Shown here piece after piece: positions 1 to 64,000 of a stretch of DNA of 64,000 nt. The DNA lies in NCBI GenBank assembly GCA_041666185.1, contig JBAYHL010000004.1, positions 105 through 64,104 on the forward strand, given 5' to 3'. The stretch is from Patescibacteria group bacterium (GTDB lineage: Bacteria > Patescibacteriota > UBA1384 > UBA12157 > JAENIV01). A model generated the notes under the pieces. It worked only from the letters and a program-made list of their open reading frames with translations. It did not search any database and was not told the DNA's origin. The number at the start of each line of letters is the position of its first letter. Within the stretch, counting starts at the first letter, position 1. The position numbers and the translations under genes were made by a program.

Positions 1-188
1 ACCTTCAGCAATTACAAAATCGGTTAAACAAAAAAGCTCTAAGTGACCTGCGAGTTTTGACAAAGTTTTCCTAATCCCCTTAGCGACGGCTTTTATCCTG
101 CCATTATTTTCAGTAAAAATTGTTAAAATTCGATCAGCCTCATTTAGATTAGTTCGTTTTAAAATTATACCCCGGGTTTTGTAGTTCA
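1..188 (-). CDS. recO: DNA repair protein RecO, N-terminal part (gene runs off the window start)
   Basis: Reverse translation from the ATG at 186-188 gives MNYKTRGIILKRTNLNEADRILTIFTENNGRIKAVAKGIRK..., a typical RecO N-terminal OB-fold sequence. Confidence 0.7.
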
Positions 189-935
189 TCACTTTAAGGC
201 TTTGCGCATATGAACATTAGCAGCTTCTAGTTGCTCTAAAGTATTAATACCGTGCCAGTTAGCTTGCCTGGTCTTGTAAGCCTTAACTTTAAAATTGCCT
301 TTATTAGCGATTTCTACCAAATCAGTTAAAAAGTATTCGCCGGTAGGATTTTTCTTTACTTTTTTTAAATTTAACCACAGAAAACTAGCTTCAAAAACAT
401 AACAACCGGTATTTATTTCTTTAATTTTTAAAATAGATGGTGTGGCTAACTTTTCCTCAACAATTGCTTCAACATTACCGTCAGAATTTTTAACAATTCG
501 CCCCAGGCCTTTTGGGTCAGCAACCTCAACTGTCAAAAGCGTCATGTCTACCCCACTTTGAAGATGATCTTTAACTAGCTTTTCGATCATCTCAGGTTCA
601 TAAAAAGCACTATCATCGCCACCAATGACTAAAATTGTTTTAGCACCATTTGCTGCTTTTTTAGCGCAGCTAACTGCATGAGCAGTTCCTAAACGTTTTT
701 TTTGCCAAGCAAAAAAGGCTTTGCTTCCAAGATGCTTTTCAATTATTTCCCCCTTATAACCAATAACAACAATCGGTTTAAAAAAACCAGCTTTTTTTAA
801 ATTAACTAAAGAATAATCAATCATTGGCTTACCACCAAGCTCGAACATCACTTTAGGAATCGGTGATGACTTGCCTTTATTCATCCGTGTACCCTTACCG
901 GCTGCTAGAACTATTGCTTGGATTTTTTCCATCAT
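189..935 (-). CDS. Sugar-1-phosphate nucleotidyltransferase resembling the GlmU N-terminal (uridylyltransferase) domain only, with no acetyltransferase domain
   Basis: 248 aa. It has LAAGKGTRM, the PKV..L.GKPM and LGTAHAV motifs, GGD and a C-terminal EYFLTD signature. glmS lies nearby. Confidence 0.8.
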   Translation of the reverse strand: MMEKIQAIVLAAGKGTRMNKGKSSPIPKVMFELGGKPMIDYSLVNLKKAGFFKPIVVIGYKGEIIEKHLGSKAFFAWQKKRLGTAHAVSCAKKAANGAKTILVIGGDDSAFYEPEMIEKLVKDHLQSGVDMTLLTVEVADPKGLGRIVKNSDGNVEAIVEEKLATPSILKIKEINTGCYVFEASFLWLNLKKVKKNPTGEYFLTDLVEIANKGNFKVKAYKTRQANWHGINTLEQLEAANVHMRKALK

Positions 936-953
936 AAATCCTGTCTATTAATT

Positions 954-1430
954 TTATATACAAGTTGGAACAATTGTTTTTGGAAAATCGCTAGTTTCTG
1001 AACAAGACGGACTATCTTGCGTGCCTTTGATTATTGTTGTCCACGTGCCATCAACTTTTTTAGCATACCAAATAGCACCACCGCCAGTTCCACCAGCACT
1101 GCCATAAGCATAATTTCCATCAATCTTTATTACTTCACACGTAATATCAGGAAAATTATTTTCTTTCTGGCAAAGAGATATTAGCAAACTTTCATCGTTT
1201 TTAGCTGAAGAAGCTAAAGGGCTAGATGTTACCGCTGAAGACGGACTAGCTAAAACTGAAGTTTTGTTATTTTTAAAATGATTCCACCCAAAATAGCCAA
1301 TACCGACAAACAGTAACACAAAAACCAAGATAATTGTTACCAGCAACCATGTTGCAATCGTACCTTTTTTTCGTTGGTTCATAAAACCCCTTTCTTTTAT
1401 TAGTATACTTATTTCTGGCAAATGGGACAA
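954..1430 (-). CDS. Hypothetical membrane-anchored protein
   Basis: 158 aa with an N-terminal TM helix followed by a Ser/Thr-rich linker and a Gly-rich C-terminal domain. No recognisable family. Confidence 0.5.
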   Translation of the reverse strand: MSHLPEISILIKERGFMNQRKKGTIATWLLVTIILVFVLLFVGIGYFGWNHFKNNKTSVLASPSSAVTSSPLASSAKNDESLLISLCQKENNFPDITCEVIKIDGNYAYGSAGGTGGGAIWYAKKVDGTWTTIIKGTQDSPSCSETSDFPKTIVPTCI

Positions 1431-2263
1431 TAAAATGAACCCCTACCGCCAATTTTTAATCTTTTAATAACGTGTCCTTTAGGATCTTTATTTTTTTGAT
1501 AAACCGCTGTCACTTCCATATAGTGACCTTTTTGACCTTCAATATTAACATAAGTATTCTCTGACGATCCACCATATTTTAGACCTAAATTAATCACCTT
1601 TTCAATTGCTTCTTTTAGATTTTTTACTTCCTCTTTGTCTAAAGAATCTGCTTTGCGATAAGGCAAAATTCCAGCCCAATACAAAGCATCGTTAACATAA
1701 ATATTTCCGAGTCCAGAGATTTTTGCTTGATCCATTAAAACTTCTTTAATTTTTTTGCCAGATTTGGAAAATATTTTTTCTAAGTATTTTAAATTAAAAT
1801 CTTTGTTATTAGGTTCAGGACCAAATTTATCAGGACTTAAAATTTCTCCCACTTCGGGAGTCTTAACCACCCGATTCCAACCAAATTTTCTTAAATCATT
1901 AAAATAAAGTTTTGAACCATCGGTAAAAGTATAAATAATATGAGTGTGAGCATGAGGCAAGACTTGACCGTAAGCTTTTTGCATATGACCACCAACACTC
2001 GCTTTACAATCTTTTTCGTGGCAATCTTGAAAAACTAATTGACCAGTGAGTTTTAAATGAATCAAAATTGAATAACCATTATCTAAAACAATTTCTAAAA
2101 TCTTAGCGACTCTTTTAGCGTCAACAACTTCACCACCAATAACGTCTTCTAAATTGCCAATAAAAAGTTTTGATGCCTTAATTTCCACACCATCAATTTT
2201 TTTACCTTTGATTTTTTTTATAATCCCTTTTCTAATTGTTTCAACTTCGGGAAGTTCGGGCAT
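1409..2263 (-). CDS. mutM: Formamidopyrimidine-DNA glycosylase (Fpg/MutM)
   Basis: N-terminal MPELPEVE with the catalytic Pro2 and Glu, an H2TH region, and a C-terminal zinc finger (...CPICQK). Confidence 0.9.
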   Translation of the reverse strand: MPELPEVETIRKGIIKKIKGKKIDGVEIKASKLFIGNLEDVIGGEVVDAKRVAKILEIVLDNGYSILIHLKLTGQLVFQDCHEKDCKASVGGHMQKAYGQVLPHAHTHIIYTFTDGSKLYFNDLRKFGWNRVVKTPEVGEILSPDKFGPEPNNKDFNLKYLEKIFSKSGKKIKEVLMDQAKISGLGNIYVNDALYWAGILPYRKADSLDKEEVKNLKEAIEKVINLGLKYGGSSENTYVNIEGQKGHYMEVTAVYQKNKDPKGHVIKRLKIGGRGSFYCPICQK

Positions 2264-2276
2264 AAATAATCCTTTC

Positions 2277-4043
2277 TTATTTCACGGTTACCGATTTGGC
2301 TAAATTACGTGGTTTGTCAGGATCCAAACCTTTTTCTAAAGCCAAAAAATAAGCCAAAACTTGGATTGGAACAATATTTACAATCGGCGAAAGTTCAGGA
2401 ACATCGGCAACTTTGAACCAATAGTCAAAAACTTTATGATTTTCTGGAGCGACACCAATAATATAACCACCACGAGCTTTTACTTCTTCGGCATTAGAGA
2501 GAATTTCTTCTTTTGTTTCATCGTTTGCGACAAAAACAATACAAGGAACATCTTTTTCGATCAAAGCGATCGTTCCGTGTTTTAGTTCACCGCCGGCAAA
2601 ACCTTCAGCATGAATATAGGAAGCTTCTTTAATTTTTAAAGCTGCCTCAAGCGCTGTTGGATAATTTAAGCTTCTGCCAATAGTAAAAAGATTTTTATTA
2701 TTTTTAATTTTTTGCGCCAAGATTTTGATTTTATCAATATTGGCTTGCTTCAAAGATTCTTTAATTCCTAAGGCAGTTTTTTGAACAACTTTTCTTCCTG
2801 TTTCTAATTTGCCAATGATCGCTAACGAAAGAAGATATAAAACCGCTACTTGTGAGGTAAAAGCTTTGGTGGAAAGCACTGCAATTTCTCGACCAGCAGG
2901 GGTGAGCATTGTAACATCGGAAATTCTTGCCAAAGTTGAATCCGGGTTATTTAATAATGAAAAAATCTTAGCTTTTTTACGCTTAACTGATTTTACCGCT
3001 TCCAAAACATCGGCTGTTTCACCGGATTGAGAGATAGCAAAAAATAAAGTTTTATCAGTAATAAAGTTTTCAAAAGTTGGAAATTCGCTCGCCAAGCTCG
3101 TGTTGACATGCATCTTCGCATATTTAGCAAAAAGATATTCAGCCATTAAAGCCGCGTGATAAGCCGTTCCGCAGGCAACAAAAAAAGTTCCAAAAGAATT
3201 CCTAATTAAGGCAGCATTTGTTTCAATCTCTTTAGACTCTTTTGTATTGGCAATTTTTTCTAAAATTTCTGGCTGTTCATTAATTTCTTTAAACAAAAAG
3301 TGTTTGTACGAACCTTTGCCAATTTCATATTCGGAGGTAGCAATTTTCGAACTAGCAATTTTTTTAAGATCACCAGTTTTAATATCGAAAAAATTAATTT
3401 CTTTTTCAATTTCTGACAAAATACCATCTTTAAGAAAAAAAACATCGGTAGTTAAATTAGAAAAAGCAATTGGATCAGAAGAAATATAAAAATTTTCCTT
3501 GCCAACACCAATTACTAAAGATAAACCGCTAGTAGCTAAATAAAGTTTTTTTGAAGTATTATCAATTAGTAAAATTGCGTAATCACCTTGCAAATCATTT
3601 AAAGCGGAGCGGAAGGCTTCCCTGATTGGCATTTTTTTTAAATATTCCTCAACTAAATGAGGAATAACTTCTGTATCAGTTTGCGATGAAAATTTATGTC
3701 CAGATTTAATTAATTTTTCTTTAAGTAATTGATAATTATTAATAATACCATTGTGGACAACAGCAATATCTCCTCGACAATCAGTGTGTGGATGAGCGTT
3801 TTCTTTTGCTACTACTCCATGAGTTGCCCAACGAGTATGACCAATAGCTATTTGAGCATTTGACGTTACTTTACTTAACGAAACTTCGCCAATTTTCCCG
3901 GTTTCTTTAACGACTTTAAGCTCACCATCCTCTACAAAACTTATCCCCCAAGAATCGTAACCACGATATTCGAGTTTTTTTAGAGCCTTAATAACAAAGT
4001 CTGTTGCATTTCCCTTACCAATAAACCCAACTATCCCACACAT
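2277..4043 (-). CDS. glmS: Glutamine--fructose-6-phosphate aminotransferase
   Basis: 588 aa. N-terminal MCGIVG with the Ntn amidotransferase Cys, two SIS domains, and a C-terminal ...KSVTVK ending typical of GlmS. Confidence 0.95.
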   Translation of the reverse strand: MCGIVGFIGKGNATDFVIKALKKLEYRGYDSWGISFVEDGELKVVKETGKIGEVSLSKVTSNAQIAIGHTRWATHGVVAKENAHPHTDCRGDIAVVHNGIINNYQLLKEKLIKSGHKFSSQTDTEVIPHLVEEYLKKMPIREAFRSALNDLQGDYAILLIDNTSKKLYLATSGLSLVIGVGKENFYISSDPIAFSNLTTDVFFLKDGILSEIEKEINFFDIKTGDLKKIASSKIATSEYEIGKGSYKHFLFKEINEQPEILEKIANTKESKEIETNAALIRNSFGTFFVACGTAYHAALMAEYLFAKYAKMHVNTSLASEFPTFENFITDKTLFFAISQSGETADVLEAVKSVKRKKAKIFSLLNNPDSTLARISDVTMLTPAGREIAVLSTKAFTSQVAVLYLLSLAIIGKLETGRKVVQKTALGIKESLKQANIDKIKILAQKIKNNKNLFTIGRSLNYPTALEAALKIKEASYIHAEGFAGGELKHGTIALIEKDVPCIVFVANDETKEEILSNAEEVKARGGYIIGVAPENHKVFDYWFKVADVPELSPIVNIVPIQVLAYFLALEKGLDPDKPRNLAKSVTVK

Positions 4044-4058
4044 ATACCCCCAACCTTT

Positions 4059-5000
4059 CTATTGGACTAATTTAATAATAACTTTGGCTAATTTTTCCGA
4101 ATCATGATACAAAGGTTTTTTTTCATCAATAATATTTGCTTGCTCAATTTTGTATCTGCCAAAAGTTTTTTCATCAGTTGTTATATTTTTTACTTCACCC
4201 AATCTTTTGCCACTAGATTTCAAAATTAGTTTAGAATTAACCAAACAAATATCAAAAATTTGCGGATCAGAATGTCCAGTTAAAGTTTTAATATGATCGG
4301 CAACAGCGTAACCTTCTGTTTCCCCTCTTTCGGTAGAAATATTACAAATAAAGATTTTTTTGGCCCGTGACGAGGCAACTGCTCGACAAATTTCTTTAAG
4401 TAAAAAATTAGGAATAATACTTGTATACAAGCTGCCAGGACCAATTAGAATTACGTCGGCCTTCTCAATTGCCTTAACAGCATCTGGATTAGCCTTGGCG
4501 CTTTCTGGATGCAATTGAACTTGTTTGATCGATGATCTGTGACCAGCAACAGAAATGGTCGATTCCCCCCAAACGACTCGACCGTTAGCTAGTTTAGCAG
4601 AAATAATCGCATCTTCGTAAGTCGACGGCATTACCTGACCCTTAATTGCTAAAATTTTAGAAAATTCTCCAATAGCCTTTTTGAAGCTACCAGTAATGTC
4701 CTCTAAGGCAATTAATAATAAGTTGCCTAAGTTATGGCCTTTTAGACCTCGCCCATGAGGAAAACGATAACTTAACAATTTATGATAAAGATGCTCTTCG
4801 TCAGAAAGAGCAACAATACAGCTTCTAATATCACCTGGGGGCAAAACATTTAGATCGTGACGTAAGCTCCCAGTTGAACGACCGTCGTCAGCCATTGTCA
4901 CAACGGCTGTTAATTTTTCGAAATCGTTTTTTAGGCCACGAAGCAAGCTCGATAAGCCTGTCCCGCCACCAATAACAACGACTTTTAAATTCTTATACAT
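4059..5000 (-). CDS. Gluconeogenesis factor YvcK / CofD-like (UPF0052) protein
   Basis: 313 aa. VVIGGGTGLSSLLRGLK at the N-terminus, LPPGDIR, and a GPGSLYTSIIPNFL signature. Confidence 0.85.
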   Translation of the reverse strand: MYKNLKVVVIGGGTGLSSLLRGLKNDFEKLTAVVTMADDGRSTGSLRHDLNVLPPGDIRSCIVALSDEEHLYHKLLSYRFPHGRGLKGHNLGNLLLIALEDITGSFKKAIGEFSKILAIKGQVMPSTYEDAIISAKLANGRVVWGESTISVAGHRSSIKQVQLHPESAKANPDAVKAIEKADVILIGPGSLYTSIIPNFLLKEICRAVASSRAKKIFICNISTERGETEGYAVADHIKTLTGHSDPQIFDICLVNSKLILKSSGKRLGEVKNITTDEKTFGRYKIEQANIIDEKKPLYHDSEKLAKVIIKLVQ

Positions 5001-5056
5001 TTAAAACAAATATCTCACTTATGTGAGTTATTTGTCAATAGTGATACCTTAAAAGC

Positions 5057-6067
5057 CTATCTACCAATAGTAACATTAACATTTTTTACATTTTCGCCCG
5101 GGACTAAATCAACTGTTGTCGAGCCTCCGGGAAAAACTAAAACACTGGCAGTAATTTTATGCTTTCCTTCACGAACATTGGGAATAGTATAATCACCAGT
5201 AATACTAGAAACCCCTACCGTTCGATCGTCAAGAGAAATTGTTGCTGGTACTAAAAGTGGATAGTTGCCAGCCATTTGGACTTTTCCAGTAATTGAACCT
5301 GCTAAATTAGAAGGTAACGGTTCCATAGCAATATCTAGCTTTGTCGCAGAAAAGCAAGCCAAGGAAACCGAAAAACTTGAATCTTGATAGCCACGAGACT
5401 TGGCAGTAATCGTATGAGAACCAAAAGGTACAATCCAAGAATAACTGCCGTTCGCATTAGGCGAACCTACACCATCAACATCAGTTGCAACTGAAAGAAT
5501 TTTCTGTGAACTTGTTTTGTCTAAAATAGAACCGCTAATTTCCGCCCCATACCACTCAAAATGCATCGCATCACGTTCACCAGGCCAATCACCTCCCCAA
5601 GCAAAACCATATTTTTTAAAGATATCTATAACAACTTGTGGAATATCTGTTTGTGACGGTCCGTAGTTTCCCGGTTGATAAGGATTGGCTTCAGGATTTA
5701 TATCAATAGCAATTCCCCATGAATGTAAAGATTTACCCCCACCACCTACCTTAGAACGATTATTATATGTCTGAATGTTGGTAAAATTATAACCAGTTTT
5801 TGCGTCATTAACATCTTTTTGGATATGATCTAAGTATGGTGCGACAAGTTTATTTATAAGGACTTCGTTGCCAAATAAATTATAACTTTCTAAATTAGTC
5901 CCTGGTTTACCAAAAAAACTCGAAATATCTCTCGAGTTTTGACACCCAATAACCGCTTCGGCGCCAGTTTTGATAATACCTGCAGCACGCAGATATAAGT
6001 AGACACCAAAGCTTACACCAACAAATAGGATAATTATTAAAATTATAACTCTGGTTTTAATTGCCAT
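5057..6067 (-). CDS. Membrane-anchored peptidase M15 (VanY / D-Ala-D-Ala carboxypeptidase-like) with a C-terminal carboxypeptidase-regulatory-like beta-sandwich
   Basis: N-terminal TM helix. Zn-binding motifs HSWGIAIDINP and AWGGDWPGERDAMHFEW. Confidence 0.8.
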   Translation of the reverse strand: MAIKTRVIILIIILFVGVSFGVYLYLRAAGIIKTGAEAVIGCQNSRDISSFFGKPGTNLESYNLFGNEVLINKLVAPYLDHIQKDVNDAKTGYNFTNIQTYNNRSKVGGGGKSLHSWGIAIDINPEANPYQPGNYGPSQTDIPQVVIDIFKKYGFAWGGDWPGERDAMHFEWYGAEISGSILDKTSSQKILSVATDVDGVGSPNANGSYSWIVPFGSHTITAKSRGYQDSSFSVSLACFSATKLDIAMEPLPSNLAGSITGKVQMAGNYPLLVPATISLDDRTVGVSSITGDYTIPNVREGKHKITASVLVFPGGSTTVDLVPGENVKNVNVTIGR

Positions 6068-6123
6068 AAACAGCTCTTTTTTATTGTACTAAATTTTTTA
6101 CAAAAGAGCTAATTATATTAAAC

Positions 6124-9100
6124 TTAATTATTTAATATTTCTCTTGTCTTTGGCCCAACTCGTCCAGCCCCACCTTGCGAAGTATCAATATTGTGATAAT
6201 TCTGATACTCAATCACCGCTTTTTGAGTTATGAAACCAAAATATCCTGTAACATAACGAGAGTCAAGAAACCCTTCACTTACTAGTCTTTCCTGAAGTTT
6301 AGTAACATAATAGCCAGAACTTTCAATGTCTAAATCATAAGGAAAATATACTTTATTAGAATCATCACAAGTTCCCTCAATAGCACAATTTGGGATTATT
6401 CCGTTTTCAATATCTTCATTTAAGGCTGCTCTTGTTCTTGGACCAAAGAAACCAGCTCCCCAATCCCACCAACTGGCAACTATTGCTTTTGACTTCTGAT
6501 ATAGGAATACTGCTTGTTTAGTAATACTGCCATAGAAACCAGTAGAATCTACCCAAAATGGAAAATAACCAAGATATCTTAAAACATTTTGCAAAATTCG
6601 AACATTTGCTTGGTTGTCCCCAGAAAAATAAGGCGCTTGATCGTTATTAAAACGAAATGAAGATTGTTGACCACTTTCTTGAGAAGAAGGACTAGTACTA
6701 GGAATTGGGGTAGGCGTAGGTTTTGAAGACTTACTACCATGACCTTGAGACAATGTTGTTTCTGAGCTAGATGGAGAAACTGCTGTTTCAATATTGTTGC
6801 CATTCCTAGCTTTAACTCTGTAAGCATAAGTTGTTGAGTGGACTAACCCAGTATTAGTTATACCAGTTGCTTCACCCCAAGTAGCGTAATCTTGCCAAAC
6901 GGCGGTATCACCATTACTACCATCAGCTTGGACATATTTACCTAAAGCTTCATTGGAAATAGCAAATTGAGTTGCTGCTGAATTGCCATTAACATTAATA
7001 ATTACCTTAAGCGAAGTGCTTGAAGATCGATTTACTGTTGACGCTAAAGGCACGTTAGCCAAAGTATAAGTTGAAGCGGCTGTACCAGAATGAGGAGATT
7101 GACCGGAATCATTATAAGAAACAACATAACGACCAGAATACTCCGTATTAACCGAAAGTCCAACCTCGTCACAAGAAGTTAAATCAACTCCTACACAAGT
7201 TGCCTTTAAAGTGTCTGTCGCATCATATACTTTAAAACCTACTTCATTTGGATTTACGTCAGTAAATTTCCAACGAATAGCAGCTACTGAAATTGCTTCT
7301 GGTGTGCCAATCGTTGGTGCATCTGGTGGGAAAAAATTCCAACCAGGATTATTGTTACCCGAATCAGTAACGTTATCTCCCGGGGTAATTCTAAAAGCAT
7401 TGTTTATATTTTGACTATCGGAAACATCAATATAATCGCCAGAAATCATATCGCCAGAAATAACAAAATACCAAGCCGTATCTGGCACTGAGCTACGAAG
7501 AGCCAAAACATTCCCAACAGAACCGTCTAAAGTCCATGTATCATTTATGGTCTGAGTTGCCCCCGCGGCAAAAGTAATAGTTTTAGCCCCATCAACTGAA
7601 GTATCCATAATTAAATTGTTGAAAGTCGTTGAGCCAGAAATTGCCGCAGCGTTGGTCGAATCAAAAGTAATAGTTTGTGTTCCAGGAGTTGTTCCAGCAG
7701 TAAATGAACCACCAGAAATATTCCAATTTTTAGCCATATTTATATTCAACCCATCAGCATTAAATACGCCATCTGAATTAGTAAAATTACCATCGATATT
7801 CAAAGCATTGGTAGAAAGTTGTAATGTGCCAGCGCCAGAGTGAGTTAAATTGTTGAATAACTTACCAATGCCTGTGCCACCCGAATCAAGAGTTTGAGTA
7901 CCAGAGGATTTAGTAAAATCCACTATGCCACTACCCGGAGTAAAAGTACCAGAATTTATCCAATTACCACCAACATTTATCGTACCGGAAGTAGCAAAGA
8001 GTATAGTATTTAAATTAATTGTTATATCACCATTTACTGTTAAAATATTTGAAGAAATATCTAGAGTATTAGGACCAATCGACAAAACATAAAGCGAAAG
8101 ATTGCCTTCCGCTACTGTTGTACCGGATAGACTATAAGTTACGCTCTGTTCTTCTGCTAGAGCAGCGGAGTTGTATAAATTTATATTATGATAAATATCA
8201 TTGGGTAAAATATTTGAACCGTAGGCATAATAAGCAAATGTTGCATTATTAGTCGTCCAGTCAACTGTACCACCATTATGAGTATAACTACCAAAAACTG
8301 AAAAACTTCCTACATTAACCTGACCACTGCCAGCTGTAAAAGTTCCATTTGTTACATTAAAAATTTTTCCAACGATCGAACCACTCCCACCAATCAAAAC
8401 TCCACCATTTATAGTAATAGTAGTCGCTGAAGATAGTATGGAAGCGCTGCCAAGACTAACTGTTCCTGTATTTAATGTGCCAGCGGTAACATTTAAATTC
8501 CTAATAGTAGTTAAATTACTAGTATTTAGAGTCCAACCACCACCAGCACCATTAACAGTTAAAGTATAGAAACCAGAAGCACCGCCATTGATTGTTTTCC
8601 CTGTTGCGCCGCCATCTAAAGTAACAGTTCTTGTTTCTTTATCAAAAGTCGCCGTGTTGCTCCATGACCCCGCAACGGTCATATCGCGACTATTAACATC
8701 AAAAGTACCAGCAGAGTTAGTGAAGTCACCATCAATGTTTATGTTATTAGTCAAAAGCTGCAAAATTCCAGCACCAGAGTGAGTAATGTTATTAAAAATT
8801 TTCCCTACGCCCGTACCACCAGAATCAAGAGTTTGAGTACCAGAGGATTTGGTAAAATTAACAGTAGAAGAACCAGAAACAAAAACACCACCAGCAGCAT
8901 TTGACCAATTACCACCGACTGCAATAGTAGACAATGAATCGCTTGCATCAAGAGTTCCATTAATGGTTACATTTACTGCTGTTAGATTATAATCAATTGT
9001 TGAAGGTCGTAGATCTAAAGTTGCATTAGCATTAACAGTCAAGTTGCCAGACATGGCTTTAGTGCCTGTAAGATTTCCTGTTAATGAGTAAGTTGTTGGA

Positions 9101-11529
9101 GTGGTTGGAGCAACAGTCAGGTTGTTGTAAGCATAAGTAATAATGTTTGTACTAGAACCAGTTCCCGTATAAGTGAAAGTTGAGTTAGTGCCTTTATTGA
9201 AAATAGCCACTGATATAGGACTTCCAGTTCCAGTTAAATTTAAATTATAACCACCACTTCCCATGTTAAAACTATAAACCATAACTCGGGTTGCTGTAAT
9301 ACTTGAGCCCAAAGTAATTGTAGCTAATCCAGAATCTAATGTTCCCAAATCATCAGCATTTGAAGAAGAATCTGTCAGAGTCGTTGTGCCATCAAAGTAA
9401 AATAAGCCAGAACCCCTTATAAATATAGCAGTACCGGTATTATTCCAGTGTCCGGCAAAATTCATGTTCAAATTATTGGAATCGAAAGTGCCAGCCGAGT
9501 TGGTAAAAATGCCATTAACATCAAGATTATTGGTTATAAGCTGAAGCGTTCCAGTTCCAGAATGAGTAAGATTATTAAAAAATTTTCCAGCATCTACACC
9601 ACCAGAGCTTAAGGTTTGAGTGCTAGAAGCTTTATTGAAAATAACTGTTGAAGTGTTAGCGGTGAAAGTACCTGAATTAGCCCAGTTTCCAGTACAGGTA
9701 ATAGTTGAAGCATTTGCTGTCAAAGTTCCAGCAATAGTAACGTTGCCAGTAACCGTAATATTTCTATTAGTCGTTCCATCATTAGTTGTTAGGGTGCCAG
9801 CGGTCACATCTAAATCACCATTAACCGTGGTTGTAGCAGTGGCTGGTAATCTGAATGTGCCACCCGTACCATTAATTTTTAAATTATAATATGTCCAATT
9901 TCTAATGTTTCTTGTACCAGAAGTGGCAGAATACTCAACCGTGCCGTGAGCTGTGTCATTTGTTAAGCTGACAGTTGTTTCGTCACCAGTTTGTTTTAAT
10001 GTGCCATTATTAGTAAAAACACCCGTAACAGTAAGATTGTGACCATTAATGTCTAATGTTTTACTTGCTCCTATAGTTAAAGTACCAGAAGCAGTAATAT
10101 CTGCTCCGGCAGTTAAACTTGTGCCATTCAAATTCATGACAGTGGATGTTGTTATTGTATTAGCACCTTGAGTAATGGCACCTATGTAAGCAGCTTGAAA
10201 ATCAAGCGTTGCAACATCAATAGCAGTATCAATTGTTAACGCGCCATTGTGAGCGCTGCCGGCATTGTCAAAAATGGCTGTATCTCCGGCTACTGGCACT
10301 GTTGCGCCACCCGTACCGCCAGATGTATCTGACCAGTTAGCAGTATCATTCCAATTGCCGCTTGTGTTATTAATCCAGTAGCGAGTAGCTGGGCCAGAAG
10401 AAGTTGCTATGCTATTGTCGAAATAAACATTGTAAGGACTAGCAGCACCGTTAGTCCAAGAAAGAAAAGCTTTGCTACCAGTCGTTTGATAACTTGCAGA
10501 AGGGCTAACATTGGTTCCTGTTCCATAAAGAGATGTGGCGGCGGCATCCCAATTGGCTAAAGCATAAGGAGAAACACCTTTTTTGTAATATATTGTATTC
10601 GTGTTTGCATAAAAAGCGTAAAGATCGCCAGACGCTGTATCTATAGTAATTGAAGGATGGGTAGCACTACCAGATTGAATTGTTACAGCACTCGACCATG
10701 TCCCGGAATATTTTGTGTAATAGATTGAACCGGAAGAAAGATATTCTAAATGAATATTGCCCGATGCATCTGATACTAAAGAATAGTCTGTGGTCGCGGT
10801 GCTGACCACAGTAGTTGCAGAAGCATCCCAACTAGAGCTAGCATTAGTATATTTTTTCCCAGCTAAAGTAGTTCCGCTAACCCAGGCTGCATATATATCT
10901 CCTCCTGTAAGAGGAACAATATTAACGCTAGTAAGGTCTGTGCTAAGAGTGTTAATAGCATCCCAAGCAGTTATGTCATTAACATTCGTTGATCTTCTGG
11001 CAAAAATTCCACTTGCTCCATAACCACCATCATCATAAGGCCAAGCCACCCATATTTTGTTGTTTGTATCCTGAGTAATAACGGGAGCACCAGTAATCGA
11101 ATATGCACCACTTGCTGTCACGGGAGAACCCCATGTAATAGAGGTAGCAGCGGCAGTGCCTTGTCTGACATTAAGAACGATCCCATTTGATGTTGCAAGA
11201 TATACAGTTGTGCCGTTGGCCCAAATTGAAAAATCAGAAGTATTTTCAGCAATTGTGCCTGTTCCATTCCATGTCACTCCATCAGTTGAGTATTTGTAAG
11301 CAATAGCCGAGCCATTATAATAAAACGACCAATAGGTAGAATTCGTGCTGTCATAAAAGCTCTTTCTATATTCGGCTCCAGTGGTGGCACTAGCGCTAGT
11401 TGATGTTCCAATCGTTACTGGCGCTGCGTAAGCAGTTTCATAAGGAGGACCAAAAATACCATAAACTATGGTAAATAATAAAAAAATTAGTAGAAAAAAT
11501 TTATAAATATTGCGTACCGGAATTATCAC
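6124..11529 (-). CDS. Giant (1801 aa) cell-wall-associated surface protein: Asp-box/BNR N-terminal region, long Thr/Ser/Asn/Gly-rich beta-helix-like repeats, FN3-like modules, two C-terminal peptidoglycan-binding domains
   Basis: Signal/TM at the N-terminus. The Asp-box motif is YSTDGVTW. A ~70-aa unit (FTKSSGTQTLDSGGTG.GK.FNN.THSGAG.LQL..N.) occurs three times. The C-terminus has PG_binding_1-like ...LQERLVSEGFLDSRYVTGYFGFITQKAVIEYQ and VLRYLGYFP...GSITKQAVFLYQ. It has a GTG start with an AAGGAGG RBS, ~80 nt downstream of 5S. Confidence 0.85.
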   Translation of the reverse strand: MIIPVRNIYKFFLLIFLLFTIVYGIFGPPYETAYAAPVTIGTSTSASATTGAEYRKSFYDSTNSTYWSFYYNGSAIAYKYSTDGVTWNGTGTIAENTSDFSIWANGTTVYLATSNGIVLNVRQGTAAATSITWGSPVTASGAYSITGAPVITQDTNNKIWVAWPYDDGGYGASGIFARRSTNVNDITAWDAINTLSTDLTSVNIVPLTGGDIYAAWVSGTTLAGKKYTNASSSWDASATTVVSTATTDYSLVSDASGNIHLEYLSSGSIYYTKYSGTWSSAVTIQSGSATHPSITIDTASGDLYAFYANTNTIYYKKGVSPYALANWDAAATSLYGTGTNVSPSASYQTTGSKAFLSWTNGAASPYNVYFDNSIATSSGPATRYWINNTSGNWNDTANWSDTSGGTGGATVPVAGDTAIFDNAGSAHNGALTIDTAIDVATLDFQAAYIGAITQGANTITTSTVMNLNGTSLTAGADITASGTLTIGASKTLDINGHNLTVTGVFTNNGTLKQTGDETTVSLTNDTAHGTVEYSATSGTRNIRNWTYYNLKINGTGGTFRLPATATTTVNGDLDVTAGTLTTNDGTTNRNITVTGNVTIAGTLTANASTITCTGNWANSGTFTANTSTVIFNKASSTQTLSSGGVDAGKFFNNLTHSGTGTLQLITNNLDVNGIFTNSAGTFDSNNLNMNFAGHWNNTGTAIFIRGSGLFYFDGTTTLTDSSSNADDLGTLDSGLATITLGSSITATRVMVYSFNMGSGGYNLNLTGTGSPISVAIFNKGTNSTFTYTGTGSSTNIITYAYNNLTVAPTTPTTYSLTGNLTGTKAMSGNLTVNANATLDLRPSTIDYNLTAVNVTINGTLDASDSLSTIAVGGNWSNAAGGVFVSGSSTVNFTKSSGTQTLDSGGTGVGKIFNNITHSGAGILQLLTNNINIDGDFTNSAGTFDVNSRDMTVAGSWSNTATFDKETRTVTLDGGATGKTINGGASGFYTLTVNGAGGGWTLNTSNLTTIRNLNVTAGTLNTGTVSLGSASILSSATTITINGGVLIGGSGSIVGKIFNVTNGTFTAGSGQVNVGSFSVFGSYTHNGGTVDWTTNNATFAYYAYGSNILPNDIYHNINLYNSAALAEEQSVTYSLSGTTVAEGNLSLYVLSIGPNTLDISSNILTVNGDITINLNTILFATSGTINVGGNWINSGTFTPGSGIVDFTKSSGTQTLDSGGTGIGKLFNNLTHSGAGTLQLSTNALNIDGNFTNSDGVFNADGLNINMAKNWNISGGSFTAGTTPGTQTITFDSTNAAAISGSTTFNNLIMDTSVDGAKTITFAAGATQTINDTWTLDGSVGNVLALRSSVPDTAWYFVISGDMISGDYIDVSDSQNINNAFRITPGDNVTDSGNNNPGWNFFPPDAPTIGTPEAISVAAIRWKFTDVNPNEVGFKVYDATDTLKATCVGVDLTSCDEVGLSVNTEYSGRYVVSYNDSGQSPHSGTAASTYTLANVPLASTVNRSSSTSLKVIINVNGNSAATQFAISNEALGKYVQADGSNGDTAVWQDYATWGEATGITNTGLVHSTTYAYRVKARNGNNIETAVSPSSSETTLSQGHGSKSSKPTPTPIPSTSPSSQESGQQSSFRFNNDQAPYFSGDNQANVRILQNVLRYLGYFPFWVDSTGFYGSITKQAVFLYQKSKAIVASWWDWGAGFFGPRTRAALNEDIENGIIPNCAIEGTCDDSNKVYFPYDLDIESSGYYVTKLQERLVSEGFLDSRYVTGYFGFITQKAVIEYQNYHNIDTSQGGAGRVGPKTREILNN
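7700..9640 (-). repeat. Three intragenic coding repeats (~210 nt each, at ~7700-7925, ~8650-8860 and ~9430-9640) inside the giant surface-protein gene
   Basis: A 29-nt stretch gaatcaagagtttgagtaccagaggattt is identical at 7883-7911 and 8822-8850. The third copy, at 9604-9633, has diverged. The antisense ORFs at 7616-7843 and 8588-8782 both end in ...SC.(I/V)PAPE, mirroring the repeat. Confidence 0.8.
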
Positions 11530-11621
11530 AACCTCCTTTTTTCGTCTCTTACATTATACAAAAAATTTACAGATATTACTAACCTAGGAAATATAAGTAC
11601 TAAAAAATCCCTCGTAAGCTA

Positions 11622-11743
11622 AGTGCTGGCGTCGATCTACTTTCCCGGGACCTTGCGGTCCGAGTATCATCGACGCTATGGTGCTTAACTTCTCTGTTCG
11701 GAATGGAAAGAGGTGTACCCACCACGCTAAAACACCAGCACTT
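11622..11743 (-). rRNA. rrf: 5S ribosomal RNA
   Basis: The reverse complement reads AGUGCUGGUG...CCGAACAGAGAAGUUAAGC...CGCCAGCACU, with helix I ends pairing and the conserved CCGAAC...GAAGUUAAGC loop. Confidence 0.85.
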
Positions 11744-11865
11744 AAATTGCGAAGGATTATATTAACTTACAACTTACAATCACCAACTACAACAAGTTGT
11801 AGATTGTTTGTTGTGAATTATTAGTTATTTTTCATCAGTACCTTAGTAGTTGTTTCGTCAAAAAA

Positions 11866-14780
<2,915 letters not shown>

Positions 14781-14893
14781 CAACTACCAAGGCACTGATG
14801 ATTCTGTTGTTAAAGTAGCCAGATTACTGGATAATCGGATGAATAGAGCAATCTCTAATCCTCTGATTATCTAACAACCTTTATTTATGATGT

Positions 14894-14918
14894 TAAAAAA
14901 ACCGCCTTGACGGCGGAC
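14894..14918 (-). terminator. Rho-independent terminator downstream of the pilin-LTD gene
   Basis: The minus strand reads CCGCCGUCAAGGCGG followed by UUUUUUU. Confidence 0.6.
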
Positions 14919-15052
14919 AAAACACAAAGTTAGCTTAAAAAAGCTTACGTTGTTAGCCGCGCGCCCCCTCTCCTAGATTGTCTTTTCCATACATCAGTTT
15001 TAACTCCTTTTTGATTTTAACAAGACCTTTGATTATTGTCAATAGTTTTCTA

Positions 15053-16213
15053 TTAAAAAGAACCTGGATTTGGACTTGCGTCATCGACAAAGCCACTGGT
15101 TGCACTAGTTCTAGCCAATGAATGGCCTTCAGCAACATCGGCTAAATGAGGAAGGGGTGTTGCAGTTGTTCCCCAGCTTAATTGATCAACTACCTGATCA
15201 TATGGATTCTTCAATTCAAGAGAGTCGCCATTGTTGTTTAAAAAAAAAGCGCTTGCTACGAAAATTTTTGCGTCAGGATATCCTGGCCATTTAGCAATAA
15301 ACCCCACTCCTGTAGTAGGTATTATCATAGCGAACTCATGAGACCCAATAGTAGTTGTGCGACCAGCAGCTTTTTCGAGTCCGGCTATATTGCCTACAGA
15401 TCCATAGAGGGAAGAAATTTTCCATCCATCCATATCAACAGATCCAGACGTTGGGTTGTAAAGTTCAATCCATTCAAAACTTTGTTCCATACCATCATTC
15501 CCCCCTGGTCCATAACTTCCTGACGGACCTTTGTCTGGGGCAACATCGTAATAAACCTCAGAAATTATCACATTCCCACCATTACTAATTGCTGGGGGAG
15601 GAGGATCTGACGGCTTCCATGTAGAGGCATCTAAACTATAAACTTCATACATTTTTGACGAAACACCAGTAGACGGCATTACTCCGCCATCATTAATCAT
15701 TAGTTCGTTTCCTTCTTCCAACCGTGCCATCAATTTGTAACCTGAACCATTAGAACCGTAATAATAGGCATAGGTTTCTGTTGTGCCCGCTTCATCACTA
15801 TAAGCTTTACCTTGAAGAGGATCTTGTGGTAAAGGTGATAAATAAACTTTTAAAATATTATGAAGCGAATTAGCGTTGTCAGTAAACCAAGAACGCACAG
15901 TCGCTGACGAATCACAACTTGCCTCGCATGTATTACTACTTAAAACCCAACTTGAACCAGTGCTTGGATAAGTACCTTTTTCATTTTTATATGTCTCTAG
16001 CGCTCCACGAATTGCATCCAAATTAGTAACTCTTTTACTGTCACGACTTTTTCTTCTGGCAGGAGCAAGACTAGTAATTACAAGACCAGCAACAACCACA
16101 ACAATCATTACCACTACTAAGAGTTCTATTAAGGTAAACCCCGACACCAATCGATGATTGGTTGTGGGGGTAAAACTACGTTTTTTTTGCTTAAGATATT
16201 TTTCTTGTCGCAT
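15053..16213 (-). CDS. Type IV pilin / pseudopilin with a C-terminal lamin-tail domain (LTD)
   Basis: Class III (prepilin) signal: basic leader then G|FTLIELLVVV. The C-terminus has LTD motifs VIISEVYYD, EWIELYNPT..VDMDGWKI and NNGDSLELKNPYDQVVDQLSWG. Confidence 0.85.
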   Translation of the reverse strand: MRQEKYLKQKKRSFTPTTNHRLVSGFTLIELLVVVMIVVVVAGLVITSLAPARRKSRDSKRVTNLDAIRGALETYKNEKGTYPSTGSSWVLSSNTCEASCDSSATVRSWFTDNANSLHNILKVYLSPLPQDPLQGKAYSDEAGTTETYAYYYGSNGSGYKLMARLEEGNELMINDGGVMPSTGVSSKMYEVYSLDASTWKPSDPPPPAISNGGNVIISEVYYDVAPDKGPSGSYGPGGNDGMEQSFEWIELYNPTSGSVDMDGWKISSLYGSVGNIAGLEKAAGRTTTIGSHEFAMIIPTTGVGFIAKWPGYPDAKIFVASAFFLNNNGDSLELKNPYDQVVDQLSWGTTATPLPHLADVAEGHSLARTSATSGFVDDASPNPGSF

Positions 16214-16327
16214 TTTTCCCCATTTATATTTATATCTTAAACTTTTTATTTTTTTTAATCAATAAAAAAATGGAGAAAAATTACTTTTAGCAAAAATTTC
16301 TCCATTTTTTCTCTGTTACTTAACAGA

Positions 16328-17020
16328 CTATTTTAATTCTTTACGAATTTTTTCCAAAATGTCTTGGGCCACGTCTTTACCGCCCAAACCAAAAGCAAGT
16401 CCACCAGCAATTGCCAAGAAAGCTACCAAACCAATAAACATGGTTCTAATAAGCGCTTCGGCAATACCTAGTTGGACCAAAACAGCCAAGAATGTGAAAA
16501 CAATAATTGCATAACGGACAATTGCTGCAATTGCGTCTGACATGGCAAAATCAGCTGCCGCCATGGCACCTTTAATCACATTTGACAAGAAATGAGCTAA
16601 AACTAACCCAATAAGCAAAATGGCACCAGCAGCAACAGCTGTTGGGACATAAGCAAGAATCTTGTCTAAGAATAATGCGACATCAGGCAATTTTAAGGTA
16701 TTAGCAGCCGCAATAAAGACAACTAGATAAATTATCCATTTAGCTACTGACGACAATAAAGCTGTTGTGTCTTTATCAATATTGCCTTTTTTCAAAACAT
16801 CTTCGACTTTAGCTTTTTCAAACAAGGTTTGTAAACCAATAATTCGAAAAAGTCGGTCGATAACAATCGCAACAATTATACCAATAAGCCAACCAATAAC
16901 TAAAATGATAATTGCGCCAATAAGATTAGGCAAGAAATTTACAAAACGATCCCAAATTGCTGTCCAACTGTCGGTTACCGCAGTTGTCCAATCTTGTAAA
17001 ACCATTTTTTCCTCTTTCAA
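16328..17020 (-). CDS. Polytopic membrane protein with MscS-associated 'TM-helix' type repeats (function unknown)
   Basis: 230 aa with repeated hydrophobic segments and short K/E-rich termini. Family assignment is weak. Confidence 0.5.
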   Translation of the reverse strand: MKEEKMVLQDWTTAVTDSWTAIWDRFVNFLPNLIGAIIILVIGWLIGIIVAIVIDRLFRIIGLQTLFEKAKVEDVLKKGNIDKDTTALLSSVAKWIIYLVVFIAAANTLKLPDVALFLDKILAYVPTAVAAGAILLIGLVLAHFLSNVIKGAMAAADFAMSDAIAAIVRYAIIVFTFLAVLVQLGIAEALIRTMFIGLVAFLAIAGGLAFGLGGKDVAQDILEKIRKELK

Positions 17021-17216
17021 AAATTAGAACTAAACTCTCGGATAGCTCGACCTCACTTTCTACCTTAATTAGATATTAAATTAAGGTAGCTCTATCCACA
17101 CTCAAGATATTTCAGATTTGAATATAATTCAAGAAGTTTGTCAAGAGCAAGGAGTATTTTAAAAGGGATGTATTAATACATCCCTTGTTTGTTTGTATAC
17201 CTTATGTTGTAGCAAT

Positions 17217-17795
17217 TTACTTGACAAAAACCCTATTCACCGCATCCCATATTCGGACAATACCAGGATGAGCCTGGACACCTAGTAACTTTTGTCTGTT
17301 AAACAATACTATTCCTTTTTCCGGATAATATTCGCTCGCTCGCAAATGATTTTGAGCGAAAGCCAATTCTTGCGGCGTCATTTCGAAAGCAAAAGTGTCT
17401 GCGAAAACATGCATTGAATATCCACCGACACCATCGGACCAAAGATATTGCTGAATATCACTAGAAGCGAAAAGTCTTCTTAGCCTTTCGACACCAATCA
17501 AAAGGCCCGTGTCATCTTCAAAGTGACGACGAGCGGTTTCCAGCAAAGACTCTCCAGGATTCATACTGCCACCATAAACCCACCATTCATTTTTAGCGGG
17601 CTTTATGCATCTTTTGGCTAAGCAGAGATTGATCTGACGCGTTGGCCGATCATACATCCAAGGCACAACATCACAGCAATGGTAAACAAGTCTCGATACT
17701 GCTCGAGGATATTCTTCGTCAGTTAGTCTAACTTTTGACGGTTGATAACCGTTTTCTACAAAAACACTGCCACCAATAGCTCTGTATTTTTCCAC
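17217..17795 (-). CDS. NUDIX-family hydrolase
   Basis: It has a Nudix-box-like GGSMNPGESLLETARRHFEDDTGL. GC is visibly higher (~45%) than the flanking DNA. Confidence 0.7.
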   Translation of the reverse strand: MEKYRAIGGSVFVENGYQPSKVRLTDEEYPRAVSRLVYHCCDVVPWMYDRPTRQINLCLAKRCIKPAKNEWWVYGGSMNPGESLLETARRHFEDDTGLLIGVERLRRLFASSDIQQYLWSDGVGGYSMHVFADTFAFEMTPQELAFAQNHLRASEYYPEKGIVLFNRQKLLGVQAHPGIVRIWDAVNRVFVK

Positions 17796-17884
17796 AACAA
17801 GGTAACCTCCTCTTTTAACTATTAGAACATGTTACTATACCATAAAAACCCCTTTTCGTCAAGGATTTTAGAGAAGTTGCAACC

Positions 17885-17912
17885 TTGACATTTTGGCAAT
17901 AACAAGTATATT
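17885..17912 (+). promoter_or_regulatory. Sigma70-like promoter for the C-type lectin gene
   Basis: TTGACA (17885-17890), a 16-nt spacer, then TATATT (17907-17912). An AGGAG RBS lies 8 nt before the ATG at 17945. Confidence 0.45.
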
Positions 17913-17944
17913 AGAATAAGTTCTTTAACAGATAGGAGACGAAC

Positions 17945-18694
17945 ATGAAAAAAGTTTTGTTTACCGCTCTTGCTTGCACAGTGTTTTCTCTGCCAAGCAA
18001 TATTTATGCTAGTAGTCATTCTTGGGTATTGTGCCCTCTTAATGGTCACTACTATTCCAAAACAGTTTCACCAGTAATGACATGGAATGAAGCAGAAACT
18101 GAAGCAATAAGTGTTGGTGGTCATTTAGCTACTATTCGCAATACAGCAGAAGAAGAATGGATACTCAAAACTTTTCCGCCAGAAAGACTCTGGATAGGGT
18201 TGACAGATTCAGTCTCGGAAGGTAATTGGTTATGGACTAGTGGTGAACCGGTTACTTACACCAATTGGTCAGCTGGCCATCCTAATAATTCTTCCGAAAA
18301 CCAAGATTTTGCTACAATTTGGGGATCACCACCAACATATCCCGCATACTGGGAATCGCGTTCTGGATACGAAAGAACATCTGGAATAATAGAGATAACA
18401 TCTCTACCGCTGCAAATTGTAAATCTTTTTGGTACAATTTATCAAAAAGATTTACAAGAGCAAGTCATTACAGCACCAGATGTCTTTATAGACATCCTGG
18501 ATGTGAATAGAGAACATTTTGTAGTGTCTGGCAAAACTGATGGTAACGGCAAATTCACTATTCTTGCTGATAACTGGCAAGATAGTACATATATCATTCG
18601 GATAAGAAAAACTGGTTACAAAACAAAAGAAGTAGGGGCTACTCTAAAGAATAGTTCCTCAACACCCTTTTCGACAACATTGGAAACAGAATAA
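17945..18694 (+). CDS. Secreted C-type lectin domain (CTLD) protein with a C-terminal carboxypeptidase-regulatory-like beta-sandwich
   Basis: Signal peptide. CTLD hallmarks are WNEAE..A...GGHLATI, WIGLTD, EGNWLWTSGEPVTYTNW, GHPNN and QDFATI. One of very few plus-strand genes here, and GC is slightly elevated. Confidence 0.85.
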   Translation: MKKVLFTALACTVFSLPSNIYASSHSWVLCPLNGHYYSKTVSPVMTWNEAETEAISVGGHLATIRNTAEEEWILKTFPPERLWIGLTDSVSEGNWLWTSGEPVTYTNWSAGHPNNSSENQDFATIWGSPPTYPAYWESRSGYERTSGIIEITSLPLQIVNLFGTIYQKDLQEQVITAPDVFIDILDVNREHFVVSGKTDGNGKFTILADNWQDSTYIIRIRKTGYKTKEVGATLKNSSSTPFSTTLETE

Positions 18695-18713
18695 ATAGAC
18701 AGATCCTTACTTT

Positions 18714-18751
18714 GGTCAATCAGAGATAACTTCAAGATTGACCTTTTTTAT
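18714..18751 (+). terminator. Bidirectional rho-independent terminator between the lectin gene (+) and the receiver gene (-)
   Basis: GGTCAATC...GATTGACC hairpin followed by TTTTTTA. Confidence 0.6.
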
Positions 18752-18766
18752 TCTTAAAATATTTTT

Positions 18767-19186
18767 TTACTCTAAATACTGTCTAATTTTGTCTACCACT
18801 TGATTTGGCGTAAGATTTGCTTTCACTAAATAGTCGTCGGCACCAAGTTTTCTTGCCATATTAATATCTGTAGCATCACCAAGATTAGAAAAAACGATAA
18901 CTGGTTTTTTGGAAGCTGGCCATCCAGAAGAACGAAGCTGTTTTAAAACATCAAGGCCATTAATTTTCGGAAGTATCAGATCAAGTAAAATCAGATCGTA
19001 ATCAATGGATCCTAATTTTTGAATTGCCTCCAAACCATCGAAAGCACTATCCATTTCAAAACCTTCCATAGCTAGCTTGTCCTGATAGGCTCTGACTAAC
19101 ATTCTATCATCTTCGATGAAAATAATTTTTTTTCTTGTTTGCTGAAATTGACCAGACTGATCTCCATTGTTTTGATTGTTTGTCAT
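18767..19186 (-). CDS. Stand-alone response-regulator receiver (CheY-like) protein
   Basis: 139 aa with the acidic pocket DD and phospho-acceptor D (LILLDLILP), T/S (VIVFSN) and K (LVK) signatures, and no output domain. Confidence 0.9.
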   Translation of the reverse strand: MTNNQNNGDQSGQFQQTRKKIIFIEDDRMLVRAYQDKLAMEGFEMDSAFDGLEAIQKLGSIDYDLILLDLILPKINGLDVLKQLRSSGWPASKKPVIVFSNLGDATDINMARKLGADDYLVKANLTPNQVVDKIRQYLE

Positions 19187-19206
19187 ATTCCCTCCATTTT
19201 TATTTT

Positions 19207-22200
19207 TTACATATCTTTTTCTTTATTAATTTTTAAAATTGGCAATGAAAAGTAAAATGTACTACCTTTACCAAGCTCTGCCTCGACCCAAATTTTACCT
19301 CCACAACCTTCTATAATTTTTCGAGCAATATATAAACCCAAACCAAGTCCCGTTCCTTTACCAAGAGGTATTTTCTTACCATCACTAACCTGGGCATATT
19401 TTTGGAATAGTTCTTTTTGTCGATCTTTAGCTATTCCTATACCCGTGTCCTTTATTGCCACAATAACTGAGTTCTCTTTAGCTAAAACTTCTAAGCTAAT
19501 TGAACCTTTGTCAGTATATTTAATAGCATTATCAAGTAAATTAACAATGGCCTCAGGAATTTTTTCACAATCTGCCATAACTTTAGGTATTTTTGTTGGT
19601 ATTTTATAATTAAATTTTAAACCTTTTTTTTCTATCAATGGTTTTGTTTGCTTAACTATATAACCTAAGATTGGCACTAAATCAATCAATTTAGGAACAA
19701 TAGTAATTTTCCCTTTTTCTATTCGAGACATAGTTAGAAAATCATTAATTATGTTTATTAAATTCGTATTGGCCCTACTAACATCTTCTAAAGGCACTTT
19801 TAACTTAGGAGGAATTTCACCATAGTCACCATCTAGTATCATTTCTGTATTGGCTCTTATAACAGACACGGGAGTTCGTAAATCGTGGGTTGCCATATTT
19901 AAAAAGTCATCTTTAGCCTGTTCCATTCTATTTCGCTCAGTAACGTCACGAAAGCTACCCAGAAGATACATTTTTCTATTAACAATCAACCGCGATATAT
20001 TTATATCAGCATAAAAAATACTACCGTCTTTTCTTAACACCGGAAGGTTTGAAACAAGTTTAAGTTTTCCTTTTACCTGTTCTCTAAATATTTTTTTAAC
20101 AAATGGTGCATCTTTTTTAGGATGAATATCGTCAACCCCTAAATCCAACAATTCTTTTTTTGTATATCTTAGCATATTACATATTGCTGTATTACACGTA
20201 CTAAATTTACTAGTTTCCGGATCAGCAACTAGTAAACCATCTTTAGAATCTTCAAATATAGTTTCGAATTTTATTTCTGATTCTTTTAATTTTTGTTCAA
20301 TTTTTCCATGTTCAACACGAACACGTTGTGAGGTAACACCAAAAGCAAGATCGTCCACTAATTCCTTCAATAGCTTAATTTCATCCAGAGCAAATGTATT
20401 TGATTTAATCGAATAAATACCAATTACACCAAATACTTTATCATCGCCAACAAGTGGTAAAGCAATAATTGACTTATAACCTCGTTTTAAAGCATCTTCC
20501 TTCCATGGGGACATAGTTGGATCTGTAGCAATATCGTGTACAATACTAGGATTGCCTGTACGAATAGCTATCCCTCCTGGCCCGCGACCACGCTCAGTAT
20601 CTGCCCATGTTAACTTGGCTTTTTTAATGTAGCCTGATTCGAGTCCAGCATGAGCTATAGGAAGTATGGTTTTTGCTTCATCATGTTTGACATAACCAAC
20701 CCACGCTAAGCGGTAACCACCAGTTTCAACAATAATACGACACGCCTCACTCAATAAGTCTATTTCGTCTGTAACATGAATTAGCATCTGATTAATTTCA
20801 CCCACCATCCGTAACGCACGGTTTAGTTTTATAAGGTTTACTTCCGCAAGTTTGGCCTCAGTAATATCCCAAGTAAGATCAGCGAAAAAGGAGACTAATT
20901 TAACATCCTGCTCGTCATAATTGCTCGATTTATTTCCAACACCTAGCACAGCCATAATTTTATCACCACGGATCACTGGTACTACTAATTCGCGAACTAC
21001 TTTTGCATGACCTTTTGGCATACCTTTTTTATTCAAAAGAGACTCATAATCATTGTGAATAACCGGCTTGCGCTGATAAACACAATCTACCCAAACACCA
21101 GCTTTTTCTATTGCATAATGTGATCCTTTGCCTTCAGCTTTGCAAAATTCTTTTTTTGTTCTAGTTGACCAATTTTGCAATGTTAGCGTTTTTTGATCGG
21201 AATTTACAAAATGGAAAAAACCAATAAGACTACCTGTGAGTTTTTCTATTTCGTTTAGTGCCTCTTCCAACAGCTCATCCATAGAGTGACTATTGGCAAA
21301 CACTAAAAGACGGGCACGAGCTTTAAGAATATTTTCTGTCTGTTTGCGCTCGGTAATATCTCTAATAATCGCCATGATCGCCGGTTTATCTTTATAAATA
21401 ATCCTGGAAGAATTCACTTCAACCGGTAGCTTATTTCCAGTTTTTGATAAAATTTCTATTTCATATCTATTTGGCGCGTCTTGACCCTTTAATCTTTTTT
21501 CGTACCTTTCCGCGACAATTTTTTTATACTCGGGAGACAAAAAATCTAGAAATGATTTTCCAATACTTTCCTCTTTTGTAAAACCTGTCATTTGGCAAAT
21601 TACTGAGTTTACGTACTCAAGCACACCTGCACCCTGTATAACTAAAATGCCATCGTTTCCTTTTTCTACCAAAGTTGAGTATTTTAGTTCGGAAGCTTTT
21701 AACTCCTCTTCTGTCTGTTTGCGCTTGGTAATATCACGAATATTGCATTGAATTATTAATTCCCCATCTGTCCTATAAGCATTGGCAATAAATTCAACTT
21801 CAATTTTTTTTCCATTTTTAGTTTCTAATAGTAAATTATTGAAATGAACATGTTTTTTGGCTTGCAAGGCAAGAAAATGCTTTTTCGACATAATAATGTC
21901 TTTAAAAACACCAATTTCCCAAAGATGTTTTTTTTGAAAATCAGCTTTAGAGTAGTTAAGTAAATTAATTAAAAACGGATTAACGTCTTTAATTATTCCT
22001 GTCTTAAAATCGACCAAAAGTATACCGTCTTGAGCCGTTTCAAATAACCGACGATAACGCAACTCTGATGTTTCTAGCTTGTCTTGTTCCTTTTTTTTGC
22101 GGTAAGTAATATCTTCAATAGCTAAAAGTATTATTTTCGGCTTTTTTGGCGGTCGAGGTATGCGTCGAGCATTCAATAACATCGCTTTTGGCCCAATGGT

Positions 22201-22542
22201 CTCAAAATTATGATCGACTTCGAAACTGTCAAAGAAATTATTTTTAGGAAGAATATCTTCCAACAATTTTTTTAATTTGGGAATATTCCATTGACCATTG
22301 CCTAAATCGTAAATAAACTGATTCGTGGTTTCCTTAGGGTTAACTTTAAAAGTCTGATAGAAGGCTTTATTAGCTAAGATTACTTTTAAATCAGTATCCA
22401 GTACCACCAAAGGTTCTCGTATCGTTGTAATAATTTCTTCAGCATACTCACGAGCTTCCTTTTCCTCTTTAAACAGTTCGGCAAAACGACGTTTTTCCAA
22501 AAAAACGTCGTTTAATTTTTCATTTAACTTCTTTTTGGACAC
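19207..22542 (-). CDS. Multi-domain PAS/GAF sensor histidine kinase (1111 aa)
   Basis: Several PAS (e.g. ...RDITERK...) and GAF modules. HisKA H-box is ATHDLRTPVSVI. HATPase G-boxes are DTGIGI and GTGLGLGLYIARKIIEGCGGKIWV. Confidence 0.9.
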   Translation of the reverse strand: MSKKKLNEKLNDVFLEKRRFAELFKEEKEAREYAEEIITTIREPLVVLDTDLKVILANKAFYQTFKVNPKETTNQFIYDLGNGQWNIPKLKKLLEDILPKNNFFDSFEVDHNFETIGPKAMLLNARRIPRPPKKPKIILLAIEDITYRKKKEQDKLETSELRYRRLFETAQDGILLVDFKTGIIKDVNPFLINLLNYSKADFQKKHLWEIGVFKDIIMSKKHFLALQAKKHVHFNNLLLETKNGKKIEVEFIANAYRTDGELIIQCNIRDITKRKQTEEELKASELKYSTLVEKGNDGILVIQGAGVLEYVNSVICQMTGFTKEESIGKSFLDFLSPEYKKIVAERYEKRLKGQDAPNRYEIEILSKTGNKLPVEVNSSRIIYKDKPAIMAIIRDITERKQTENILKARARLLVFANSHSMDELLEEALNEIEKLTGSLIGFFHFVNSDQKTLTLQNWSTRTKKEFCKAEGKGSHYAIEKAGVWVDCVYQRKPVIHNDYESLLNKKGMPKGHAKVVRELVVPVIRGDKIMAVLGVGNKSSNYDEQDVKLVSFFADLTWDITEAKLAEVNLIKLNRALRMVGEINQMLIHVTDEIDLLSEACRIIVETGGYRLAWVGYVKHDEAKTILPIAHAGLESGYIKKAKLTWADTERGRGPGGIAIRTGNPSIVHDIATDPTMSPWKEDALKRGYKSIIALPLVGDDKVFGVIGIYSIKSNTFALDEIKLLKELVDDLAFGVTSQRVRVEHGKIEQKLKESEIKFETIFEDSKDGLLVADPETSKFSTCNTAICNMLRYTKKELLDLGVDDIHPKKDAPFVKKIFREQVKGKLKLVSNLPVLRKDGSIFYADINISRLIVNRKMYLLGSFRDVTERNRMEQAKDDFLNMATHDLRTPVSVIRANTEMILDGDYGEIPPKLKVPLEDVSRANTNLINIINDFLTMSRIEKGKITIVPKLIDLVPILGYIVKQTKPLIEKKGLKFNYKIPTKIPKVMADCEKIPEAIVNLLDNAIKYTDKGSISLEVLAKENSVIVAIKDTGIGIAKDRQKELFQKYAQVSDGKKIPLGKGTGLGLGLYIARKIIEGCGGKIWVEAELGKGSTFYFSLPILKINKEKDM

Positions 22543-22639
22543 ATTACCCCCTCACCTATTTTATTAATTTTTAGTTATATTAGCTTAAAAAACTAATGCT
22601 TGTTTGTTTTTGTTTTTTACAAATTACATTTTTATTATA

Positions 22640-22667
22640 TCAAAAAAACTACAATTGTTGTAGTTTC
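22640..22667 (-). terminator. Rho-independent terminator between the tRNA-Ala islet and the sensor-kinase gene
   Basis: A perfect 9-bp stem, aaactacaa / ttgtagttt, followed on the minus strand by UUUUUUU. Confidence 0.5.
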
Positions 22668-22687
22668 AAATACATTATGGTGGACCT

Positions 22688-22700
22688 GAGGCTAAAAACT
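22688..22700 (-). repeat. 13-bp direct repeat of the tRNA-Ala 3' end (partner at 23361-23373)
   Basis: tggtggacctgag is identical at both sites. The flanks are partly similar (ttggaacccc versus ttgaacctcc). Confidence 0.7.
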
Positions 22701-22886
22701 TGGAACCCCTTCTTCGAGTATATATTCGAATGGTATCCAATACTAAAAGAAATATACGAACCTTAATAAGTTTCCACTAATCAACTCCAAAGAATTAGTA
22801 TCAAAAAAACTGTCACAACACTAGGAAGTGACAGTCAATAGAGATATATCGAATCTCCACCGGTTAAAAGCACTCGATGCTTGAAG

Positions 22887-23213
22887 TTATTGCAACAGCC
22901 CTTCTTTGAGAGTCGTCTCCACAACAACTCTATCAGCCATTGTCTTGACGGGCTGTCGATCTGTGCCCACTTGCCAGTTTAGATGCATTCCTCCCTCTGT
23001 CGCCTGAGTGACAAAACCATCTCCATTGGGGTGAACAACGACATCATTATGCCCCTTCTTCTTGAAAGTTATTCTCAATTTTTGATTCCTATGAAACTGG
23101 TGACATAGACTCAACACTAGATCCTGAGCGGCATGTAACCCTTGGACCTTCGATACCCTTAGCACAAACTTCATTAGCGTCTCACCTCCCTTATCCTGCA
23201 CATTATATAACAA
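22887..23213 (-). CDS. Hypothetical protein (108 aa) inside the tRNA-Ala-associated GC-rich islet
   Basis: Open frame with ~48-50% GC against ~35% background and no recognisable family. The start may be the internal MKFVLRV. Confidence 0.4.
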   Translation of the reverse strand: MLYNVQDKGGETLMKFVLRVSKVQGLHAAQDLVLSLCHQFHRNQKLRITFKKKGHNDVVVHPNGDGFVTQATEGGMHLNWQVGTDRQPVKTMADRVVVETTLKEGLLQ

Positions 23214-23360
23214 AACACTGATATTGTCAATATTTTAGCGCCTAGATTTAACCAGAGTGAATATAAACTAAATTAAGGATATGCAAACATGATCGACATA
23301 AAGGGTTCCAGCTCCTCTCAAGTATATACAAAAAAAGCAGGACTAAACCTGTTAATTTCG

Positions 23361-23435
23361 TGGTGGACCTGAGAGGATTTGAACCTCCGACCTTCTCCTT
23401 GCAAAGGAGTTGCTCTACCACTGAGCTACAGGCCC
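23361..23435 (-). tRNA. tRNA-Ala (anticodon UGC)
   Basis: The reverse complement is GGGCCUGUAGCUCAGUGGUAGAGC...CUCC-UUUGCAA-GGAG...GGUUCAAAUCC...CAGGUCCACCA. It has the G3:U70 identity pair and an encoded CCA. Confidence 0.9.
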
Positions 23436-23469
23436 ATGATGATAAGTTTTAAGAAAAGAAATACAAGTT

Positions 23470-23727
23470 TTACCAAGCAGCTGATGTTAAATAGACCAAA
23501 CTTCCAACTATCAGCAATATGGCTATCAACTTCCAAGCTGTATAAGTACCCCCCATTCCTAAATGTCTTTCTGCCCAATCCATTTTGCCAACTATTCTTA
23601 CAACTCGATCAGTATACTTCAAAATAAGAATCGCTACTGCCGTACATGCCAAAAAAATTAAAATTTTAATAAATACCATACGCTTACTCCTATAACTATT
23701 ATTTGGGTAATTGCCCCCAAAAACCAC
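23470..23727 (-). CDS. Small hypothetical membrane protein (2 TM)
   Basis: 85-aa ORF with two hydrophobic helices. Its 5' end overlaps the upstream ORF, so the true start may be the internal MVFIKIL. Confidence 0.4.
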   Translation of the reverse strand: MVFGGNYPNNSYRSKRMVFIKILIFLACTAVAILILKYTDRVVRIVGKMDWAERHLGMGGTYTAWKLIAILLIVGSLVYLTSAAW

Positions 23728-24128
23728 TTTTCTTTCGGTAGATCAAAATGAAATTTTTTATGAATCGAATGGATTTGTTTAAGCAGCGGTAACTGTCGTA
23801 AAGATCTAAATGGGTTATTGTCTATAATATCAACGGCAATTCCACCCATTCCACCAGCGATAATAACATCGAAATTTGATTTATGTTGAAACAAAATAAT
23901 AATTATTGCCCAAATTATTATAAATTCTGAAAGAGCGTAAATGTATATCCAAGTTGGCCAAGGTTTATTTTCATCTCTTTCTGGGTTAAAAAATGTACCC
24001 GGATCAACGTGAGGAACTGCATCTAAAATAAAGTGCAGAAAAAAGCCAACTAAAAATGCTAACAGCCAGTTATCAGTTACAGCTGCGGCTACCGCCGATC
24101 CTGCTAATAGGTGAGGTGTAATAATCAT
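23658..24128 (-). CDS. Membrane-bound metal-dependent-hydrolase-like protein (YdjM/DUF457-like)
   Basis: 156 aa, mostly TM helices, with H..LD..PH and HxxH-type motifs. Lies between tRNA-Ile and tRNA-Ala. Confidence 0.5.
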   Translation of the reverse strand: MIITPHLLAGSAVAAAVTDNWLLAFLVGFFLHFILDAVPHVDPGTFFNPERDENKPWPTWIYIYALSEFIIIWAIIIILFQHKSNFDVIIAGGMGGIAVDIIDNNPFRSLRQLPLLKQIHSIHKKFHFDLPKEKWFLGAITQIIVIGVSVWYLLKF

Positions 24129-24154
24129 AACTTAATCATCTAACCTTGATAACT

Positions 24155-24234
24155 TGGTGGGCGCACCTGGACTCGAACCAGGGACCTCGTCATTATCAGT
24201 GACGCGCTCTAACCAGCTGAGCTATGCGCCCACC
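24155..24234 (-). tRNA. tRNA-Ile (anticodon GAU)
   Basis: The reverse complement is GGUGGGCGCAUAGCUCAGCUGGUUAGAGCGCGUCA-CUGAUAA-UGACG...GGUUCGAGUCC...GCGCCCACCA. Confidence 0.9.
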
Positions 24235-24349
24235 AAATTATCAAGCAATGCCACGCTCCTTACTGAGCTAATCGTCCGCTAAACCAATAAAAGTTTTACC
24301 TTCCTTTTACTTTCTAATTTTATACCAATCTGTTAATTTTTTCAAGAAG

Positions 24350-24982
24350 CTAAGGTAATAATTGAAATGATTTGCTAAGCTCACTTAATAAATCGTTTTT
24401 ACTACTATCTTGATAGTTGGTGCCAAATTCAAAAATATAATTATCTTCAGAAACCGCGTAAGCATAATTATAATTTTCCGGATTAATATTTTGAACTGTA
24501 TAACCTTTTTGACCTGCCATCTCAATTTCTGAACCTAACTTAAAACCATTTGAAGAATTATAACTTTTATTAATCCATTCTAACAAAGTTAATTGTTTTT
24601 TTGGTTCGTAGATTTTAAGGTAAATATTTTTCTTTAAATTAGAGACATCTGTTTTATCTGCTTGACTCGCATCTTGGGCACTGCTCGAATTATTAAAACC
24701 CACTTGAAAAATTAATTCTTTATTAGACGAACCAGCACCGCTCTTTTGCTCTTGCCAAGTTGAAGGGTACTTAAAAGAAAAGCCATAAATTTCATTAGTA
24801 TAAGTTTTATAATTTACTTCTTGCGATTTAGTCACAACAGGTGTTATTGATACAGATGCCGACTTAACTGATTTATTAGTTTTTAAATACTTTGCTAATA
24901 AAAAACTTGAAACTGCTGAAATAATTAAAACTAAAAAGAAAATAAAAACCCAAAATATTTTTTTAGACGCCTGGGATCTCAT
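24350..24982 (-). CDS. Hypothetical membrane-anchored/secreted protein (210 aa) in the 16S to tRNA-Ile spacer
   Basis: N-terminal TM or signal segment, Ser/Asn-rich, no family match. Confidence 0.5.
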   Translation of the reverse strand: MRSQASKKIFWVFIFFLVLIISAVSSFLLAKYLKTNKSVKSASVSITPVVTKSQEVNYKTYTNEIYGFSFKYPSTWQEQKSGAGSSNKELIFQVGFNNSSSAQDASQADKTDVSNLKKNIYLKIYEPKKQLTLLEWINKSYNSSNGFKLGSEIEMAGQKGYTVQNINPENYNYAYAVSEDNYIFEFGTNYQDSSKNDLLSELSKSFQLLP

Positions 24983-25159
24983 TATCCCTACCTTTTACTA
25001 AATTATTTTTTACTATTTTAAGGATATCAAAAATTAGACCAATTAAAAAGAGGCATTCAGATCTTTTACGGCTGCAAGAAAGACGTCTCCATTACAAAAT
25101 CATAATGCACGACGATCGACACTGCTATCCTCACAAAAAGTGAGGCTAGGTGTTTACTC

Positions 25160-26622
<1,463 letters not shown>

Positions 26623-26959
26623 AGATATTCAAGCTAGATTACTCTAGATGAACATCTGGGTAAATTTTTATTTAAAGTCTTCTAAAATTTTTTAAAAAGA
26701 AGTTTTCTTGCAACCGTAAAAACCCTGAAATGCCTCCAAAATTCTTACGATCTAGTTGTTAAAGTTCTTTCTCACTTCAATCTGAATGAAGGACAAACAA
26801 AAAAGCTCCGAGACAGTCGGAACCTTTTTGACTATCCTCGATTTAATAAAGCACGATTAATTTTTTAATTTAAGGCAATATAAAATATCATCTCCTTAAA
26901 CTTAACAGACTAAGCCCATTATAACTTGAGTCAAAAACTATGTCAACCCCCACAAGTCC

Positions 26960-27178
26960 TTACTCTTTGCTACCACCAGCAGCAGTAATGCCAACATAAA
27001 TAGCCGAAACCCCAACTAAGGTGTAAATAACCCTTGAAAAAGTTGAAAGATCTCCGAAAATAGCAGCTACTAGATCCCAACCAAAAATACCAACTAACCC
27101 CCAATCGAGACCACCAATGATTAGAAGAATAAGTGCTACCCAATAAATGGTACCTTTTTGCATTTTTATCACCCCCAT
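26960..27178 (-). CDS. DUF378-family small membrane protein
   Basis: 72 aa: ...GGLDWGLVGIFGWDLVAAIFG..., typical of DUF378. Confidence 0.6.
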   Translation of the reverse strand: MGVIKMQKGTIYWVALILLIIGGLDWGLVGIFGWDLVAAIFGDLSTFSRVIYTLVGVSAIYVGITAAGGSKE

Positions 27179-27239
27179 TCTTGATTACATTATATCATAA
27201 TTTGTCAAATCGTGCGCGGAAATTAAAAAAGCGCCTGAA

Positions 27240-27668
27240 TTACTCGGACGCTTTGATTGTTTCTTTTTCAAGATATCTTGAAAATCTCTGATCAAAAAAT
27301 AGCTTTTCAACCTTTTCAACAATTGTTGAATCTTTGATATTAATGGGGAAATGCATCTGAAGCCTGTCTGAGTGCTTCAGCTTACTTTCTTCACAATGCT
27401 TTCGAGATATACTAATTCCGAAAGAAATTGAATGAATAGCCTCGTCAGCAATCTTTATAACTGTAAAGTCAGCTCCGTCTCGATCCATAATACCATTTGG
27501 TTCGTGATAGATTACTTTTGAAAAACAAGGTTGACCATTTTTCAAAGCTTGGTTCAACACCTGATAAACTCTAGCCTCCATATCACGACCTACTTTAGAA
27601 TATCTTTCGGCTTTACGATTTCCAAAAGCGATTCTGGCAGCCTTGTTAAAAACCAATTTTTTCACCAC
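27240..27668 (-). CDS. Hypothetical protein (142 aa)
   Basis: ORF only, no recognisable family. Confidence 0.4.
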   Translation of the reverse strand: MVKKLVFNKAARIAFGNRKAERYSKVGRDMEARVYQVLNQALKNGQPCFSKVIYHEPNGIMDRDGADFTVIKIADEAIHSISFGISISRKHCEESKLKHSDRLQMHFPINIKDSTIVEKVEKLFFDQRFSRYLEKETIKASE

Positions 27669-27684
27669 CTTACTTTAAAAAATT

Positions 27685-27771
27685 GGTGCCCCCGGCGGGA
27701 TTCGGACCCGCGTGTCCAACCCTTGATCCTGATAGATCTCGGTAGTCTTGCCAATATTAGACGACGGGGGC
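27685..27771 (-). tRNA. tRNA-like gene (class II length, ~85 nt plus CCA) with a non-canonical anticodon arm; identity unresolved, possibly a pseudo-tRNA
   Basis: The reverse complement is GCCCCCG-UC-GUCU-AAUAUUGGCA-AGAC-U-ACCGAGAUCUAUCAGGAUCAAGGGUUGGACAC-GCGGG-UCCGAAU-CCCGC-CGGGGGC-ACCA. Acceptor, D and T arms fold well. The 32-nt anticodon/variable region shows no 5-bp stem. Confidence 0.5.
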
Positions 27772-27779
27772 AAATTCAA

Positions 27780-28004
27780 CTAATAATTTCGATTCAGCTC
27801 AATTCCAACTAGGCTTCTAAAGTCAGGATATTCCCCGCGCAAAATATCTTCAACTTGATCATATACTTGACGAATCGTAAGACTGTCAGGCACTGATAAT
27901 TGTCCATGAAATGGCACTCTTACTACATCACTCTCGGCGCTCCTACTACCTTCTCTGTTATACTTAGCACAAACACGAAAAGTTATCATCCCCATATCCA
28001 GCAT
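27780..28004 (-). CDS. Hypothetical protein (74 aa)
   Basis: ORF only. Confidence 0.35.
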   Translation of the reverse strand: MLDMGMITFRVCAKYNREGSRSAESDVVRVPFHGQLSVPDSLTIRQVYDQVEDILRGEYPDFRSLVGIELNRNY

Positions 28005-28041
28005 CTCCTTTTCTGGAAAGTTTTAAATCCCAATCGTAAGA

Positions 28042-28647
28042 TTATGATTTTTTTATAACTTCGTCAATTAGACCGTATTTTTTGGCCTCTTGTGCCGACA
28101 TATAAAAATCTCTATCAGAATCTTTTTCAATCTTATCAACTTTTTGACCAGTGTGTTTAGCTAAAATTTCATTAATAGTTTTTTTGATTCGTAAAATTTC
28201 CCGAGTTTGAATTTCTACATCCGTTGCTTGACCTTCGGCTCCACCCATAACTTGGTGAATCATAACTCGAGAGTTTGGCAAAGCATATCTTTTACCTTTA
28301 GTACCAGCTGCAAGCAAAACCGCGGCAGCAGAGGCAGCTTGGCCTATACAAATAGTCGAAACATTAGCCCCTAAATATTGAATCGTGTCGTAAATTGCGA
28401 GTCCTGCCGAGACAACTCCACCAGGAGAATTAATATAAATTGAAATATCTTTTTTTGAATCTTCACTATCTAAAAACAAAAGTTGGGCCATAACTAAATT
28501 AGCCACATGGTCATCAATCGGCCCACCAATAAAAATTATCCTATCTCTTAAAAGACGGGAGTAAATATCATAAGCCCGCTCACCAAATTGTGATTTTTCC
28601 AAAACCGTTGGCACTAAATATTGATTTGTGAGTTCTTTTTTTGACAT
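28042..28647 (-). CDS. clpP: ATP-dependent Clp protease proteolytic subunit
   Basis: 201 aa: [28 protein letters not shown], with the catalytic Ser context GQAASAAA and His/Asp downstream. Confidence 0.95.
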
Positions 28648-28739
28648 AATACCCTTTCAACGTAAATCATACTTTACATATTCATAAAAGTCAATGCATA
28701 TAAAAAGCGGCACAATTTTCGTACCGCCCGTATTGGTCA

Positions 28740-29045
28740 TTACCCCTGCGTATATAATTCAGGACAATATTCTGGATAAAATTCTTCGAATACAATCCTG
28801 GAACCAAAAATACCAGCATTATGCTCTATCCTATATTCATCAGGAAGTTCGCTAGCTAATCGACGAATTAAACCTAATAATAGCATTTTTTCACCTGAGC
28901 CAAGCATAATTGGTCCAGGATCTTTGCCAGAATAGCCACAACATCGATAATAGTAAGTAATTGATTTATCAGGTTTTTCGATATAACGTACAGCCTCATC
29001 AAAAACAATCTTGATAAAATTATCTGTTGTTATTATAGACAACAA
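28740..29045 (-). CDS. Hypothetical protein (101 aa)
   Basis: ORF only. Confidence 0.4.
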   Translation of the reverse strand: MLSIITTDNFIKIVFDEAVRYIEKPDKSITYYYRCCGYSGKDPGPIMLGSGEKMLLLGLIRRLASELPDEYRIEHNAGIFGSRIVFEEFYPEYCPELYTQG

Positions 29046-29094
29046 ACTATCCCCCTATATCTTGGACGTATTTGTTTGCATTATAACATTTTTT

Positions 29095-29967
29095 TTATTT
29101 ATGTAAATTATAATATTTGTAGGTATCTTTAAGAGTTTTTTCGAAAGTTATTTTTGGCTGCCAACCCAATTTTCGAACTTTATTTGAGTTCACACAATTC
29201 TTTTTTATATCCGATGGTCGCATACGATTTGGATCTATTTTATAAGTAAGTTTTTTTCTTGAAATTCTAACTAATGTTTCTAGAACTTCTTTAATTTTAA
29301 CGGTTTTGCCCGTACCGATATTATAGATTTCACCAGACTTACCTTTTTGCATTACAAGCTCATAGGCTTTGACACAATCGCGAACATCAAAAAGATCACG
29401 CTTAGCCTCTAAGTTGCCAATAAGAATTTCTTCACCAGATTTAGCTTTTGTAATTTGATAGCAAAAATCCGGAGTGGCAAAACCTAATTTTTGTCCAGGA
29501 CCAGTGTGATTTGTTGCTCGCGTTATAACAATTTCAATATTTCCACCAAGATACTTCAAAGCCTGTTTTTCCATTTCAATTTTACTTTTGTCGTAAAAAC
29601 TCTTGGCATCAATAATACCCGCTTCCGTCACGCAAGTCGGTGTATTACCGTAAACGTAAGCAGTGGAGGCAAGCAAAACTTTTACGGGTTTTTCTACTTC
29701 TTTGAGTGCTTTTAAAATATTCGAAGTTCCATCAACATTAATTTTAAAAATAAGATCCTTGTCTTTACCAGCACCTGAAGCAAAACCAGCTAAATGATAA
29801 ACTTGATCAGGTTGAATCTTGCTTAAATAATCTTTAACTTGTGAGTACTTGGTAATATCTGCTTGTTTTAGGTCTAAAGGAAAAATTCGATTACGAGAAT
29901 CTTTTTTTAGGAGTTCAATCAAATGTTGACCAACAAAGCCATTTGATCCAGTCACAATGATTTTCAT
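29095..29967 (-). CDS. NAD(P)-dependent epimerase/dehydratase, likely GDP-4-keto-6-deoxy-D-mannose reductase (Rmd/Fcl-like) paired with gmd
   Basis: MKIIVTGSNGFVGQHL Rossmann start and a YxxxK catalytic context. It is adjacent to, and co-oriented with, GDP-mannose 4,6-dehydratase. Confidence 0.75.
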   Translation of the reverse strand: MKIIVTGSNGFVGQHLIELLKKDSRNRIFPLDLKQADITKYSQVKDYLSKIQPDQVYHLAGFASGAGKDKDLIFKINVDGTSNILKALKEVEKPVKVLLASTAYVYGNTPTCVTEAGIIDAKSFYDKSKIEMEKQALKYLGGNIEIVITRATNHTGPGQKLGFATPDFCYQITKAKSGEEILIGNLEAKRDLFDVRDCVKAYELVMQKGKSGEIYNIGTGKTVKIKEVLETLVRISRKKLTYKIDPNRMRPSDIKKNCVNSNKVRKLGWQPKITFEKTLKDTYKYYNLHK

Positions 29968-29986
29968 AATATTTCCCCTGATTACC

Positions 29987-31027
29987 TTATATTCTATATT
30001 CTTGGAGTTTGTCTAAATCTTTTTTAACACGTTCAGTAAGTAGCAATTTAATATCGCGTTCAACCATCATCTTAACCAATGATTCAAAATCGGTTTCCGG
30101 AACCCAATTTAATTTCTTTTTTGCTTTAGTAATATCGGCTTTTAGTTCAACTACTTCGGCTGGTCGCAAAAATTTAGGGTCAACTTTAACATATTTTTCC
30201 CAATCTTTAATTTCCGCGGCTTCAAAAGAGGCTTTAACAAAATCTCTAACCGAATAATTGACACCTGTGCCAATAACATAATCGTCCGGTTTGTCTTGCT
30301 GAAGCATTAACCACATTGCCTTAATGTAGTCACCAGCAAAACCCCAGTCTCGTTTGGCATCAAGGTTACCCAATCTTAGTTCATCGGCTAACCCTAATTT
30401 GATTCTGGCAACACCATCGGTAATTTTACGAGTTACAAATTCAATTCCTCTTCGTGGTGATTCGTGATTAAACAAAATTCCAGAACAGGCAAATAAATTA
30501 TAACTTTCTCGATAATTTACCGTAATATAGTGACCAAAAGCCTTGCTAACTGCATATGGGCTTCGTGGCTGAAAACGTGTTTTTTCACTTTGAGGAGCAG
30601 GTGCTGAACCAAACATTTCTGAACTGGAAGCTTGATAAAACCTAGCTTTAGGACAGATTTGACGCATAGCCTCTAACACTCGCAAAACCCCGAGTCCAGT
30701 AAACTCACTAGTTGCTAAAGGTTCGTTCCAAGAATCTTTAACGAAACTTTGAGCGGCTAAATTATAAATTTCGTCTGGTTGAACTTCTTGTAAAATTGCC
30801 GCAATTGAAGATTGATCTAATAAATCACCATAAACAAGTTCAATTTTATCTAAAATATGGTTAATTCTTTCTAAATTCGGTGTACTTGTTCTGCGAACCA
30901 TTCCATAAACTTTATAACCTTTACTAACCAAAAATTCGGCCAAGTAAGAACCGTCTTGACCGGTAATACCGGTAATTAAAGCGACTTTTTGTTTTTTCGA
31001 TTGAATTTCTTTTGAGTTATTGGACAT
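29987..31027 (-). CDS. gmd: GDP-mannose 4,6-dehydratase
   Basis: 346 aa: [35 protein letters not shown]..., the conserved Gmd N-terminus, plus a YAVSK catalytic motif. Confidence 0.9.
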
Positions 31028-31052
31028 TTGTTATTTCCTAAATTTATGATTT

Positions 31053-32282
31053 TTAATTATTAATCTTAGCATATTTAATCAATTTGTCAAGAGCAAGCTT
31101 GCCCGCTTCCTTGTCTTTAGAATCAATTTTCTCTAACTTTACAATTTCGCCAAGAGCTAAACCAATCTTAATTGTTTTTTCAGCTTGAGGAATTAACTCT
31201 TTTCTGAATTCTTCTTCTGTTTTTTTAATACTTTCTAAATATTTTTCAAACGGCATTCCCATACCTGCCGCACGTGTACGAATGTCATTTACTTGCCGCT
31301 CAATTTCTTGGTTTATTAGACCTTCAGGGACTTCAGTATCTGTTATTTTCAAAAGCTCATCTAAAACTTGGTTTTCGGTATTTCTTTTTTCCACTTCTTG
31401 TTTTTGCAAAATAATATCATCACCAATAGCTTTTTTAAGATCTTCTAAAGATTTTTTTTCAAAAGTTTTAGCAAATGTATCATTTAATTCTGGTAAGATC
31501 ACTTCTTGAGTTTCTAGAACTTCAACCTTAAAATCAATTGATTTTTTGGGTTGTTTTTCATCTTTTGGATCAGCTAATTTAATAGTAAACTCTTTTTTAT
31601 CACCTTTTTTTAAACCTATTAAATTCTTTTCAAAATCAGGAATCAGCGAACCACTACCCAAAATTACCGGATAGTGATTTGAGGAAAGATTCTCTAGCTT
31701 TACACCTTTTTCAAAACCTTCAAAATTAACTTCTACTCGATCTCCATTTTTTAAAGGACGATCAATATCGGTAAAAGTCGCTTTTTGGCGCTGTAGATGT
31801 GATAAAACCTGTTTAATTTCTTCATCAGTTGTCTTAGAACTTTCCGAAGATTTCTTAATTTTTATTTTCTTATAATCGCCAACTTTGACAACTGGTAAAA
31901 TATCAACTTCGACAGTGTATTCTAATTCTGCCGTATCAGCTGTTAGATCTTTTAGAACTTTAATATCAACTTTTGGTTGAGATACTGGTAAAATATCTTC
32001 TTTTTTTAAAGCCTTACCATACGTTTCCTGTAAAGCAATGTCTAAAATTTCGGAATTAAGTCTATTTTCCCCAATAGCCGAGATTGTTAAACTTTTTGGG
32101 GCTGTTCCCGTTCGAAAACCCTTAACTTCAACAGTTGGAGCTAATTTTTCATAAGCACGTGCAAAAAACTCTCGCATCTCTGGAGAGCTCACTTTAATCG
32201 ATAATTTAACTTTTGATTTTGATAAATTTTCTTTTTTTATTTCCATAGAGTTTACACTACCATAAAAAGTGCTATTTGACAA
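31053..32282 (-). CDS. tig: Trigger factor
   Basis: 409 aa. The N-terminal ribosome-binding signature is GFRTGTAPK; a PPIase-like middle domain follows. Confidence 0.8.
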   Translation of the reverse strand: MSNSTFYGSVNSMEIKKENLSKSKVKLSIKVSSPEMREFFARAYEKLAPTVEVKGFRTGTAPKSLTISAIGENRLNSEILDIALQETYGKALKKEDILPVSQPKVDIKVLKDLTADTAELEYTVEVDILPVVKVGDYKKIKIKKSSESSKTTDEEIKQVLSHLQRQKATFTDIDRPLKNGDRVEVNFEGFEKGVKLENLSSNHYPVILGSGSLIPDFEKNLIGLKKGDKKEFTIKLADPKDEKQPKKSIDFKVEVLETQEVILPELNDTFAKTFEKKSLEDLKKAIGDDIILQKQEVEKRNTENQVLDELLKITDTEVPEGLINQEIERQVNDIRTRAAGMGMPFEKYLESIKKTEEEFRKELIPQAEKTIKIGLALGEIVKLEKIDSKDKEAGKLALDKLIKYAKINN

Positions 32283-32293
32283 GTGATTACACC

Positions 32294-33427
32294 TTAACCA
32301 AGTACTTCTAGTCCAGGTAAGGTCTTGCCAGCTAAAAATTCCAAGGTTGCGCCACCACCAATTGAAAGAAAGTCAAATTTATCTTCCAAGTTATGTTGGC
32401 GAATAAAAGAGGTTGTATCGCCACCGCCAGCATATTTTTTAGCCGGCGAATCAACAATTGCTTTAGTAATTGCCAATGTCCCATGACTGAATTCTTCTAT
32501 TTCAGATATCCCCATATTACCGTTAAAAAAGATGGTTTTGGAATCAGCAATAATTTGAGCAAATTCTTTAATTGTTTTAATCCCAACATCAACAGCTGAG
32601 GAATTATCGATATCTAATAAATTATCTAATGCGAGAGTCTTTAAGTTTTCTTCTTTTTCTAACGACTCTGAAAAAACTAGATCCTGAGGTAACTTAATCT
32701 GATCATCTAAATTTTTAATTATTTCCCGAGCTTCTTTCAAAACTTCTTTCTCAATCAAAGATTTGCCTAAATAATAATCACATGCCGCTAAAAAAGTATT
32801 TGCCACTACTCCACCAAGTAAGAAATTTTCACATTTTTGGGATAAATTTTTTATTACTGGCAATTTTGTTTCTGCTTTTTTACCACCAATTATAATAGTA
32901 AAGCCATCTGAACTTTCTAAAATTTTACTTAAATTTTCCACCTCACGTTGCACCGAAAAACCGGCATAAGTCGGTAGTAACTTAGCAACACCTACTGTCG
33001 AAGCATGAGCCCTGTGACAAGTAGCGAAAGCATCTTGGATAAATAAATCTTGTCCTGTTGATAAAAGTTTTGAAAATTCTGGATCATTTTCTTCTTCACC
33101 TAAATTGAAACGTAAATTTTCTAAAATTTGCCAATTTTGATGTGTTCCCAAAAGTTCAATTAATTTATCTTCCACTGGTCGCATTTTAAGTTCTGATACC
33201 TCTTTACCATTAGGCCTGCCAATATGGCCAATAATTGTTATCTTGGCATTATTTTCTATCAAATACCTAAGAGTCGGTACACTTGCTTGCAATCTTTCGT
33301 CATCAATTACCACCCCATTTTCAATCGGGACGTCGCCATCAATGCGAATCAGAACATTTTTATTATTTACATCTATTTGATTAATAATTTTCATTTTTTT
33401 ATTTCGTAATCCAGCCACCGTCAACAA
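32294..33427 (-). CDS. pgk: Phosphoglycerate kinase
   Basis: 377 aa with N- and C-domain motifs (LENLRFN..E, GGGD...). Confidence 0.9.
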   Translation of the reverse strand: MLTVAGLRNKKMKIINQIDVNNKNVLIRIDGDVPIENGVVIDDERLQASVPTLRYLIENNAKITIIGHIGRPNGKEVSELKMRPVEDKLIELLGTHQNWQILENLRFNLGEEENDPEFSKLLSTGQDLFIQDAFATCHRAHASTVGVAKLLPTYAGFSVQREVENLSKILESSDGFTIIIGGKKAETKLPVIKNLSQKCENFLLGGVVANTFLAACDYYLGKSLIEKEVLKEAREIIKNLDDQIKLPQDLVFSESLEKEENLKTLALDNLLDIDNSSAVDVGIKTIKEFAQIIADSKTIFFNGNMGISEIEEFSHGTLAITKAIVDSPAKKYAGGGDTTSFIRQHNLEDKFDFLSIGGGATLEFLAGKTLPGLEVLG

Positions 33428-34142
33428 CCAAAACTTGGCCGGTAATATAACTGGCTTCGTCTGAGGCTAAAAACAAAACCGCATTAGCAATATCTTCCGG
33501 CTCGCCCATTCGCCCTAAAGGAATACTAGCAATAGTCTGAGCTTTAGTTTCCTCAGTCATCCCCATGCTAGCCCCCGGCGTACTAATTGCGCCCGGAGCC
33601 ACTGCATTAACATTGATTTTTTTGCTTGCTAATTCCAATGCTAGTGCACGGATAAACCCATTCACCCCACCTTTTGAGGCACAATAATGAGACAGACCAG
33701 AAAAACCAACAAAAGAAGCAATGGATGAAATATCCACAATTTTCGAGCCTTCTTTCATAACCTTTACAGCCGACTTCGAACACAAAAAAACGCTTTTTAA
33801 ATTAACATCCAAAACTCGATCCCAATCCTCTTCCGTCATTTCCAAAAACGGTTTGTACGGAAAAATTCCAGCATTATTAACTAAAATATCTAGTTTTCCG
33901 AAGCTTTCTATTGTCTTAGTAATTAAATTATCCACTTCCTGATTTTTGGAAACATCGCATTTAATTGCCATAGCTTTTTGACCGGATTGATTTATTTCAT
34001 CGGCAACTTTTTGAGCGCTTTCTTCGTTTAGATCGCTTACCACAACTGAGCAACCTTCGTTTGCTAACTTTTTCGCAATTCCTTGACCGATCCCTTGACC
34101 AGATCCAGTCACAATTGCTACTTTATCTTTAAGACGATCCAT
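33399..34142 (-). CDS. Short-chain dehydrogenase/reductase (FabG-like)
   Basis: TGSGQGIGQGIA glycine motif, NNAG, and S...YxxxK (YCASK). Confidence 0.85.
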   Translation of the reverse strand: MDRLKDKVAIVTGSGQGIGQGIAKKLANEGCSVVVSDLNEESAQKVADEINQSGQKAMAIKCDVSKNQEVDNLITKTIESFGKLDILVNNAGIFPYKPFLEMTEEDWDRVLDVNLKSVFLCSKSAVKVMKEGSKIVDISSIASFVGFSGLSHYCASKGGVNGFIRALALELASKKINVNAVAPGAISTPGASMGMTEETKAQTIASIPLGRMGEPEDIANAVLFLASDEASYITGQVLVVDGGWITK

Positions 34143-34170
34143 TTCTATCTCCTTCTTTTAAAAACTATGG

Positions 34171-35583
34171 TTAAATTTTACAAATTCTTGCCTGTTGAGT
34201 GTTGTAACTTGTGTGTAAATATTTCTGCGCAAGCTCTGAACCAGCACAGCCGAAAAATTCATCGTAAACTTGTTTTACAATTGGATTTTCATGCGCTTTC
34301 CTGACGGGTTTGTGAGCATCAATTTCATATAAAGCTTTTCGACGTTTATTAATAGTATCTACCGTTGCTGGTTTTGGTTGTCCACCACCACCAACGCAAC
34401 CACCAGGACAAGCCATCACTTCAACATAATGATAAGTTTCACCATTTTTAATTTCTTCGATTATCTTTTCTGCATTGGCAAGACCTGTAGCAATAGCTAT
34501 TTTAATTTCTTTATCACCAATATTTAGAGTTGCTTTTTTAATTCCTTCCATTCCTCGAAATTCTTCATAATCAATTTTATCAATTTTAATATTTCTAAAG
34601 ATATCAGCAAAAGTTCTCACAGCAGATTCCATTACTCCGCCAGAAGCACCATAAATCGCTCCCGCGCCACTTGCTTTACCTAAAGGGGCATCAAAATCAA
34701 CTGACTCTAATTCTGGTAAATTTATTTGGGCTTCTTTTATCATTTTTATAAATTCACGAGTTGTCAAAACCCAGTCAACATCAAATTGGCCAGATTTGTC
34801 TTCACCTTCTCTTTTGGATTCAAACTTTTTAGCGACACAAGGCATAATCGAAACAACGGAAATTTTTGCCGGATCAATTTTCATTTTTTTGGCAAAAAAG
34901 GTTTTAATAATAACCGCTAAACATTCTTGCGGTGAACGCACCGAGGTAATATTTGGAATCAATTCTGGATGAAAATCTTCAATAAATTTAACTCTTGCCG
35001 GGCAGCAAGAAGTAAATAAAGGAGTTTTACCCTCTAGTACCCTGTCCTTCAAATCATAGGCTTCTTCGTAAGTAGTAAAGTCAGCCCCTAGATTAACATC
35101 AAAAACATAATCAAATCCCATTTTTTTCAAAGCCGCTACCATCTGACCTTCTAAAATATCTTCTGGATTTTTGCCAAACGACTCACCCAAACTTACACGA
35201 ATTGAAGGAGCGATTTGGGCGATAACAATTTTGTCTTTATTTTCAAGATCTTTTTTAACATCTTCAATATTTTCTTTTTCGGAAAGTGTGCCTGTAGGAC
35301 AAGCAAGTATGCATTGCCCGCAACGAGTACAATTACTTTCAGAAACTTTTAATTTCCCATCAGGTCTAAAATAAGAACACTCGCCAACTTTTACTTCAAC
35401 TGGTATACCTAAATTATTATGCTCTAAGCAAGCTGTTCGACAAAGTCCGCAACTAATGCATTTTTTTTCATCACGAATAATTGCGACATCATCAAAATCT
35501 TGAAAAGTTTCACATTTTTGATTCTGGAGAACATTTTGCTTTGGTTTTATTTCAAAATCTTTACCATTTATTTCTACTGCCAT
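34171..35583 (-). CDS. [FeFe]-hydrogenase catalytic subunit (HydA-like) with two N-terminal 4Fe-4S ferredoxin motifs
   Basis: CISCGLCRTAC and CTRCGQCILACP clusters. H-cluster motifs are L1 FTSCCPAR (variant of TSCCPxW), L2 MPCVAKKFE and L3 EVMACPGGCVGGGGQP. Confidence 0.85.
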   Translation of the reverse strand: MAVEINGKDFEIKPKQNVLQNQKCETFQDFDDVAIIRDEKKCISCGLCRTACLEHNNLGIPVEVKVGECSYFRPDGKLKVSESNCTRCGQCILACPTGTLSEKENIEDVKKDLENKDKIVIAQIAPSIRVSLGESFGKNPEDILEGQMVAALKKMGFDYVFDVNLGADFTTYEEAYDLKDRVLEGKTPLFTSCCPARVKFIEDFHPELIPNITSVRSPQECLAVIIKTFFAKKMKIDPAKISVVSIMPCVAKKFESKREGEDKSGQFDVDWVLTTREFIKMIKEAQINLPELESVDFDAPLGKASGAGAIYGASGGVMESAVRTFADIFRNIKIDKIDYEEFRGMEGIKKATLNIGDKEIKIAIATGLANAEKIIEEIKNGETYHYVEVMACPGGCVGGGGQPKPATVDTINKRRKALYEIDAHKPVRKAHENPIVKQVYDEFFGCAGSELAQKYLHTSYNTQQARICKI

Positions 35584-35592
35584 TTGTCCTTT

Positions 35593-35790
35593 CTATTTGC
35601 TCTTATAAATAACCCTGAAAAACACAACTACACCGACCAAGAAAAAGAAAAGCGAAACTGTTGTAAGCACTGTCACCGATTGGCTATAAGTTGCTGCGCT
35701 AGCCGAAACAAATAGTCTGTCTGCTCCTAAAAGCAAAGTACCAATAATTAAAGAGGCAAGACCAATTACAAGTTGGTTACTTTTTTTCAT
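35593..35790 (-). CDS. Small hypothetical membrane protein (65 aa)
   Basis: Two hydrophobic helices. It sits immediately downstream of the hydrogenase, so it may be spurious. Confidence 0.35.
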   Translation of the reverse strand: MKKSNQLVIGLASLIIGTLLLGADRLFVSASAATYSQSVTVLTTVSLFFFLVGVVVFFRVIYKSK

Positions 35791-35825
35791 AATAATTCCC
35801 CATTTTCCAGACTTAAAGCTTTGAG

Positions 35826-36242
35826 CTATTTATGCTCATCAAGCCATTTCTTTAAAACATCTTTGGTTTGAAATCCCACCAATCGATCACCATTAGAAGC
35901 AATAAAAGTTGGTGTACCAGTTACGTTTGCTTGAGTTGCCAGTTCTGGTTTTTCACCAATGTTCATTGACTTAACTTTATAGCCTTCATTACCAAGAGGT
36001 GCTAAAACTTCGTCTTTTTCTTTTTGGCACCAATGACAAAAATCGGAATAATAATAAGCTACTTTAGCATCTTCGGCAAAATATGATTGATTTGTTGCAG
36101 CCCCTGCAACTTGTTGATTATCATTTGAAGGTAGAGGGTTAGCAACAATTTCTTTTTTTGACAGTTTTAAATAACCGACTAATCCTAAACCTACTACTAA
36201 GATCAAAACTATGATACTAATTAATGCCCAATCTTTACGCAT
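35826..36242 (-). CDS. Membrane-anchored thioredoxin-fold protein (CxxC)
   Basis: N-terminal TM helix, CHWC redox motif, thioredoxin-like length. Confidence 0.7.
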   Translation of the reverse strand: MRKDWALISIIVLILVVGLGLVGYLKLSKKEIVANPLPSNDNQQVAGAATNQSYFAEDAKVAYYYSDFCHWCQKEKDEVLAPLGNEGYKVKSMNIGEKPELATQANVTGTPTFIASNGDRLVGFQTKDVLKKWLDEHK

Positions 36243-36251
36243 TTTAACTCC

Positions 36252-37262
36252 TCATTTATTTATTTTTTCTTCAATATATTGGCAAAATTTGGTTAATCTT
36301 TTGGAATAACCCATTTCATTATCATACCAAGCAACAACCCTTATCAAATTACCATCAATCACCTGTGTTGACAAGAGATCAACAATCGCTCCATGAGGAT
36401 CACCTTTAAAATCAATACTCACCAACGGTTCTTCTGTTACTGCTAAAGCTTCTCGATACTTTGGGTCTAAGGAAGCGGTAATGAAAGCATCATTTACTTC
36501 AGAAACACTAGTCTCCTTACTCACTAAGGCAACGAAATCAATCATTGAAACAGTTGAAGTTGGTACACGATAAGACATTCCATCCATAGTTCCACGAAGT
36601 TCAGGTAAAACTTCGCAAGCCGCTTTGGTGGCTCCAGTTGTCGTCGGAATAATTGAAACTGTCGCCGATCTTGCTCGTCTTAAATCTTTATGGACATCAT
36701 CTTGCAACCTTTGATCCATTGTATATGAATGAATAGTCGACATTGAAGATTTCTTAATATTAAAACTTTTGTGCAAAACGTCAGCAACTGGCACTAAACA
36801 ATTAGTAGTACAAGAAGCCATTGAAAGAACTTTATCTTCTTTCAGGTCGAGTTTTTCTTCGTTTACACCTAAAACAAAAGTTTTAACTTTTTTTTCACCT
36901 TTAGCCGGAGCAGAAATTATTACATGCTTAGCGCCTGCTTTAAGATGATTGGAAGCTCCTTCGTGATCCGTAAAAACTCCCGTTGACTCAATCACGATAT
37001 CAACGTCTAATTTTTCCCAAGGTAATTTTGTAGGATCTTTCTCAGCAAATACAGAAATAGGCTTATTATCAACCAAAAGCTGACCATCAACTATCTCAAC
37101 CTTACTGCCAAAAAGACCATAAGTTGAATCATGCTTTAACAAATGAACCAGTGTTTCAATATCCGTCAAATCATTAATAGCGACAATATCCAACTTTTCT
37201 TCATAAGCCGCTCTAAAAAAAGTTCGCCCGATTCGACCAAAACCATTAATGGCAATTTTCAT
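36252..37262 (-). CDS. gap: Glyceraldehyde-3-phosphate dehydrogenase
   Basis: MKIAINGFGRIGR and the catalytic S-C-TTNC context (ASCTTNCLVP). Confidence 0.95.
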   Translation of the reverse strand: MKIAINGFGRIGRTFFRAAYEEKLDIVAINDLTDIETLVHLLKHDSTYGLFGSKVEIVDGQLLVDNKPISVFAEKDPTKLPWEKLDVDIVIESTGVFTDHEGASNHLKAGAKHVIISAPAKGEKKVKTFVLGVNEEKLDLKEDKVLSMASCTTNCLVPVADVLHKSFNIKKSSMSTIHSYTMDQRLQDDVHKDLRRARSATVSIIPTTTGATKAACEVLPELRGTMDGMSYRVPTSTVSMIDFVALVSKETSVSEVNDAFITASLDPKYREALAVTEEPLVSIDFKGDPHGAIVDLLSTQVIDGNLIRVVAWYDNEMGYSKRLTKFCQYIEEKINK

Positions 37263-37301
37263 TATAACCTCCGTTATTATTTATTATAATACATTTACGT
37301 T

Positions 37302-38309
37302 TCAAGAAAATCTTAAGCCTGCTGCCGGCCAACGATATTCTTTAACTTTTCTTTTAATTACGCTACTTGAAAGCAGTCCTTCTTGAGCCCCAATTTTACC
37401 AACAACTGAAGCAGAATTAACAACTCCCCACTTCAAACAATCTTGAAGTGGTTGACCTTGCATAAGACCAGCCAGAAAACCAGCAGAAAAAGAATCGCCA
37501 GCGCCAGTCGCATCAAGTCTTGCACCAGGATAAATTCCAACTTTTAAAAATGTTTCTTTGGTGTAAACATAGGCACCTTCTTGACCATCAGTGATAACAA
37601 CCATCTTAGGGCCACGAAGACTTATTGCTTTAGCAATATCTTTTATTTGCGGTGTCCCAGAAAGCCCCGAAAGACGTTGAGCTTCTTCACGATTAAGAAA
37701 TATAACCTCTAGCAATTCCTTTAAACCACCAAAGCTTTCTAAACCGGCATTGATTTGAACCGAACCAGGGTTAACAGCTACTTTAAGATTATTTTTAACA
37801 ACTAGTGCTGTAATTTGGTTATAAATTCTTTCGTAACCTTTTGCCATCGGCCCAAGAAAAACCCATGAGCTATTAAACTCTTTTGGCAAAACAAAATCTT
37901 CTGGCTTAAAAGAATGATAAACAAAAATTGTTCTTTCACCTTTATAAGAAACTATTACTGAAAAACTACTTTTTCTCAACTTAAAAACTTTAAGATTTTC
38001 TGTACCAACTTTTTTTTCTTCAAGATTGTCGATGATTTCACTACCATTACTGTCACCACCAACAGATGAAATAATCTTTGTTTTGAATCCTAATTTTGCC
38101 ATACCTACGGCCACGTTAGTTGCCGTACCACCATTAGAAAAACAAACATCAGAAACATTAATTTTATCACCCAGACCAAAAACTAAGTATTTATCAAAAT
38201 GATCTTCAGCACTAATTTTTTCGTCAGTTACTGGTTTTTCCATATCTTCAAGCTCAGGAAAAACAAAAATATCACGCATTGCATCGCCAATTGTAATTAT
38301 GTCATACAT
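37302..38309 (-). CDS. PfkB-family carbohydrate kinase, a possible 6-phosphofructokinase of the glycolytic cluster
   Basis: GG motif near the N-terminus and the C-terminal DTTGAGDSFSAGFLAGL signature. It sits between fba and gap. Confidence 0.8.
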   Translation of the reverse strand: MYDIITIGDAMRDIFVFPELEDMEKPVTDEKISAEDHFDKYLVFGLGDKINVSDVCFSNGGTATNVAVGMAKLGFKTKIISSVGGDSNGSEIIDNLEEKKVGTENLKVFKLRKSSFSVIVSYKGERTIFVYHSFKPEDFVLPKEFNSSWVFLGPMAKGYERIYNQITALVVKNNLKVAVNPGSVQINAGLESFGGLKELLEVIFLNREEAQRLSGLSGTPQIKDIAKAISLRGPKMVVITDGQEGAYVYTKETFLKVGIYPGARLDATGAGDSFSAGFLAGLMQGQPLQDCLKWGVVNSASVVGKIGAQEGLLSSSVIKRKVKEYRWPAAGLRFS

Positions 38310-38328
38310 AATAGTTAATTCTCAGTTT

Positions 38329-39159
38329 TTAAGCTTTGTTATTACTACCAAATAGCTTGATTTTTCTCTCTACTAAGTTCTGTACTCCCACCATCACCTC
38401 TTCCAAAATCTCACGAGGATCTTGTTCTTCCGGATGATCTTTTAGAACTTCTCGTAAATCTTTGGTAAATTCATGTCGTATATCGGTATCAATGTTTACC
38501 TTACAAATACCATTAGCAATAACTTTTTTAACATCGTTATCTGGTATGCCCGATCCACCATGCAAAACTAAAGGAATGTCAGTAAAAGCTTTTATTTGAT
38601 TAAGAAGATTTAAATTTAATTTTTCATCGTCAGCGACGCCATGAGATGAACCGATCGAAATTGCTAAAAAATCAACTTCTGTTTTTTTTACAAATTCTAA
38701 AACATCTTCTGGGTTAGTGAATTGACTTTCGCTTTTACCTGCTTTCCCCAAAGCACCCAATTCTCCTTCGCAAGGAACATCTGCAACGTGTGCCATCATT
38801 GCCGCTTGATGAGTTAAGGCGATATTTTCTCCCAACAGCATGTCTGACCCGTCAATCATCACAGAAGTATAACCAGCCTCAAGACACACTTTAACAATAT
38901 GTAAACTTTTGCCGTGATCTAAATGTAAAGCTACTGGCACTTTAGCATTTTCAGCTTCCTGGCGAATTAAAGCGGCTAACGTTTCAATACCACCATACTG
39001 AATTGCTTTCTCTGAAGTTGCGACCATAACTGGTGAGAGTTGGGCTTCCGCTGCTTTAATAATTGCCTTTGTAATTTCTAAATCAGAAGTGTTAAAACAA
39101 CCAACAGCGTAACCACCCCTTTTTGCATCTAAAATCATTTGTTTGGATGTAACTAACAT
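38329..39159 (-). CDS. fba: Class II fructose-bisphosphate aldolase
   Basis: LHLDHG and the HGGSG Zn/phosphate-binding motifs. Confidence 0.9.
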   Translation of the reverse strand: MLVTSKQMILDAKRGGYAVGCFNTSDLEITKAIIKAAEAQLSPVMVATSEKAIQYGGIETLAALIRQEAENAKVPVALHLDHGKSLHIVKVCLEAGYTSVMIDGSDMLLGENIALTHQAAMMAHVADVPCEGELGALGKAGKSESQFTNPEDVLEFVKKTEVDFLAISIGSSHGVADDEKLNLNLLNQIKAFTDIPLVLHGGSGIPDNDVKKVIANGICKVNIDTDIRHEFTKDLREVLKDHPEEQDPREILEEVMVGVQNLVERKIKLFGSNNKA

Positions 39160-39179
39160 ATTTTTTCTTTCTATCTACT

Positions 39180-39330
39180 TCTTAATTTTCAAAAGCGAGC
39201 CATATATCTATCAAAGTAAATCGCGCAGCCGAGCGGGCAAGGTGTGAACGCAGTGAACGAGCGAGGCGAGCGCTTAGGACCAAAATTCTCGCTGGGAATT
39301 TTGAGTCCGGTACTTTGATGGATATTGGCA
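39180..39330 (-). ncRNA. Candidate structured RNA (GC-rich intergenic block between tpiA and fba)
   Basis: ~150 nt at roughly 55-60% GC in a ~35% genome, with nested complementary segments (GCGAG...CUCGC, GAGCGGGC / GCCCGCUC). It has no ORF and no match to the SRP, RNase P or tmRNA motifs I could test by eye. Confidence 0.25.
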
Positions 39331-39334
39331 AGCG

Positions 39335-40126
39335 TCAGTCTTCCCCCGCCGCTTGCTTACAAATTTCAATAAATTCTTTTGCTTTTAAAGACGCTCCACC
39401 AACTAGCGCACCATCAATTTCAGGCTGAAGAGTAAATTCACAAATATTTTTTGAATCAACTGAACCACCATATAGAATCCTAACTCTTTCAGAAAGTGAT
39501 TGACTATATTTACGAGCAAAAACCAGGCGGAGTTTTTCAATAACTACAGCAGCATAATCACCAGTAGCCGCATTACCTGTACCAATTGCCCAAACTGGTT
39601 CATAAGCAACAATAATTTTTTCTGCTTTTTCAGCTGATATACCTTTTAAAGCCGCTTCCAATTGATGAACGACGTCCGATTTCAGCTCAACTGAATCTGG
39701 CCTGCCGCGTCCTCTTTTTTGTTGCGTTTTTTTAAGTTCACCAACACAAACAATCGGTGTAATTCCAAAACTTAAAGCAGCATGAATTTTATCATTAATT
39801 AAAGCATTTGATTCACCAAAATGAGAACGGCGTTCACTATGACCTAAAATTACATATTTGACTAAACCCTTAATCATTGTTGGTGAAATTTCTCCGGTCA
39901 TTGCCCCAGACTGCGCAAACCACATATTTTGAGCACCTAAATGGAGATTTTTAGGAGCATGCTCCAAATCTTCCGAAAGTGGCACTAACCAAACAAACGG
40001 CGGGCAAAGAACAACTTCTACAGAATCCAAATCTTCCGCTGCACGTCTTATAGAGCTCACTAACACAACAGCATCAGAAAGCGAAGTGTTCATTTTCCAA
40101 TTACCAATAATAAGAGGACGGCGCAT
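39335..40126 (-). CDS. tpiA: Triosephosphate isomerase
   Basis: IIGNWKMN, VILGHSERR, and the C-terminal GGASLK. Confidence 0.9.
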   Translation of the reverse strand: MRRPLIIGNWKMNTSLSDAVVLVSSIRRAAEDLDSVEVVLCPPFVWLVPLSEDLEHAPKNLHLGAQNMWFAQSGAMTGEISPTMIKGLVKYVILGHSERRSHFGESNALINDKIHAALSFGITPIVCVGELKKTQQKRGRGRPDSVELKSDVVHQLEAALKGISAEKAEKIIVAYEPVWAIGTGNAATGDYAAVVIEKLRLVFARKYSQSLSERVRILYGGSVDSKNICEFTLQPEIDGALVGGASLKAKEFIEICKQAAGED

Positions 40127-40184
40127 AAAAAACTCCTTTTTTATCTTCTATTTAAATATACAGCAGAGAGTCCAAAAAACAAAA

Positions 40185-41396
40185 TTACTTTAAGCTTTTC
40201 CTGTGTTTTTTTCGATAATATTCTATAGCAAAACGATGAGCTTCGTCACGAACTCGAAGCAATAATTTTTTGTCAACACTTAAGTTGTCATCGGTAACAA
40301 TCTCGTCCTTATTTCGATCCGGACCTTTAGCAATTCCTATCACCGGAATATTAAGTTTTTTATTTTTTAAAACTTCTTTTGCGGCATTTACTTGCCCCTT
40401 ACCACCATCAACTAATACTAAATCCGGTTTTGGCCACTCTAAGTGCTCGAATCGACGAGAAATTATTTCTTTCATCGAGGAAACATCATTTGCCCCCTCA
40501 ACAGTTTTGATTTTAAATTTTCTATACTGTCCTTTATCAATCAGCCCTTCACTAAAAACCACCATTGAACCAACAGCGAACGCCCCAGAGATATTGGAAA
40601 CATCGTAAGCCTCAATTCTTGCCGGGACATCTTCAGGATGAGATAAGTCATCTTCGGCAATTAAAGAAACATCTTGAATATGGCGAAGAGCAAAAATTTT
40701 ATCCCGAAGTTTTGCCGCACGCTCGAATTCTTGCATTTTTGCCGCCTGTTTCATTTCTTGTTCAATATCTTTAATAACTTGTTTTTTGTGTCCTTTTAAA
40801 AATAAAAGAATTTGTTTAATAGTTCTTTGGTAGTCTTGTTTTTCTACTTTGCCAGCACAAACCCCTGGGCACATACCTAAATGGTATTCAAAACAAGCTT
40901 TCCCGGAAAGTGGTTTGCAAGATACCCTAAAAGGGAAAATTTTTCTAATAATTTGCAAAGCTTCACGAACTTGACCACTAGAAGGATATGGACCAAAAAA
41001 TTCACCAGCCGGTAATTTTTGAGTAATTCGCGCTGGCATTATCCGTGGCCATTCTTCTTTAGTGACAAAAATACCCAAAAAAGTTTTATCGTCTTTAAGT
41101 TTAATATTATATTTTGGCTTATATTTTTTAATTAAATTACTTTCCAAAATAAGAGCTTCGATAACAGAATCTGTTTTTAAAGTATCGATAGTTTTTACCT
41201 GTTCGAGCATCTTTTCAATTCGTGTTTCTTGAGGTCGCTGAAAATAAGAAATTACCCGGCGTTTTAAAGATGAGGCTTTACCAATATACAAAGGACTACG
41301 CCTCACATCGCGCATAATATAGACCCCTGGTAAGTCTGGGAACTTTTTAATTTTAGTAATTATTTTAGAATTATCCATAGCGTTTAATTTTATCAC
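40185..41396 (-). CDS. uvrC: Excinuclease ABC subunit C, shortened form (403 aa, no C-terminal HhH region)
   Basis: GIY-YIG N-terminus (PGVYIMRD...LYIGKASSLKRRVISYF), a UvrC middle region and an RNase H-like endonuclease domain. It ends before the usual (HhH)2 domain. Confidence 0.8.
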   Translation of the reverse strand: MIKLNAMDNSKIITKIKKFPDLPGVYIMRDVRRSPLYIGKASSLKRRVISYFQRPQETRIEKMLEQVKTIDTLKTDSVIEALILESNLIKKYKPKYNIKLKDDKTFLGIFVTKEEWPRIMPARITQKLPAGEFFGPYPSSGQVREALQIIRKIFPFRVSCKPLSGKACFEYHLGMCPGVCAGKVEKQDYQRTIKQILLFLKGHKKQVIKDIEQEMKQAAKMQEFERAAKLRDKIFALRHIQDVSLIAEDDLSHPEDVPARIEAYDVSNISGAFAVGSMVVFSEGLIDKGQYRKFKIKTVEGANDVSSMKEIISRRFEHLEWPKPDLVLVDGGKGQVNAAKEVLKNKKLNIPVIGIAKGPDRNKDEIVTDDNLSVDKKLLLRVRDEAHRFAIEYYRKKHRKSLK

Positions 41397-41470
41397 CCTT
41401 ATTGCGATTTGACAATTTAGAAGGAATCAAGATAAAATCAGGTCAGAACAAATCAGGGGGTGTACATATA

Positions 41471-41941
41471 ATGGAAAGAGAATTTACTTATAAGATTTCA
41501 CCCGGACTTTACGAGATTCTGCTAAAATCTTGCTCGGTCTTTCAAGAAATACTTAAGAAAGCACGCGAGGCAATTGCTAATGACAATAGCATTTCTGACT
41601 TAGCTGAAAAATTCCATCTTTCTACCGATATATACGTCAGCAATTACACTGAAGACAAGAGACCAATCTTTGTGCTTTCTGGGCTTTTTCATGTTTGTTT
41701 TGATACTACCGAATGGCTTACGAATAAAGCTAGTGAACAAAAACGATATAATCATGCCGAACATTTAGTTCAGAAGATTATAAGTGAAGCGGAAACAGTA
41801 AGTGCTATTGATTACCAAGGTAGAGTTGCCGTTACAAGACATGTCGAAAACGCGGACAAATATTACTGTCTTCCAGATGAAGCAAAGGCGATTAAAAACA
41901 AAATGCTAGAGAATCTAGCTAGCTCCAAAGAATACGAATAG
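41471..41941 (+). CDS. Hypothetical protein (plus strand, ~156 aa from the ATG at 41471; the ORF is open from 41402)
   Basis: AGGGGGTG RBS 8 nt before the ATG at 41471. No family recognised. Confidence 0.45.
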   Translation: MEREFTYKISPGLYEILLKSCSVFQEILKKAREAIANDNSISDLAEKFHLSTDIYVSNYTEDKRPIFVLSGLFHVCFDTTEWLTNKASEQKRYNHAEHLVQKIISEAETVSAIDYQGRVAVTRHVENADKYYCLPDEAKAIKNKMLENLASSKEYE

Positions 41942-41983
41942 AATCTACTCTTGATCATCTTACTACTAACTTTTTCATTCATT

Positions 41984-42012
41984 CCCGCTATTCAAGCGGG
42001 ATTTTTATTTTC
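41984..42012 (+). terminator. Bidirectional rho-independent terminator between the 41471 ORF and uvrA
   Basis: CCCGCUAUUCAAGCGGG hairpin plus AUUUUUAUUUU. It overlaps the last codons of uvrA. Confidence 0.5.
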
Positions 42013-44844
42013 TAAGACTTTTTGCAAAAACTGGCCGGTATATGATTTTTCAATTTTAGCTACTTCTTCCGGAGTACCAGTAGCAACAATCTTACCGCCA
42101 CCATCACCACCTTCTGGTCCAAGATCAATAACATAATCGCAAGTCTTAATAACATCCAGGTTATGTTCAATCACGATTACGGTATTACCCCCATCAACTA
42201 AGCGATGTAAAACAACTAACAGTTTATTAATATCATCAAAATGAAGACCGGTTGTAGGCTCATCTAAAATATATAAGGTTTTGCCAGTTGCACGCTTGGA
42301 AAGTTCAGAAGCAAGCTTTATTCTTTGAGCTTCCCCACCAGACAAAGTTGTCGCTGCTTGTCCCAAATGAATATAGCCCAAACCAACATCTTCTAAAGTT
42401 TTTAAAACATCGGCAATTTTTGGAATTGGTTTAAAAAATTCTAAAGCATCAGAAACCGTCATCTCCAAAACATCGGCAATCGATTTTCCCTTATATAGAA
42501 CTGATAATGTTTCGCGATTAAAACGCTTGCCGGCACAAACATCACAAGGAATATAAACGTCTGGCAAAAAGTGCATTTCAATTTTTGTAAATCCATCACC
42601 CTGGCAATTATCACAGCGACCACCAGCAACATTAAATGAAAATCTGCCCGGCTGATAACCACGAGCTTTTGCTTCACGAGTTGCAGAGAAAAGCTCACGA
42701 ATATATGTAAAAACACCGGTATAAGTTGCTGGATTAGAGCGAGGTGTTCGGCCAATTGGTGACTGATCGATAACAATACATTTATTAAGATGTTCGGCAC
42801 CTTCAATTCTTGCGTGTTTGCCTGGCCGATCAAGACTCCTGGAAATTTTTCTTGCCAACGCTTTATATAAAATTTCATTGACTAAACTTGATTTACCGCT
42901 CCCAGAAACTCCTGTCACACAAGTAAAAACACCTAGCGGAAAATGAACTGTTAGGTTTTTTAAATTGTTTTCGTTAGCGCCAACAATACTTAAAAAATTA
43001 TCTTTTATTTTTCGACGATTGCCTGGCACAAGAATTTTTTTCTCTCCCGATAAATACTGACCAGTAATTGATCTTGGCTCTTTTTTAATTTCTTCCAAAT
43101 TTCCTTGAGCGACGATTTCTCCACCATTACTTCCTGCTCCTGGGCCAATATCAACAATTAGATCTGCTCGACGCATTGTTTCTTCGTCATGCTCAATAAC
43201 AATCATCGAATTACCTAAATCACGTAAGTATTCTAAAGTGTCTAGTAATTTATCATCATCCCTTGGATGAAGACCAACTGACGGTTCGTCAAGAATATAC
43301 AAAACACCAACTAATCCGGAACCAATTTGAGAAGCTAAACGAATACGTTGAGCTTCCCCACCAGCCAAAGTAAAGGCGGGGCGATCTAAAGTTAAATAAT
43401 CCAAACCAACATCAACCAAAAATTTCAAACGGGCTTTTATTTCTTTTAAAATTCTTTCGGCAATCAATTTTTCTTTAGCAGTAGTCTCAAGATTTTCAAA
43501 AAAATCTAAAGTTTGCTTGATTGATAAATTAGTAATTTGAGAAATATTTTTGGCTTGTCCTGAGCTTGTCGAAGGGTTACCAATTCTTACAAGTAAACTT
43601 TCTTTTTTTAAGCGCTTTCCTTCACACTGACCACAAGGTGTTTGACTCATATATTTTTCAATATCTGTTCTGACACTTTCGGACTCTGTTTGATGATACC
43701 TTCTTTCGAGTAACGGAATGATTCCTTCAAAACGTACCCAGAAAACGTTTGAATGACCATGAGAAAAATAACGCACTTTTAATCGTTCTGGCAAATTAGA
43801 TCCGTAAAGAATGTTTTGCAAATACTCTGGATGAATATTTTTAATTGGTGTGTGTTCCGAAAAACCAAAATGCTCAACAACTGCTCGTAAAATCGCCCCA
43901 TAATAATTATTAGTTTTGTAACTTAATGGCATGATTGCCCCTTGAGCAATTGAAAGATTTTTATCCGGAATAACCAAGTTAGGATCAATATTTTTCTCAA
44001 CTCCGAGTCCTCCACATTTTTCGCAAGCGCCATAAGGACTATTAAAAGAAAAAATTCGCGGTTCAATTTCCGAAATACCAACACCATGTTCTGTGCATTG
44101 TAAGTTTTGATTTAATAAAATTTCTTTATCATCAACACTAATAAGAACTAATCCGTCAGCTAATTTTAAAGATTGTTCAACTGCCTCGCTTATACGACCA
44201 ATGTTTTCTGCTTTGATTTCCAAATTATCAATTAAGATTTCGATTTCGTGTTGCTTATAACGGGCTAAAGGAATTTTTTCGGAAAGATTTTTTATCACAC
44301 CATTAATTCTAGCTTTTGAAAAACCACCCTTAAATAGATCATTTAACAATTGATGATATTCACCTTTTCTACCACGAACAACGGGCGCTAAGATCATAAT
44401 TTTTTTGCCTTCGCCCAAATCAAGAATTTGTTCAATCATTTGTTCTAGAGAAAGTTTAGTAATTGGTTTGTCGCAAATCGGACAATGAGGAATACCAATG
44501 CGAGCAAAGAGAACTCTTAAATAATCGTAAATTTCCGTAACCGTACCAACTGTTGAACGAGGGTTATGAGTGGCAGCTTTTTGATCAATGGAAATTGCCG
44601 GAGAAAGCCCTTCAATCGAATCAACATCTGGTTTTTCCATTTGACCCAAAAACTGTCGAGCGTAAGAAGAAAGCGACTCCAAGTAACGACGTTGACCTTC
44701 GGCATAAATTGTATCAAACGCCAAAGTAGACTTGCCGGAACCGGAAAGCCCTGTAAAAACTATAAATTTATTGCGCTGTAATTCAAGATTAATATTTTTT
44801 AAATTATGTTCTCGCGCACCTTTGATGACAATTTTATCTTGCAT
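41992..44844 (-). CDS. uvrA: Excinuclease ABC subunit A
   Basis: 950 aa with two ABC ATPase modules (GLSGSGKS and GVSGSGKSSL Walker A, LSGGE signatures) and zinc-finger Cys clusters. Confidence 0.95.
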   Translation of the reverse strand: MQDKIVIKGAREHNLKNINLELQRNKFIVFTGLSGSGKSTLAFDTIYAEGQRRYLESLSSYARQFLGQMEKPDVDSIEGLSPAISIDQKAATHNPRSTVGTVTEIYDYLRVLFARIGIPHCPICDKPITKLSLEQMIEQILDLGEGKKIMILAPVVRGRKGEYHQLLNDLFKGGFSKARINGVIKNLSEKIPLARYKQHEIEILIDNLEIKAENIGRISEAVEQSLKLADGLVLISVDDKEILLNQNLQCTEHGVGISEIEPRIFSFNSPYGACEKCGGLGVEKNIDPNLVIPDKNLSIAQGAIMPLSYKTNNYYGAILRAVVEHFGFSEHTPIKNIHPEYLQNILYGSNLPERLKVRYFSHGHSNVFWVRFEGIIPLLERRYHQTESESVRTDIEKYMSQTPCGQCEGKRLKKESLLVRIGNPSTSSGQAKNISQITNLSIKQTLDFFENLETTAKEKLIAERILKEIKARLKFLVDVGLDYLTLDRPAFTLAGGEAQRIRLASQIGSGLVGVLYILDEPSVGLHPRDDDKLLDTLEYLRDLGNSMIVIEHDEETMRRADLIVDIGPGAGSNGGEIVAQGNLEEIKKEPRSITGQYLSGEKKILVPGNRRKIKDNFLSIVGANENNLKNLTVHFPLGVFTCVTGVSGSGKSSLVNEILYKALARKISRSLDRPGKHARIEGAEHLNKCIVIDQSPIGRTPRSNPATYTGVFTYIRELFSATREAKARGYQPGRFSFNVAGGRCDNCQGDGFTKIEMHFLPDVYIPCDVCAGKRFNRETLSVLYKGKSIADVLEMTVSDALEFFKPIPKIADVLKTLEDVGLGYIHLGQAATTLSGGEAQRIKLASELSKRATGKTLYILDEPTTGLHFDDINKLLVVLHRLVDGGNTVIVIEHNLDVIKTCDYVIDLGPEGGDGGGKIVATGTPEEVAKIEKSYTGQFLQKVLENKNPA

Positions 44845-44927
44845 ATATTTATTTTACCCAGATTTTTTATATTTAATTTAGCGGATATATTGTAACAAAA
44901 AGTTTCAGATAAATCCAGTCATGTCTC

Positions 44928-44958
44928 TTGACTAGATTAAATAAAAATGATATATAAT
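44928..44958 (+). promoter_or_regulatory. Sigma70-like promoter for the two-gene plus-strand cassette
   Basis: TTGACT (44928-44933), a 17-nt spacer, then TATATA/TATAAT (44951-44958). A GAGGAGG RBS sits at 44981-44987. Confidence 0.4.
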
Positions 44959-44996
44959 ATAGAAGTAGTTTAGAAAATCTGAGGAGGTGAAGTAAG

Positions 44997-45260
44997 TTGA
45001 AAGCTAAAGTCGCACCACCGCCAAAAACAGTTTTGTCATCGACACCACCAACGTCAGAAGAGCTAAAAACAGACGAGTTTCCAATACCCGTCTCCGCTGA
45101 CTACACCGAGATTGTCCAAAAAGCCGATCTCACTGCCAGGATCATTGACCAGCATCTTGATTTCGAAGAAAGAAGTCAAGGCCGCAAAATGCGACCAATG
45201 ACCCTCTGCCCAGAGCAAGGAAATAGCCTTGCCTCCGACCTCTCTGAGGTAACAAGGTGA
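44997..45260 (+). CDS. Hypothetical small protein (87 aa), first gene of a GC-elevated plus-strand cassette
   Basis: TTG start with a strong GAGGAGG RBS. Pro/Ser/Thr-rich N-terminus, no family. Confidence 0.4.
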   Translation: MKAKVAPPPKTVLSSTPPTSEELKTDEFPIPVSADYTEIVQKADLTARIIDQHLDFEERSQGRKMRPMTLCPEQGNSLASDLSEVTR

Positions 45261-45264
45261 AGTA

Positions 45265-45519
45265 ATGAAAAAGATGCTTTACGGCGCCGATCTTGACAGA
45301 AAAACCATTAATCGAGCAATGCGCCTAGTTGAGAAGCACCTTTGGCTTTACCGGACAAATCGAGCCCAAAATCTACCAGAAGAAGCCAGAGTTAGGCTCT
45401 ATCTCGATCTTCAAAAGCTTTTTCGTGGAGAATTACCAGCCCCTGATCAGCTAATATGGCGTTTCAAAAATGCATTTGGGCGCCTCTACCAAAAAGTTGA
45501 AGATTTACTCGCCGCTTGA
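45265..45519 (+). CDS. Hypothetical small protein (84 aa), second gene of the cassette
   Basis: ATG with an AGGTGA RBS. The aggtgaagtaa context recurs before both genes. It is basic and probably helical. Confidence 0.45.
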   Translation: MKKMLYGADLDRKTINRAMRLVEKHLWLYRTNRAQNLPEEARVRLYLDLQKLFRGELPAPDQLIWRFKNAFGRLYQKVEDLLAA

Positions 45520-45531
45520 TCCCCGCCCACC

Positions 45532-45558
45532 GACCCTGTCATTCGACAGGGTCTTTTA
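45532..45558 (+). terminator. Rho-independent terminator (bidirectional with uvrB)
   Basis: GACCCUGUCAUUCGACAGGGUC plus UUUU. Confidence 0.65.
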
Positions 45559-45564
45559 AATTAT

Positions 45565-47520
45565 TTAAAACCTTAATTTTTTAAGTTGAACTATTTCGTC
45601 ACGCAAAATGGCTGCTTGTTCAAATTCTAAATTCTTGGCAGCTTTTTTCATTTCACTTTCTTTAAAACGTAAGATTCTTGGTAAATCTTCCAAGTTTTCA
45701 ATTTTTACATATTCTCGCGGAATTTCTGGTTTGAGTTCATGATCGATAATACTTTCAATAGATTTTTGAATCGTTTTAGGAGTAATATGATGTTTTTTAT
45801 TATAAGCAGTTTGAATTTTTCTGCGTCTTTCAGTTTCAAAAATTGCTCGCTCCATTGAACCAGTAATATTGTCAGCATATAAAATAACTTTACCGGAGAC
45901 ATTTCTCGCTGCCCGACCTATTGTTTGAACTAAAGAAACTTCACTACGCAAAAAACCTTCTTTGTCGGCATCTAGTATTGCTACCAATGTTACCTCCGGC
46001 AAATCTAAACCTTCACGAAGTAAATTTACGCCCACCAAACAATCAATTTTGCCACGTCGTAAATTTTCTAAAATTCCTACTCTGTCTAAAGTGTCAACTT
46101 CACTATGAATATATTCTGATTTTATTTTACTTTCTTTTAAATGCTCTGATAAATCTTCAGCCATTCGTTTAGTAAGAGCGGTTACTAATATTCTTTCATT
46201 TTTAGCGGCCCTGATTTTGATTTCCGAAATTAAATCGTCAATTTGATTCTGCGTTGGTCTAATTTCTAACTCAGGGTCAACTAGACCAGTTGGGCGAATA
46301 ATTTGCTCAACAAACCCTCTAGAATGTTCGTGTTCATATAAGGACGGTGTCGCGGTTGTAAATATTACTTGATTAACTTTTTCTTCAAATTCAGGAAATT
46401 TCAAAGGACGATTATCGTAAGCGCTAGGTAACCGAAAACCATTTTTAACCAAAGCGTCCTTTCTTGATTTATCGCCAGCAAACATACCTCTAATTTGAGG
46501 GATGGTTACATGAGACTCGTCAATTACCATCAAAAAATCTTCAGGAAAAAAATCTAACAAAGTATACGGTGCTTGGCCCGGACTACGACCAGTTAAGTAC
46601 CGCGAGTAGTTTTCAATTCCCGAACAATAACCAACCTCTCTTAACATTTCTAAATCAAAGTCTGTTCTGCGACGCAATCTTTCTGCTTCTAAAACTTGGC
46701 CTTTGCTTTCAAAATATTTCAATCTTTCTTCCAGCTCTTTTTGGATACCATTGAATGATTTTTCAAGTTCTGCCCCTTCAACAACAAAATGTTTTGCCGG
46801 ATAAATAGTTATTTCTGACCTTTCGGAAATTTTCTTCATTGTTAAGTTTTCAAAAATAGTAATCGCAAAAACTAAATCTTGATCAAACTCGATCCTTATA
46901 ATTACTTCTTGATCTATCGGCATAATTTCTAAAGTAGACCCATGTAAACGAAATCTTCCTCTTTCCAAAATTTCACTGCGAGTAAAATAAAGTCCAACTA
47001 AACGCTTGGTAACTTCTGTAAGTTTTAGATTTTCACCTTTACGAAAATTCAAAAACGATTGGGCGTAAACTTCGGGGCTTCCTAAACCATAAATACAAGA
47101 AACCGAGGCAACGATTATCACATCTTTCCGTGTCAGAAGAGCCTGAGTAGCCGCATGACGAAGTCTTTCGATTTCTTTATTTATCTCAACTTCTTTTTCA
47201 ATATAAACATCGCTTGTTTCAAGATAAGCTTCCGGTTGGTAGTAATCGTAATAAGAAACAAAATATTCAACGGCGTTTTCAGGAAAAAAAGTTCTAAATT
47301 CTTGTGTTAGCTGCGCCGCTAAAGTTTTGTTATGAGCAACGACTAAGGTTGGCTTTTGAACATTTTTAATCACGTTGGCAATTGTAAAAGTTTTCCCAGA
47401 ACCAGTCACACCTAAAAGGGTCTGATATTTCAGGCCATCGTTTAACCCCTTCGACAACTTAGCGATTGCTTTTGTTTGATCACCAGCTGGTTTAAATTTT
47501 GAATTAATCTTAAATTCCAT
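45565..47520 (-). CDS. uvrB: Excinuclease ABC subunit B
   Basis: 651 aa with a Walker A GVTGSGKT, helicase motifs, and a C-terminal UVR domain (...EFEQAAILRDEIVQLKK). Confidence 0.95.
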   Translation of the reverse strand: MEFKINSKFKPAGDQTKAIAKLSKGLNDGLKYQTLLGVTGSGKTFTIANVIKNVQKPTLVVAHNKTLAAQLTQEFRTFFPENAVEYFVSYYDYYQPEAYLETSDVYIEKEVEINKEIERLRHAATQALLTRKDVIIVASVSCIYGLGSPEVYAQSFLNFRKGENLKLTEVTKRLVGLYFTRSEILERGRFRLHGSTLEIMPIDQEVIIRIEFDQDLVFAITIFENLTMKKISERSEITIYPAKHFVVEGAELEKSFNGIQKELEERLKYFESKGQVLEAERLRRRTDFDLEMLREVGYCSGIENYSRYLTGRSPGQAPYTLLDFFPEDFLMVIDESHVTIPQIRGMFAGDKSRKDALVKNGFRLPSAYDNRPLKFPEFEEKVNQVIFTTATPSLYEHEHSRGFVEQIIRPTGLVDPELEIRPTQNQIDDLISEIKIRAAKNERILVTALTKRMAEDLSEHLKESKIKSEYIHSEVDTLDRVGILENLRRGKIDCLVGVNLLREGLDLPEVTLVAILDADKEGFLRSEVSLVQTIGRAARNVSGKVILYADNITGSMERAIFETERRRKIQTAYNKKHHITPKTIQKSIESIIDHELKPEIPREYVKIENLEDLPRILRFKESEMKKAAKNLEFEQAAILRDEIVQLKKLRF

Positions 47521-47616
47521 CCAGTGTATATTAACATATTTTTTTTAAATACAAAATCCCTCCGCGGAAATCGTTGGAGGGATTTTGATAATTTTTTTGA
47601 TAAGAAACCTAAGTGA

Positions 47617-47775
47617 TTACTCTGCTACTTCTTCATCATCATCGTCTTCTGAATCACTATCCATTTCTTCTTCACCATCTTCTCCTGGTTCTTCCATTGT
47701 CATGTCATCATCAGTTTCTTCTTCAGTAGCATCGTCTGTTTGATCAGCGGCTACATCTTGTGTTGGATCGTCCAT
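47617..47775 (-). CDS. Unannotated hyper-acidic small protein (52 aa)
   Basis: The minus-strand ATG at 47775 sits 5 nt after an AAGAGGAGG RBS. The product is MDDPTQDVAADQTDDATEEETDDDMTMEEPGEDGEEEMDSDSEDDDDEEVAE, with a TAA stop. It is absent from the ORF track because it is under 60 aa. Confidence 0.5.
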   Translation of the reverse strand: MDDPTQDVAADQTDDATEEETDDDMTMEEPGEDGEEEMDSDSEDDDDEEVAE

Positions 47776-47828
47776 GTGCCTCCTCTTGCTCGACCAATCT
47801 GCTAGACACAGATTGCCGAGAAATTACT

Positions 47829-49073
47829 TTACTTTTCATCATTATCAAAAATATCAATTATTTTGTCAATATCAACAAGATTTGACTCTTCTTGATCCCT
47901 CTTTTTAAATTCGATTTTTTTGTCTTCTAAAGTTTTGGCGCTTAAAACTAATCTATAGGGAGCTCCTAATAAATCGGCATCGGAAAATTTTACTCCCGCA
48001 GAAACTTCTCTATCATCAAAAAGAACTCCAATCCCAGCTTTTACTAATCCGTCATAAACTTTTTCACCTTGCGAACCTTCTAAATCAATCAAATAAACAT
48101 CAAAAGGAGCAACTTCTTTCGGCCAAACCATTTTGTTTTTCGAAACATCAAAAAACATTTCAACTAATGACGCCAAACATCTGGTTATACCAATACCGTA
48201 CGACCCCATAACAATATCTTTTTCTTGGCCATTTTCGTCAACAAAAACCGCTCCCATTGATTTCGAATATTTTGTTTTTAATTTAAAAATATTACCAACT
48301 TCAATACCGTTATCCTTGGCAATTTTACCGTCACATTTTGGGCAATTATCACCTTCTTCCACCTTAGCTATTTCTTTATTTTGAGCAAAATCACATTTTG
48401 TACAATAAAAAACCGTGTCTTCGCCAGCTGGCGCTAAAACTTGAAATTCATGAGAATATTCTTTGCCAAAAGGTCCGCCAGAGGCTTCAACTATTTTTAC
48501 CGGCATTTCAAGCCGAGCGAAAATTTTTAAATACGCTTTTTTAACAATTTCGTAAAACTGATTTAAATCTTCTTCGTCTTGATGAAAACTATACAAATCT
48601 TTCATCAAAAATTCGCGACCACGAAGCAATCCGGACTTCGCTCGAGGTTCATTGCGAAATTTAGTTTGAATTTGATAAAGATATTGGGGTAAATCCTTAT
48701 AAGAGTGAATTTTGTGCCGGACAATACTTGTTAACTGCTCTTCATGGGTTGGACTAAGAGCCAATTCTTTATCTCTTGCGTCTTTAAAAGCGTACAAAAT
48801 ATCTTTCATCTCTTGCCAACGACCAGTTTCTTCCCAAAGCTCTTTAGGGGAAAGAACATTCATCAATATTTCTTGAGAATCAATAGTGTTCATTTCCTCA
48901 CGAATAATATTTTCAATTTTTTGATAAACCTTAAAACCAAGAGGCAAGAGAGCATAAACACCCGCCATTTGTTTTTCCACAAATGAAGCTCTCTCTAAAT
49001 AAGAAGCATTAATTGAGTCTGAGTCCGATGGGGTTTCTTTTTGAGTTTTAATAAATGATTTTGAGTATCTCAT
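47829..49073 (-). CDS. proS: Prolyl-tRNA synthetase, short form without the editing (INS) domain
   Basis: Class II motifs (...LSPTHEE, FRNEPRAKSGLLRGREFLMKDLYSF) and a Zn-binding C-terminal region (CTKCDFA...CPKCDG). It is 414 aa. Confidence 0.85.
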   Translation of the reverse strand: MRYSKSFIKTQKETPSDSDSINASYLERASFVEKQMAGVYALLPLGFKVYQKIENIIREEMNTIDSQEILMNVLSPKELWEETGRWQEMKDILYAFKDARDKELALSPTHEEQLTSIVRHKIHSYKDLPQYLYQIQTKFRNEPRAKSGLLRGREFLMKDLYSFHQDEEDLNQFYEIVKKAYLKIFARLEMPVKIVEASGGPFGKEYSHEFQVLAPAGEDTVFYCTKCDFAQNKEIAKVEEGDNCPKCDGKIAKDNGIEVGNIFKLKTKYSKSMGAVFVDENGQEKDIVMGSYGIGITRCLASLVEMFFDVSKNKMVWPKEVAPFDVYLIDLEGSQGEKVYDGLVKAGIGVLFDDREVSAGVKFSDADLLGAPYRLVLSAKTLEDKKIEFKKRDQEESNLVDIDKIIDIFDNDEK

Positions 49074-49081
49074 AGTTTAAA

Positions 49082-50137
49082 TTACCTAAACTTTAAAATA
49101 TCTCGAAAAACTATTGCTAACATTAGAATAATTAAAATGATAAAACCAATTGTATGAATTAAGTTTTCCACTTCTTGGCGAACGACTTTCTTACGGAAAA
49201 TTCCTTCCAAAGCTAGAAATAAAAGCTTACCACCATCTAAGGCCGGAAAAGGTAAAATATTGATTATTCCTAAATTAATCGAAAGAATTGCTAGAAGTTG
49301 TAAAATATAGATCCAACCAACCTTGATAGCGCTTGCGGTAAAGTTATAAATGCCAACTGGGCCGACAACCCCATCACCAGCTTCACCAGCTGTGCCAGTT
49401 GTAAATAAGCTTTTAATAATTTGCCAAAGAACAGTGAAAATTACACCAATACTTTTGCCTACTTCAACAGTCGCCGTTACAACTGCTTTGTATACAGGCT
49501 GTTTTACTTTGGTAACAGAAACAACACCAACTCCTAAAGGCGCCTCGCTGGAAGCTAAAGTCACTTGATAAGTTTGGGTTTCCTTACCTTTTTGAACTTC
49601 TAAAGAAACTTGTTGACCGGCATGACTTTTAGTAAATTCTTGGAGCTCAGAAGGTGTGGAGAAACCTTTTAAAATATTTCCCGGTTCTAAACCAATTCCT
49701 GAAGCAGCCGAATTAGGAGCAACCTCTGCTATCATCACTTGAGAAGTTTTTGTTCCCCCTAAATTCGTTGGATCAGAAACTAATGGCGTCATACCAACAC
49801 TAAAACCAATTGTTAAAACAACAATTGCCAAAATAAAGTTCATTAGCACACCGCTTAGAATAACGGTCATTTTTTGCCAAACTTTTTTAGAATAATAAGA
49901 ACCCGGCTTTTTAATGTCTTCGTTCTCACCTAAAAGACTGACGTAACCACCTAATGGTATTAGGTTAAAAGCATATCGAGTGCCATGATATATTTTACTA
50001 AAAAGCCTTGGCGGAAAACCAAAAGCAAATTCTTCTACTTTAATACCATTAAGTTTTGCCGCTATAAAATGGCCAAACTCATGAATTAAAATGAGAATGA
50101 CTAAGATAGCAACAAAAATGATAATTGTTAAAAACAT
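49082..50137 (-). CDS. rseP: RIP zinc metalloprotease (RseP / site-2 protease family)
   Basis: HEFGHF zinc motif in TM1, a PDZ-like middle region and a C-terminal LDGG motif. Confidence 0.85.
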   Translation of the reverse strand: MFLTIIIFVAILVILILIHEFGHFIAAKLNGIKVEEFAFGFPPRLFSKIYHGTRYAFNLIPLGGYVSLLGENEDIKKPGSYYSKKVWQKMTVILSGVLMNFILAIVVLTIGFSVGMTPLVSDPTNLGGTKTSQVMIAEVAPNSAASGIGLEPGNILKGFSTPSELQEFTKSHAGQQVSLEVQKGKETQTYQVTLASSEAPLGVGVVSVTKVKQPVYKAVVTATVEVGKSIGVIFTVLWQIIKSLFTTGTAGEAGDGVVGPVGIYNFTASAIKVGWIYILQLLAILSINLGIINILPFPALDGGKLLFLALEGIFRKKVVRQEVENLIHTIGFIILIILMLAIVFRDILKFR

Positions 50138-50140
50138 TAT

Positions 50141-50698
50141 TTAAATAGTCCTAATTTCTTTTTCTTTATCTTCAATTAATTTATTAATTTTTAAATTAAA
50201 ATCTTCAATCAATTTGTTTAAATCTTTTTCTGCTCGATAACGATCATCTTCTGTGATTTGCTTGCTCGATTCTAATTTTTTAATATCTTTCCACGAGTCT
50301 TCGCGCAAATTTCTAAGTATCACTCTCGCCTCTTCGGCCATTTTATGGATCATACGAACTAATTCTTCTCGACGCTCAGCTGTCATTGGTGGTAGAGATA
50401 GCCTAATAGTTCGACCATCGCTTGTAGGGTTAAGGCCAACTTCTGAATTCTGAATTGCTAGTTTTATATCACCCAAAGAATTTGTATCCCATGGTTGAAT
50501 AACAATTGACGAAGGATCAGGCGTGCTAATATTAGCCACCTGTTTTAATGGTGTCATCGAACCATAATAAGAAACTAAAATATTTTCAACTAGCGCAGAG
50601 TTTGCCTTACCCGTTCTTACACCTTTTAAATTCTCTGATAACTTTTCCGTTATCTGCTGCATTTTGGGGTTAAGACCACGAAGAATACTTTGATACAC
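50141..50698 (-). CDS. frr: Ribosome recycling factor
   Basis: 185 aa, RRF signature throughout (...KGVRTGKANSALVENILVSYYG...). Confidence 0.95.
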   Translation of the reverse strand: MYQSILRGLNPKMQQITEKLSENLKGVRTGKANSALVENILVSYYGSMTPLKQVANISTPDPSSIVIQPWDTNSLGDIKLAIQNSEVGLNPTSDGRTIRLSLPPMTAERREELVRMIHKMAEEARVILRNLREDSWKDIKKLESSKQITEDDRYRAEKDLNKLIEDFNLKINKLIEDKEKEIRTI

Positions 50699-50724
50699 AT
50701 TCCTCCTAAAATAATATTTCTACT

Positions 50725-51183
50725 TTAGAGCTCTTCTCCTAATTCGTATCTTATAAATCTTTTAACTTTAATATTTTCACCAATTTTAGCAGTTGCTTGA
50801 TCGATTAAATCTTTAATAGTTAATGAGTCATCTTTAATATAACTTCCCTCTAATAGTTCTGGCAAGTCTTTAGGATTGATTGAAGCAATTTGCATAGCAA
50901 TATTGTGAGCTAAATCCTTAAATTCATCATTTTTAGCAACAAAATCACTTTCGCAAGCAATTTCCAAAACTACACCAATTTTACTTGCATGATTATAAGT
51001 TTCAATTAAACCTTGGTTAGCTGCTCGCTCAGCTTTTTTTTGAGCAATGCTTTGAGCATTGGAAGCTAAGATTTTTTGAGCTTTGTCAAAATCTCCGTTT
51101 GATTCTTCTAAAGCCTTCTTGCAATCCATTACGCCAGCACCGGTTACTGTGCGAAGTTTGGCAACATCTTGGGCAGAGGTCAT
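50725..51183 (-). CDS. tsf: Elongation factor Ts (short, 152 aa)
   Basis: N-terminal UBA-like ...LRTVTGAGVMDCKKALEESNGD.. motif. It lies just downstream of rpsB. Confidence 0.75.
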   Translation of the reverse strand: MTSAQDVAKLRTVTGAGVMDCKKALEESNGDFDKAQKILASNAQSIAQKKAERAANQGLIETYNHASKIGVVLEIACESDFVAKNDEFKDLAHNIAMQIASINPKDLPELLEGSYIKDDSLTIKDLIDQATAKIGENIKVKRFIRYELGEEL

Positions 51184-51869
51184 TTACTCTCCTTTTTGTT
51201 TTCTTTTACCCCTTCTTCAATATTTTCCAAAATAAGTTTAATGGAATTTTGTGAATCGTCGTTAGCAGGAATAGGAATATCGATTAAATCTGGGTTAGCA
51301 TTAGTGTCACAAATTCCAACGATTGGAATATTAATTTTTCTAGCTTCAAGTACACCAACAGATTCTTTGGCTGTGTCAACCACAAAAAGAATATCTGGAA
51401 CTTTTTTCAAATCTTTAATACCATCAAAAACTGAATTTAATTTTGAAATTTTTTCCTCAATCCTTTTTCTTTCTTTTTTAGTAAAAGCAGAGAATTCCGG
51501 CGATTTAACTTGAGCTTCTAAATCAGCTAAAGTTTTGAGTGATTTATAAATAGTTTCAAAATTTGTAAGCATTCCCCCTGGCCAACGTTCAGTCATATAA
51601 GGCATATTTAAATTAGTAGCAATTTTCTTAACAGCTTCTTTAGCCTGCATTTTTGTTCCCAAAAAGAGAACTGTTTTACCACTAGAAATTTCCTTTTTTA
51701 AATATTTGATCGCTTCCTCGAGTTGTTCAAGCGTTTTTTCCAAATTAATAATATAAACACTATCACGAATTGTATAGGTAAATTGCTTCGCCCGTGGAAA
51801 TGATTTTTCTTTTTTATGACCGAAGTGAGTTCCGGCCTCCAGAAGTTCAGTTAATGTTGGCATTGCCAT
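51180..51869 (-). CDS. rpsB: 30S ribosomal protein S2
   Basis: LLEAGTHFGH N-terminus and S2 family motifs. Overlaps tsf by 4 nt. Confidence 0.95.
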   Translation of the reverse strand: MAMPTLTELLEAGTHFGHKKEKSFPRAKQFTYTIRDSVYIINLEKTLEQLEEAIKYLKKEISSGKTVLFLGTKMQAKEAVKKIATNLNMPYMTERWPGGMLTNFETIYKSLKTLADLEAQVKSPEFSAFTKKERKRIEEKISKLNSVFDGIKDLKKVPDILFVVDTAKESVGVLEARKINIPIVGICDTNANPDLIDIPIPANDDSQNSIKLILENIEEGVKENKKESK

Positions 51870-51971
51870 GTTTCCTTTCGCTCCTATTAGACTAATTATT
51901 CTATCATAGAAATAGTATCATATCTTTTAATTTTTGACAAGAGAAGAAGTTTAAGCAACAATATTATTAAG

Positions 51972-52247
51972 ATGAAAATTAAATCAAAAATCAAACAAAA
52001 AACTCTTATTATAACTATTTTAATATTAAGTTTTAGTTGTCTAGCAACCGCTTTATATTTTTCGCCATTTATTCAAAATAATCGCTACATAAAAGCACAT
52101 AGAATAGAACAGCAAGCGAAAAAATATTCTCTTGGAAGTAATGAGTATCAAAGATTAATGGCTATTGCCAACGCCATTCGCAAGGGTGAAAAAAATTATA
52201 CCTATACACCAAATTCTGCACCAGTAAACTCAGTAAGCCATCCTTAA
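51972..52247 (+). CDS. Hypothetical small membrane/secreted protein (91 aa)
   Basis: N-terminal TM/signal segment, no family. Confidence 0.4.
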   Translation: MKIKSKIKQKTLIITILILSFSCLATALYFSPFIQNNRYIKAHRIEQQAKKYSLGSNEYQRLMAIANAIRKGEKNYTYTPNSAPVNSVSHP

Positions 52248-52256
52248 TCTTAGTAT

Positions 52257-52922
52257 TTAATTCACAGTCCCTTTGACCACCCATTTACTTGGATTAAAAT
52301 GATTGTTTAGCTCAAGAAGTGCATCGTAAGCTTTATTAGGACAAGTGTACGACTTACCACTTACAGCGCAACCATTTGCCAGATTTTGAAAATCATTTAA
52401 ACTCGCATCCTCAGCAACCCATGCAGTTTTTGCAGTTGTACAAGTACCATACAACAAAGAAGGATTGCGATATGTTACTTCGTACTCTCTTTTTAAACCA
52501 TCTGTAGAAGAGTCAACTAATCCTCTACCAGCAGTTCCCCCAATTCGACCATTCCCAGTAAATTGAAATGTCGTCTGTTGTGACCAGCAGTTCACTCCTG
52601 CCGTAGCTTTTATAGTCTCGAATTCAGAAGCAACCCATGTTTCGCTCGCCAGCTGATTTCCCCAGCCTTGATCATATACTTTTACATCCCATGCATACAC
52701 AAATGGCTCAATTTTGTTACCATATACAACAATATCACCTAATGAATCTCCCCAGCTTGGTTGAGCTGCATTACGAGCTGACTGAACAATATGGCTAGTA
52801 TATTCTATATTATAATCTTTTTGAGCTGCTTGAGCCGATCTATAATAGGAAAAACTTAGTAGCATTAAACCAAAACTAATCAAAAATAACGAAAAACTTA
52901 AACGTAAAAAATGCTTATTCAC
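52257..52922 (-). CDS. Hypothetical secreted protein (221 aa)
   Basis: Signal/TM N-terminus, Trp/Tyr-rich body with several Cys, no family. Confidence 0.5.
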   Translation of the reverse strand: MNKHFLRLSFSLFLISFGLMLLSFSYYRSAQAAQKDYNIEYTSHIVQSARNAAQPSWGDSLGDIVVYGNKIEPFVYAWDVKVYDQGWGNQLASETWVASEFETIKATAGVNCWSQQTTFQFTGNGRIGGTAGRGLVDSSTDGLKREYEVTYRNPSLLYGTCTTAKTAWVAEDASLNDFQNLANGCAVSGKSYTCPNKAYDALLELNNHFNPSKWVVKGTVN

Positions 52923-53027
52923 TATACCCCACCCTTAACTTAAATTTCAAAAAATTAATATCGACATATTAATTATAAGTTGCTCGTAGATATTGTCAAA
53001 CTATTAATCTTGTGCTAAGATAGACTT

Positions 53028-53276
53028 ATGAAAAAAGATATACACCCTAAATATTTCGAAAACACTAAAGTTACCTGTTCTTGCGGTAACTCATTTGAGG
53101 TAGGCTCAACTGTACCAGAGATTCATGTTGAAGTCTGCTCAGCTTGCCATCCATTCTATACCGGAACAGCTAAATTTATTGATACTGCTGGTCGCGTAGA
53201 CAAATTCCAAGAGAAAGTTAAAATTGCCGAAGCAATGCGACAAGCCAGTCAGAAAAAAGATAAGAAAGAAAAATAA
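53028..53276 (+). CDS. rpmE: 50S ribosomal protein L31
   Basis: MKKDIHPKY...CSCGN...[10 protein letters not shown]: the zinc-ribbon (type A) L31 signature. Confidence 0.9.
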
Positions 53277-53340
53277 GACAGTTAAAAATTAAGAACTCAA
53301 TTACTCAGTTATATTAACTGTCTTAATTATCTTAAATATT

Positions 53341-54225
53341 ATGAATGACGATCACTTATTAAAACAACTTCAGGAAGCTGAAGAGCTCTACAAAACCAGT
53401 GACGACCCTAGTATTCGTGAACTCGCTAAAAGAGAAATTGAAAGTTTACAAAACAGGGTTTTTATTGGTAACCAAACTGATAAAAATCTAATTTTAGAAA
53501 TACGAGCCGGTACTGGCGGACAAGAAGCTGAGCTTTTTGCTAGCGAACTTTTTAGAATGTATCAAAAGTTCGCCGAAAGAAGCGGTTGGCAAATTAGTGT
53601 TCTAAACTCTAACAGAACACCCCTTGGTGGAGTAAGAGAAATTATTGCTGAAATAAAAGGTGATAAATCTTTCCAAATGCTACAATACGAATCAGGTGTT
53701 CACAGGGTTCAACGAGTACCAAAAACTGAAAAATCGGGTCGTTTACACACATCGGCGGCAACTGTCGCTGTCCTTCCAGAAGTAGAGGAAACGGAAATTC
53801 AAATAAATCCCCAAGATTTGAGAGTTGATGTTTATCATGCTCAAGGACATGGCGGTCAAGGTGTTAACACGACCGACTCAGCCGTTCGTATCACCCATTT
53901 ACCAACAGGTCTAGTTGTCACCTGCCAAGATGAACGCTCGCAAATTAAAAATCGCGCTAAAGCCTTAGGCGTCCTTCGCTCAAGACTCTACGAAATTGAA
54001 GAAGAAAAGAAGAGAAAAGAACAAGGAACGAAGCGTCAATCACAAATTGGCAGCGGGGACAGAAGTGAAAAAATTAGAACTTATAATTTTCCTCAAGATA
54101 GAATTACTGATCATCGAATCAAGAAATCTTGGAGCAAAATTTCTCAAATTCTTGATGGCGACTTAGAGCCGATTATTAAAGCTTTACAAAAAGCCGATCT
54201 AGAACTCAAACTTCAAGAAAATTAA
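53341..54225 (+). CDS. prfA: Peptide chain release factor 1 (short N-terminus)
   Basis: GGQ motif ([21 protein letters not shown]) and an RF1-type PxT tripeptide (RVPKTE). 294 aa. Confidence 0.85.
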
Positions 54226-54226
54226 T

Positions 54227-55399
54227 TTATTCAGTTGAACCCAATTTCAATTTAGTAGTTTGTTCTTTACCATCTCTTTGAAATTTTACATCCAATTCAT
54301 CACCAACTTGATAATTTTGAATAACCGCTCCTAATGGATGATTCTCGTCGATTCTTGTGCCATTTATTTCCAAAATAATATCATTGGCACGAATACCGGC
54401 TTTGTCTGCTGGCGACCCAGAAACAACAGCAGGATTACTATTACTACCGGTTACTAATGCACCATAGTCAACTGACAAGTTGTAACTTTTTGATATTTCT
54501 TTATTTAAAGTAATATATCTAACTCCCATTTGCGGTTTAATAATTTTTCCAGTTTTTTTGTAAGATTCGAGGGCAACTTTAGCTTGATTAACAGGAATTG
54601 CAAAACCAATGCTTTGAGCATTACCGGCAATAGCCGTATTGATACCTACCACTTGACCAGCCAAATTAATTAACGGTCCACCAGAATTACCAGAATTAAT
54701 AGCGGCGTCTGTTTGAAGCAAATTATTCAATTGTTCCTGTGTCGTACCGCTACCAACCGTAAGTTGTCTTTCTCTCGCCGAAATAACTCCCACTGTCAAA
54801 GTGTTTTGTAATTGACCTAAAGCATTACCGATAGCTAAAACCCACTGACCAATCTGCAAATCATTTGAATCACCCAAATCAACTACCGGAAGACCGCTAG
54901 CTTCAATTTTTAAAATTGCTAAATCGTTAGTTGGATCTAGAGCAACAACTTTAGCCGGATAACTTTTATCATCAGTGGTCAGAACCGTTAAATTTTCACC
55001 CGCCTGGGCAACATGTTTATTTGTTAAAATTAAACCGTCGTTAGTAATAATAAATCCTGTCCCACCACCTTCTTGCTGACTAACTTGACCAAAAATATCT
55101 TGGACATTTTTCGAAGTGGTAATGGAAACAACTGCTGGAGCAACCTTTTTGGCGGCATCAATAATAGTAGACGATTCTTCCAATTTTAATTTTTCTGTTT
55201 TAGTCGTTGTAATATTAAATGATCCGCCTTTTATTCCTAAAGCTTCCTGTAAACGACTATTGGAGGTTAAAAGCAAAGTTGCTCCCGTCCCACCCAAAAG
55301 ACCCATCAAAAAACTTAAAACTAAAAATAAAACAACAAAAGTTCCCCCACGCTTTAAACCAGAATTTTTACTACCATCTAAATAATGGATTTTTGACAT
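54227..55399 (-). CDS. HtrA/DegP-family serine protease with a PDZ domain
   Basis: N-terminal TM. His/Asp/Ser catalytic contexts are TNKHV, ...DLAIL and GNSGGPL. C-terminal PDZ. Confidence 0.9.
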   Translation of the reverse strand: MSKIHYLDGSKNSGLKRGGTFVVLFLVLSFLMGLLGGTGATLLLTSNSRLQEALGIKGGSFNITTTKTEKLKLEESSTIIDAAKKVAPAVVSITTSKNVQDIFGQVSQQEGGGTGFIITNDGLILTNKHVAQAGENLTVLTTDDKSYPAKVVALDPTNDLAILKIEASGLPVVDLGDSNDLQIGQWVLAIGNALGQLQNTLTVGVISARERQLTVGSGTTQEQLNNLLQTDAAINSGNSGGPLINLAGQVVGINTAIAGNAQSIGFAIPVNQAKVALESYKKTGKIIKPQMGVRYITLNKEISKSYNLSVDYGALVTGSNSNPAVVSGSPADKAGIRANDIILEINGTRIDENHPLGAVIQNYQVGDELDVKFQRDGKEQTTKLKLGSTE

Positions 55400-55410
55400 A
55401 TATCCTCTTT

Positions 55411-55743
55411 CTATTTATTTTTGGAAGCTATTTCTTCTTCTTTTTTTTCATCTTCTTTTTTTTCTTCTTCAGCCGCTTCTTGAGTACTTTTGCCTAAAAG
55501 ATAGGTTATCGTAACAGCCAAAAAAGTTACGATTAAAGCATAAATTAATTTTGAATAAAAACCAGTACCAGATTTAATAAAATGATTAATAAAAGTTTGA
55601 ATTGTTTCATTCCACGCTAAAGCAGCGACTAATCCAAAGCTAGCCGTTGCCAGTTGAGTCATAGTCTTTAAAAATTCGCTACGTAAGTTTTTACCATTTT
55701 TTTTCATACTATAATTCCTTTTTAAATTTAATAAGATTTTCAA
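55411..55743 (-). CDS. Small membrane protein with a K/E-rich C-terminal tail
   Basis: 110 aa, two TM helices, then ...EEEKKEDEKKEEEIASKNK. Confidence 0.45.
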   Translation of the reverse strand: MKILLNLKRNYSMKKNGKNLRSEFLKTMTQLATASFGLVAALAWNETIQTFINHFIKSGTGFYSKLIYALIVTFLAVTITYLLGKSTQEAAEEEKKEDEKKEEEIASKNK

Positions 55744-57142
55744 TTAACTCTTTAACCAATTTTGGATCTGCCTGACCCTTCATTTGCCCCATTACTTGAC
55801 CAACCAAAAATCCCAATGCTTCTTTTTTACCGTTATTTATATCATCAACTACCTTGGAATTGTCCTCCACTACTTTATTTACTATGTTAGCAATTTCACT
55901 CTGATCTTTAGGTGGCGTAATTCCTTTTTCTTGAATAATAGTACTTGCATTTTTACCAGTTTCCATCATAATCTCTAAAACTTCCTTAGCGTTAGAACCT
56001 GTTATCTTATGGTTTTCCAACAAACTCAGCAATTCACCTAATTTTTGACAATCCACCTTGTCTATATTTTCAACCCCTAGGATATTTATTATCCAATTAG
56101 CCGCAGTAACTGGATGAACTAATTTTGCTAATTTTTCAAAATATTCAGCTGTTGCCTTTTCTTGTACTAGAATGTCAGCAACTTCTTTTGTAGGGATTTT
56201 GAAACCTTTTTCCCAATCCAAATATCTCTTCCTTTTCTCAGCCGGCAATTCTGGAATTTCTTTTCTTATCTCTTCGATTTCTTCGTCAGAAATTTCAAAA
56301 GGTGGAATATCTGGTTCTGGAAAATAACGATAATCTTGGGCGAACTCCTTACTTCTTTGCGAATAAGTCTCACCACTTACATCATTCCAACCGCGCGTTT
56401 CTTTAACTATTTTTTCACCCTTTTCAAGTAATTCTTTTTGGCGCTTTTCTTCGTATAAAAGTGCTCTTTCAACCATTCGAAAGCTATTCATATTTTTAAT
56501 TTCTACCGGCACGCCCATTTCCCATTTGTCATTTTTATTTTCCGATACACTAATGTTAGCATCACATCGCATGTGTCCTTTTTCCATACTAGCCTCAGTT
56601 ACTGATAAATACCTTAGAATTGACCGTAATTCTTGCATAAAAATCTTCGCTTCTTCAGGTGAAGAAATATCTGGATTGGTAACAATTTCCATTAAAGGTG
56701 TGCCTGCACGATTTAGATCAATTAAAGTCCCGTCATCTGCATGGATAAGCTTTCCTGCATCTTCTTCAAGATGAATTCTGGTTAAACTAATCTTTCTTAT
56801 CTCTTCTTTATTATTTCTTATCTCCAAATACCCACCTTCACAAAAAGGCATATCGTACTGTGAAATTTGATAATTTTTAGGAGAATCTGGATAAAAATAA
56901 TGCTTGCGATCGAATTTAGAAAAATTGGCAATTTTTGAATTTAAAGCTAGGCCTGTTTTTAGTGTCCATTCAATCGCTTGTTTGTTTGCTACGGGAAGTA
57001 CACCTGGCAGACCAAGACAAACTGGGCACACCAAAGAATTTGGCTCCGCTTGCTCTGCCTTATTGTCGCAGCCACAAAACATTTTTGATTTAGTTTTTAA
57101 TTGGACATGGATTTCCAAGCCAATAACAGTTTTAAATTCCAT
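55709..57142 (-). CDS. gatB: Asp/Glu-tRNA(Asn/Gln) amidotransferase subunit B
   Basis: N-terminal MEFKTVIGLEIHVQL...MFCGC, and a GatB/YqeY C-terminus. Confidence 0.95.
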   Translation of the reverse strand: MEFKTVIGLEIHVQLKTKSKMFCGCDNKAEQAEPNSLVCPVCLGLPGVLPVANKQAIEWTLKTGLALNSKIANFSKFDRKHYFYPDSPKNYQISQYDMPFCEGGYLEIRNNKEEIRKISLTRIHLEEDAGKLIHADDGTLIDLNRAGTPLMEIVTNPDISSPEEAKIFMQELRSILRYLSVTEASMEKGHMRCDANISVSENKNDKWEMGVPVEIKNMNSFRMVERALLYEEKRQKELLEKGEKIVKETRGWNDVSGETYSQRSKEFAQDYRYFPEPDIPPFEISDEEIEEIRKEIPELPAEKRKRYLDWEKGFKIPTKEVADILVQEKATAEYFEKLAKLVHPVTAANWIINILGVENIDKVDCQKLGELLSLLENHKITGSNAKEVLEIMMETGKNASTIIQEKGITPPKDQSEIANIVNKVVEDNSKVVDDINNGKKEALGFLVGQVMGQMKGQADPKLVKELIENLIKFKKEL

Positions 57143-57157
57143 AATTTACCCGAAAAC

Positions 57158-57640
57158 TTATACTAATTCCTCAATTGCTTTTTTAAAATTTTTTATTGCT
57201 TCACGAGCAACAAAATCAGTAATTTCATATTGACTACTATGAACAATCTCGTTTCTAACTTTGTGGCCTCGCCAAGCAGCATCAAGTCCTTCTGGTGAAA
57301 AACGATTTTTGGAAGCTTTTAAGCGATCTCCCATAGTTAGACCTGGTGCTCGCAAGCCTTTTAAAACATGATCTAAAAGTTTATCTGCTTCCAAAACTGC
57401 TCTGGAATAATTCGAAGGATGACCCAAACGCATAAGTTCTTCAATTTCTTGCCACTTATTTTCAACAAAATTTTTATCTAATCTCTCACTGTTAGCAAAA
57501 CCTTTTTGACCTCCACCTCTTTTTTTGCCAAAAAGTAATTTAAATGGTGCGGAAATAAACCACCACAATGCTTTTAAAAACCCTTCGACAATTTTTTGTT
57601 CAGTTGTTTTTTTGTGATATTTATGCACCCTGTAGCCCAT
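57158..57640 (-). CDS. Hypothetical protein inserted between gatA and gatB; possible HEPN-like (Rx4H) domain
   Basis: 160 aa. It has a hydrophobic N-terminal segment. The C-terminus carries HKVRNEIVHSSQY (R-x4-H-x3-Y), as in HepT/HEPN RNases. Confidence 0.45.
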   Translation of the reverse strand: MGYRVHKYHKKTTEQKIVEGFLKALWWFISAPFKLLFGKKRGGGQKGFANSERLDKNFVENKWQEIEELMRLGHPSNYSRAVLEADKLLDHVLKGLRAPGLTMGDRLKASKNRFSPEGLDAAWRGHKVRNEIVHSSQYEITDFVAREAIKNFKKAIEELV

Positions 57641-59075
57641 CTCTTACCCCCTCGTATATTTTTGCTAACCCTAAAACCCTAAAGTCAGAAAGCTGTGGAC
57701 CAATAATTTGCAAACCAACTGGCAAACTATTTACTTTTCCACAAGGAATAGAAATTGCTGGAAGACCTGCTAAATTTACAGCGATTGTGTAGATGTCTGA
57801 TAAATACATTGTTAAAGGATCTGATTTTTGACCAATTTTAAAAGCAGTTTCTGGCGAGACAGGACCCAAAATAAAATCTACTTCCTCGAAAACCTTATCA
57901 AAATCTTTTTTGATTAAAGCTCTGACTTTTTGAGCCTTATTGTAATACTGATCGATATAACCAGATGAAGATGTGTAAGTCCCAAGCATTACTCGTCTTT
58001 TTACTTCCTTACCAAAACCATTAGATCTTGTCTCTAAATAAATATCTAATAGATTTTGGGCTGTAAGTTTCGAGCTTTGTTTTTGGGCCGAAAATCCATA
58101 TTTTATGCCATCATAGCGAGCTAGGTTAGAGGCAACTTCTACCGGCATAATAATATAGTAGCAAGAAAGAGCGTATTTGGAGTTTGGCAAGCTAACCTCT
58201 TTAATCTGCGCTCCGATTTCTTTAAATTTCTCAATTGCTCTTTCGATTACTTTTTTTACCTCTGGATCCAACCCTTCAGCAAAATATTCTTTTGGAATCC
58301 CAATTTTTAAATCCTTTAGATTTATTTTCTCTTTTTTTATTTCTTCTTTTAGACTTGTTGAATCTTTCACATCATGCCCTCGAATAACATCATAAAGTAT
58401 TTCAGCATCTTCGACAGTTTTAGCCATCGGACCAATCTGATCTAATGAAGAGGCCATGGCAAATAATCCATAACGTGAAACCGTACCATAAGTTGGTTTG
58501 AAACCAACTATACCAGTAAAACTGGCTGGCTGACGAATCGAACCACCAGTATCCGAACCTAAAGCTAATGGCGCCATATCAGCAGCAACAGCCGCCGCTG
58601 AGCCGCCAGACGAACCACCAGGTACCCGATCTTTATCAGACGGATTTTTCGTTGGCCCAAAAACAGAATTTTCTGTCGACGAACCCATGGCGAATTCATC
58701 CATATTAGTTTTACCCAGAATCACCGCTCCAGCAGCTTTTAACTTCTTTATAACTGTTGCTTCGTAAGGCGGAATAAAACCTTCAAGAATTTTTGAAGCA
58801 GCAGTTGTCTCTATCCCCTCGATAGCAATATTATCTTTTATGGCAATTGGAATACCATCCAATAAACCCTTCTGACTTTTCGACTCAAATCTTTTTTGTG
58901 ACTCTTCAGCCATTTTAAGAGCATCATCACCCAAAACCTTTATAAAAGCATTAAGCTCTTGATTAGTAGAAGAGATTTTTTCTAAATAACTTTGTACCAC
59001 CTCAACAGACTTCAACTTTCCGGCAGCATAAAGTTCGGATATTTTCTTGATATTTAAGTCTTTATTTTCCATCAT
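57621..59075 (-). CDS. gatA: Glutamyl-tRNA(Gln) amidotransferase subunit A
   Basis: Amidase signature GGSSGGSAAAVAADMAPLALGSDTGGSIRQPAS. Confidence 0.95.
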   Translation of the reverse strand: MMENKDLNIKKISELYAAGKLKSVEVVQSYLEKISSTNQELNAFIKVLGDDALKMAEESQKRFESKSQKGLLDGIPIAIKDNIAIEGIETTAASKILEGFIPPYEATVIKKLKAAGAVILGKTNMDEFAMGSSTENSVFGPTKNPSDKDRVPGGSSGGSAAAVAADMAPLALGSDTGGSIRQPASFTGIVGFKPTYGTVSRYGLFAMASSLDQIGPMAKTVEDAEILYDVIRGHDVKDSTSLKEEIKKEKINLKDLKIGIPKEYFAEGLDPEVKKVIERAIEKFKEIGAQIKEVSLPNSKYALSCYYIIMPVEVASNLARYDGIKYGFSAQKQSSKLTAQNLLDIYLETRSNGFGKEVKRRVMLGTYTSSSGYIDQYYNKAQKVRALIKKDFDKVFEEVDFILGPVSPETAFKIGQKSDPLTMYLSDIYTIAVNLAGLPAISIPCGKVNSLPVGLQIIGPQLSDFRVLGLAKIYEGVRDGLQGA

Positions 59076-59137
59076 TTTTATCTAACCTTATCTTACTACT
59101 AGATTAGCTATTTTGGCAATAATTATCAGGTTAGAGC

Positions 59138-59166
59138 TTGACAAAAGCCAAATTTTATGCTATTAT
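59138..59166 (+). promoter_or_regulatory. Sigma70-like promoter for the STAS-domain gene
   Basis: TTGACA (59138-59143), a 17-nt spacer, then TATTAT (59161-59166). An AAGGAGG RBS sits at 59203-59209. Confidence 0.4.
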
Positions 59167-59220
59167 TGATTTTTGTGGCGCAAACACAAAAACACTCAAT
59201 TCAAGGAGGATAAAGACCGA

Positions 59221-59586
59221 GTGAAAATCCAATCACCCCAAGAAATCTTAAAAATCCGTGTTCAGGACGATCATCCTGAACATCCAGGAAAAACAGTGCT
59301 CACGGCAGCAGGCGAGATAGATATTTATACCCAACCCTGCCTCGAAGAGCATTTCGGGATCGTTGATACCGCCAAAAAGGGTGTGGTCATCGATCTCAGA
59401 AAGACTACTTATCTTGGCGGCGAAGGTGTTGGCTTTCTAATTCGCATGTTCAAACGTGCGAAAGAAAAAGAGAAGGACTTCTGCCTCAAAGTCTGCAAAA
59501 AAGGAATTGTAAGCAGAATGCTCAAGATGACAGAGGTTGACCGATTTATACCGGTCAAATATCATGACGGGATCAACAACAACTAA
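59221..59586 (+). CDS. STAS-domain protein (anti-sigma-factor-antagonist, SpoIIAA-like)
   Basis: GTG start after the RBS. Sequence ...VLTAAGEIDIYTQPCLEE...KKGVVIDLRKTTYLGGEGVGFLIRMFK... It is plus-strand, ~47% GC, and inserted between gatC and gatA. Confidence 0.7.
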   Translation: MKIQSPQEILKIRVQDDHPEHPGKTVLTAAGEIDIYTQPCLEEHFGIVDTAKKGVVIDLRKTTYLGGEGVGFLIRMFKRAKEKEKDFCLKVCKKGIVSRMLKMTEVDRFIPVKYHDGINNN

Positions 59587-59614
59587 CCTTCTCGCTTGCG
59601 CGCCACAAAGATCT

Positions 59615-59642
59615 CCCCGTGTCATTCGACACGGGGATTTTC
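59615..59642 (+). terminator. Rho-independent terminator after the STAS gene
   Basis: CCCCGUGUCAUUCGACACGGGG plus AUUUU. Its loop and stem closely resemble the terminator at 45532. Confidence 0.65.
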
Positions 59643-59656
59643 ATATTATAGAAAAG

Positions 59657-59947
59657 TTACTCAAAAACTTTTTTAACTTTAATAAAATTATTTTGTTTTT
59701 CGGGAGCATTTTGTAAAACTTTTTCTACCAATAAACTTTCCTGAATTTCATCAGTACGACTAATATTTTCGAGTCCGCTAATTTGGGAAATGCTTTGTAA
59801 ATTTTCCGTCGGGGCGCTCTCTAGTTCTTCAACGTAATCTAAAATTGGCGTCAATTCTTGATCGTAATTATCAACATCACTTGAATCTAATTTAATACGC
59901 GAGAGTTGACCAATATGTTCAATTTCTTCTTTTGAGATTTTTGTCAT
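59657..59947 (-). CDS. gatC: Asp/Glu-tRNA amidotransferase subunit C
   Basis: 96 aa: ...ISKEEIEHIGQLSRIKL..., typical GatC. Confidence 0.85.
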   Translation of the reverse strand: MTKISKEEIEHIGQLSRIKLDSSDVDNYDQELTPILDYVEELESAPTENLQSISQISGLENISRTDEIQESLLVEKVLQNAPEKQNNFIKVKKVFE

Positions 59948-60069
59948 AATTATAAATTAATCTTTTTACTATTTTATTCTAGTTTAAGACATGGGTTAGC
60001 ACAAGCCCTTGTAATTTTTGAAAATTTAGCCTAAAATATAGCTTATTGAGCATGGAGGTGTACCTTACA

Positions 60070-60873
60070 ATGAAAAAGTACGCGAACCGACCAGCTTTAA
60101 GAGCGGTTGATGTTTGTCGCTGGGTTGGTAAGGAAATTTTTGAAATTAAAAGAATTAAAGACACGACAATCTTTTATTCAACTTGCGGCAAAACAGTTAG
60201 ACAAACCTGGGTTAGAAAAACCCGTCGCGGTGAAATTAAGAAATTGTCAGCTCTTACCTATCTTCGCAAAGGAATCTTTCTAACACCAGTTTGGCAAATT
60301 GTTCCTGATTGGGAAATTAAATATCTGCAAGAAAAACAGATCAATCCGAGAGATATTGGCATTATTTTTTTCAAAAGAAGAGGTTATGTCCGTCTTGCTT
60401 TTCGACAAGTGGAAGATTTGGACCACGCTATTCGCCAGCAGGATCATATTATTGATAACTACTTAAGTCTTGATTTTCTTAAAGTCCAGCTTCCTGAACT
60501 TATAGACATTTTGATTTCTCACGCGCAAATCATCCACAAGACAACTCTTAACAAAGTTGGTGTAGAAAGTTCGCAAGTTATTCTCAAAAATCTTTTGCTT
60601 TCTTATCAAAGAAGCTTGCGATCTATTTTAGAAAACGCGCCAACGTTTAGAAATAATAACACCCCAAAAAACACAGAAATTCTTTCAAATGTCTTGGCAA
60701 AAATCGTCAAGGAATGTCGCAACCACAAGTTCAGGCCTGTTGGCCGAAGACTAGAACACGCTGCTCGCTCACTAGAAAGAGCGGTTATTCATATTCAAAA
60801 CAACAGGTTAGCCCTTGCGCAAGCTCGAATAAAATCGGCTCTTAAAAACCTGGAATACCCAGAAGAAACTTAA
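60070..60873 (+). CDS. Hypothetical basic protein (~267 aa from the ATG at 60070), plus-strand insertion between gatC and ligA
   Basis: GGAGGTG RBS. Arg/Lys-rich N-terminal half, helical C-terminal half. No family recognised. Confidence 0.5.
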   Translation: MKKYANRPALRAVDVCRWVGKEIFEIKRIKDTTIFYSTCGKTVRQTWVRKTRRGEIKKLSALTYLRKGIFLTPVWQIVPDWEIKYLQEKQINPRDIGIIFFKRRGYVRLAFRQVEDLDHAIRQQDHIIDNYLSLDFLKVQLPELIDILISHAQIIHKTTLNKVGVESSQVILKNLLLSYQRSLRSILENAPTFRNNNTPKNTEILSNVLAKIVKECRNHKFRPVGRRLEHAARSLERAVIHIQNNRLALAQARIKSALKNLEYPEET

Positions 60874-60879
60874 ATATCC

Positions 60880-60906
60880 ACCCTGTCAGTTGACAGGGTT
60901 TTTTAA
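60880..60906 (+). terminator. Bidirectional rho-independent terminator (60070 ORF and ligA)
   Basis: ACCCUGUCAGUUGACAGGGU plus UUUUUU: the same stem (CCCUGUCA...GACAGGG) as the terminator at 45532. Confidence 0.6.
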
Positions 60907-62903
60907 TCTTTAATAGTTTCTAAAAACTCTTCTTCGGAAATTATTTTGACACCAAGTTTTTTAGCTTTCTCGTATTTTTCTCCAGGATCAGAGCCCGCAA
61001 CAACATAAGAAGTTTCTTTCGAAACAGATTCGGAAATGTTACCGCCCAAATCACGAATTTTTTGTTTAGCCTCATCACGCGTTAATGATTCTAGACCACC
61101 CGTAAAAACAAAAGTTTTATTATTTAATTTACTATTTGTTATATGTTGTTTATTATTAGCAATATCTACACCATGCTTTAGTAACCTTTCAATAAAATCC
61201 AGGTTATGTTTGTCTTGGAAAAAATCAAAAATACTTTTAGCAACAACATTGCCAATATCACGAATTAAATCAATTTCTTCAAGCGTAGCTTTTTGTAAAT
61301 TTTCAATTGACTCAAATTTATTAGCCAAATCATAAGCTGTCTCTTCTCCGACATTGTGAATACCTAAAGCATAAATAAAGCGAGGAAAAGTAATTTTTTT
61401 GTGAGACTCGATTGTTTCAATAATATTTTGAGCCGACTTTTCAGCAAATCTTTCTAATGGCTCTATATCACCTTTTTTAAGTTCAAATAAATCAGAAGCA
61501 TCTTTAATCAAACCTTCTTCGATAAATTTACTAATAATTTTCGGGCCTAATCCCACCATGTCAAAAGCTGTCCTGGAAACAAAATGTTCTAATGATCGAC
61601 GCTGAATAACAAAACATTTTTTATTGGTACACTTGTAAGCTGCTTTACCTTCTTCGCGCAAAACTTTACCACCGCACTTTGGACAAACTTTTGGGAATTT
61701 AAATTCTTTTTCTTTACCGGTTCTTAATTCCTTAATAACTTTCTCAACTTCTGGAATAACATCACCGGCCTTGTGAATAATAACCGTATCGCCAATACGA
61801 ATATCTTTTTTTCTAATTTCGTCCTCATTATGCAGTGTTGCTCTAGAAACCGTTGAGCCCGCAACCAAAACTGGTTCTAAAACCGCTACGGGAGTGAATA
61901 CTCCCGTACGACCAACTTGAACTCGGATATCCTGAACGACTGTTGTTGCCTGCTCCGGCGCAAATTTGTAAGCAATCATCCCTCGCGGCGCTTTGCCAAC
62001 AACGCCCAATTTTTCACGAATTTGATTATTATTTATCACCGCCACCAGACCATCAATTTGATAAGGTAATTTTTCTCTCAGTCTTTCAACTTTAACTTTA
62101 AGCTTTTCAATTTCGTCTAAACTTTTACAATATTGATTTTGAGAAAGAGTTTTAAAACCAAGCTCTTTTATAATTTCGTGAGACTTTTGATGATTTTCTG
62201 TCTTAGTCCCCAACAAATCCCAAGCAACAAAAGAAAGTTTGCGTGAAGCAGAAATTTTTGGATCAAGTTGACGAATAGAACCAGCGGCAGCATTCCTCGG
62301 ATTAGCTAATAATGATTTACCTTCTTTCTTATATTGCTGATTTAACTTTTCAAAAACCTCGATTGGCATGTAAACCTCACCTCGGATTTCCATCCGAGGA
62401 ATTTTAAATTTTAAATTTTCAATTTTCAATTTTAAAGGAATTGACTCAATTGTTTTTAAATTTTCTGTAACATCTTCACCAATTTTACCATCACCACGAG
62501 TTGCTCCGCGAACAAAAAGACCATTTTCGTAAATTAAAGAGACTGCTAAGCCATCCATTTTTAATTCGCAAAAATACTCATATTTTTCATCAAGAATTTT
62601 TTGATTACGTTTTTGCCAATCTGCTAATTCTTCAAAAGAAAAAACATCCACCAAAGAAAGCATTGGTTGTAAATGGCTTATTTTTTTAAATTTATCCAAG
62701 GCTTTACCGCCAACTCTTTGCGTTGGTGAATCTGGCGTAATAAATTTAGGAAATTTATCCTCTAAACTTGCGAGTTCATGCTTTAAAGAATCATTTACGG
62801 CATCGGAAACTAGAGATTTGTCCAAAACATGGTAAGAGTAACGATATTTTTCAATTAGATCTTTTAGCTTTTCTATTCGATTTTTGGCTTCTTTTTCTGT
62901 CAT
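60903..62903 (-). CDS. ligA: NAD-dependent DNA ligase
   Basis: 666 aa with adenylation KMDG (CELKMDGLAV), an OB fold, a 4-Cys Zn finger (CPKCGG...C), HhH repeats and a C-terminal BRCT domain. Confidence 0.95.
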   Translation of the reverse strand: MTEKEAKNRIEKLKDLIEKYRYSYHVLDKSLVSDAVNDSLKHELASLEDKFPKFITPDSPTQRVGGKALDKFKKISHLQPMLSLVDVFSFEELADWQKRNQKILDEKYEYFCELKMDGLAVSLIYENGLFVRGATRGDGKIGEDVTENLKTIESIPLKLKIENLKFKIPRMEIRGEVYMPIEVFEKLNQQYKKEGKSLLANPRNAAAGSIRQLDPKISASRKLSFVAWDLLGTKTENHQKSHEIIKELGFKTLSQNQYCKSLDEIEKLKVKVERLREKLPYQIDGLVAVINNNQIREKLGVVGKAPRGMIAYKFAPEQATTVVQDIRVQVGRTGVFTPVAVLEPVLVAGSTVSRATLHNEDEIRKKDIRIGDTVIIHKAGDVIPEVEKVIKELRTGKEKEFKFPKVCPKCGGKVLREEGKAAYKCTNKKCFVIQRRSLEHFVSRTAFDMVGLGPKIISKFIEEGLIKDASDLFELKKGDIEPLERFAEKSAQNIIETIESHKKITFPRFIYALGIHNVGEETAYDLANKFESIENLQKATLEEIDLIRDIGNVVAKSIFDFFQDKHNLDFIERLLKHGVDIANNKQHITNSKLNNKTFVFTGGLESLTRDEAKQKIRDLGGNISESVSKETSYVVAGSDPGEKYEKAKKLGVKIISEEEFLETIKD

Positions 62904-63018
62904 TTTTATTTCCTCTAGATCTAATTTTACTCCTTAAAATTGTTCGACGCAATAACAAAAACCGCCCTTTTCCTTAGACAGTTTTTGAAAATATCCTTAG
63001 AAATGTTGGTTAAAATTA

Positions 63019-63744
63019 TTACCAATAATAGGCTCTGCCGCTAGAAGTTAGAGAGACAACATTTTGCCAAAAATGATAATGAGCATCAGTGCATCGCCAG
63101 TCTAATATGTCACGAAGGGAAGCTGAAGCTTCGCACTTGGTGCCACTACCTGCACCCGTACCACCTGTATTAATCGTCTCCATTATGCCATAGCCTCTTA
63201 TTTTATAATCGGTTCCGTCACTTTTGTACACAATACACTGATCACCTTTCAATGAAAACTTCGGATCATTGGGCAAAGATTGCATAAACTCTTTTGTCAA
63301 ACCGGGTATCCAGCTAGAATAACCATCTGCGCTACTATCTTGCGAATCGTAAAAACCCCAGTCCGAACATGCCCCACAATAACCATCTTGGCAAAAATGT
63401 AAATTAGTTCCACTTGGCACCGCTGAATTATAGTGAGGACTCGGATTGGCTGGCCGACAATATACCGGCGCATTACCAATCCCCCAAACACTACCACCAC
63501 AATCAATAAATCCAGTAACAGCTGTTTTAGAAACTGTCATTGGATATGTTCCGTACTTTTCGTTGTACTGTTCCAAAGCACCTTGAATAGTTTTCATATT
63601 AGCCACCCTTTTGGCGTCGCGAGCAGATGCTCGAGCACCGCTGACATTGACAATCACCAAGGAAGCCAAAACAGCAATGATAAAAACTACTACTAAAAGT
63701 TCTATTAAAGTAAAGCCTTTTAATCGTGATAAATTTTTTTTCAT
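63019..63744 (-). CDS. Type IV pilin-like protein (Cys-rich C-terminal domain)
   Basis: MKKNLSRLKG|FTLIELLVVVFIIAVLASLV class III signal, the likely start (the ORF is open from 63792). The C-terminus ends ...GRAYYW. Confidence 0.75.
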   Translation of the reverse strand: MKKNLSRLKGFTLIELLVVVFIIAVLASLVIVNVSGARASARDAKRVANMKTIQGALEQYNEKYGTYPMTVSKTAVTGFIDCGGSVWGIGNAPVYCRPANPSPHYNSAVPSGTNLHFCQDGYCGACSDWGFYDSQDSSADGYSSWIPGLTKEFMQSLPNDPKFSLKGDQCIVYKSDGTDYKIRGYGIMETINTGGTGAGSGTKCEASASLRDILDWRCTDAHYHFWQNVVSLTSSGRAYYW

Positions 63745-63783
63745 TCGTATCTCCTCTTTAATAAATTTATTTTTTATTTGATA

Positions 63784-64000
63784 AATTACCAACTAACAGT
63801 ATTAACGGTAATCGAAGCCTCTTCATAACCTGGTCTATCCATCTCTTGCATTGAAGTAGGATTACAATCGTCTCCAGGATCAGCGGTAGTATCTGCATCA
63901 GTTCCATCACAAACCGTTTCCATTGTGTGATAAGCAAGTAGACCATAATTATTGCCATCACTTCTGTATATATAGCACCCATAAGTGCTAACTTCTTTCG
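63784..64000 (-). CDS. C-terminal fragment of a second, paralogous pilin-like protein (gene continues beyond the window end)
   Basis: The minus-strand frame ends ...METVCDGTDADTTADPGDDCNPTSMQEMDRPGYEEASITVNTVSW*. The preceding pilin's C-terminus is similar (METINTGGTG..., ending W). Confidence 0.4.

What the first reader, a model, noticed from the sequence alone, without database searches (positions are those of the whole stretch)
17796..18760. Bacterial C-type lectin domain protein on the opposite strand with its own promoter and terminator
CTLDs are predominantly eukaryotic. This one retains WIGL, the WxWxxG core and a GHPNN plus QDF (EPN/EDC-like) long-loop region, then a transthyretin-like beta-sandwich like the one on the M15 peptidase at 5057. 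Several features mark it as a separately acquired or regulated unit inside the rRNA spacer block. It is one of the few plus-strand genes. It has a near-consensus promoter (TTGACA, 16 nt, TATATT) and a clean terminator hairpin. Its GC is slightly higher than background.
Basis: partly seen in the sequence, partly recalled or inferred. Interest (0 to 1): 0.65.

Follow-up and report, generated by a model that had tools for sequence, protein, structure and literature searches.

The report
Secreted bacterial C-type lectin-like protein
This is a real, separately transcribed gene for a secreted C-type-lectin-fold protein in a candidate-phyla-radiation bacterium, but such domains are common in bacteria, this protein is already annotated as "lectin-like", and it has lost four of the five residues that normally hold the sugar-binding calcium.

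Summary
ORF 17945..18694 (+, 249 aa) has a strong Pfam Lectin_C match (E 1.8e-14), and all quoted motifs are present. It has an 11/12 sigma-70 promoter, an AGGAG ribosome site and an 8-bp hairpin followed by a T-run. It is one of 5 plus-strand ORFs out of 50.

- The domain is not a eukaryotic oddity. Its closest relatives are bacterial, at 40-48% identity. One pattern-limited scan of bacterial genomes gave 143 relatives, mostly Planctomycetota, Verrucomicrobiota, Chloroflexota and Poribacteria, with a few from CPR MAGs.
- The exact protein is already in NCBI as "MAG: lectin-like protein [Patescibacteria group bacterium]".
- The canonical Ca2+/sugar pentad E-N-E-N-D is intact in 36 of 80 aligned sequences (79 relatives plus the query). 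Here it reads H-N-Q-E-S, a combination found only in this protein.
- The domain has no disulfides.
- The C-terminal beta domain is only weakly CarboxypepD_reg-like and shows no detectable similarity to the M15 peptidase's domain.
- Composition is native (GC z 0.73, GC3 z 0.13), so it gives no sign of recent acquisition. The gene is absent beside the three closest relatives of the neighbouring kinase/regulator pair.

Most likely it is an extracellular binding or adhesion module that does not use canonical Ca2+-dependent sugar binding. It is a new member of a known kind, of low interest.

The parts
17885..17912 (+). Sigma-70-type promoter: TTGACA, 16-nt spacer, TATATT
   Evidence: It matches 11 of 12 positions. 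The window holds 9 such sites against 2.5 +/- 1.3 expected by chance, and the others sit upstream of 16S, 23S and protein genes. The -10 element ends 32 nt before the ATG.
17934..17938 (+). Shine-Dalgarno sequence AGGAG, 6 nt upstream of the ATG
   Evidence: Read directly from the sequence.
17945..18694 (+). Coding sequence, 249 aa, including the stop codon: a lectin-like protein
   Evidence: ORF list. The identical protein is NCBI MFA6492895.1, 'MAG: lectin-like protein [Patescibacteria group bacterium]'. It was recovered with the same neighbours from three assemblies that are 99.98-100% identical in DNA.
17945..18013 (+). Probable Sec signal peptide, aa 1-23: MKK, then a hydrophobic core VLFTALACTVFSL, then PSNIYA/SS
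   Evidence: The Kyte-Doolittle maximum is 2.39 at aa 4-14. All nine homologues in alignment A1 also begin with a hydrophobic leader. The cleavage site was judged by eye; no signal-peptide predictor was available.
18017..18409 (+). C-type lectin-like domain, aa about 25-155. It has no disulfides, and the Ca2+ site-2 equivalents are H112, N114, Q120, E137 and S138.
   Evidence: Pfam PF00059 E 1.8e-14. PDB phmmer hits mincle at E 2.6e-15 and Endo180 CRD2 at 51.5 bits. Foldseek places CTLD CRDs on top, with TM-score 0.6-0.78 normalised to the target. The motif table covers 79 bacterial relatives.
18410..18691 (+). C-terminal all-beta domain, aa about 156-249. It is probably CarboxypepD_reg / transthyretin-like but lies below the family thresholds.
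   Evidence: PF13715 E 1.2e-4 (22.5 bits) and PF13620 E 1.8e-3 (19 bits), both against cut-offs of about 32. A single-sequence AF2 model gives 8 strands at pLDDT 62.8. The highest-probability Foldseek match is duck carboxypeptidase D domain II, 1qmu, at prob 0.77 and E 1.6, which is not significant. No sequence homologues were found.
18714..18755 (+). Intrinsic-terminator-like hairpin: 8-bp perfect stem and 14-nt loop, followed by TTTTTTATTCTT
   Evidence: The consensus scan did not call it because the loop exceeds 8 nt. On the minus strand no T-run follows the stem, so it serves only the + strand gene.

Best explanation
The gene is a monocistronic unit (promoter, SD, ORF, hairpin terminator) in a Patescibacteria (CPR) genome. 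It encodes a small exported two-domain protein.

Domain layout:
- A Sec-type signal peptide.
- A C-type lectin-like domain that belongs to a large disulfide-free bacterial branch of Pfam Lectin_C.
- A lineage-specific beta-sandwich of about 90 aa, probably of the carboxypeptidase-regulatory/transthyretin type.

What is shown: homology and fold of the CTLD, the domain order, the transcription signals, the bacterial affinity, and substitution of 4 of the 5 canonical Ca2+ site-2 ligands (E-N-E-N-D becomes H-N-Q-E-S).

What is inferred: the protein is secreted or held at the cell surface and acts as a ligand-binding or adhesion module. The target would be a glycan or another surface polymer of a partner cell or of the environment. 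Binding would use the CTLD long-loop face, but not the classical Ca2+-coordinated EPN/WND sugar-binding mechanism. The C-terminal sandwich would serve as a spacer or a second binding/attachment module, in place of the PEP-CTERM anchor seen on many short relatives.
For: - CTLD identity: Pfam Lectin_C E 1.8e-14. More than 60 solved CTLD chains match at E <= 1e-8. Foldseek top hits all align about 130 columns of canonical CRDs.
- Bacterial family: 143 relatives in GTDB species genomes across many phyla. In the 80-sequence alignment G85, W97, W108 and W136 are invariant, E150 is present in 78 of 80, and 63 of 80 have 0-1 Cys.
- Extracellular location: an N-terminal hydrophobic leader is present here and in all A1 homologues. 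At least a dozen of the 28 short relatives have the layout signal peptide, CTLD, PEP-CTERM-like anchor.
- Degenerate site: shown by the Endo180 CRD2 alignment and the pentad table, where ENEND occurs in 36 of 80 and HNQES only in the query.
- Own transcription unit.
- Real gene rather than an assembly artefact: it was recovered in three assemblies.
- Not a DGR target: no repeat pair touches the gene.
- Not phage- or defence-related: no PHROG or PADLOC match.
Against: - No experimental data exist for any member of this bacterial branch, as far as the paper searches showed.
- The signal peptide was not tested with a dedicated predictor.
- H, Q, E and S can all ligate metals, so a remodelled metal site cannot be excluded.
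- The long-loop region and the C-terminal domain were modelled with low confidence: pLDDT 50-60 and below 50 in the full-length model.
- No orthologue exists in a 5.8-billion-protein collection, so purifying selection could not be measured.
Confidence: 0.55

Rival explanations
1. It is a true metal-dependent lectin. The remodelled pentad H112/N114/Q120/E137/S138 would still hold a cation, either Ca2+ or, because of the His, a transition metal, and that cation would bridge sugar hydroxyls as in classical C-type CRDs.
For: The scaffold around the site is intact: P113, N115, D121 and W136 are conserved. Most relatives keep a full ENEND pentad, so the branch as a whole looks like functional lectins. 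All four substituting residues have side chains that can bind a metal.
Against: Four of the five ligands differ and the combination is unique among 80 sequences. The E-to-H change in EPN and the D-to-S change in WND remove two carboxylate/amide oxygen ligands that, by established knowledge of C-type CRDs, contact both Ca2+ and sugar. The Pfam match stops at profile position 85 of 107, before the WND strand.
Confidence: 0.15
2. It is a CTLD scaffold used for a non-carbohydrate ligand, such as protein, mineral or ice, as in NK-receptor-type CTLDs or fish type II antifreeze proteins.
For: The canonical site is lost. Type II antifreeze proteins (2zib, 2afp) and NKp80 appear among the sequence or fold matches.
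Against: Those matches are no better than the matches to sugar-binding CRDs. Nothing in the sequence points to any particular non-sugar ligand. This rival overlaps with the best explanation, which already allows non-glycan ligands.
Confidence: 0.2
3. It is a recently acquired foreign gene, from a eukaryote or a phage, inserted into the rRNA region.
For: It is a lone + strand gene with its own signals. No CTLD gene lies next to the three closest relatives of the adjacent kinase/regulator pair (65-79% identity), which have other genes there instead. The protein has no orthologue anywhere.
Against: GC and GC3 are typical of the genome, at z 0.73 and 0.13. The closest relatives are bacterial, all about equally distant at 40-43% over the domain, so there is no identifiable donor. 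No repeats or mobile-element features flank it, and there is no PHROG hit. Other + strand genes in the window are housekeeping. The three comparison contigs are short (1.6-2.7 kb).
Confidence: 0.08

Closest known systems
Bacterial Lectin_C (PF00059) 'lectin-like proteins' of Planctomycetota, Verrucomicrobiota, Chloroflexota, Poribacteria and some CPR MAGs
   Same: It shares the same domain family and the same disulfide-free variant. The core is shared: GH-Y at the start, GGHLATIR, WIGL, W-x-W-SGEPV-Y-NW, W136 and the SG-I/V-E strand. It has an N-terminal leader and the CTLD lies at the N-terminus of a short protein.
   Different: The Ca2+ pentad is H-N-Q-E-S, whereas E-N-E-N-D is the commonest form (36 of 80). 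The C-terminus is a unique beta domain rather than a PEP-CTERM anchor or the other tails seen in relatives. Identity to any relative is only 40-48%.
Animal Ca2+-dependent carbohydrate-recognition domains (Endo180/MRC2 CRD2, mincle, langerin, mannose-binding protein, CEL-I)
   Same: It has the same fold and is homologous. Sequence matches reach E 1e-11 to 1e-15, and Foldseek alignments cover about 130 columns with TM-score 0.6-0.78 normalised to the target.
   Different: It lacks the conserved disulfides; the Cys of the EDC motif is Phe here. E-to-H in EPN, E-to-Q in EDC and ND-to-ES in WND remove most of the Ca2+/sugar ligands. It is a bacterial secreted protein, not an animal receptor.
Carboxypeptidase regulatory-like domains (PF13620/PF13715, transthyretin clan), such as the C-terminal domain of the M15 peptidase at 5057..6067
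   Same: The C-terminal 60 residues match both Pfam models in register, and the motif G-x-TD-x-NG-x-F ... Y ... GY is present. The model is all-beta, and duck carboxypeptidase D domain II is the highest-probability fold hit.
   Different: The scores are below the Pfam cut-offs. There is no pairwise similarity to the M15 protein's domain, which does pass its cut-off. No fold match is significant.
CLec-fold variable proteins of diversity-generating retroelements (Mtd/TvpA type), which are frequent in CPR genomes
   Same: The fold superfamily is distantly related, both are ligand-binding surface proteins, and both occur in CPR (PMC11661182 and PMC8144416, listed).
   Different: This protein belongs to a different sequence family: canonical Lectin_C, not the DGR CLec/FGE-sulfatase type. 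No template/variable repeat pair overlaps the gene.

Membership tests
C-type lectin-like domain (Pfam Lectin_C, PF00059) | A profile match above the curated gathering score | tested here: met
   54.8 bits against a cut-off of 22.6, E 1.8e-14, aa 45-125, profile positions 3-85 of 107.
C-type lectin-like domain (Pfam Lectin_C, PF00059) | The CTLD fold: two helices, two sheets and a long loop | tested here: met
   The AF2 model (core pLDDT 73-89) aligns about 130 columns to CEL-I, langerin, Endo180 CRD2, mincle and CD23. E values are 7e-7 to 2e-5 and TM-score is 0.6-0.78 normalised to the target. The long-loop part of the model has low confidence.
C-type lectin-like domain (Pfam Lectin_C, PF00059) | The WIGL motif and the conserved Trp/Gly core | tested here: met
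   WIGL at 83-86, W97, W108 and W136. G85, W97, W108 and W136 are invariant in 80 sequences.
C-type lectin-like domain (Pfam Lectin_C, PF00059) | The two conserved disulfides (C1-C4, C2-C3) | tested here: not met
   The mature protein has a single Cys (C30). The Cys of EDC is F122. 63 of the 80 aligned sequences (79 relatives plus the query) also have 0-1 Cys, so this is a trait of the whole branch. It does not overturn homology.
Ca2+-dependent carbohydrate-recognition domain (classical C-type lectin activity) | The Ca2+ site-2 pentad: E/Q-P-N/D, the E of EDC, and the N-D of WND | tested here: not met
   The query has H112, N114, Q120, E137 and S138, so only 1 of 5 is canonical. ENEND occurs in 36 of 80 aligned sequences.
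Ca2+-dependent carbohydrate-recognition domain (classical C-type lectin activity) | Ca2+-dependent sugar binding | not testable with these tools
   This needs a glycan array, ITC or EDTA-elution on recombinant protein.
CarboxypepD_reg-like domain (PF13620 / PF13715) | A profile match above the gathering score | tested here: not met
   22.5 bits (E 1.2e-4) and 19 bits (E 1.8e-3), against cut-offs of 32.2 and 32.3. The E-values are suggestive only.
CarboxypepD_reg-like domain (PF13620 / PF13715) | A seven-strand transthyretin-like beta-sandwich fold | tested here: inconclusive
   The single-sequence model is all-beta with 8 strands at pLDDT 62.8. No Foldseek hit reaches E <= 1e-3. Carboxypeptidase D domain II (1qmu) has prob 0.77 and TMq 0.48 at rank 15.
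DGR variable protein | A variable repeat in the gene with a nearby template repeat and a reverse transcriptase | tested here: not met
   No direct repeat of at least 40 nt involves 17945-18694.
PEP-CTERM-anchored surface CTLD proteins (a common architecture of short relatives) | A C-terminal PEP motif, a hydrophobic helix and an Arg-rich tail | tested here: not met
   The query ends in ...KNSSSTPFSTTLETE. Relatives such as L009, L011, L014 and L016 end in VPEPSS..RRRK.

The most novel reading that the evidence does not exclude
The CTLD of this host-dependent CPR bacterium has rebuilt its sugar/Ca2+ site into a His-containing site (H-N-Q-E-S). It would be the cell's recognition module for a specific surface structure of its bacterial host. 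That would make it a first handle on how a bacterial, disulfide-free C-type lectin fold mediates episymbiont attachment by a non-canonical mechanism.
Probability: 0.1. Interest if true: 0.55.

Novelty: new member of a known kind. Interest (0 to 1): 0.22.

Why it matters
It matters only modestly. It corrects the impression that a canonical C-type lectin domain in a bacterium is exotic. A disulfide-free Lectin_C branch, mostly with an intact EPN/WND calcium site and often with a PEP-CTERM anchor, is widespread in Planctomycetota, Verrucomicrobiota, Chloroflexota, Poribacteria and some CPR genomes. The paper searches found no experimental study of it. This particular protein is a divergent member with a degenerate site, so it is a poor first choice for characterising the branch. 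It could still interest people looking for surface or adhesion proteins of CPR bacteria.

Tried and rejected
- DGR target: no TR/VR-like repeat was found.
- Phage or defence origin: no PHROG or PADLOC hit.
- Compositional anomaly: GC and GC3 lie within the genome's spread.
- Homologues of the C-terminal domain: nothing came from the word-index search, PDB phmmer, tblastn against 79 CTLD loci, or jackhmmer seeded with the M15 domain over all fetched loci.
- BLASTP of the C-terminal domain against the M15 peptidase: no similarity.
- The 1801-aa neighbour (6124..11529) has the same length as two multi-CTLD database hits, so I checked it. It has no Lectin_C domain, only PG_binding_1.
- Conserved neighbourhood: none of the window's neighbouring genes recurs next to CTLD genes elsewhere. 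The closest kinase/regulator relatives lack the CTLD.
- Taxon names for the closest database homologues P0002-P0009: none are on record.
- Literature on bacterial canonical CTLDs: four searches found no dedicated study.
- Lipoprotein reading of the leader: rejected on my own knowledge of the lipobox rule, because the Cys at position 11 is too close to the N-terminus and -3 is Ala. It was not tested with a predictor.

Full report
**What is there.** The finding's coordinates (17796-18760) enclose one ORF, 17945..18694 on the + strand, with an ATG start and 249 aa. They also cover its upstream intergenic region and a downstream hairpin. All quoted motifs are present: WIGL (aa 83-86), WLWTSG, which is W-x-W-x-x-G (95-100), GHPNN (111-115) and QDF (120-122). 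Pfam assigns aa 45-125 to Lectin_C at E 1.8e-14, 54.8 bits against a gathering score of 22.6. NCBIfam has no model for it.

**Solved-structure matches.** More than 60 solved CTLD chains match at E <= 1e-8. They include mincle (2.6e-15), Endo180/MRC2 CRD2, CD23, langerin and mannose-binding protein. An AlphaFold2 model from a 10-sequence alignment has a mean pLDDT of only 55, but the CTLD core reaches 73-89. Its Foldseek hits in the PDB are all canonical CTLD CRDs, aligned over about 130 columns with TM-score 0.6-0.78 normalised to the target.

**Transcription signals.**
- The promoter TTGACA-16-TATATT at 17885..17912 matches 11 of 12 positions.
- Such near-perfect sites are enriched in this window: 9 against 2.5 +/- 1.3 in Markov simulations. 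The others lie in front of the 16S gene (26946-26918), the 23S gene (15042-15014) and protein genes. The organism therefore appears to use this promoter type.
- AGGAG lies 6 nt before the ATG.
- Twenty nucleotides after the stop codon there is a perfect 8-bp stem (18714-18721 / 18736-18743) with a 14-nt loop, followed by TTTTTTATTCTT.
- The consensus scan did not report the hairpin because of its loop limit. Its energy does not stand out from shuffles (z -1.18), so it is plausible rather than 'clean'.
- The gene is flanked by a divergent NUDIX gene and a convergent response-regulator gene. It must therefore be monocistronic whatever the signals.
- Only 5 of 50 ORFs of at least 100 aa are on the + strand. 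The others include ordinary genes such as a peptide-chain release factor and a STAS protein.

**Organism and setting.** The identical protein is already public as MFA6492895.1, 'MAG: lectin-like protein [Patescibacteria group bacterium]', with Lectin_C precomputed. It occurs with the same neighbours in three assemblies that are 99.98-100% identical to the window. The '16S-23S spacer block' is an unlinked rRNA arrangement. 16S (25165-26619) and 23S (11863-14768) lie 10.4 kb apart, and each is preceded by its own consensus promoter. Unlinked rRNA genes are a described trait of Patescibacteria (bioRxiv 10.1101/705046). Lying in this block is therefore not in itself remarkable.

**Is it a eukaryotic-type oddity?** No.
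- The nearest relatives are bacterial. Nine word-sharing homologues reach 97-122 bits at 36-48% identity over the CTLD.
- A scan of one genome per GTDB species, using only two peptide patterns, returned 143 confirmed relatives. Planctomycetota dominate. Verrucomicrobiota, Chloroflexota and Poribacteria are also represented, the last with tandem arrays of up to six paralogues. There are a few CPR MAGs.
- Single eukaryotic CRDs score only 40-60 bits.
- An exhaustive phmmer search finds 26,410 cluster representatives at E <= 1e-3, a set that mixes bacteria and eukaryotes.

In an alignment of the query with 79 bacterial domains, G85, W97, W108 and W136 are invariant and E150 is nearly so (78 of 80). 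In addition, 63 of 80 have at most one Cys. This is a disulfide-free bacterial branch of the family. At least a dozen of its 28 short members have the layout leader, CTLD, PEP-CTERM-like anchor, which points to a cell-surface location for the branch.

**The binding site.** The HMMER alignment with Endo180 CRD2, a solved sugar-binding CRD, pairs the query's GHPNNSSEN-QDFATIWGS with FEPNNFRDSLEDCVTIWGP. This maps H112 to the E of EPN, N114 to N, Q120 to the E of EDC and F122 to the Cys. The family alignment places E137-S138 at the N-D of WND. Of the five canonical Ca2+ site-2 ligands, E-N-E-N-D, only N114 is kept. ENEND is found in 36 of the 80 sequences, and 62 have E at the first position. The combination H-N-Q-E-S occurs only in the query. 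The protein is a CTLD scaffold whose classical lectin mechanism is probably lost or remodelled.

**The C-terminal domain.** Residues about 156-249 match both CarboxypepD_reg Pfam models in register. The scores are 22.5 and 19 bits against cut-offs of about 32, with E 1.2e-4 and 1.8e-3. The characteristic G-x-TD-x-NG-x-F...Y...GY pattern is visible in the sequence.

Beyond that the evidence is thin:
- There are no sequence homologues.
- There is no BLASTP similarity to the M15 peptidase's domain at 5057..6067, which does pass the Pfam threshold.
- A single-sequence AF2 model is all-beta at pLDDT 62.8.
- That model has no significant PDB match. The highest-probability hit is duck carboxypeptidase D domain II (1qmu, prob 0.77, E 1.6).

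'Transthyretin-like sandwich' is therefore probable but unproven. 'Like the one on the M15 peptidase' holds at most at clan level.

**Acquired separately?** Composition says no. GC is 0.385 against 0.362 +/- 0.032 for the window's ORFs (z 0.73), and GC3 has z 0.13. No repeats flank the gene or overlap it, which also excludes a DGR template/variable pair. No phage or defence family matches it. All relatives are about equally distant, at 40-43% over the domain, so no donor can be named.

In favour of lineage-specific gain, the protein has no orthologue among 5.8 billion clusters. In addition, the three closest relatives of the adjacent kinase/regulator pair (65-79% identity) carry other genes downstream of the regulator: a methyltransferase-like ORF, a purD-like ORF or a small ORF. 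None carries a CTLD or a NUDIX gene. Those contigs are short, so this is weak evidence.

**Mechanism proposed.**
- Shown: an exported-looking leader, a CTLD of a surface-associated bacterial branch, a degenerate Ca2+ site, an extra beta domain, and autonomous expression signals.
- Inferred: the protein is secreted or wall-associated and binds a glycan or another surface polymer through the long-loop face of the CTLD without the canonical Ca2+-sugar bridge. The C-terminal sandwich acts as a spacer or a second attachment module.

The window around the gene is rich in envelope proteins. These include a pilin-like LTD protein, an M15 peptidase and an 1801-aa protein with PG_binding_1. This fits the proposal but does not prove it. 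I give this reading about 0.55. A still metal-dependent lectin gets 0.15, a non-carbohydrate ligand 0.2, and recent foreign acquisition 0.08.

**Verdict.** It is a new, divergent member of a known and already auto-annotated kind, and interest is low (0.22).

Noticed in passing
window 11624-26946: The rRNA genes are unlinked. 16S (25165-26619) and 23S (11863-14768) lie 10.4 kb apart. Each is preceded by its own consensus promoter: 12/12 at 26946-26918 and 11/12 at 15042-15014. ORFs sit between 16S and tRNA-Ile (24350-24982, PsbP-like) and between tRNA-Ile and tRNA-Ala (23658-24128, no Pfam hit).
   Followed up: partly
window 22543-23230 (- strand): A perfect 12/12 promoter (23230-23202) lies just downstream of tRNA-Ala. 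It is followed by about 660 nt of unusually GC-rich sequence before the histidine-kinase start. The ORF there, 22887-23213, has GC 0.45 and GC3 0.47, and its start lies upstream of the -10 box. It has no Pfam hit and the region has no credible Rfam hit. This could be a long leader or an undescribed structured RNA.
   Followed up: partly
window 18767-22542 (- strand): A large soluble-looking histidine kinase (1111 aa, several PAS and two GAF domains) is followed by a receiver-only response regulator (139 aa, no output domain). The pair recurs at 65-79% identity on short metagenome contigs (L083-L085) with different downstream genes.
   Followed up: partly
window 5057-16213: The rRNA genes are flanked by envelope or surface proteins. 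These are an M15 peptidase with a CarboxypepD_reg domain (5057-6067), an 1801-aa protein with three internal repeats of about 200 nt and a C-terminal PG_binding_1 (6124-11529), a pilin-like protein with N_methyl and a lamin-tail domain (15053-16213), and an MscS-type TM-helix protein (16328-17020).
   Followed up: partly
L046-L048, L056-L058, L062-L063, L074, L079 (Poribacteria genomes): There are tandem arrays of two to six paralogous proteins of about 400-440 aa, each with a C-terminal CTLD. Many have altered site motifs (EPM/EPT/KLT, WSD/WYK). This looks like a rapidly diversifying lectin-like gene family in sponge symbionts.
   Followed up: no
L009 5986-6528 and L011 5992-6513 (a Saccharibacteria MAG, GC 0.36-0.37); L001 (labelled Minisyncoccia, GC 0.64): Two small proteins with the layout signal peptide, CTLD, PEP-CTERM-like tail occur in one low-GC CPR MAG. 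That anchor type is unexpected for CPR. The best-scoring 'CPR' relative, L001, sits on a 3.9-kb contig of 64% GC and may be mis-binned.
   Followed up: no
window 59138-59586 (+ strand): An 11/12 promoter ends at 59166, only 6 nt before the annotated start (59173) of a GC-rich STAS-domain ORF. Either the mRNA is leaderless or the true start codon lies further downstream.
   Followed up: partly

What the first reader, a model, noticed from the sequence alone, without database searches (positions are those of the whole stretch)
22688..23373. tRNA-Ala 3' end duplicated 13 bp, 660 bp away, bounding a GC-rich islet with a single 108-aa ORF
tggtggacctgag, the 3' terminal 13 nt of tRNA-Ala including CCA, recurs identically at 22688-22700. 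It has the same orientation and lies downstream of the tRNA. The adjoining bases are partly similar to the tRNA T-arm. This is the classic scar of site-specific integration into a tRNA 3' end (attL/attR). The bounded segment is small, and its lone ORF (22887-23213) is ~48-50% GC against ~35% background. No integrase is present, so it looks like a decayed remnant or a minimal cargo left after excision and re-integration. A terminator (22640-22667) sits just outside the repeat.
Basis: seen in the sequence. Interest (0 to 1): 0.6.

Follow-up and report, generated by a model that had tools for sequence, protein, structure and literature searches.

The report
Integrase-less insert at tRNA-Ala end
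A 670-base piece of foreign-looking DNA carrying one small, apparently strongly expressed gene of unknown function sits behind a tRNA-Ala gene in a Patescibacteria genome, bracketed by an exact 13-base copy of the tRNA's end; this is an ordinary kind of scar left by an integrating mobile element that has lost its integrase.

Summary
The core observation is real. The last 13 nt of tRNA-Ala(UGC), including CCA, recur exactly once, in the same orientation, 683 bp downstream. The distal copy is at 22678-22690, not 22688-22700. Chance expectation is about 2e-6.

- The claimed T-arm similarity beside the distal copy is not above chance (P=0.49).
- ORF GC is 45%, not 48-50%, against a background of 36±4%.

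The 670-bp insert holds one self-contained cassette: a perfect TTGACA-17-TATAAT promoter, a strong ribosome-binding site, a 95-aa orphan ORF with foreign-like GC3, and its own terminator. A second terminator lies just beyond the distal repeat. No integrase is encoded anywhere in the 64 kb.

Relatives from this Patescibacteria clade (neighbouring protein 52-81% identical) keep the flanking genes. They lack the insert, the ORF and the repeat, and carry unrelated cargo in the same slot.

Best reading (about 0.6): an att-flanked, integrase-less remnant of an integrative element (CIME-like) retaining a moron-like gene.

Not shown: an isogenic empty site, an attP, or a cognate integrase. This is a new member of a known kind, of modest interest.

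The parts
23361..23435 (-). tRNA-Ala(UGC) gene with encoded CCA and the G3:U70 pair. It is the proximal boundary of the insert.
   Evidence: ARAGORN; Rfam RF00005, 72 bits; identical tRNA in relatives L003-L006
23361..23373 (-). Proximal 13-bp direct repeat (attL-like core). It comprises 2 nt of the T-stem, the 7-nt acceptor 3' strand, the discriminator A and CCA.
   Evidence: family D5
23330..23358 (-). Weak hairpin (CAGG/CCTG) followed by T7, directly after the tRNA and inside the insert. It may be an element-supplied terminator for the tRNA.
   Evidence: sequence; fold -9 kcal/mol, z -1.3, not significant on its own
23202..23230 (-). Perfect sigma-70 consensus promoter TTGACA-17 nt-TATAAT in front of the ORF.
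   Evidence: 12/12 match; only 3 such sites in the 64 kb against 0.07 expected, one of the others lying upstream of the 16S gene
23182..23190 (-). Shine-Dalgarno sequence GGGAGGTGA, 7 nt before the ATG.
   Evidence: read from sequence
22887..23174 (-). Orphan 95-aa ORF (108 aa if started at TTG 23213). GC 45.5%; GC1/2/3 = 58/31/47%.
   Evidence: only a self-match among 5.8 billion proteins; weak similarity to a single beta-propeller blade only; no Pfam, PHROG, NCBIfam or PADLOC match
22802..22836 (-). Intrinsic terminator of the ORF: stem ACUGUCAC/GUGACAGU followed by U7.
   Evidence: fold -14.5 kcal/mol, z -3.1
22691..22801 (-). AT-rich non-coding arm between the ORF terminator and the distal repeat. 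It contains the near-palindrome TTCGAGTATATATTCGAA (22713-22730).
   Evidence: I6. Any role as a recombinase-binding arm is inference only.
22678..22690 (-). Distal 13-bp direct repeat (attR-like core; displaced tRNA 3' end).
22641..22666 (-). Hairpin (AAACUACAA/UUGUAGUUU) plus U7 terminator, 12 nt after the distal repeat. I infer it to be the terminator that followed the tRNA before the insertion.
   Evidence: 10-bp stem in the MFE and centroid structures

Best explanation
A circular or excised DNA carrying a 13-bp (or longer) mimic of the tRNA-Ala(UGC) 3' end recombined site-specifically with the chromosomal tRNA-Ala gene.

The tRNA was regenerated from element sequence. This is the proximal repeat, which is followed by an element-borne hairpin and T-run. 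The displaced original 3' end, together with what I take to be its terminator, now lies 683 bp downstream as the distal repeat.

What remains today is an integrase-less, att-flanked remnant. It is CIME-like: both cores are intact and the recombination genes are absent. It is 670 bp long.

Its only content is a moron-like autonomous transcription unit: a consensus promoter, a strong ribosome-binding site, a 95-aa orphan ORF of foreign composition, and an intrinsic terminator.

Shown: the exact oriented repeat, the cassette anatomy, the compositional anomaly, absence from relatives, and absence of an integrase in 64 kb.

Inferred: that a tyrosine-type integrase made the junctions, that internal deletion removed it, and that the ORF is expressed.
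For: - The 13-mer occurs only twice in the window, against 0.01 expected. The per-site probability is 2.2e-9, or about 2e-6 within 1 kb downstream.
- The repeat ends exactly at the tRNA's CCA, and identity stops sharply on both sides.
- A hairpin plus T-run follows each repeat copy.
- The cassette has a 12/12 promoter, a Shine-Dalgarno sequence and ATG, and a terminator with z -3.1.
- ORF GC is 45.5% and GC3 is 47%, against GC3 of 21-35% in neighbouring genes. The GC1>GC3>GC2 pattern is typical of coding sequence.
- Relatives keep the flanking genes but lack the insert, the ORF and any tRNA-end repeat. They carry mutually unrelated cargo in the same slot.
- In a related population that is 99.6-99.9% identical, homology breaks exactly after the tRNA-Ala discriminator base.
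- The same structure appears in another large assembly (ENA, MEGAHIT-style contig names). A short JGI contig also spans the tRNA and the first ~110 bp of the insert.
- No recombinase is encoded in the window.
- The principle that a regenerated tDNA and its displaced fragment mark island ends comes from PMC4383910. The CIME definition comes from PMC5704250 and PMC6323972. The moron definition comes from PMC3594210.
Against: - Only one instance exists. No empty site, attP or circular junction was found, and no integrase was identified anywhere.
- The nearest relatives (81% identity of the neighbouring protein) differ in the whole 6.2 kb between tRNA-Ala and the mechanosensitive-channel gene. The state before insertion therefore cannot be reconstructed.
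- The kinase next to the distal repeat has no ortholog.
- Thirteen bp is short for a T-stem-type identity block.
- No recognisable remnant of any mobile-element gene lies inside the insert.
- The ORF has no homologs, so even its reality as a gene rests on signals and composition.
Confidence: 0.6

Rival explanations
1. The 683-bp unit is not a dead remnant. It is a live, minimal, non-autonomous integrative cassette: two att cores plus short arms plus one gene. An integrase encoded elsewhere in the genome or on a helper element excises and re-integrates it in trans.
For: - Both cores are 13/13 identical, with no decay.
- The non-coding arms of 147 and 111 bp are about the size of attP arms.
- The cassette is fully self-contained.
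- The tRNA-Ala 3' end is a polymorphic site in a related population.
Against: - There is no second copy in the window or in 219 fetched loci.
- The ORF has no homolog in 5.8 billion or 1.84 billion protein sets, in IMG/VR, or in phage or plasmid collections.
- No attP junction was found.
- No integrase is known for it.
Confidence: 0.12
2. The 13-bp repeat is a target-site duplication made by a staggered-cut insertion. This would be a transposase- or casposase-like event that happened to hit, or targets, the tRNA 3' end. It is not an att core carried by the element.
For: - An exact short direct repeat flanks a discrete insert.
- From my own knowledge, not tested here: casposons make TSDs of about 14-15 bp and favour tRNA 3' ends.
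Against: - The insert has no terminal inverted repeats.
- No transposase or Cas1 is present.
- It is single-copy.
- The repeat ends exactly at CCA, which is expected for a tRNA-restoring att site but coincidental for a TSD.
Confidence: 0.08
3. The distal 13-mer plus terminator is the last relic of a second, tandem tRNA-Ala gene. Its 5' 62 nt were replaced by unrelated DNA through illegitimate recombination.
For: - The distal copy is followed by a good terminator, like a real tRNA gene end.
- A marginal third tRNA-like stretch lies at 23123-23151 (score 13.5, p about 0.015).
Against: - None of the relatives has two tRNA-Ala genes here.
- Similarity stops abruptly at 13 nt with nothing above chance beyond it (P=0.49). 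That is not the pattern of gradual decay.
Confidence: 0.07
4. The repeat is a chance match in a fast-evolving intergenic slot, and the ORF is a spurious or de novo reading frame.
For: - Other 13-nt exact matches between this 851-bp stretch and the window do occur. They are AT-rich.
- The ORF is an orphan, and the AlphaFold model is poor (pLDDT 45).
Against: - This specific G+C-rich 13-mer has an expectation of 3e-4 in the whole window on both strands.
- Its position, orientation and exact coincidence with the tRNA end are those predicted beforehand by the integration model.
- A perfect promoter, Shine-Dalgarno sequence, terminator and coding-type GC pattern argue that the gene is real.
Confidence: 0.05

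Closest known systems
tDNA-integrated genomic islands / prophages (Islander signature: regenerated tRNA plus displaced 3' fragment)
   Same: A tRNA gene lies at one end and a correctly oriented exact copy of its 3' end lies at the other. The content is compositionally atypical and is absent from relatives (PMC4383910).
   Different: There is no integrase gene, which Islander requires. The size is 0.67 kb rather than kilobases to hundreds of kilobases. The identity block is only 13 nt.
CIMEs (cis-mobilizable elements) and other decayed ICE/IME/prophage remnants
   Same: It retains intact attL- and attR-like repeats and has lost the integration and transfer genes (definitions in PMC5704250 and PMC6323972).
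   Different: No parent ICE, IME or prophage is known. There is no accretion partner and no evidence of mobilisation. The host is a Patescibacteria (CPR) bacterium rather than a Firmicute, and the element is much smaller than the CIMEs I know of.
Phage morons
   Same: It is a single gene with its own promoter and terminator and a GC content different from its surroundings (PMC3594210).
   Different: It is not embedded in a recognisable prophage. No phage genes are nearby, and the ORF has no PHROG match.
Casposons / IS elements / MITEs (insertions flanked by target-site duplications)
   Same: A short exact direct repeat flanks a discrete insert at a tRNA 3' end.
   Different: There are no terminal inverted repeats, no transposase or Cas1, and only one copy.

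Membership tests
tDNA-integrated genomic island (Islander criteria) | Intact tRNA/tmRNA gene at one boundary | tested here: met
   tRNA-Ala(UGC) at 23361-23435, 72 bits
tDNA-integrated genomic island (Islander criteria) | Displaced fragment of the same tDNA, correctly oriented, at the other boundary | tested here: met
   13/13 identical 3' fragment at 22678-22690 in the same orientation; probability about 2e-6
tDNA-integrated genomic island (Islander criteria) | Tyrosine integrase gene inside the island | tested here: not met
   The only ORF has no family match. No recombinase is encoded anywhere in the 64 kb.
tDNA-integrated genomic island (Islander criteria) | Absent from related genomes / empty attB observable | tested here: inconclusive
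   The insert is absent from all relatives recovered. None is isogenic, however. The exact attB junction was searched only in the GTDB species genomes, with no match, and the whole 6.2-kb slot differs.
CIME (cis-mobilizable element) | Retains attL and attR | tested here: met
   Two identical 13-bp cores
CIME (cis-mobilizable element) | Has lost integration and transfer genes | tested here: met
   670 bp with a single orphan ORF
CIME (cis-mobilizable element) | Derived from an ICE/IME and mobilisable in cis after accretion with one | not testable with these tools
   No parent or partner element was found. Testing this needs experiments or population read data.
Phage moron | Own promoter and terminator; GC differing from neighbours | tested here: met
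   12/12 promoter; terminator z -3.1; GC 45.5% against 36%
Phage moron | Located within a phage or prophage genome | tested here: not met
   No phage genes flank it; no match to phage DNA or viral contigs
IS / MITE / casposon | Terminal inverted repeats and (for autonomous forms) a transposase or Cas1; usually multicopy | tested here: not met
   No TIRs at 22691.../...23360; single copy; no such genes
Integron gene cassette | attC recombination site and an integron integrase/attI platform | not tested
   No recombinase of any family was seen in the window. The cassette has its own promoter, unlike typical integron cassettes. No dedicated attC model was run.

The most novel reading that the evidence does not exclude
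The 683-bp unit is a functional, minimal 'micro-island': two 13-bp att cores, short arms and one strongly expressed gene. An integrase specific for the tRNA-Ala 3' end shuttles it in trans among Patescibacteria. The slot behind tRNA-Ala, inside the split rRNA operon of this clade, would then be a dedicated landing pad for such single-gene cassettes, which would explain the unrelated cargo seen in each lineage.
Probability: 0.1. Interest if true: 0.6.

Novelty: new member of a known kind. Interest (0 to 1): 0.3.

Why it matters
If the reading is right, this is a clean, very small example of how streamlined Patescibacteria (CPR) genomes gain lineage-specific genes. Site-specific insertion occurs behind a tRNA gene that itself sits inside a broken-up rRNA operon, and what is left is one foreign gene with its own strong expression signals. 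It adds a data point on mobile-element traffic in a phylum where such traffic is poorly documented. It also flags the tRNA-Ala 3' flank as a variable slot in this clade. It does not reveal a new mechanism.

Tried and rejected
- **Structured RNA instead of a gene.** No Rfam family matched at gathering or lenient thresholds. The fold z-score is -1.4. Rejected.
- **Function of the ORF.**
  - No match in Pfam, PHROGs, NCBIfam, PADLOC or PDB sequences.
  - An exhaustive phmmer search gave only weak hits of residues ~40-80 to individual blades of WD40 or FG-GAP repeat proteins. That is too weak to assign a function.
  - The AlphaFold single-sequence model has pLDDT 45, so no fold search was run.
- **Isogenic empty site.**
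  - The neighbouring 156-aa protein gave relatives no closer than 81% identity, all with different cargo.
  - The GTDB scan found nothing.
  - The full kinase has no ortholog. The best partial hit, L226, is not next to a tRNA.
- **attP, attB and L017-type junction searches.** All returned 0 hits.
- **The tRNA-end 14-mer in IMG/VR.** L133 looked slightly extended but is not a tRNA or an att site that I could support.
- **A third repeat at the far end of the 6.2-kb lineage-specific block.** None was found even with 3 mismatches allowed.
- **Sub-terminal repeats inside the insert** (D9, I13, I14). Their length and number are what chance gives.
- **Extended T-arm similarity.** Not above chance.

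Full report
**Setting**

The window comes from a Patescibacteria (CPR) metagenome-assembled genome. The source database names the neighbouring protein 'MAG: hypothetical protein WCV58_02070 [Patescibacteria group bacterium]'.

The finding lies inside a broken-up rRNA operon on the minus strand. In order, the operon holds:
- 16S rRNA (25165-26619)
- a PsbP_2-like gene
- tRNA-Ile (24155-24231)
- two small membrane-protein genes
- tRNA-Ala(UGC) (23361-23435)
- about 6.2 kb of lineage-specific DNA
- a gene with a mechanosensitive-channel N-terminal domain
- a gene with an LTD domain
- 23S rRNA (11863-14768)
- 5S rRNA

**Checking the observation**

TGGTGGACCTGAG occurs exactly twice in the 64 kb with up to one mismatch allowed, at 23361-23373 and 22678-22690. 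Dinucleotide shuffles expect 0.01 occurrences.
- The first copy is the last 13 nt of tRNA-Ala: two T-stem bases, the 7-nt acceptor 3' strand with U70 of the G3:U70 pair, discriminator A and CCA.
- The second copy has the same orientation and lies 683 bp downstream.

From the window's base composition, the chance of this 13-mer at a given site is 2.2e-9. That is about 2e-6 within 1 kb downstream, and 3e-4 anywhere in the window on either strand. Other AT-rich 13-mers do recur by chance in this stretch. This G+C-rich one, at the position and orientation the integration model predicts, does not.

- The bases next to the distal copy are not more similar to the tRNA T-arm than shuffled sequence (P=0.49). 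Identity stops sharply at 13 nt on both sides.
- ORF GC is 45.0-45.5%, not 48-50%. Background is 36.0 +/- 4.1%, and only 1.7% of background windows reach the ORF value.

**Anatomy of the insert, read in the direction of the tRNA**

Directly after CCA comes a weak CAGG/CCTG hairpin with a T7 run (23358 down to 23330). On its own it is not significant.

Next is a 12/12 sigma-70 consensus promoter, TTGACA-17-TATAAT, at 23230 down to 23202. Only three such sites exist in the window against 0.07 expected, and one of the other two lies upstream of the 16S gene.

Then follow:
- GGGAGGTGA, seven bases of spacer, and ATG at 23174
- a 95-codon ORF ending at 22887
- a strong intrinsic terminator at about 22836 down to 22802 (-14.5 kcal/mol, z -3.1)

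The 108-aa TTG start at 23213 lies upstream of the promoter's -10 hexamer, so it is unlikely to be the real start.

A 111-bp AT-rich arm follows, then the distal 13-mer. Twelve bases further on there is a second clean terminator, AAACUACAA/UUGUAGUUU plus U7, at 22666 down to 22641. After that come the promoter region and gene of an 1111-aa PAS/GAF histidine kinase.

The arrangement fits the expected product of integration into a tRNA 3' end. The tRNA is regenerated with element sequence behind it. The displaced original end remains attached to a terminator, which I infer was the tRNA's own before the insertion.

**The ORF**

Its GC by codon position is 58/31/47%. Neighbouring genes have GC3 of 21-35%. 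The GC1>GC3>GC2 pattern is typical of coding sequence, and the GC3 value looks foreign. The non-coding parts of the insert are 33-35% GC, like the host's intergenic DNA.

The protein is an orphan.
- The only hit among 5.8 billion proteins is itself.
- It has no match in Pfam, PHROGs, NCBIfam, PADLOC or PDB sequences.
- No IMG/VR contig encodes it.
- There is no phage or plasmid DNA match beyond a 33-nt piece of the tRNA.

An exhaustive phmmer search gave only weak hits of residues ~40-80 to single blades of TIR-WD40 and FG-GAP repeat proteins. One blade cannot form a propeller, so this does not assign a function. The ORF could be a fragment of such a gene.

The AlphaFold single-sequence model is unreliable (pLDDT 45). 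There is no evidence for a structured RNA.

**Is an integrase present?**

No. Pfam annotations of the called genes, plus my own scans, cover essentially the whole window and show only housekeeping genes and the kinase block.

**Is the structure an assembly artefact?**

This is unlikely. An ENA contig of 50 kb is identical across the insert. A separate 1.5-kb JGI contig spans the tRNA and the first ~110 bp of the insert.

**Comparison with relatives**

The 156-aa protein between tRNA-Ile and tRNA-Ala has relatives at 52-81% identity. Their contigs keep the order tRNA-Ile / 156-aa and 69-aa genes / tRNA-Ala / ... / conserved promoter and leader / mechanosensitive-channel-domain gene. What lies between tRNA-Ala and that leader differs in every lineage:

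| Locus | Content of the slot |
|---|---|
| L004-L006 | about 110 bp, no gene |
| L007 | a 92-aa gene and a 179-aa gene |
| L009-L016 | a 151-aa gene |
| L013 | a 261-aa gene |
| window | the insert, then kinase, response regulator, C-type lectin and NUDIX genes |

These cargo proteins are unrelated to one another. None of the relatives has the insert, the ORF or any repeat of its own tRNA end.

One related population adds independent support. L017 is 99.6-99.9% identical to L014, L015, L016 and L009 over up to 4.7 kb. Homology breaks exactly after the tRNA-Ala discriminator base. L017 continues with CCA plus novel sequence, while the others continue with AAAAAATAAATAATC. This is a strain-level polymorphism located precisely at the tRNA-Ala 3' end.

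Together these results show that the tRNA-Ala 3' flank is a gene-gain hot spot in this clade.

**What could not be obtained**

I could not find an isogenic empty site.
- The closest relatives differ over the entire 6.2 kb.
- The kinase beside the distal repeat has no ortholog. The next best hit is at most 68% identical over 36% of its length, and that gene is not next to a tRNA.

Exact searches for the predicted attP junction, the predicted attB junction and the L017 junction found nothing. Hits to the tRNA-end 14-mer in IMG/VR are chance matches. No third repeat marks the far end of the 6.2-kb block.

**Interpretation**

The most economical explanation is site-specific integration into the tRNA-Ala 3' end, followed by loss of everything except both att cores, short arms and one moron-like gene cassette.

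Three published definitions frame this reading.
- The regenerated tDNA plus displaced 3' fragment is the signature used to map islands (PMC4383910).
- A gene with its own promoter, its own terminator and deviant GC is the definition of a phage moron (PMC3594210).

The unit fails the integrase criterion for an autonomous island. It is not inside a prophage. So it works like these elements, but it can only be filed as an integrase-less remnant.

Rivals kept open are:
- a still-mobile, trans-mobilised micro-element (no second copy and no attP found)
- a target-site duplication from a transposition-type event (no TIRs, single copy, and the repeat ends exactly at CCA)
- a relic of a second tRNA-Ala gene (no relative has two, and similarity stops abruptly rather than decaying)
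- chance

**Verdict**

It is an ordinary kind of feature in an under-studied phylum: a new member of a known kind, of modest interest.

Noticed in passing
window 11624-26619 (minus strand); L003-L017: The rRNA operon of this Patescibacteria clade is interrupted by protein-coding genes in a conserved order: 16S / PsbP_2-like / tRNA-Ile / 156-aa and 69-aa membrane proteins / tRNA-Ala / variable slot / mechanosensitive-channel-domain gene / (LTD) / 23S / 5S. Several relatives also carry LAGLIDADG ORFs in their rRNA genes.
   Followed up: partly
L017 position 4799 versus L014 4375, L015 4894, L016 2326, L009 9035: Contigs that are 99.6-99.9% identical diverge exactly after the tRNA-Ala discriminator base. 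L017 continues with CCA+TTGTGAATTTTATAGC, the others with AAAAAATAAATAATC. The L017 contig ends 62 bp later, so the inserted or replaced DNA is unknown.
   Followed up: partly
window ~17040-17095 (minus strand); L004 2760-2800; L007 2254-2296; L009, L013, L014 equivalents: A conserved leader lies upstream of the mechanosensitive-channel-domain gene. It has a TTGACA promoter and then GTGGATAG-[variable hairpin]-GGTCGAGCTATCC. The inner hairpin differs between lineages (CCACC/GGTGG, CCGCC/GGCGG, and a longer AT-rich stem in the window), while the outer stem is invariant. No Rfam match was found. RNAalifold showed no covariation in the part that could be aligned.
   Followed up: partly
window 19207-22542 (minus strand): The 1111-aa PAS/GAF histidine kinase next to the distal repeat has no ortholog among 5.8 billion proteins. 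The best full-length-type hits are from Ignavibacteria-like MAGs at 33-42% identity. The kinase / response regulator / lectin / NUDIX block is lineage-specific and probably acquired horizontally.
   Followed up: partly
window 23202-23230, 26918-26946, 52972-52999 (all minus strand): Only three perfect TTGACA-N16-18-TATAAT promoters occur in the window, against 0.07 expected. One lies upstream of the 16S gene, one is in the insert, and one lies upstream of a 221-aa gene with no Pfam match.
   Followed up: no
tRNA-Ala genes of L007, L009-L016 versus the window, L004, L013, L017: Whether CCA is genome-encoded in tRNA-Ala varies among close relatives of this clade.
   Followed up: no
window 13668-13905 (23S rRNA): All but one of the differences between the window and the otherwise identical ENA contig L001 cluster in a ~240-bp stretch of the 23S gene. 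This suggests strain mixing or a chimeric assembly there.
   Followed up: no
window 23123-23151 (inside the ORF): A 29-nt stretch resembles tRNA-Ala positions 41-68 (GAAGGTC...CTCAGG). The local alignment score is 13.5, with p about 0.015 against block shuffles. This is marginal and possibly chance.
   Followed up: yes
window 17945-18694 (+): A protein with a C-type lectin domain (Lectin_C, 1.8e-14) is encoded on the opposite strand within the lineage-specific block. This is an unusual domain for a CPR bacterium.
   Followed up: no

What the first reader, a model, noticed from the sequence alone, without database searches (positions are those of the whole stretch)
47617..47775. Unannotated 52-aa hyper-acidic protein with a near-perfect RBS between uvrB and proS
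The minus-strand ORF encodes MDDPTQDVAADQTDDATEEETDDDMTMEEPGEDGEEEMDSDSEDDDDEEVAE. About 60% of its residues are Asp or Glu and none is basic. Its ATG sits 5 nt after AAGAGGAGG. This composition is typical of DNA-mimic proteins (anti-restriction Ocr/ArdA-like or uracil-DNA-glycosylase-inhibitor-like proteins) or of acidic chaperone or ribosome-associated tails. Its position next to nucleotide-excision-repair genes makes a DNA-mimic role worth testing. It is missing from the ORF track only because it is under 60 aa.
Basis: seen in the sequence. Interest (0 to 1): 0.55.

Follow-up and report, generated by a model that had tools for sequence, protein, structure and literature searches.

The report
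Conserved hyper-acidic disordered mini-protein gene
A real 52-codon gene in a Berkelbacteria-like (candidate phyla radiation) bacterium encodes a structureless, extremely negatively charged mini-protein that sits next to proS (usually between proS and uvrB) in at least 14 related lineages; its function is untested, and the best guess is that it imitates nucleic acid by charge.

Summary
Window 47617-47775 (-) is a 52-codon ORF with 29 D/E residues (56%), no K/R/H and a net charge of about -29. AAGAGGAGG ends 3 nt before the ATG, not 5.

It looks like a self-contained transcription unit:
- a promoter-like TTGACA-17-GATAAT inside the proS 3' end
- a 5'UTR hairpin
- one of the few full GGAGG sites in the window
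- a 12-bp terminator-type hairpin after the stop

Fourteen distinct orthologues (39-126 aa) lie just downstream of proS. Thirteen are also followed by uvrB, in Berkelbacteria-type CPR genomes. All keep GGAGG 3-5 nt before the ATG and almost no basic residues. All end in Glu (chance about 2e-6). Only this frame is open in the 11 orthologues tested. pN/pS is 0.14-0.26 in two close pairs.

No match was found in Pfam, NCBIfam, PHROGs, PADLOC, PDB sequences or 1.84 billion protein representatives. AlphaFold predicts no structure.

So this is a real, conserved, intrinsically disordered polyanion. It is not an Ocr/ArdA/Ugi-type folded DNA mimic. It most likely acts as an electrostatic nucleic-acid mimic or chaperone for basic proteins, but this is inference. 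The link to excision repair is positional only. The gene's divergence is oddly decoupled from that of its flanks.

The parts
47841..47869 (-). Promoter-like site TTGACA-17 nt-GATAAT (11 of 12 consensus positions), inside the last codons of proS
   Evidence: scan; coordinates. The same TTGACA-17/18-GAnAAT arrangement lies upstream of most orthologues. Function as a promoter is inferred, not shown.
47789..47820 (-). 5'UTR stem-loop CTCGGCAATCTG...CAGATTGGTCGAG just upstream of the ribosome-binding site
   Evidence: -16.2 kcal/mol, z = -2.7 against shuffles. Several orthologues have a non-homologous hairpin at the same place. A role in mRNA stabilisation is inferred.
47779..47787 (-). Shine-Dalgarno sequence AAGAGGAGG, 3 nt before the ATG
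   Evidence: GGAGG lies 3-5 nt before the ATG in all 14 orthologues. Only 6 of 42 window genes have a full GGAGG.
47617..47775 (-). Coding sequence of the 52-aa hyper-acidic protein (stop codon included)
   Evidence: It is the only frame open in all 11 orthologues tested. pN/pS is 0.14-0.26 in two close orthologue pairs. A gene with exactly this product is called in 3 other assemblies.
47546..47587 (-). Intrinsic-terminator-like hairpin (12-bp stem AAAAUCCCUCC...GGAGGGAUUUU), then GUAUUU
   Evidence: -19.3 kcal/mol, z = -4.3, 0 of 200 shuffles fold as well. The simple scan missed it, probably because the loop exceeds 8 nt. A G+C-rich hairpin with a T-run follows the stop in every orthologue.
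47829..49073 (-). proS (prolyl-tRNA synthetase, 414 aa), upstream neighbour and last gene of the rpsB-tsf-frr-rseP-proS row
   Evidence: tRNA-synt_2b plus HGTP_anticodon.
45565..47520 (-). uvrB, downstream neighbour. It has its own extended -10-like TGTTAATAT (47528-47536) 7 nt before the ATG and no Shine-Dalgarno site
   Evidence: UvrB domains; upstream sequence. Separate transcription and leaderless translation are inferred.

Best explanation
This is a genuine single-gene unit with signals for strong expression, specific to Berkelbacteria-type CPR bacteria. It encodes an intrinsically disordered polyanion of 5.8 kDa with a net charge of about -29.

The sequence between the two ends drifts quickly. 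Selection keeps five things: an open frame, strong negative charge, the near-absence of basic and hydrophobic residues, a loosely conserved start (Met, a variable residue, then mostly Asp/Gln/Glu/Asn at positions 3-4) and an invariant C-terminal Glu.

Most likely mechanism (inferred, not shown): the chain behaves like a short piece of single-stranded nucleic acid. It would bind the basic nucleic-acid-binding surfaces of cellular proteins through charge. Candidates include nucleoid proteins, RNA polymerase, ribosomal proteins and UvrA/UvrB. Binding would either chaperone them or compete them off non-specific DNA or RNA. The conserved termini would supply whatever specificity exists.

Approximate confidence by step: real translated gene 0.9, disordered polyanion 0.85, charge-mimic or chaperone mechanism 0.35.
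For: Gene signals in the window:
- Promoter-like TTGACA-17-GATAAT.
- 5'UTR hairpin and terminator-type hairpin with z = -4.3.
- One of only 6 of 42 window genes with a full GGAGG.

Conservation:
- There are 14 distinct orthologues directly downstream of proS on the same strand. Thirteen of them are followed by uvrB.
- All have GGAGG 3-5 nt before the ATG. Eleven of 14 have TTGACA with 10-11 of 12 promoter positions.
- A six-frame scan of 558 kb of related loci found no other such acidic stretch, apart from G+C-rich frames with no gene features in L058.

Coding evidence:
- The frame has 0 stops in all 11 orthologues tested. No other frame is open in all of them.
- For L097 vs L100, pN/pS is 0.26 in this frame, about 1.0-1.4 in the four unlinked frames and 0.34 in the mirrored antisense frame.
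- For L102 vs L104, pN/pS is 0.14.

Protein properties:
- D+E is 31-69%, K+R+H is 0-6 residues, and net charge is -13 to -37 across lengths of 39-126 aa.
- C-terminal Glu is present in 14 of 14, with P about 2e-6 from composition.
- AlphaFold2 gives no secondary structure, pLDDT 64 and pTM 0.13.

Mechanistic precedent:
- SPO1 Gp44 residues 56-122 are 57% D/E with no K/R/H, are disordered, interact with RNA polymerase beta and beta' and are described as an ssDNA mimic (PMC8208478).
- D/E repeats modulate DNA target search electrostatically (PMC10250230).
- Prothymosin-alpha binds linker histone H1 through charge (my own knowledge).
Against: - There is no direct evidence of transcription, translation or any binding partner.
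- The mechanism is argued from composition and analogy only.
- No homology to any characterised protein was found.
- The known disordered acidic mimics are segments of larger proteins. This one stands alone.
- The AlphaFold run used a single sequence, so the disorder call rests mainly on composition.
- Promoter and terminator are consensus or folding matches, not mapped transcript ends.
- Charge alone does not obviously explain the invariant C-terminal Glu or the decoupled evolutionary rates.
Confidence: 0.4

Rival explanations
1. It is a repair-specific DNA mimic. The polyanion binds UvrA and/or UvrB and tunes their loading on undamaged DNA.
For: - The ORF lies upstream of uvrB in 13 of 14 carriers, and directly upstream with no gene between in 11 of these.
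- Relatives with uvrC right after proS (confirmed by Pfam in L002, L017, L025, L030 and L031) lack the ORF, uvrB and uvrA together at this locus. The ORF is never left behind next to proS.
- The window carries the whole uvrB...uvrA...uvrC set downstream.
Against: - The ORF has its own promoter-like site and terminator-type hairpin, and uvrB has its own -10-like element.
- An opposite-strand gene separates ORF and uvrB in L001, a LytB-family gene in L027, and a 450-650-nt non-coding stretch in L097, L100, L102 and L103.
- More distant CPR uvrB loci lack the ORF (L101).
- No acidic partner of UvrAB is known (my own knowledge).
- I could not examine where uvrB sits in the non-carrier genomes.
Confidence: 0.17
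2. It is a general physico-chemical protectant or ion buffer. As an abundant polyanion it would buffer Mg2+, Ca2+ or polyamines, or keep other proteins soluble under stress, like hydrophilin, Hero or poly-D/E proteins.
For: - Strong expression signals.
- Composition and net charge are conserved while the sequence is not.
- In the complete Berkelbacteria genome CP011213.1, three small genes with faint KGG-repeat Pfam hits and a fourth of similar size lie just after uvrB in the same cluster. The KGG family is stress-associated (my own knowledge).
Against: - A bulk role does not explain the invariant C-terminal Glu.
- It does not explain the fixed chromosomal position.
- There is no expression or stress data.
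Confidence: 0.15
3. It is a conjugated or C-terminally processed tag. This would be a small disordered modifier like Pup or UBact, or a substrate of a ligase acting on the terminal Glu.
For: - It is small and disordered.
- C-terminal Glu is invariant in 14 of 14 although the rest drifts.
- Pup is ligated through its C-terminal Glu (my own knowledge).
Against: - There is no Gly-Gly before the terminal residue.
- No PafA, Dop, Mpa or proteasome family appears among the window's proteins.
- Pup carries basic and hydrophobic residues for binding Mpa and PafA (my own knowledge). This protein has almost none.
Confidence: 0.05
4. The functional product is not the protein. The ORF would be a leader peptide or attenuator for uvrB, or the GA-rich transcript would act as an RNA.
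For: - A terminator-type hairpin lies between the ORF and uvrB.
- The transcript is purine-rich.
- The 5'UTR is more conserved than the ORF in the L097/L100 pair.
Against: - Substitutions are frame-specific.
- ORF lengths of 39-126 codons are long and variable for a leader peptide.
- No alternative antiterminator pairing appears in the fold.
- uvrB is not adjacent in several relatives.
- No Rfam family matches here.
Confidence: 0.05
5. It is an anti-restriction or anti-defence protein of the folded DNA-mimic type (Ocr, ArdA or Ugi-like), or a spurious ORF.
For: High acidity is the only shared feature.
Against: - No match in Pfam, PHROGs, PADLOC or PDB sequences.
- No predicted fold.
- The context is housekeeping genes.
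- Conservation and purifying selection exclude a spurious ORF.
Confidence: 0.03

Closest known systems
Disordered acidic segment (residues 56-122) of Bacillus phage SPO1 Gp44
   Same: - About 57% D/E and no K/R/H over roughly 50-70 residues.
- Predicted or measured disorder.
- Proposed to act as a flexible ssDNA mimic (PMC8208478, compared).
   Different: - Gp44's segment is embedded between a folded DNA-binding N-terminal domain and a C-terminal region of a 27-kDa phage host-takeover protein. This protein stands alone, is chromosomal and is vertically conserved.
- No sequence relationship was found.
- The binding target here is unknown.
Prothymosin-alpha and other eukaryotic poly-D/E disordered proteins (own knowledge; D/E-repeat regions, PMC10250230)
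   Same: - Free-standing or tail-like polyanion, roughly half D/E.
- No aromatic residues.
- Acts through charge on basic DNA-binding proteins.
- Charge is conserved more than sequence.
   Different: - These are eukaryotic and about twice as long, with some basic residues and a nuclear localisation signal.
- No homology is claimed.
- I know of no bacterial counterpart, and the literature searches found none.
C-terminal acidic domain of the RNA polymerase delta subunit (RpoE) of Firmicutes (own knowledge)
   Same: - Long disordered D/E-rich polyanion in a bacterial cell.
- Thought to mimic nucleic acid and displace it from a basic protein surface.
   Different: - Delta's tail is tethered to a folded N-terminal domain that docks on RNA polymerase. 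No such domain is present here.
- No Pfam match.
Ocr, ArdA and Ugi folded DNA-mimic proteins
   Same: Net negative charge and the general idea of imitating DNA phosphates.
   Different: - These are folded with a fixed charge array, are phage- or plasmid-borne, and are larger (own knowledge).
- This protein has no profile match, no predicted fold and a housekeeping context.
Pup / UBact prokaryotic ubiquitin-like tags (own knowledge)
   Same: - Small, disordered and acidic.
- The only strictly conserved position is the C-terminal residue (Glu or Gln in Pup, Glu here).
   Different: - There is no GG[EQ] motif.
- No ligase or proteasome genes lie in the 64-kb window.
- It is far more acidic and lacks the helix-forming binding region.

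Membership tests
Ocr / ArdA / Ugi-type folded DNA mimics | Sequence or profile membership in the family | tested here: not met
   No family matched for the window protein, and none matched for the 10 other orthologues of alignment A3 except one weak DUF4512 hit (E = 0.4) in one member. Libraries: Pfam, NCBIfam, PHROGs, PADLOC. The profile against PDB sequences gave 0 hits at E <= 10.
Ocr / ArdA / Ugi-type folded DNA mimics | Stable fold that displays carboxylates in a DNA-like array | tested here: not met
   AlphaFold2 on a single sequence gave no helices or strands, mean pLDDT 64 and pTM 0.13. Only 2 of 52 residues are I/L/V/F/W/C. This is a prediction only.
Ocr / ArdA / Ugi-type folded DNA mimics | Encoded by a phage, plasmid or other mobile element | tested here: not met
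   The gene lies between proS and uvrB, after the rpsB-tsf-frr-rseP-proS row. The position is syntenic across 14 lineages.
Ocr / ArdA / Ugi-type folded DNA mimics | Inhibits a type I restriction enzyme or uracil-DNA glycosylase | not testable with these tools
   This needs biochemistry.
Disordered polyanionic ssDNA mimic (SPO1 Gp44 56-122 type) | At least 50% D/E and no basic residue over at least 50 residues; disordered | tested here: met
   56% D/E and 0 K/R/H over 52 aa; no predicted structure. Gp44 56-122 is 57% D/E with no K/R/H (PMC8208478).
Disordered polyanionic ssDNA mimic (SPO1 Gp44 56-122 type) | Homology to Gp44, with flanking folded DNA-binding domain and C-terminal region | tested here: not met
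   No PHROG match. The protein consists of the acidic chain only.
Disordered polyanionic ssDNA mimic (SPO1 Gp44 56-122 type) | Binds RNA polymerase or another nucleic-acid-binding protein | not testable with these tools
   This needs pull-down or two-hybrid experiments.
Pup / UBact tags | C-terminal Gly-Gly-Gln/Glu (Pup) or Arg-Ser/Thr-Gly-Glu/Gln (UBact) | tested here: not met
   All 14 orthologues end in Glu, but the preceding residues are VA, TE, NT, VV, MP, PA, LP, DE, AE, DT, PE, AV and AA (ETE, not TE, for L094). None has Gly-Gly.
Pup / UBact tags | Neighbouring PafA/Dop ligase, Mpa ATPase and proteasome genes | tested here: not met
   None is among the window's proteins scanned with Pfam. 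The rest of the genome was not available.
Leader-peptide transcription attenuator (for uvrB) | Short ORF whose translation chooses between terminator and antiterminator directly upstream of the regulated gene | tested here: not met
   - Folding shows only the terminator-type hairpin and no alternative pairing.
- uvrB has its own -10-like element after it.
- Another gene or a long non-coding stretch separates ORF and uvrB in L001, L027, L097, L100, L102 and L103.
- ORF length is 39-126 codons.
Berkelbacteria proS-uvrB acidic mini-protein family (defined here) | Position just downstream of proS on the same strand; GGAGG 3-5 nt before the ATG; hairpin with T-run after the stop; 31-69% D/E and at most 6 basic residues; C-terminal Glu | tested here: met
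   The window gene meets every point, as do the 13 other orthologues.

The most novel reading that the evidence does not exclude
Berkelbacteria-type CPR bacteria carry a stand-alone, strongly expressed, fully disordered polyanion that works as a cellular nucleic-acid mimic, a bacterial counterpart of prothymosin-alpha. Its invariant C-terminal Glu and its N-terminus dock it to a specific basic partner, possibly UvrA/UvrB or a nucleoid or RNA-polymerase component. Its alleles are exchanged between lineages, which would explain why its divergence is decoupled from that of its flanks.
Probability: 0.2. Interest if true: 0.7.

Novelty: new variant of a known kind. Interest (0 to 1): 0.45.

Why it matters
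Free-standing proteins that are essentially pure negative charge are well studied in eukaryotes, for example prothymosin-alpha. In phages they occur as segments of host-takeover proteins. I found no description of one as a conserved chromosomal gene of bacteria.

CPR bacteria have tiny genomes of under 1 Mb. A gene kept at one locus with strong expression signals across a whole lineage is therefore unlikely to be dispensable.

If the product modulates DNA- or RNA-binding proteins by charge competition, it would add a simple regulatory principle to bacterial nucleoid, transcription or repair biology. It would also give a tractable 5.8-kDa model system.

There is a practical lesson too. Such genes are missed by length cut-offs and by composition filters (all homology tools returned nothing). 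They would also be missed by trypsin-based proteomics, because the protein has no K or R.

Tried and rejected
Searches that found nothing:
- Word-indexed search of 5.8 billion proteins with the 52-aa query: no hit.
- phmmer against 1.84 billion representatives: 0 hits, probably because of the composition-bias filter.
- Exact-sequence look-up: the 52-aa and several short orthologues are not in the protein collection.
- Pfam, NCBIfam, PHROGs, PADLOC and PDB sequences: nothing.
- Rfam: nothing at the locus.
- Literature searches for hyperacidic bacterial small proteins, Berkelbacteria acidic proteins and UBact: no description of this family. One search failed on syntax.

Ideas rejected:
- Diversity-generating retroelement targeting. 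I considered it because L100 has bAvd and Lcl_C genes nearby and the ORF is a divergence hot spot. The L097/L100 differences are mostly ordinary transitions (35 of 48) and are not adenine-specific.
- The antisense Ser/Leu-rich ORFs (for example + strand 47585-47743). They are by-products of GAN-rich sequence, none is open in all orthologues, and the frame statistics favour the sense frame.
- A monophyletic origin by ProS tree. The tree is star-like, and carriers are interspersed with non-carriers. ProS itself has a discordant history.
- A programmed frameshift in the short release-factor gene at 53341. There is none; the upstream ORF looks like an L31-type ribosomal protein.

Not attempted: fold search, because the model has no fold.

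Full report

Yes. Window 47617-47775 (minus strand) is an ATG-to-TAA ORF of 52 codons, translating exactly as quoted.
- It has 16 Asp and 13 Glu, which is 56% rather than about 60%. It has no Lys, Arg or His and no aromatic residue. Only two residues are I/L/V/F/W/C (both are Val). Net charge is about -29.
- AAGAGGAGG (47787-47779) is followed by CAC and the ATG, so the spacer is 3 nt, not 5.
- The neighbours are ProRS (47829-49073) and UvrB (45565-47520), on the same strand.
- In 100 Markov simulations of the window, no frame produced a 30-residue stretch with 15 or more D/E. The simulated maximum was 11 and the observed value is 20. The window holds no second such stretch.

**2. Anatomy in the window**

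The ORF has the signals of its own transcription unit.
- A TTGACA-17-GATAAT promoter-like site (11 of 12 positions) lies at 47869-47841, inside the last codons of proS.
- A 5'UTR stem-loop lies at 47820-47789 (-16.2 kcal/mol, z = -2.7).
- After the stop there is a 12-bp hairpin, AAAAUCCCUCC...GGAGGGAUUUU, followed by GUAUUU at 47587-47546 (-19.3 kcal/mol, z = -4.3, 0 of 200 shuffles as stable). The simple terminator scan missed it, probably because its loop exceeds 8 nt.
- Only 6 of 42 genes in the window have a full GGAGG near the start, and this ORF is one of them.
- uvrB follows 96 nt later with its own TGTTAATAT element 7 nt before the ATG and no Shine-Dalgarno site.
- Promoter, terminator and transcript limits are inferred from sequence, not measured.

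**3. Organism and context**

- The 16S gene (25165-26619) lies about 10 kb from the 23S-5S pair (11624-14768).
- The ProRS and UvrB sequences are 100% identical to those of an NCBI metagenome-assembled 'Patescibacteria group bacterium' on a 64,784-bp contig. Their nearest named relatives are Candidatus Berkelbacteria.
- The gene row on the minus strand is rpsB, tsf, frr, rseP, proS, the ORF, uvrB, uvrA, uvrC.
- No Pup ligase, proteasome, phage or plasmid genes appear among the window's proteins.

**4. Conservation**

Direct protein searches found nothing, so I used synteny.
- I fetched loci around ProRS relatives and UvrB relatives.
- These gave 14 distinct orthologues: the window (identical in L011-L013), L001, L015, L016, L027, L094, L095/L096, L097, L098, L099 (the complete Berkelbacteria genome CP011213.1), L100, L102, L103 and L104.
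- Every one lies directly downstream of proS on the same strand. Thirteen are followed by uvrB. L015's contig ends too soon to tell.
- Every one has GGAGG 3-5 nt before the ATG. Eleven of 14 have TTGACA with 10-11 of 12 promoter positions. All have a G+C-rich hairpin plus a T-run right after the stop.
- A six-frame scan of 558 kb of related loci found no other acidic stretch of this kind, apart from G+C-rich frames with no gene features in L058.
- Relatives of similar ProRS distance that lack the ORF also lack uvrB at this locus. Many have uvrC immediately after proS, and five of these were confirmed by Pfam. The more distant Paceibacterota uvrB locus L101 has no such ORF.

**5. Is it translated?**

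The evidence is indirect but consistent.
- The acidic frame has no stop in any of the 11 orthologues tested. Frame +3 has 3-14 stops, and no other frame is open in all of them.
- In the near-identical pair L097/L100, pS is 0.50 and pN is 0.13 in this frame (pN/pS 0.26). The four unlinked frames give about 1.0-1.4. The codon-mirrored antisense frame gives 0.34.
- In L102/L104, pN/pS is 0.14.
- Public gene callers predict the exact 52-aa product in three other assemblies.
- Longer orthologues are in GenBank as 'hypothetical protein', or misnamed 'Plexin repeat family protein' (KKQ17975.1, KKQ74202.1).

**6. What is conserved in the protein?**

- Length ranges from 39 to 126 aa, and aligned pairwise identity is only about 24-86%.
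- Composition is kept: D+E 31-69%, K+R+H 0-6 residues, 0-1 aromatic residue, net charge -13 to -37. This holds even in the G+C-richer L098, where Ala, Gly and Pro replace part of the acid.
- The N-terminus is loosely conserved: Met, a variable residue, then mostly Asp/Gln/Glu/Asn at positions 3-4.
- All 14 end in Glu. The chance value is about 2e-6, even using each protein's local Glu frequency and dropping one of each close pair.
- AlphaFold2 on a single sequence predicts no secondary structure (pLDDT 64, pTM 0.13).
- The product is therefore best described as an intrinsically disordered polyanion with constrained ends.

**7. An unexplained evolutionary pattern**

The ORF's divergence is decoupled from that of its flanks.
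- L097 vs L100: proS and uvrB have dS 0.14-0.19 and 97% protein identity, and the 62-nt 5'UTR is 97% identical. The ORF has dS 0.82 and 74% identity.
- L102 vs L104 shows the reverse: the flanks are saturated (dS 1.7-2.0; ProRS 72% and UvrB 83% identical), but the ORF has dS 0.65 and 86% identity.
- The L097/L100 differences are mostly transitions and are not adenine-specific, so a nearby diversity-generating retroelement is not the cause.
- Exchange of alleles by recombination, or unusual mutability of the polypurine tract, are possible explanations. Neither was tested.

**8. Function**

No tool gave a homologue of known function, so the mechanism has to be argued from anatomy.
- A chain with 56% carboxylates, no basic residue and almost no hydrophobic residue cannot fold by itself. 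It resembles single-stranded nucleic acid in charge density and flexibility.
- The closest documented case is residues 56-122 of phage SPO1 Gp44. That segment is 57% D/E with no K/R/H, is disordered, interacts with RNA polymerase beta and beta', and is described as an ssDNA mimic (PMC8208478).
- D/E repeats also tune DNA target search electrostatically (PMC10250230).
- Prothymosin-alpha and the acidic tail of the Firmicute RNA polymerase delta subunit are further analogues (my own knowledge).
- My best explanation (about 0.35-0.4) is an abundant charge-based mimic or chaperone for basic nucleic-acid-binding proteins, with the conserved termini giving specificity.

Rivals:
- **Repair-specific role (about 0.17).** The ORF is present or absent together with uvrB and uvrA at this locus. 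Against it are the ORF's separate promoter-like site and terminator-type hairpin, and intervening genes or a long non-coding stretch in six relatives.
- **Bulk protectant or cation buffer (about 0.15).** This fits the composition but not the invariant C-terminal Glu.
- **Pup-like tag (about 0.05).** This fits the terminal Glu, but the Gly-Gly motif and the ligase and proteasome genes are missing.
- **Leader peptide or non-coding RNA (about 0.05), and folded anti-restriction mimic or spurious ORF (about 0.03).** These are disfavoured by the tests above.

**9. Comparison and novelty**

- The protein works like the known disordered polyanionic mimics, if it works as proposed.
- It is not a member of Ocr, ArdA, Ugi, Gp44, Pup or delta. 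The defining features that could be tested were not met (see the membership table).
- The family has no Pfam or NCBIfam model, and I found no literature on it.
- I classify it as a new variant of a known kind: a stand-alone, chromosomal, lineage-conserved version of an acidic disordered mimic.

**10. Verdict**

Interest is moderate (0.45). The finding is well supported as a gene and has some odd features, but its function is unknown.

Noticed in passing
L097:3340-4000, L100:2540-3000, L102:2380-3000, L103:2400-3000: Between the acidic ORF's terminator and uvrB, these relatives carry a 450-650-nt conserved non-coding stretch. In L097, L100 and L103 it has its own TTGACA-N17-TATAAT promoter-like site; L102 has a weaker match. 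It starts at ...GAATTAGAGATGAGGAAAG and ends at ...CTCATCCCTGATTCTTAAGA, and these two ends are complementary. L097 has a 200-nt insertion relative to L100. L097 and L100 gave no Rfam match at gathering score; L102 and L103 were not scanned. This is a candidate large non-coding RNA. The window lacks it at this site.
   Followed up: partly
L097 vs L100 and L102 vs L104 (acidic ORF and flanks): The ORF's synonymous and non-synonymous divergence is decoupled from its flanks. It is 4-9 times higher than proS and uvrB in one pair and clearly lower than the flanks in the other. This suggests allele exchange or a mutational hot spot. The cause is unexplained.
   Followed up: partly
window 47518-47536 (uvrB) and 44845-44866 (uvrA upstream): uvrB and uvrA have no Shine-Dalgarno sequence. 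Instead an extended -10-like element sits 6-7 nt before the ATG: TGTTAATAT for uvrB and TGGGTAAAAT for uvrA. The same holds for uvrB in several relatives. The mRNAs are apparently leaderless.
   Followed up: no
window 11624-14768 and 25165-26619: The rRNA genes are unlinked. The 23S-5S pair and the 16S gene lie about 10 kb apart on the same strand, with protein genes and two tRNAs between them. The ORF listed at 13850-14296 lies inside the 23S gene and is spurious.
   Followed up: no
Loci L002, L014, L017-L019, L021-L023, L025, L026, L028, L030, L031: Related CPR genomes lack the ORF and uvrB at this locus, and many have uvrC directly after proS. The block ORF-uvrB-uvrA is therefore present or absent as a unit at this locus. 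UvrC was confirmed by Pfam in L002, L017, L025, L030 and L031.
   Followed up: partly
ProRS of the window, L094, L095, L097-L100, L102-L104: ProRS identities fall into discrete groups of 62-97% within a group and about 46-55% between groups. UvrB from the same loci stays at 69-97% identity. proS therefore has a history discordant with uvrB, although the junction gene is kept.
   Followed up: no
L099:5092-5990 (CP011213.1) and L100:5323-7018: In the complete Berkelbacteria genome, three small genes with faint KGG-repeat Pfam hits and a fourth of similar size lie between uvrB and uvrA. In L100, an Lcl_C-domain gene and a bAvd gene (parts of a diversity-generating retroelement) follow uvrB.
   Followed up: no
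window 6124-11529 (-): A 1801-aa ORF whose only Pfam match is a C-terminal peptidoglycan-binding domain (PG_binding_1). It is a typical giant CPR surface-type protein of unknown function.
   Followed up: no
GenBank KKQ17975.1 and KKQ74202.1 (orthologues of the ORF; L095): The Berkelbacteria GW2011 orthologues are named 'Plexin repeat family protein', which looks like a composition-driven misannotation. The 88-aa gene call also starts 12 codons too early and overlaps proS. The start with a GGAGG in front gives 76 aa.
   Followed up: partly
window 53029-53277 (+) and 53341-54225 (+): An 82-aa ORF that looks like ribosomal protein L31 (not scanned against Pfam) precedes a short, 294-aa class-I release factor whose PCRF match starts at profile position 48. 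There is no CTTTGAC frameshift site, so it is not a frameshifted prfB.
   Followed up: yes
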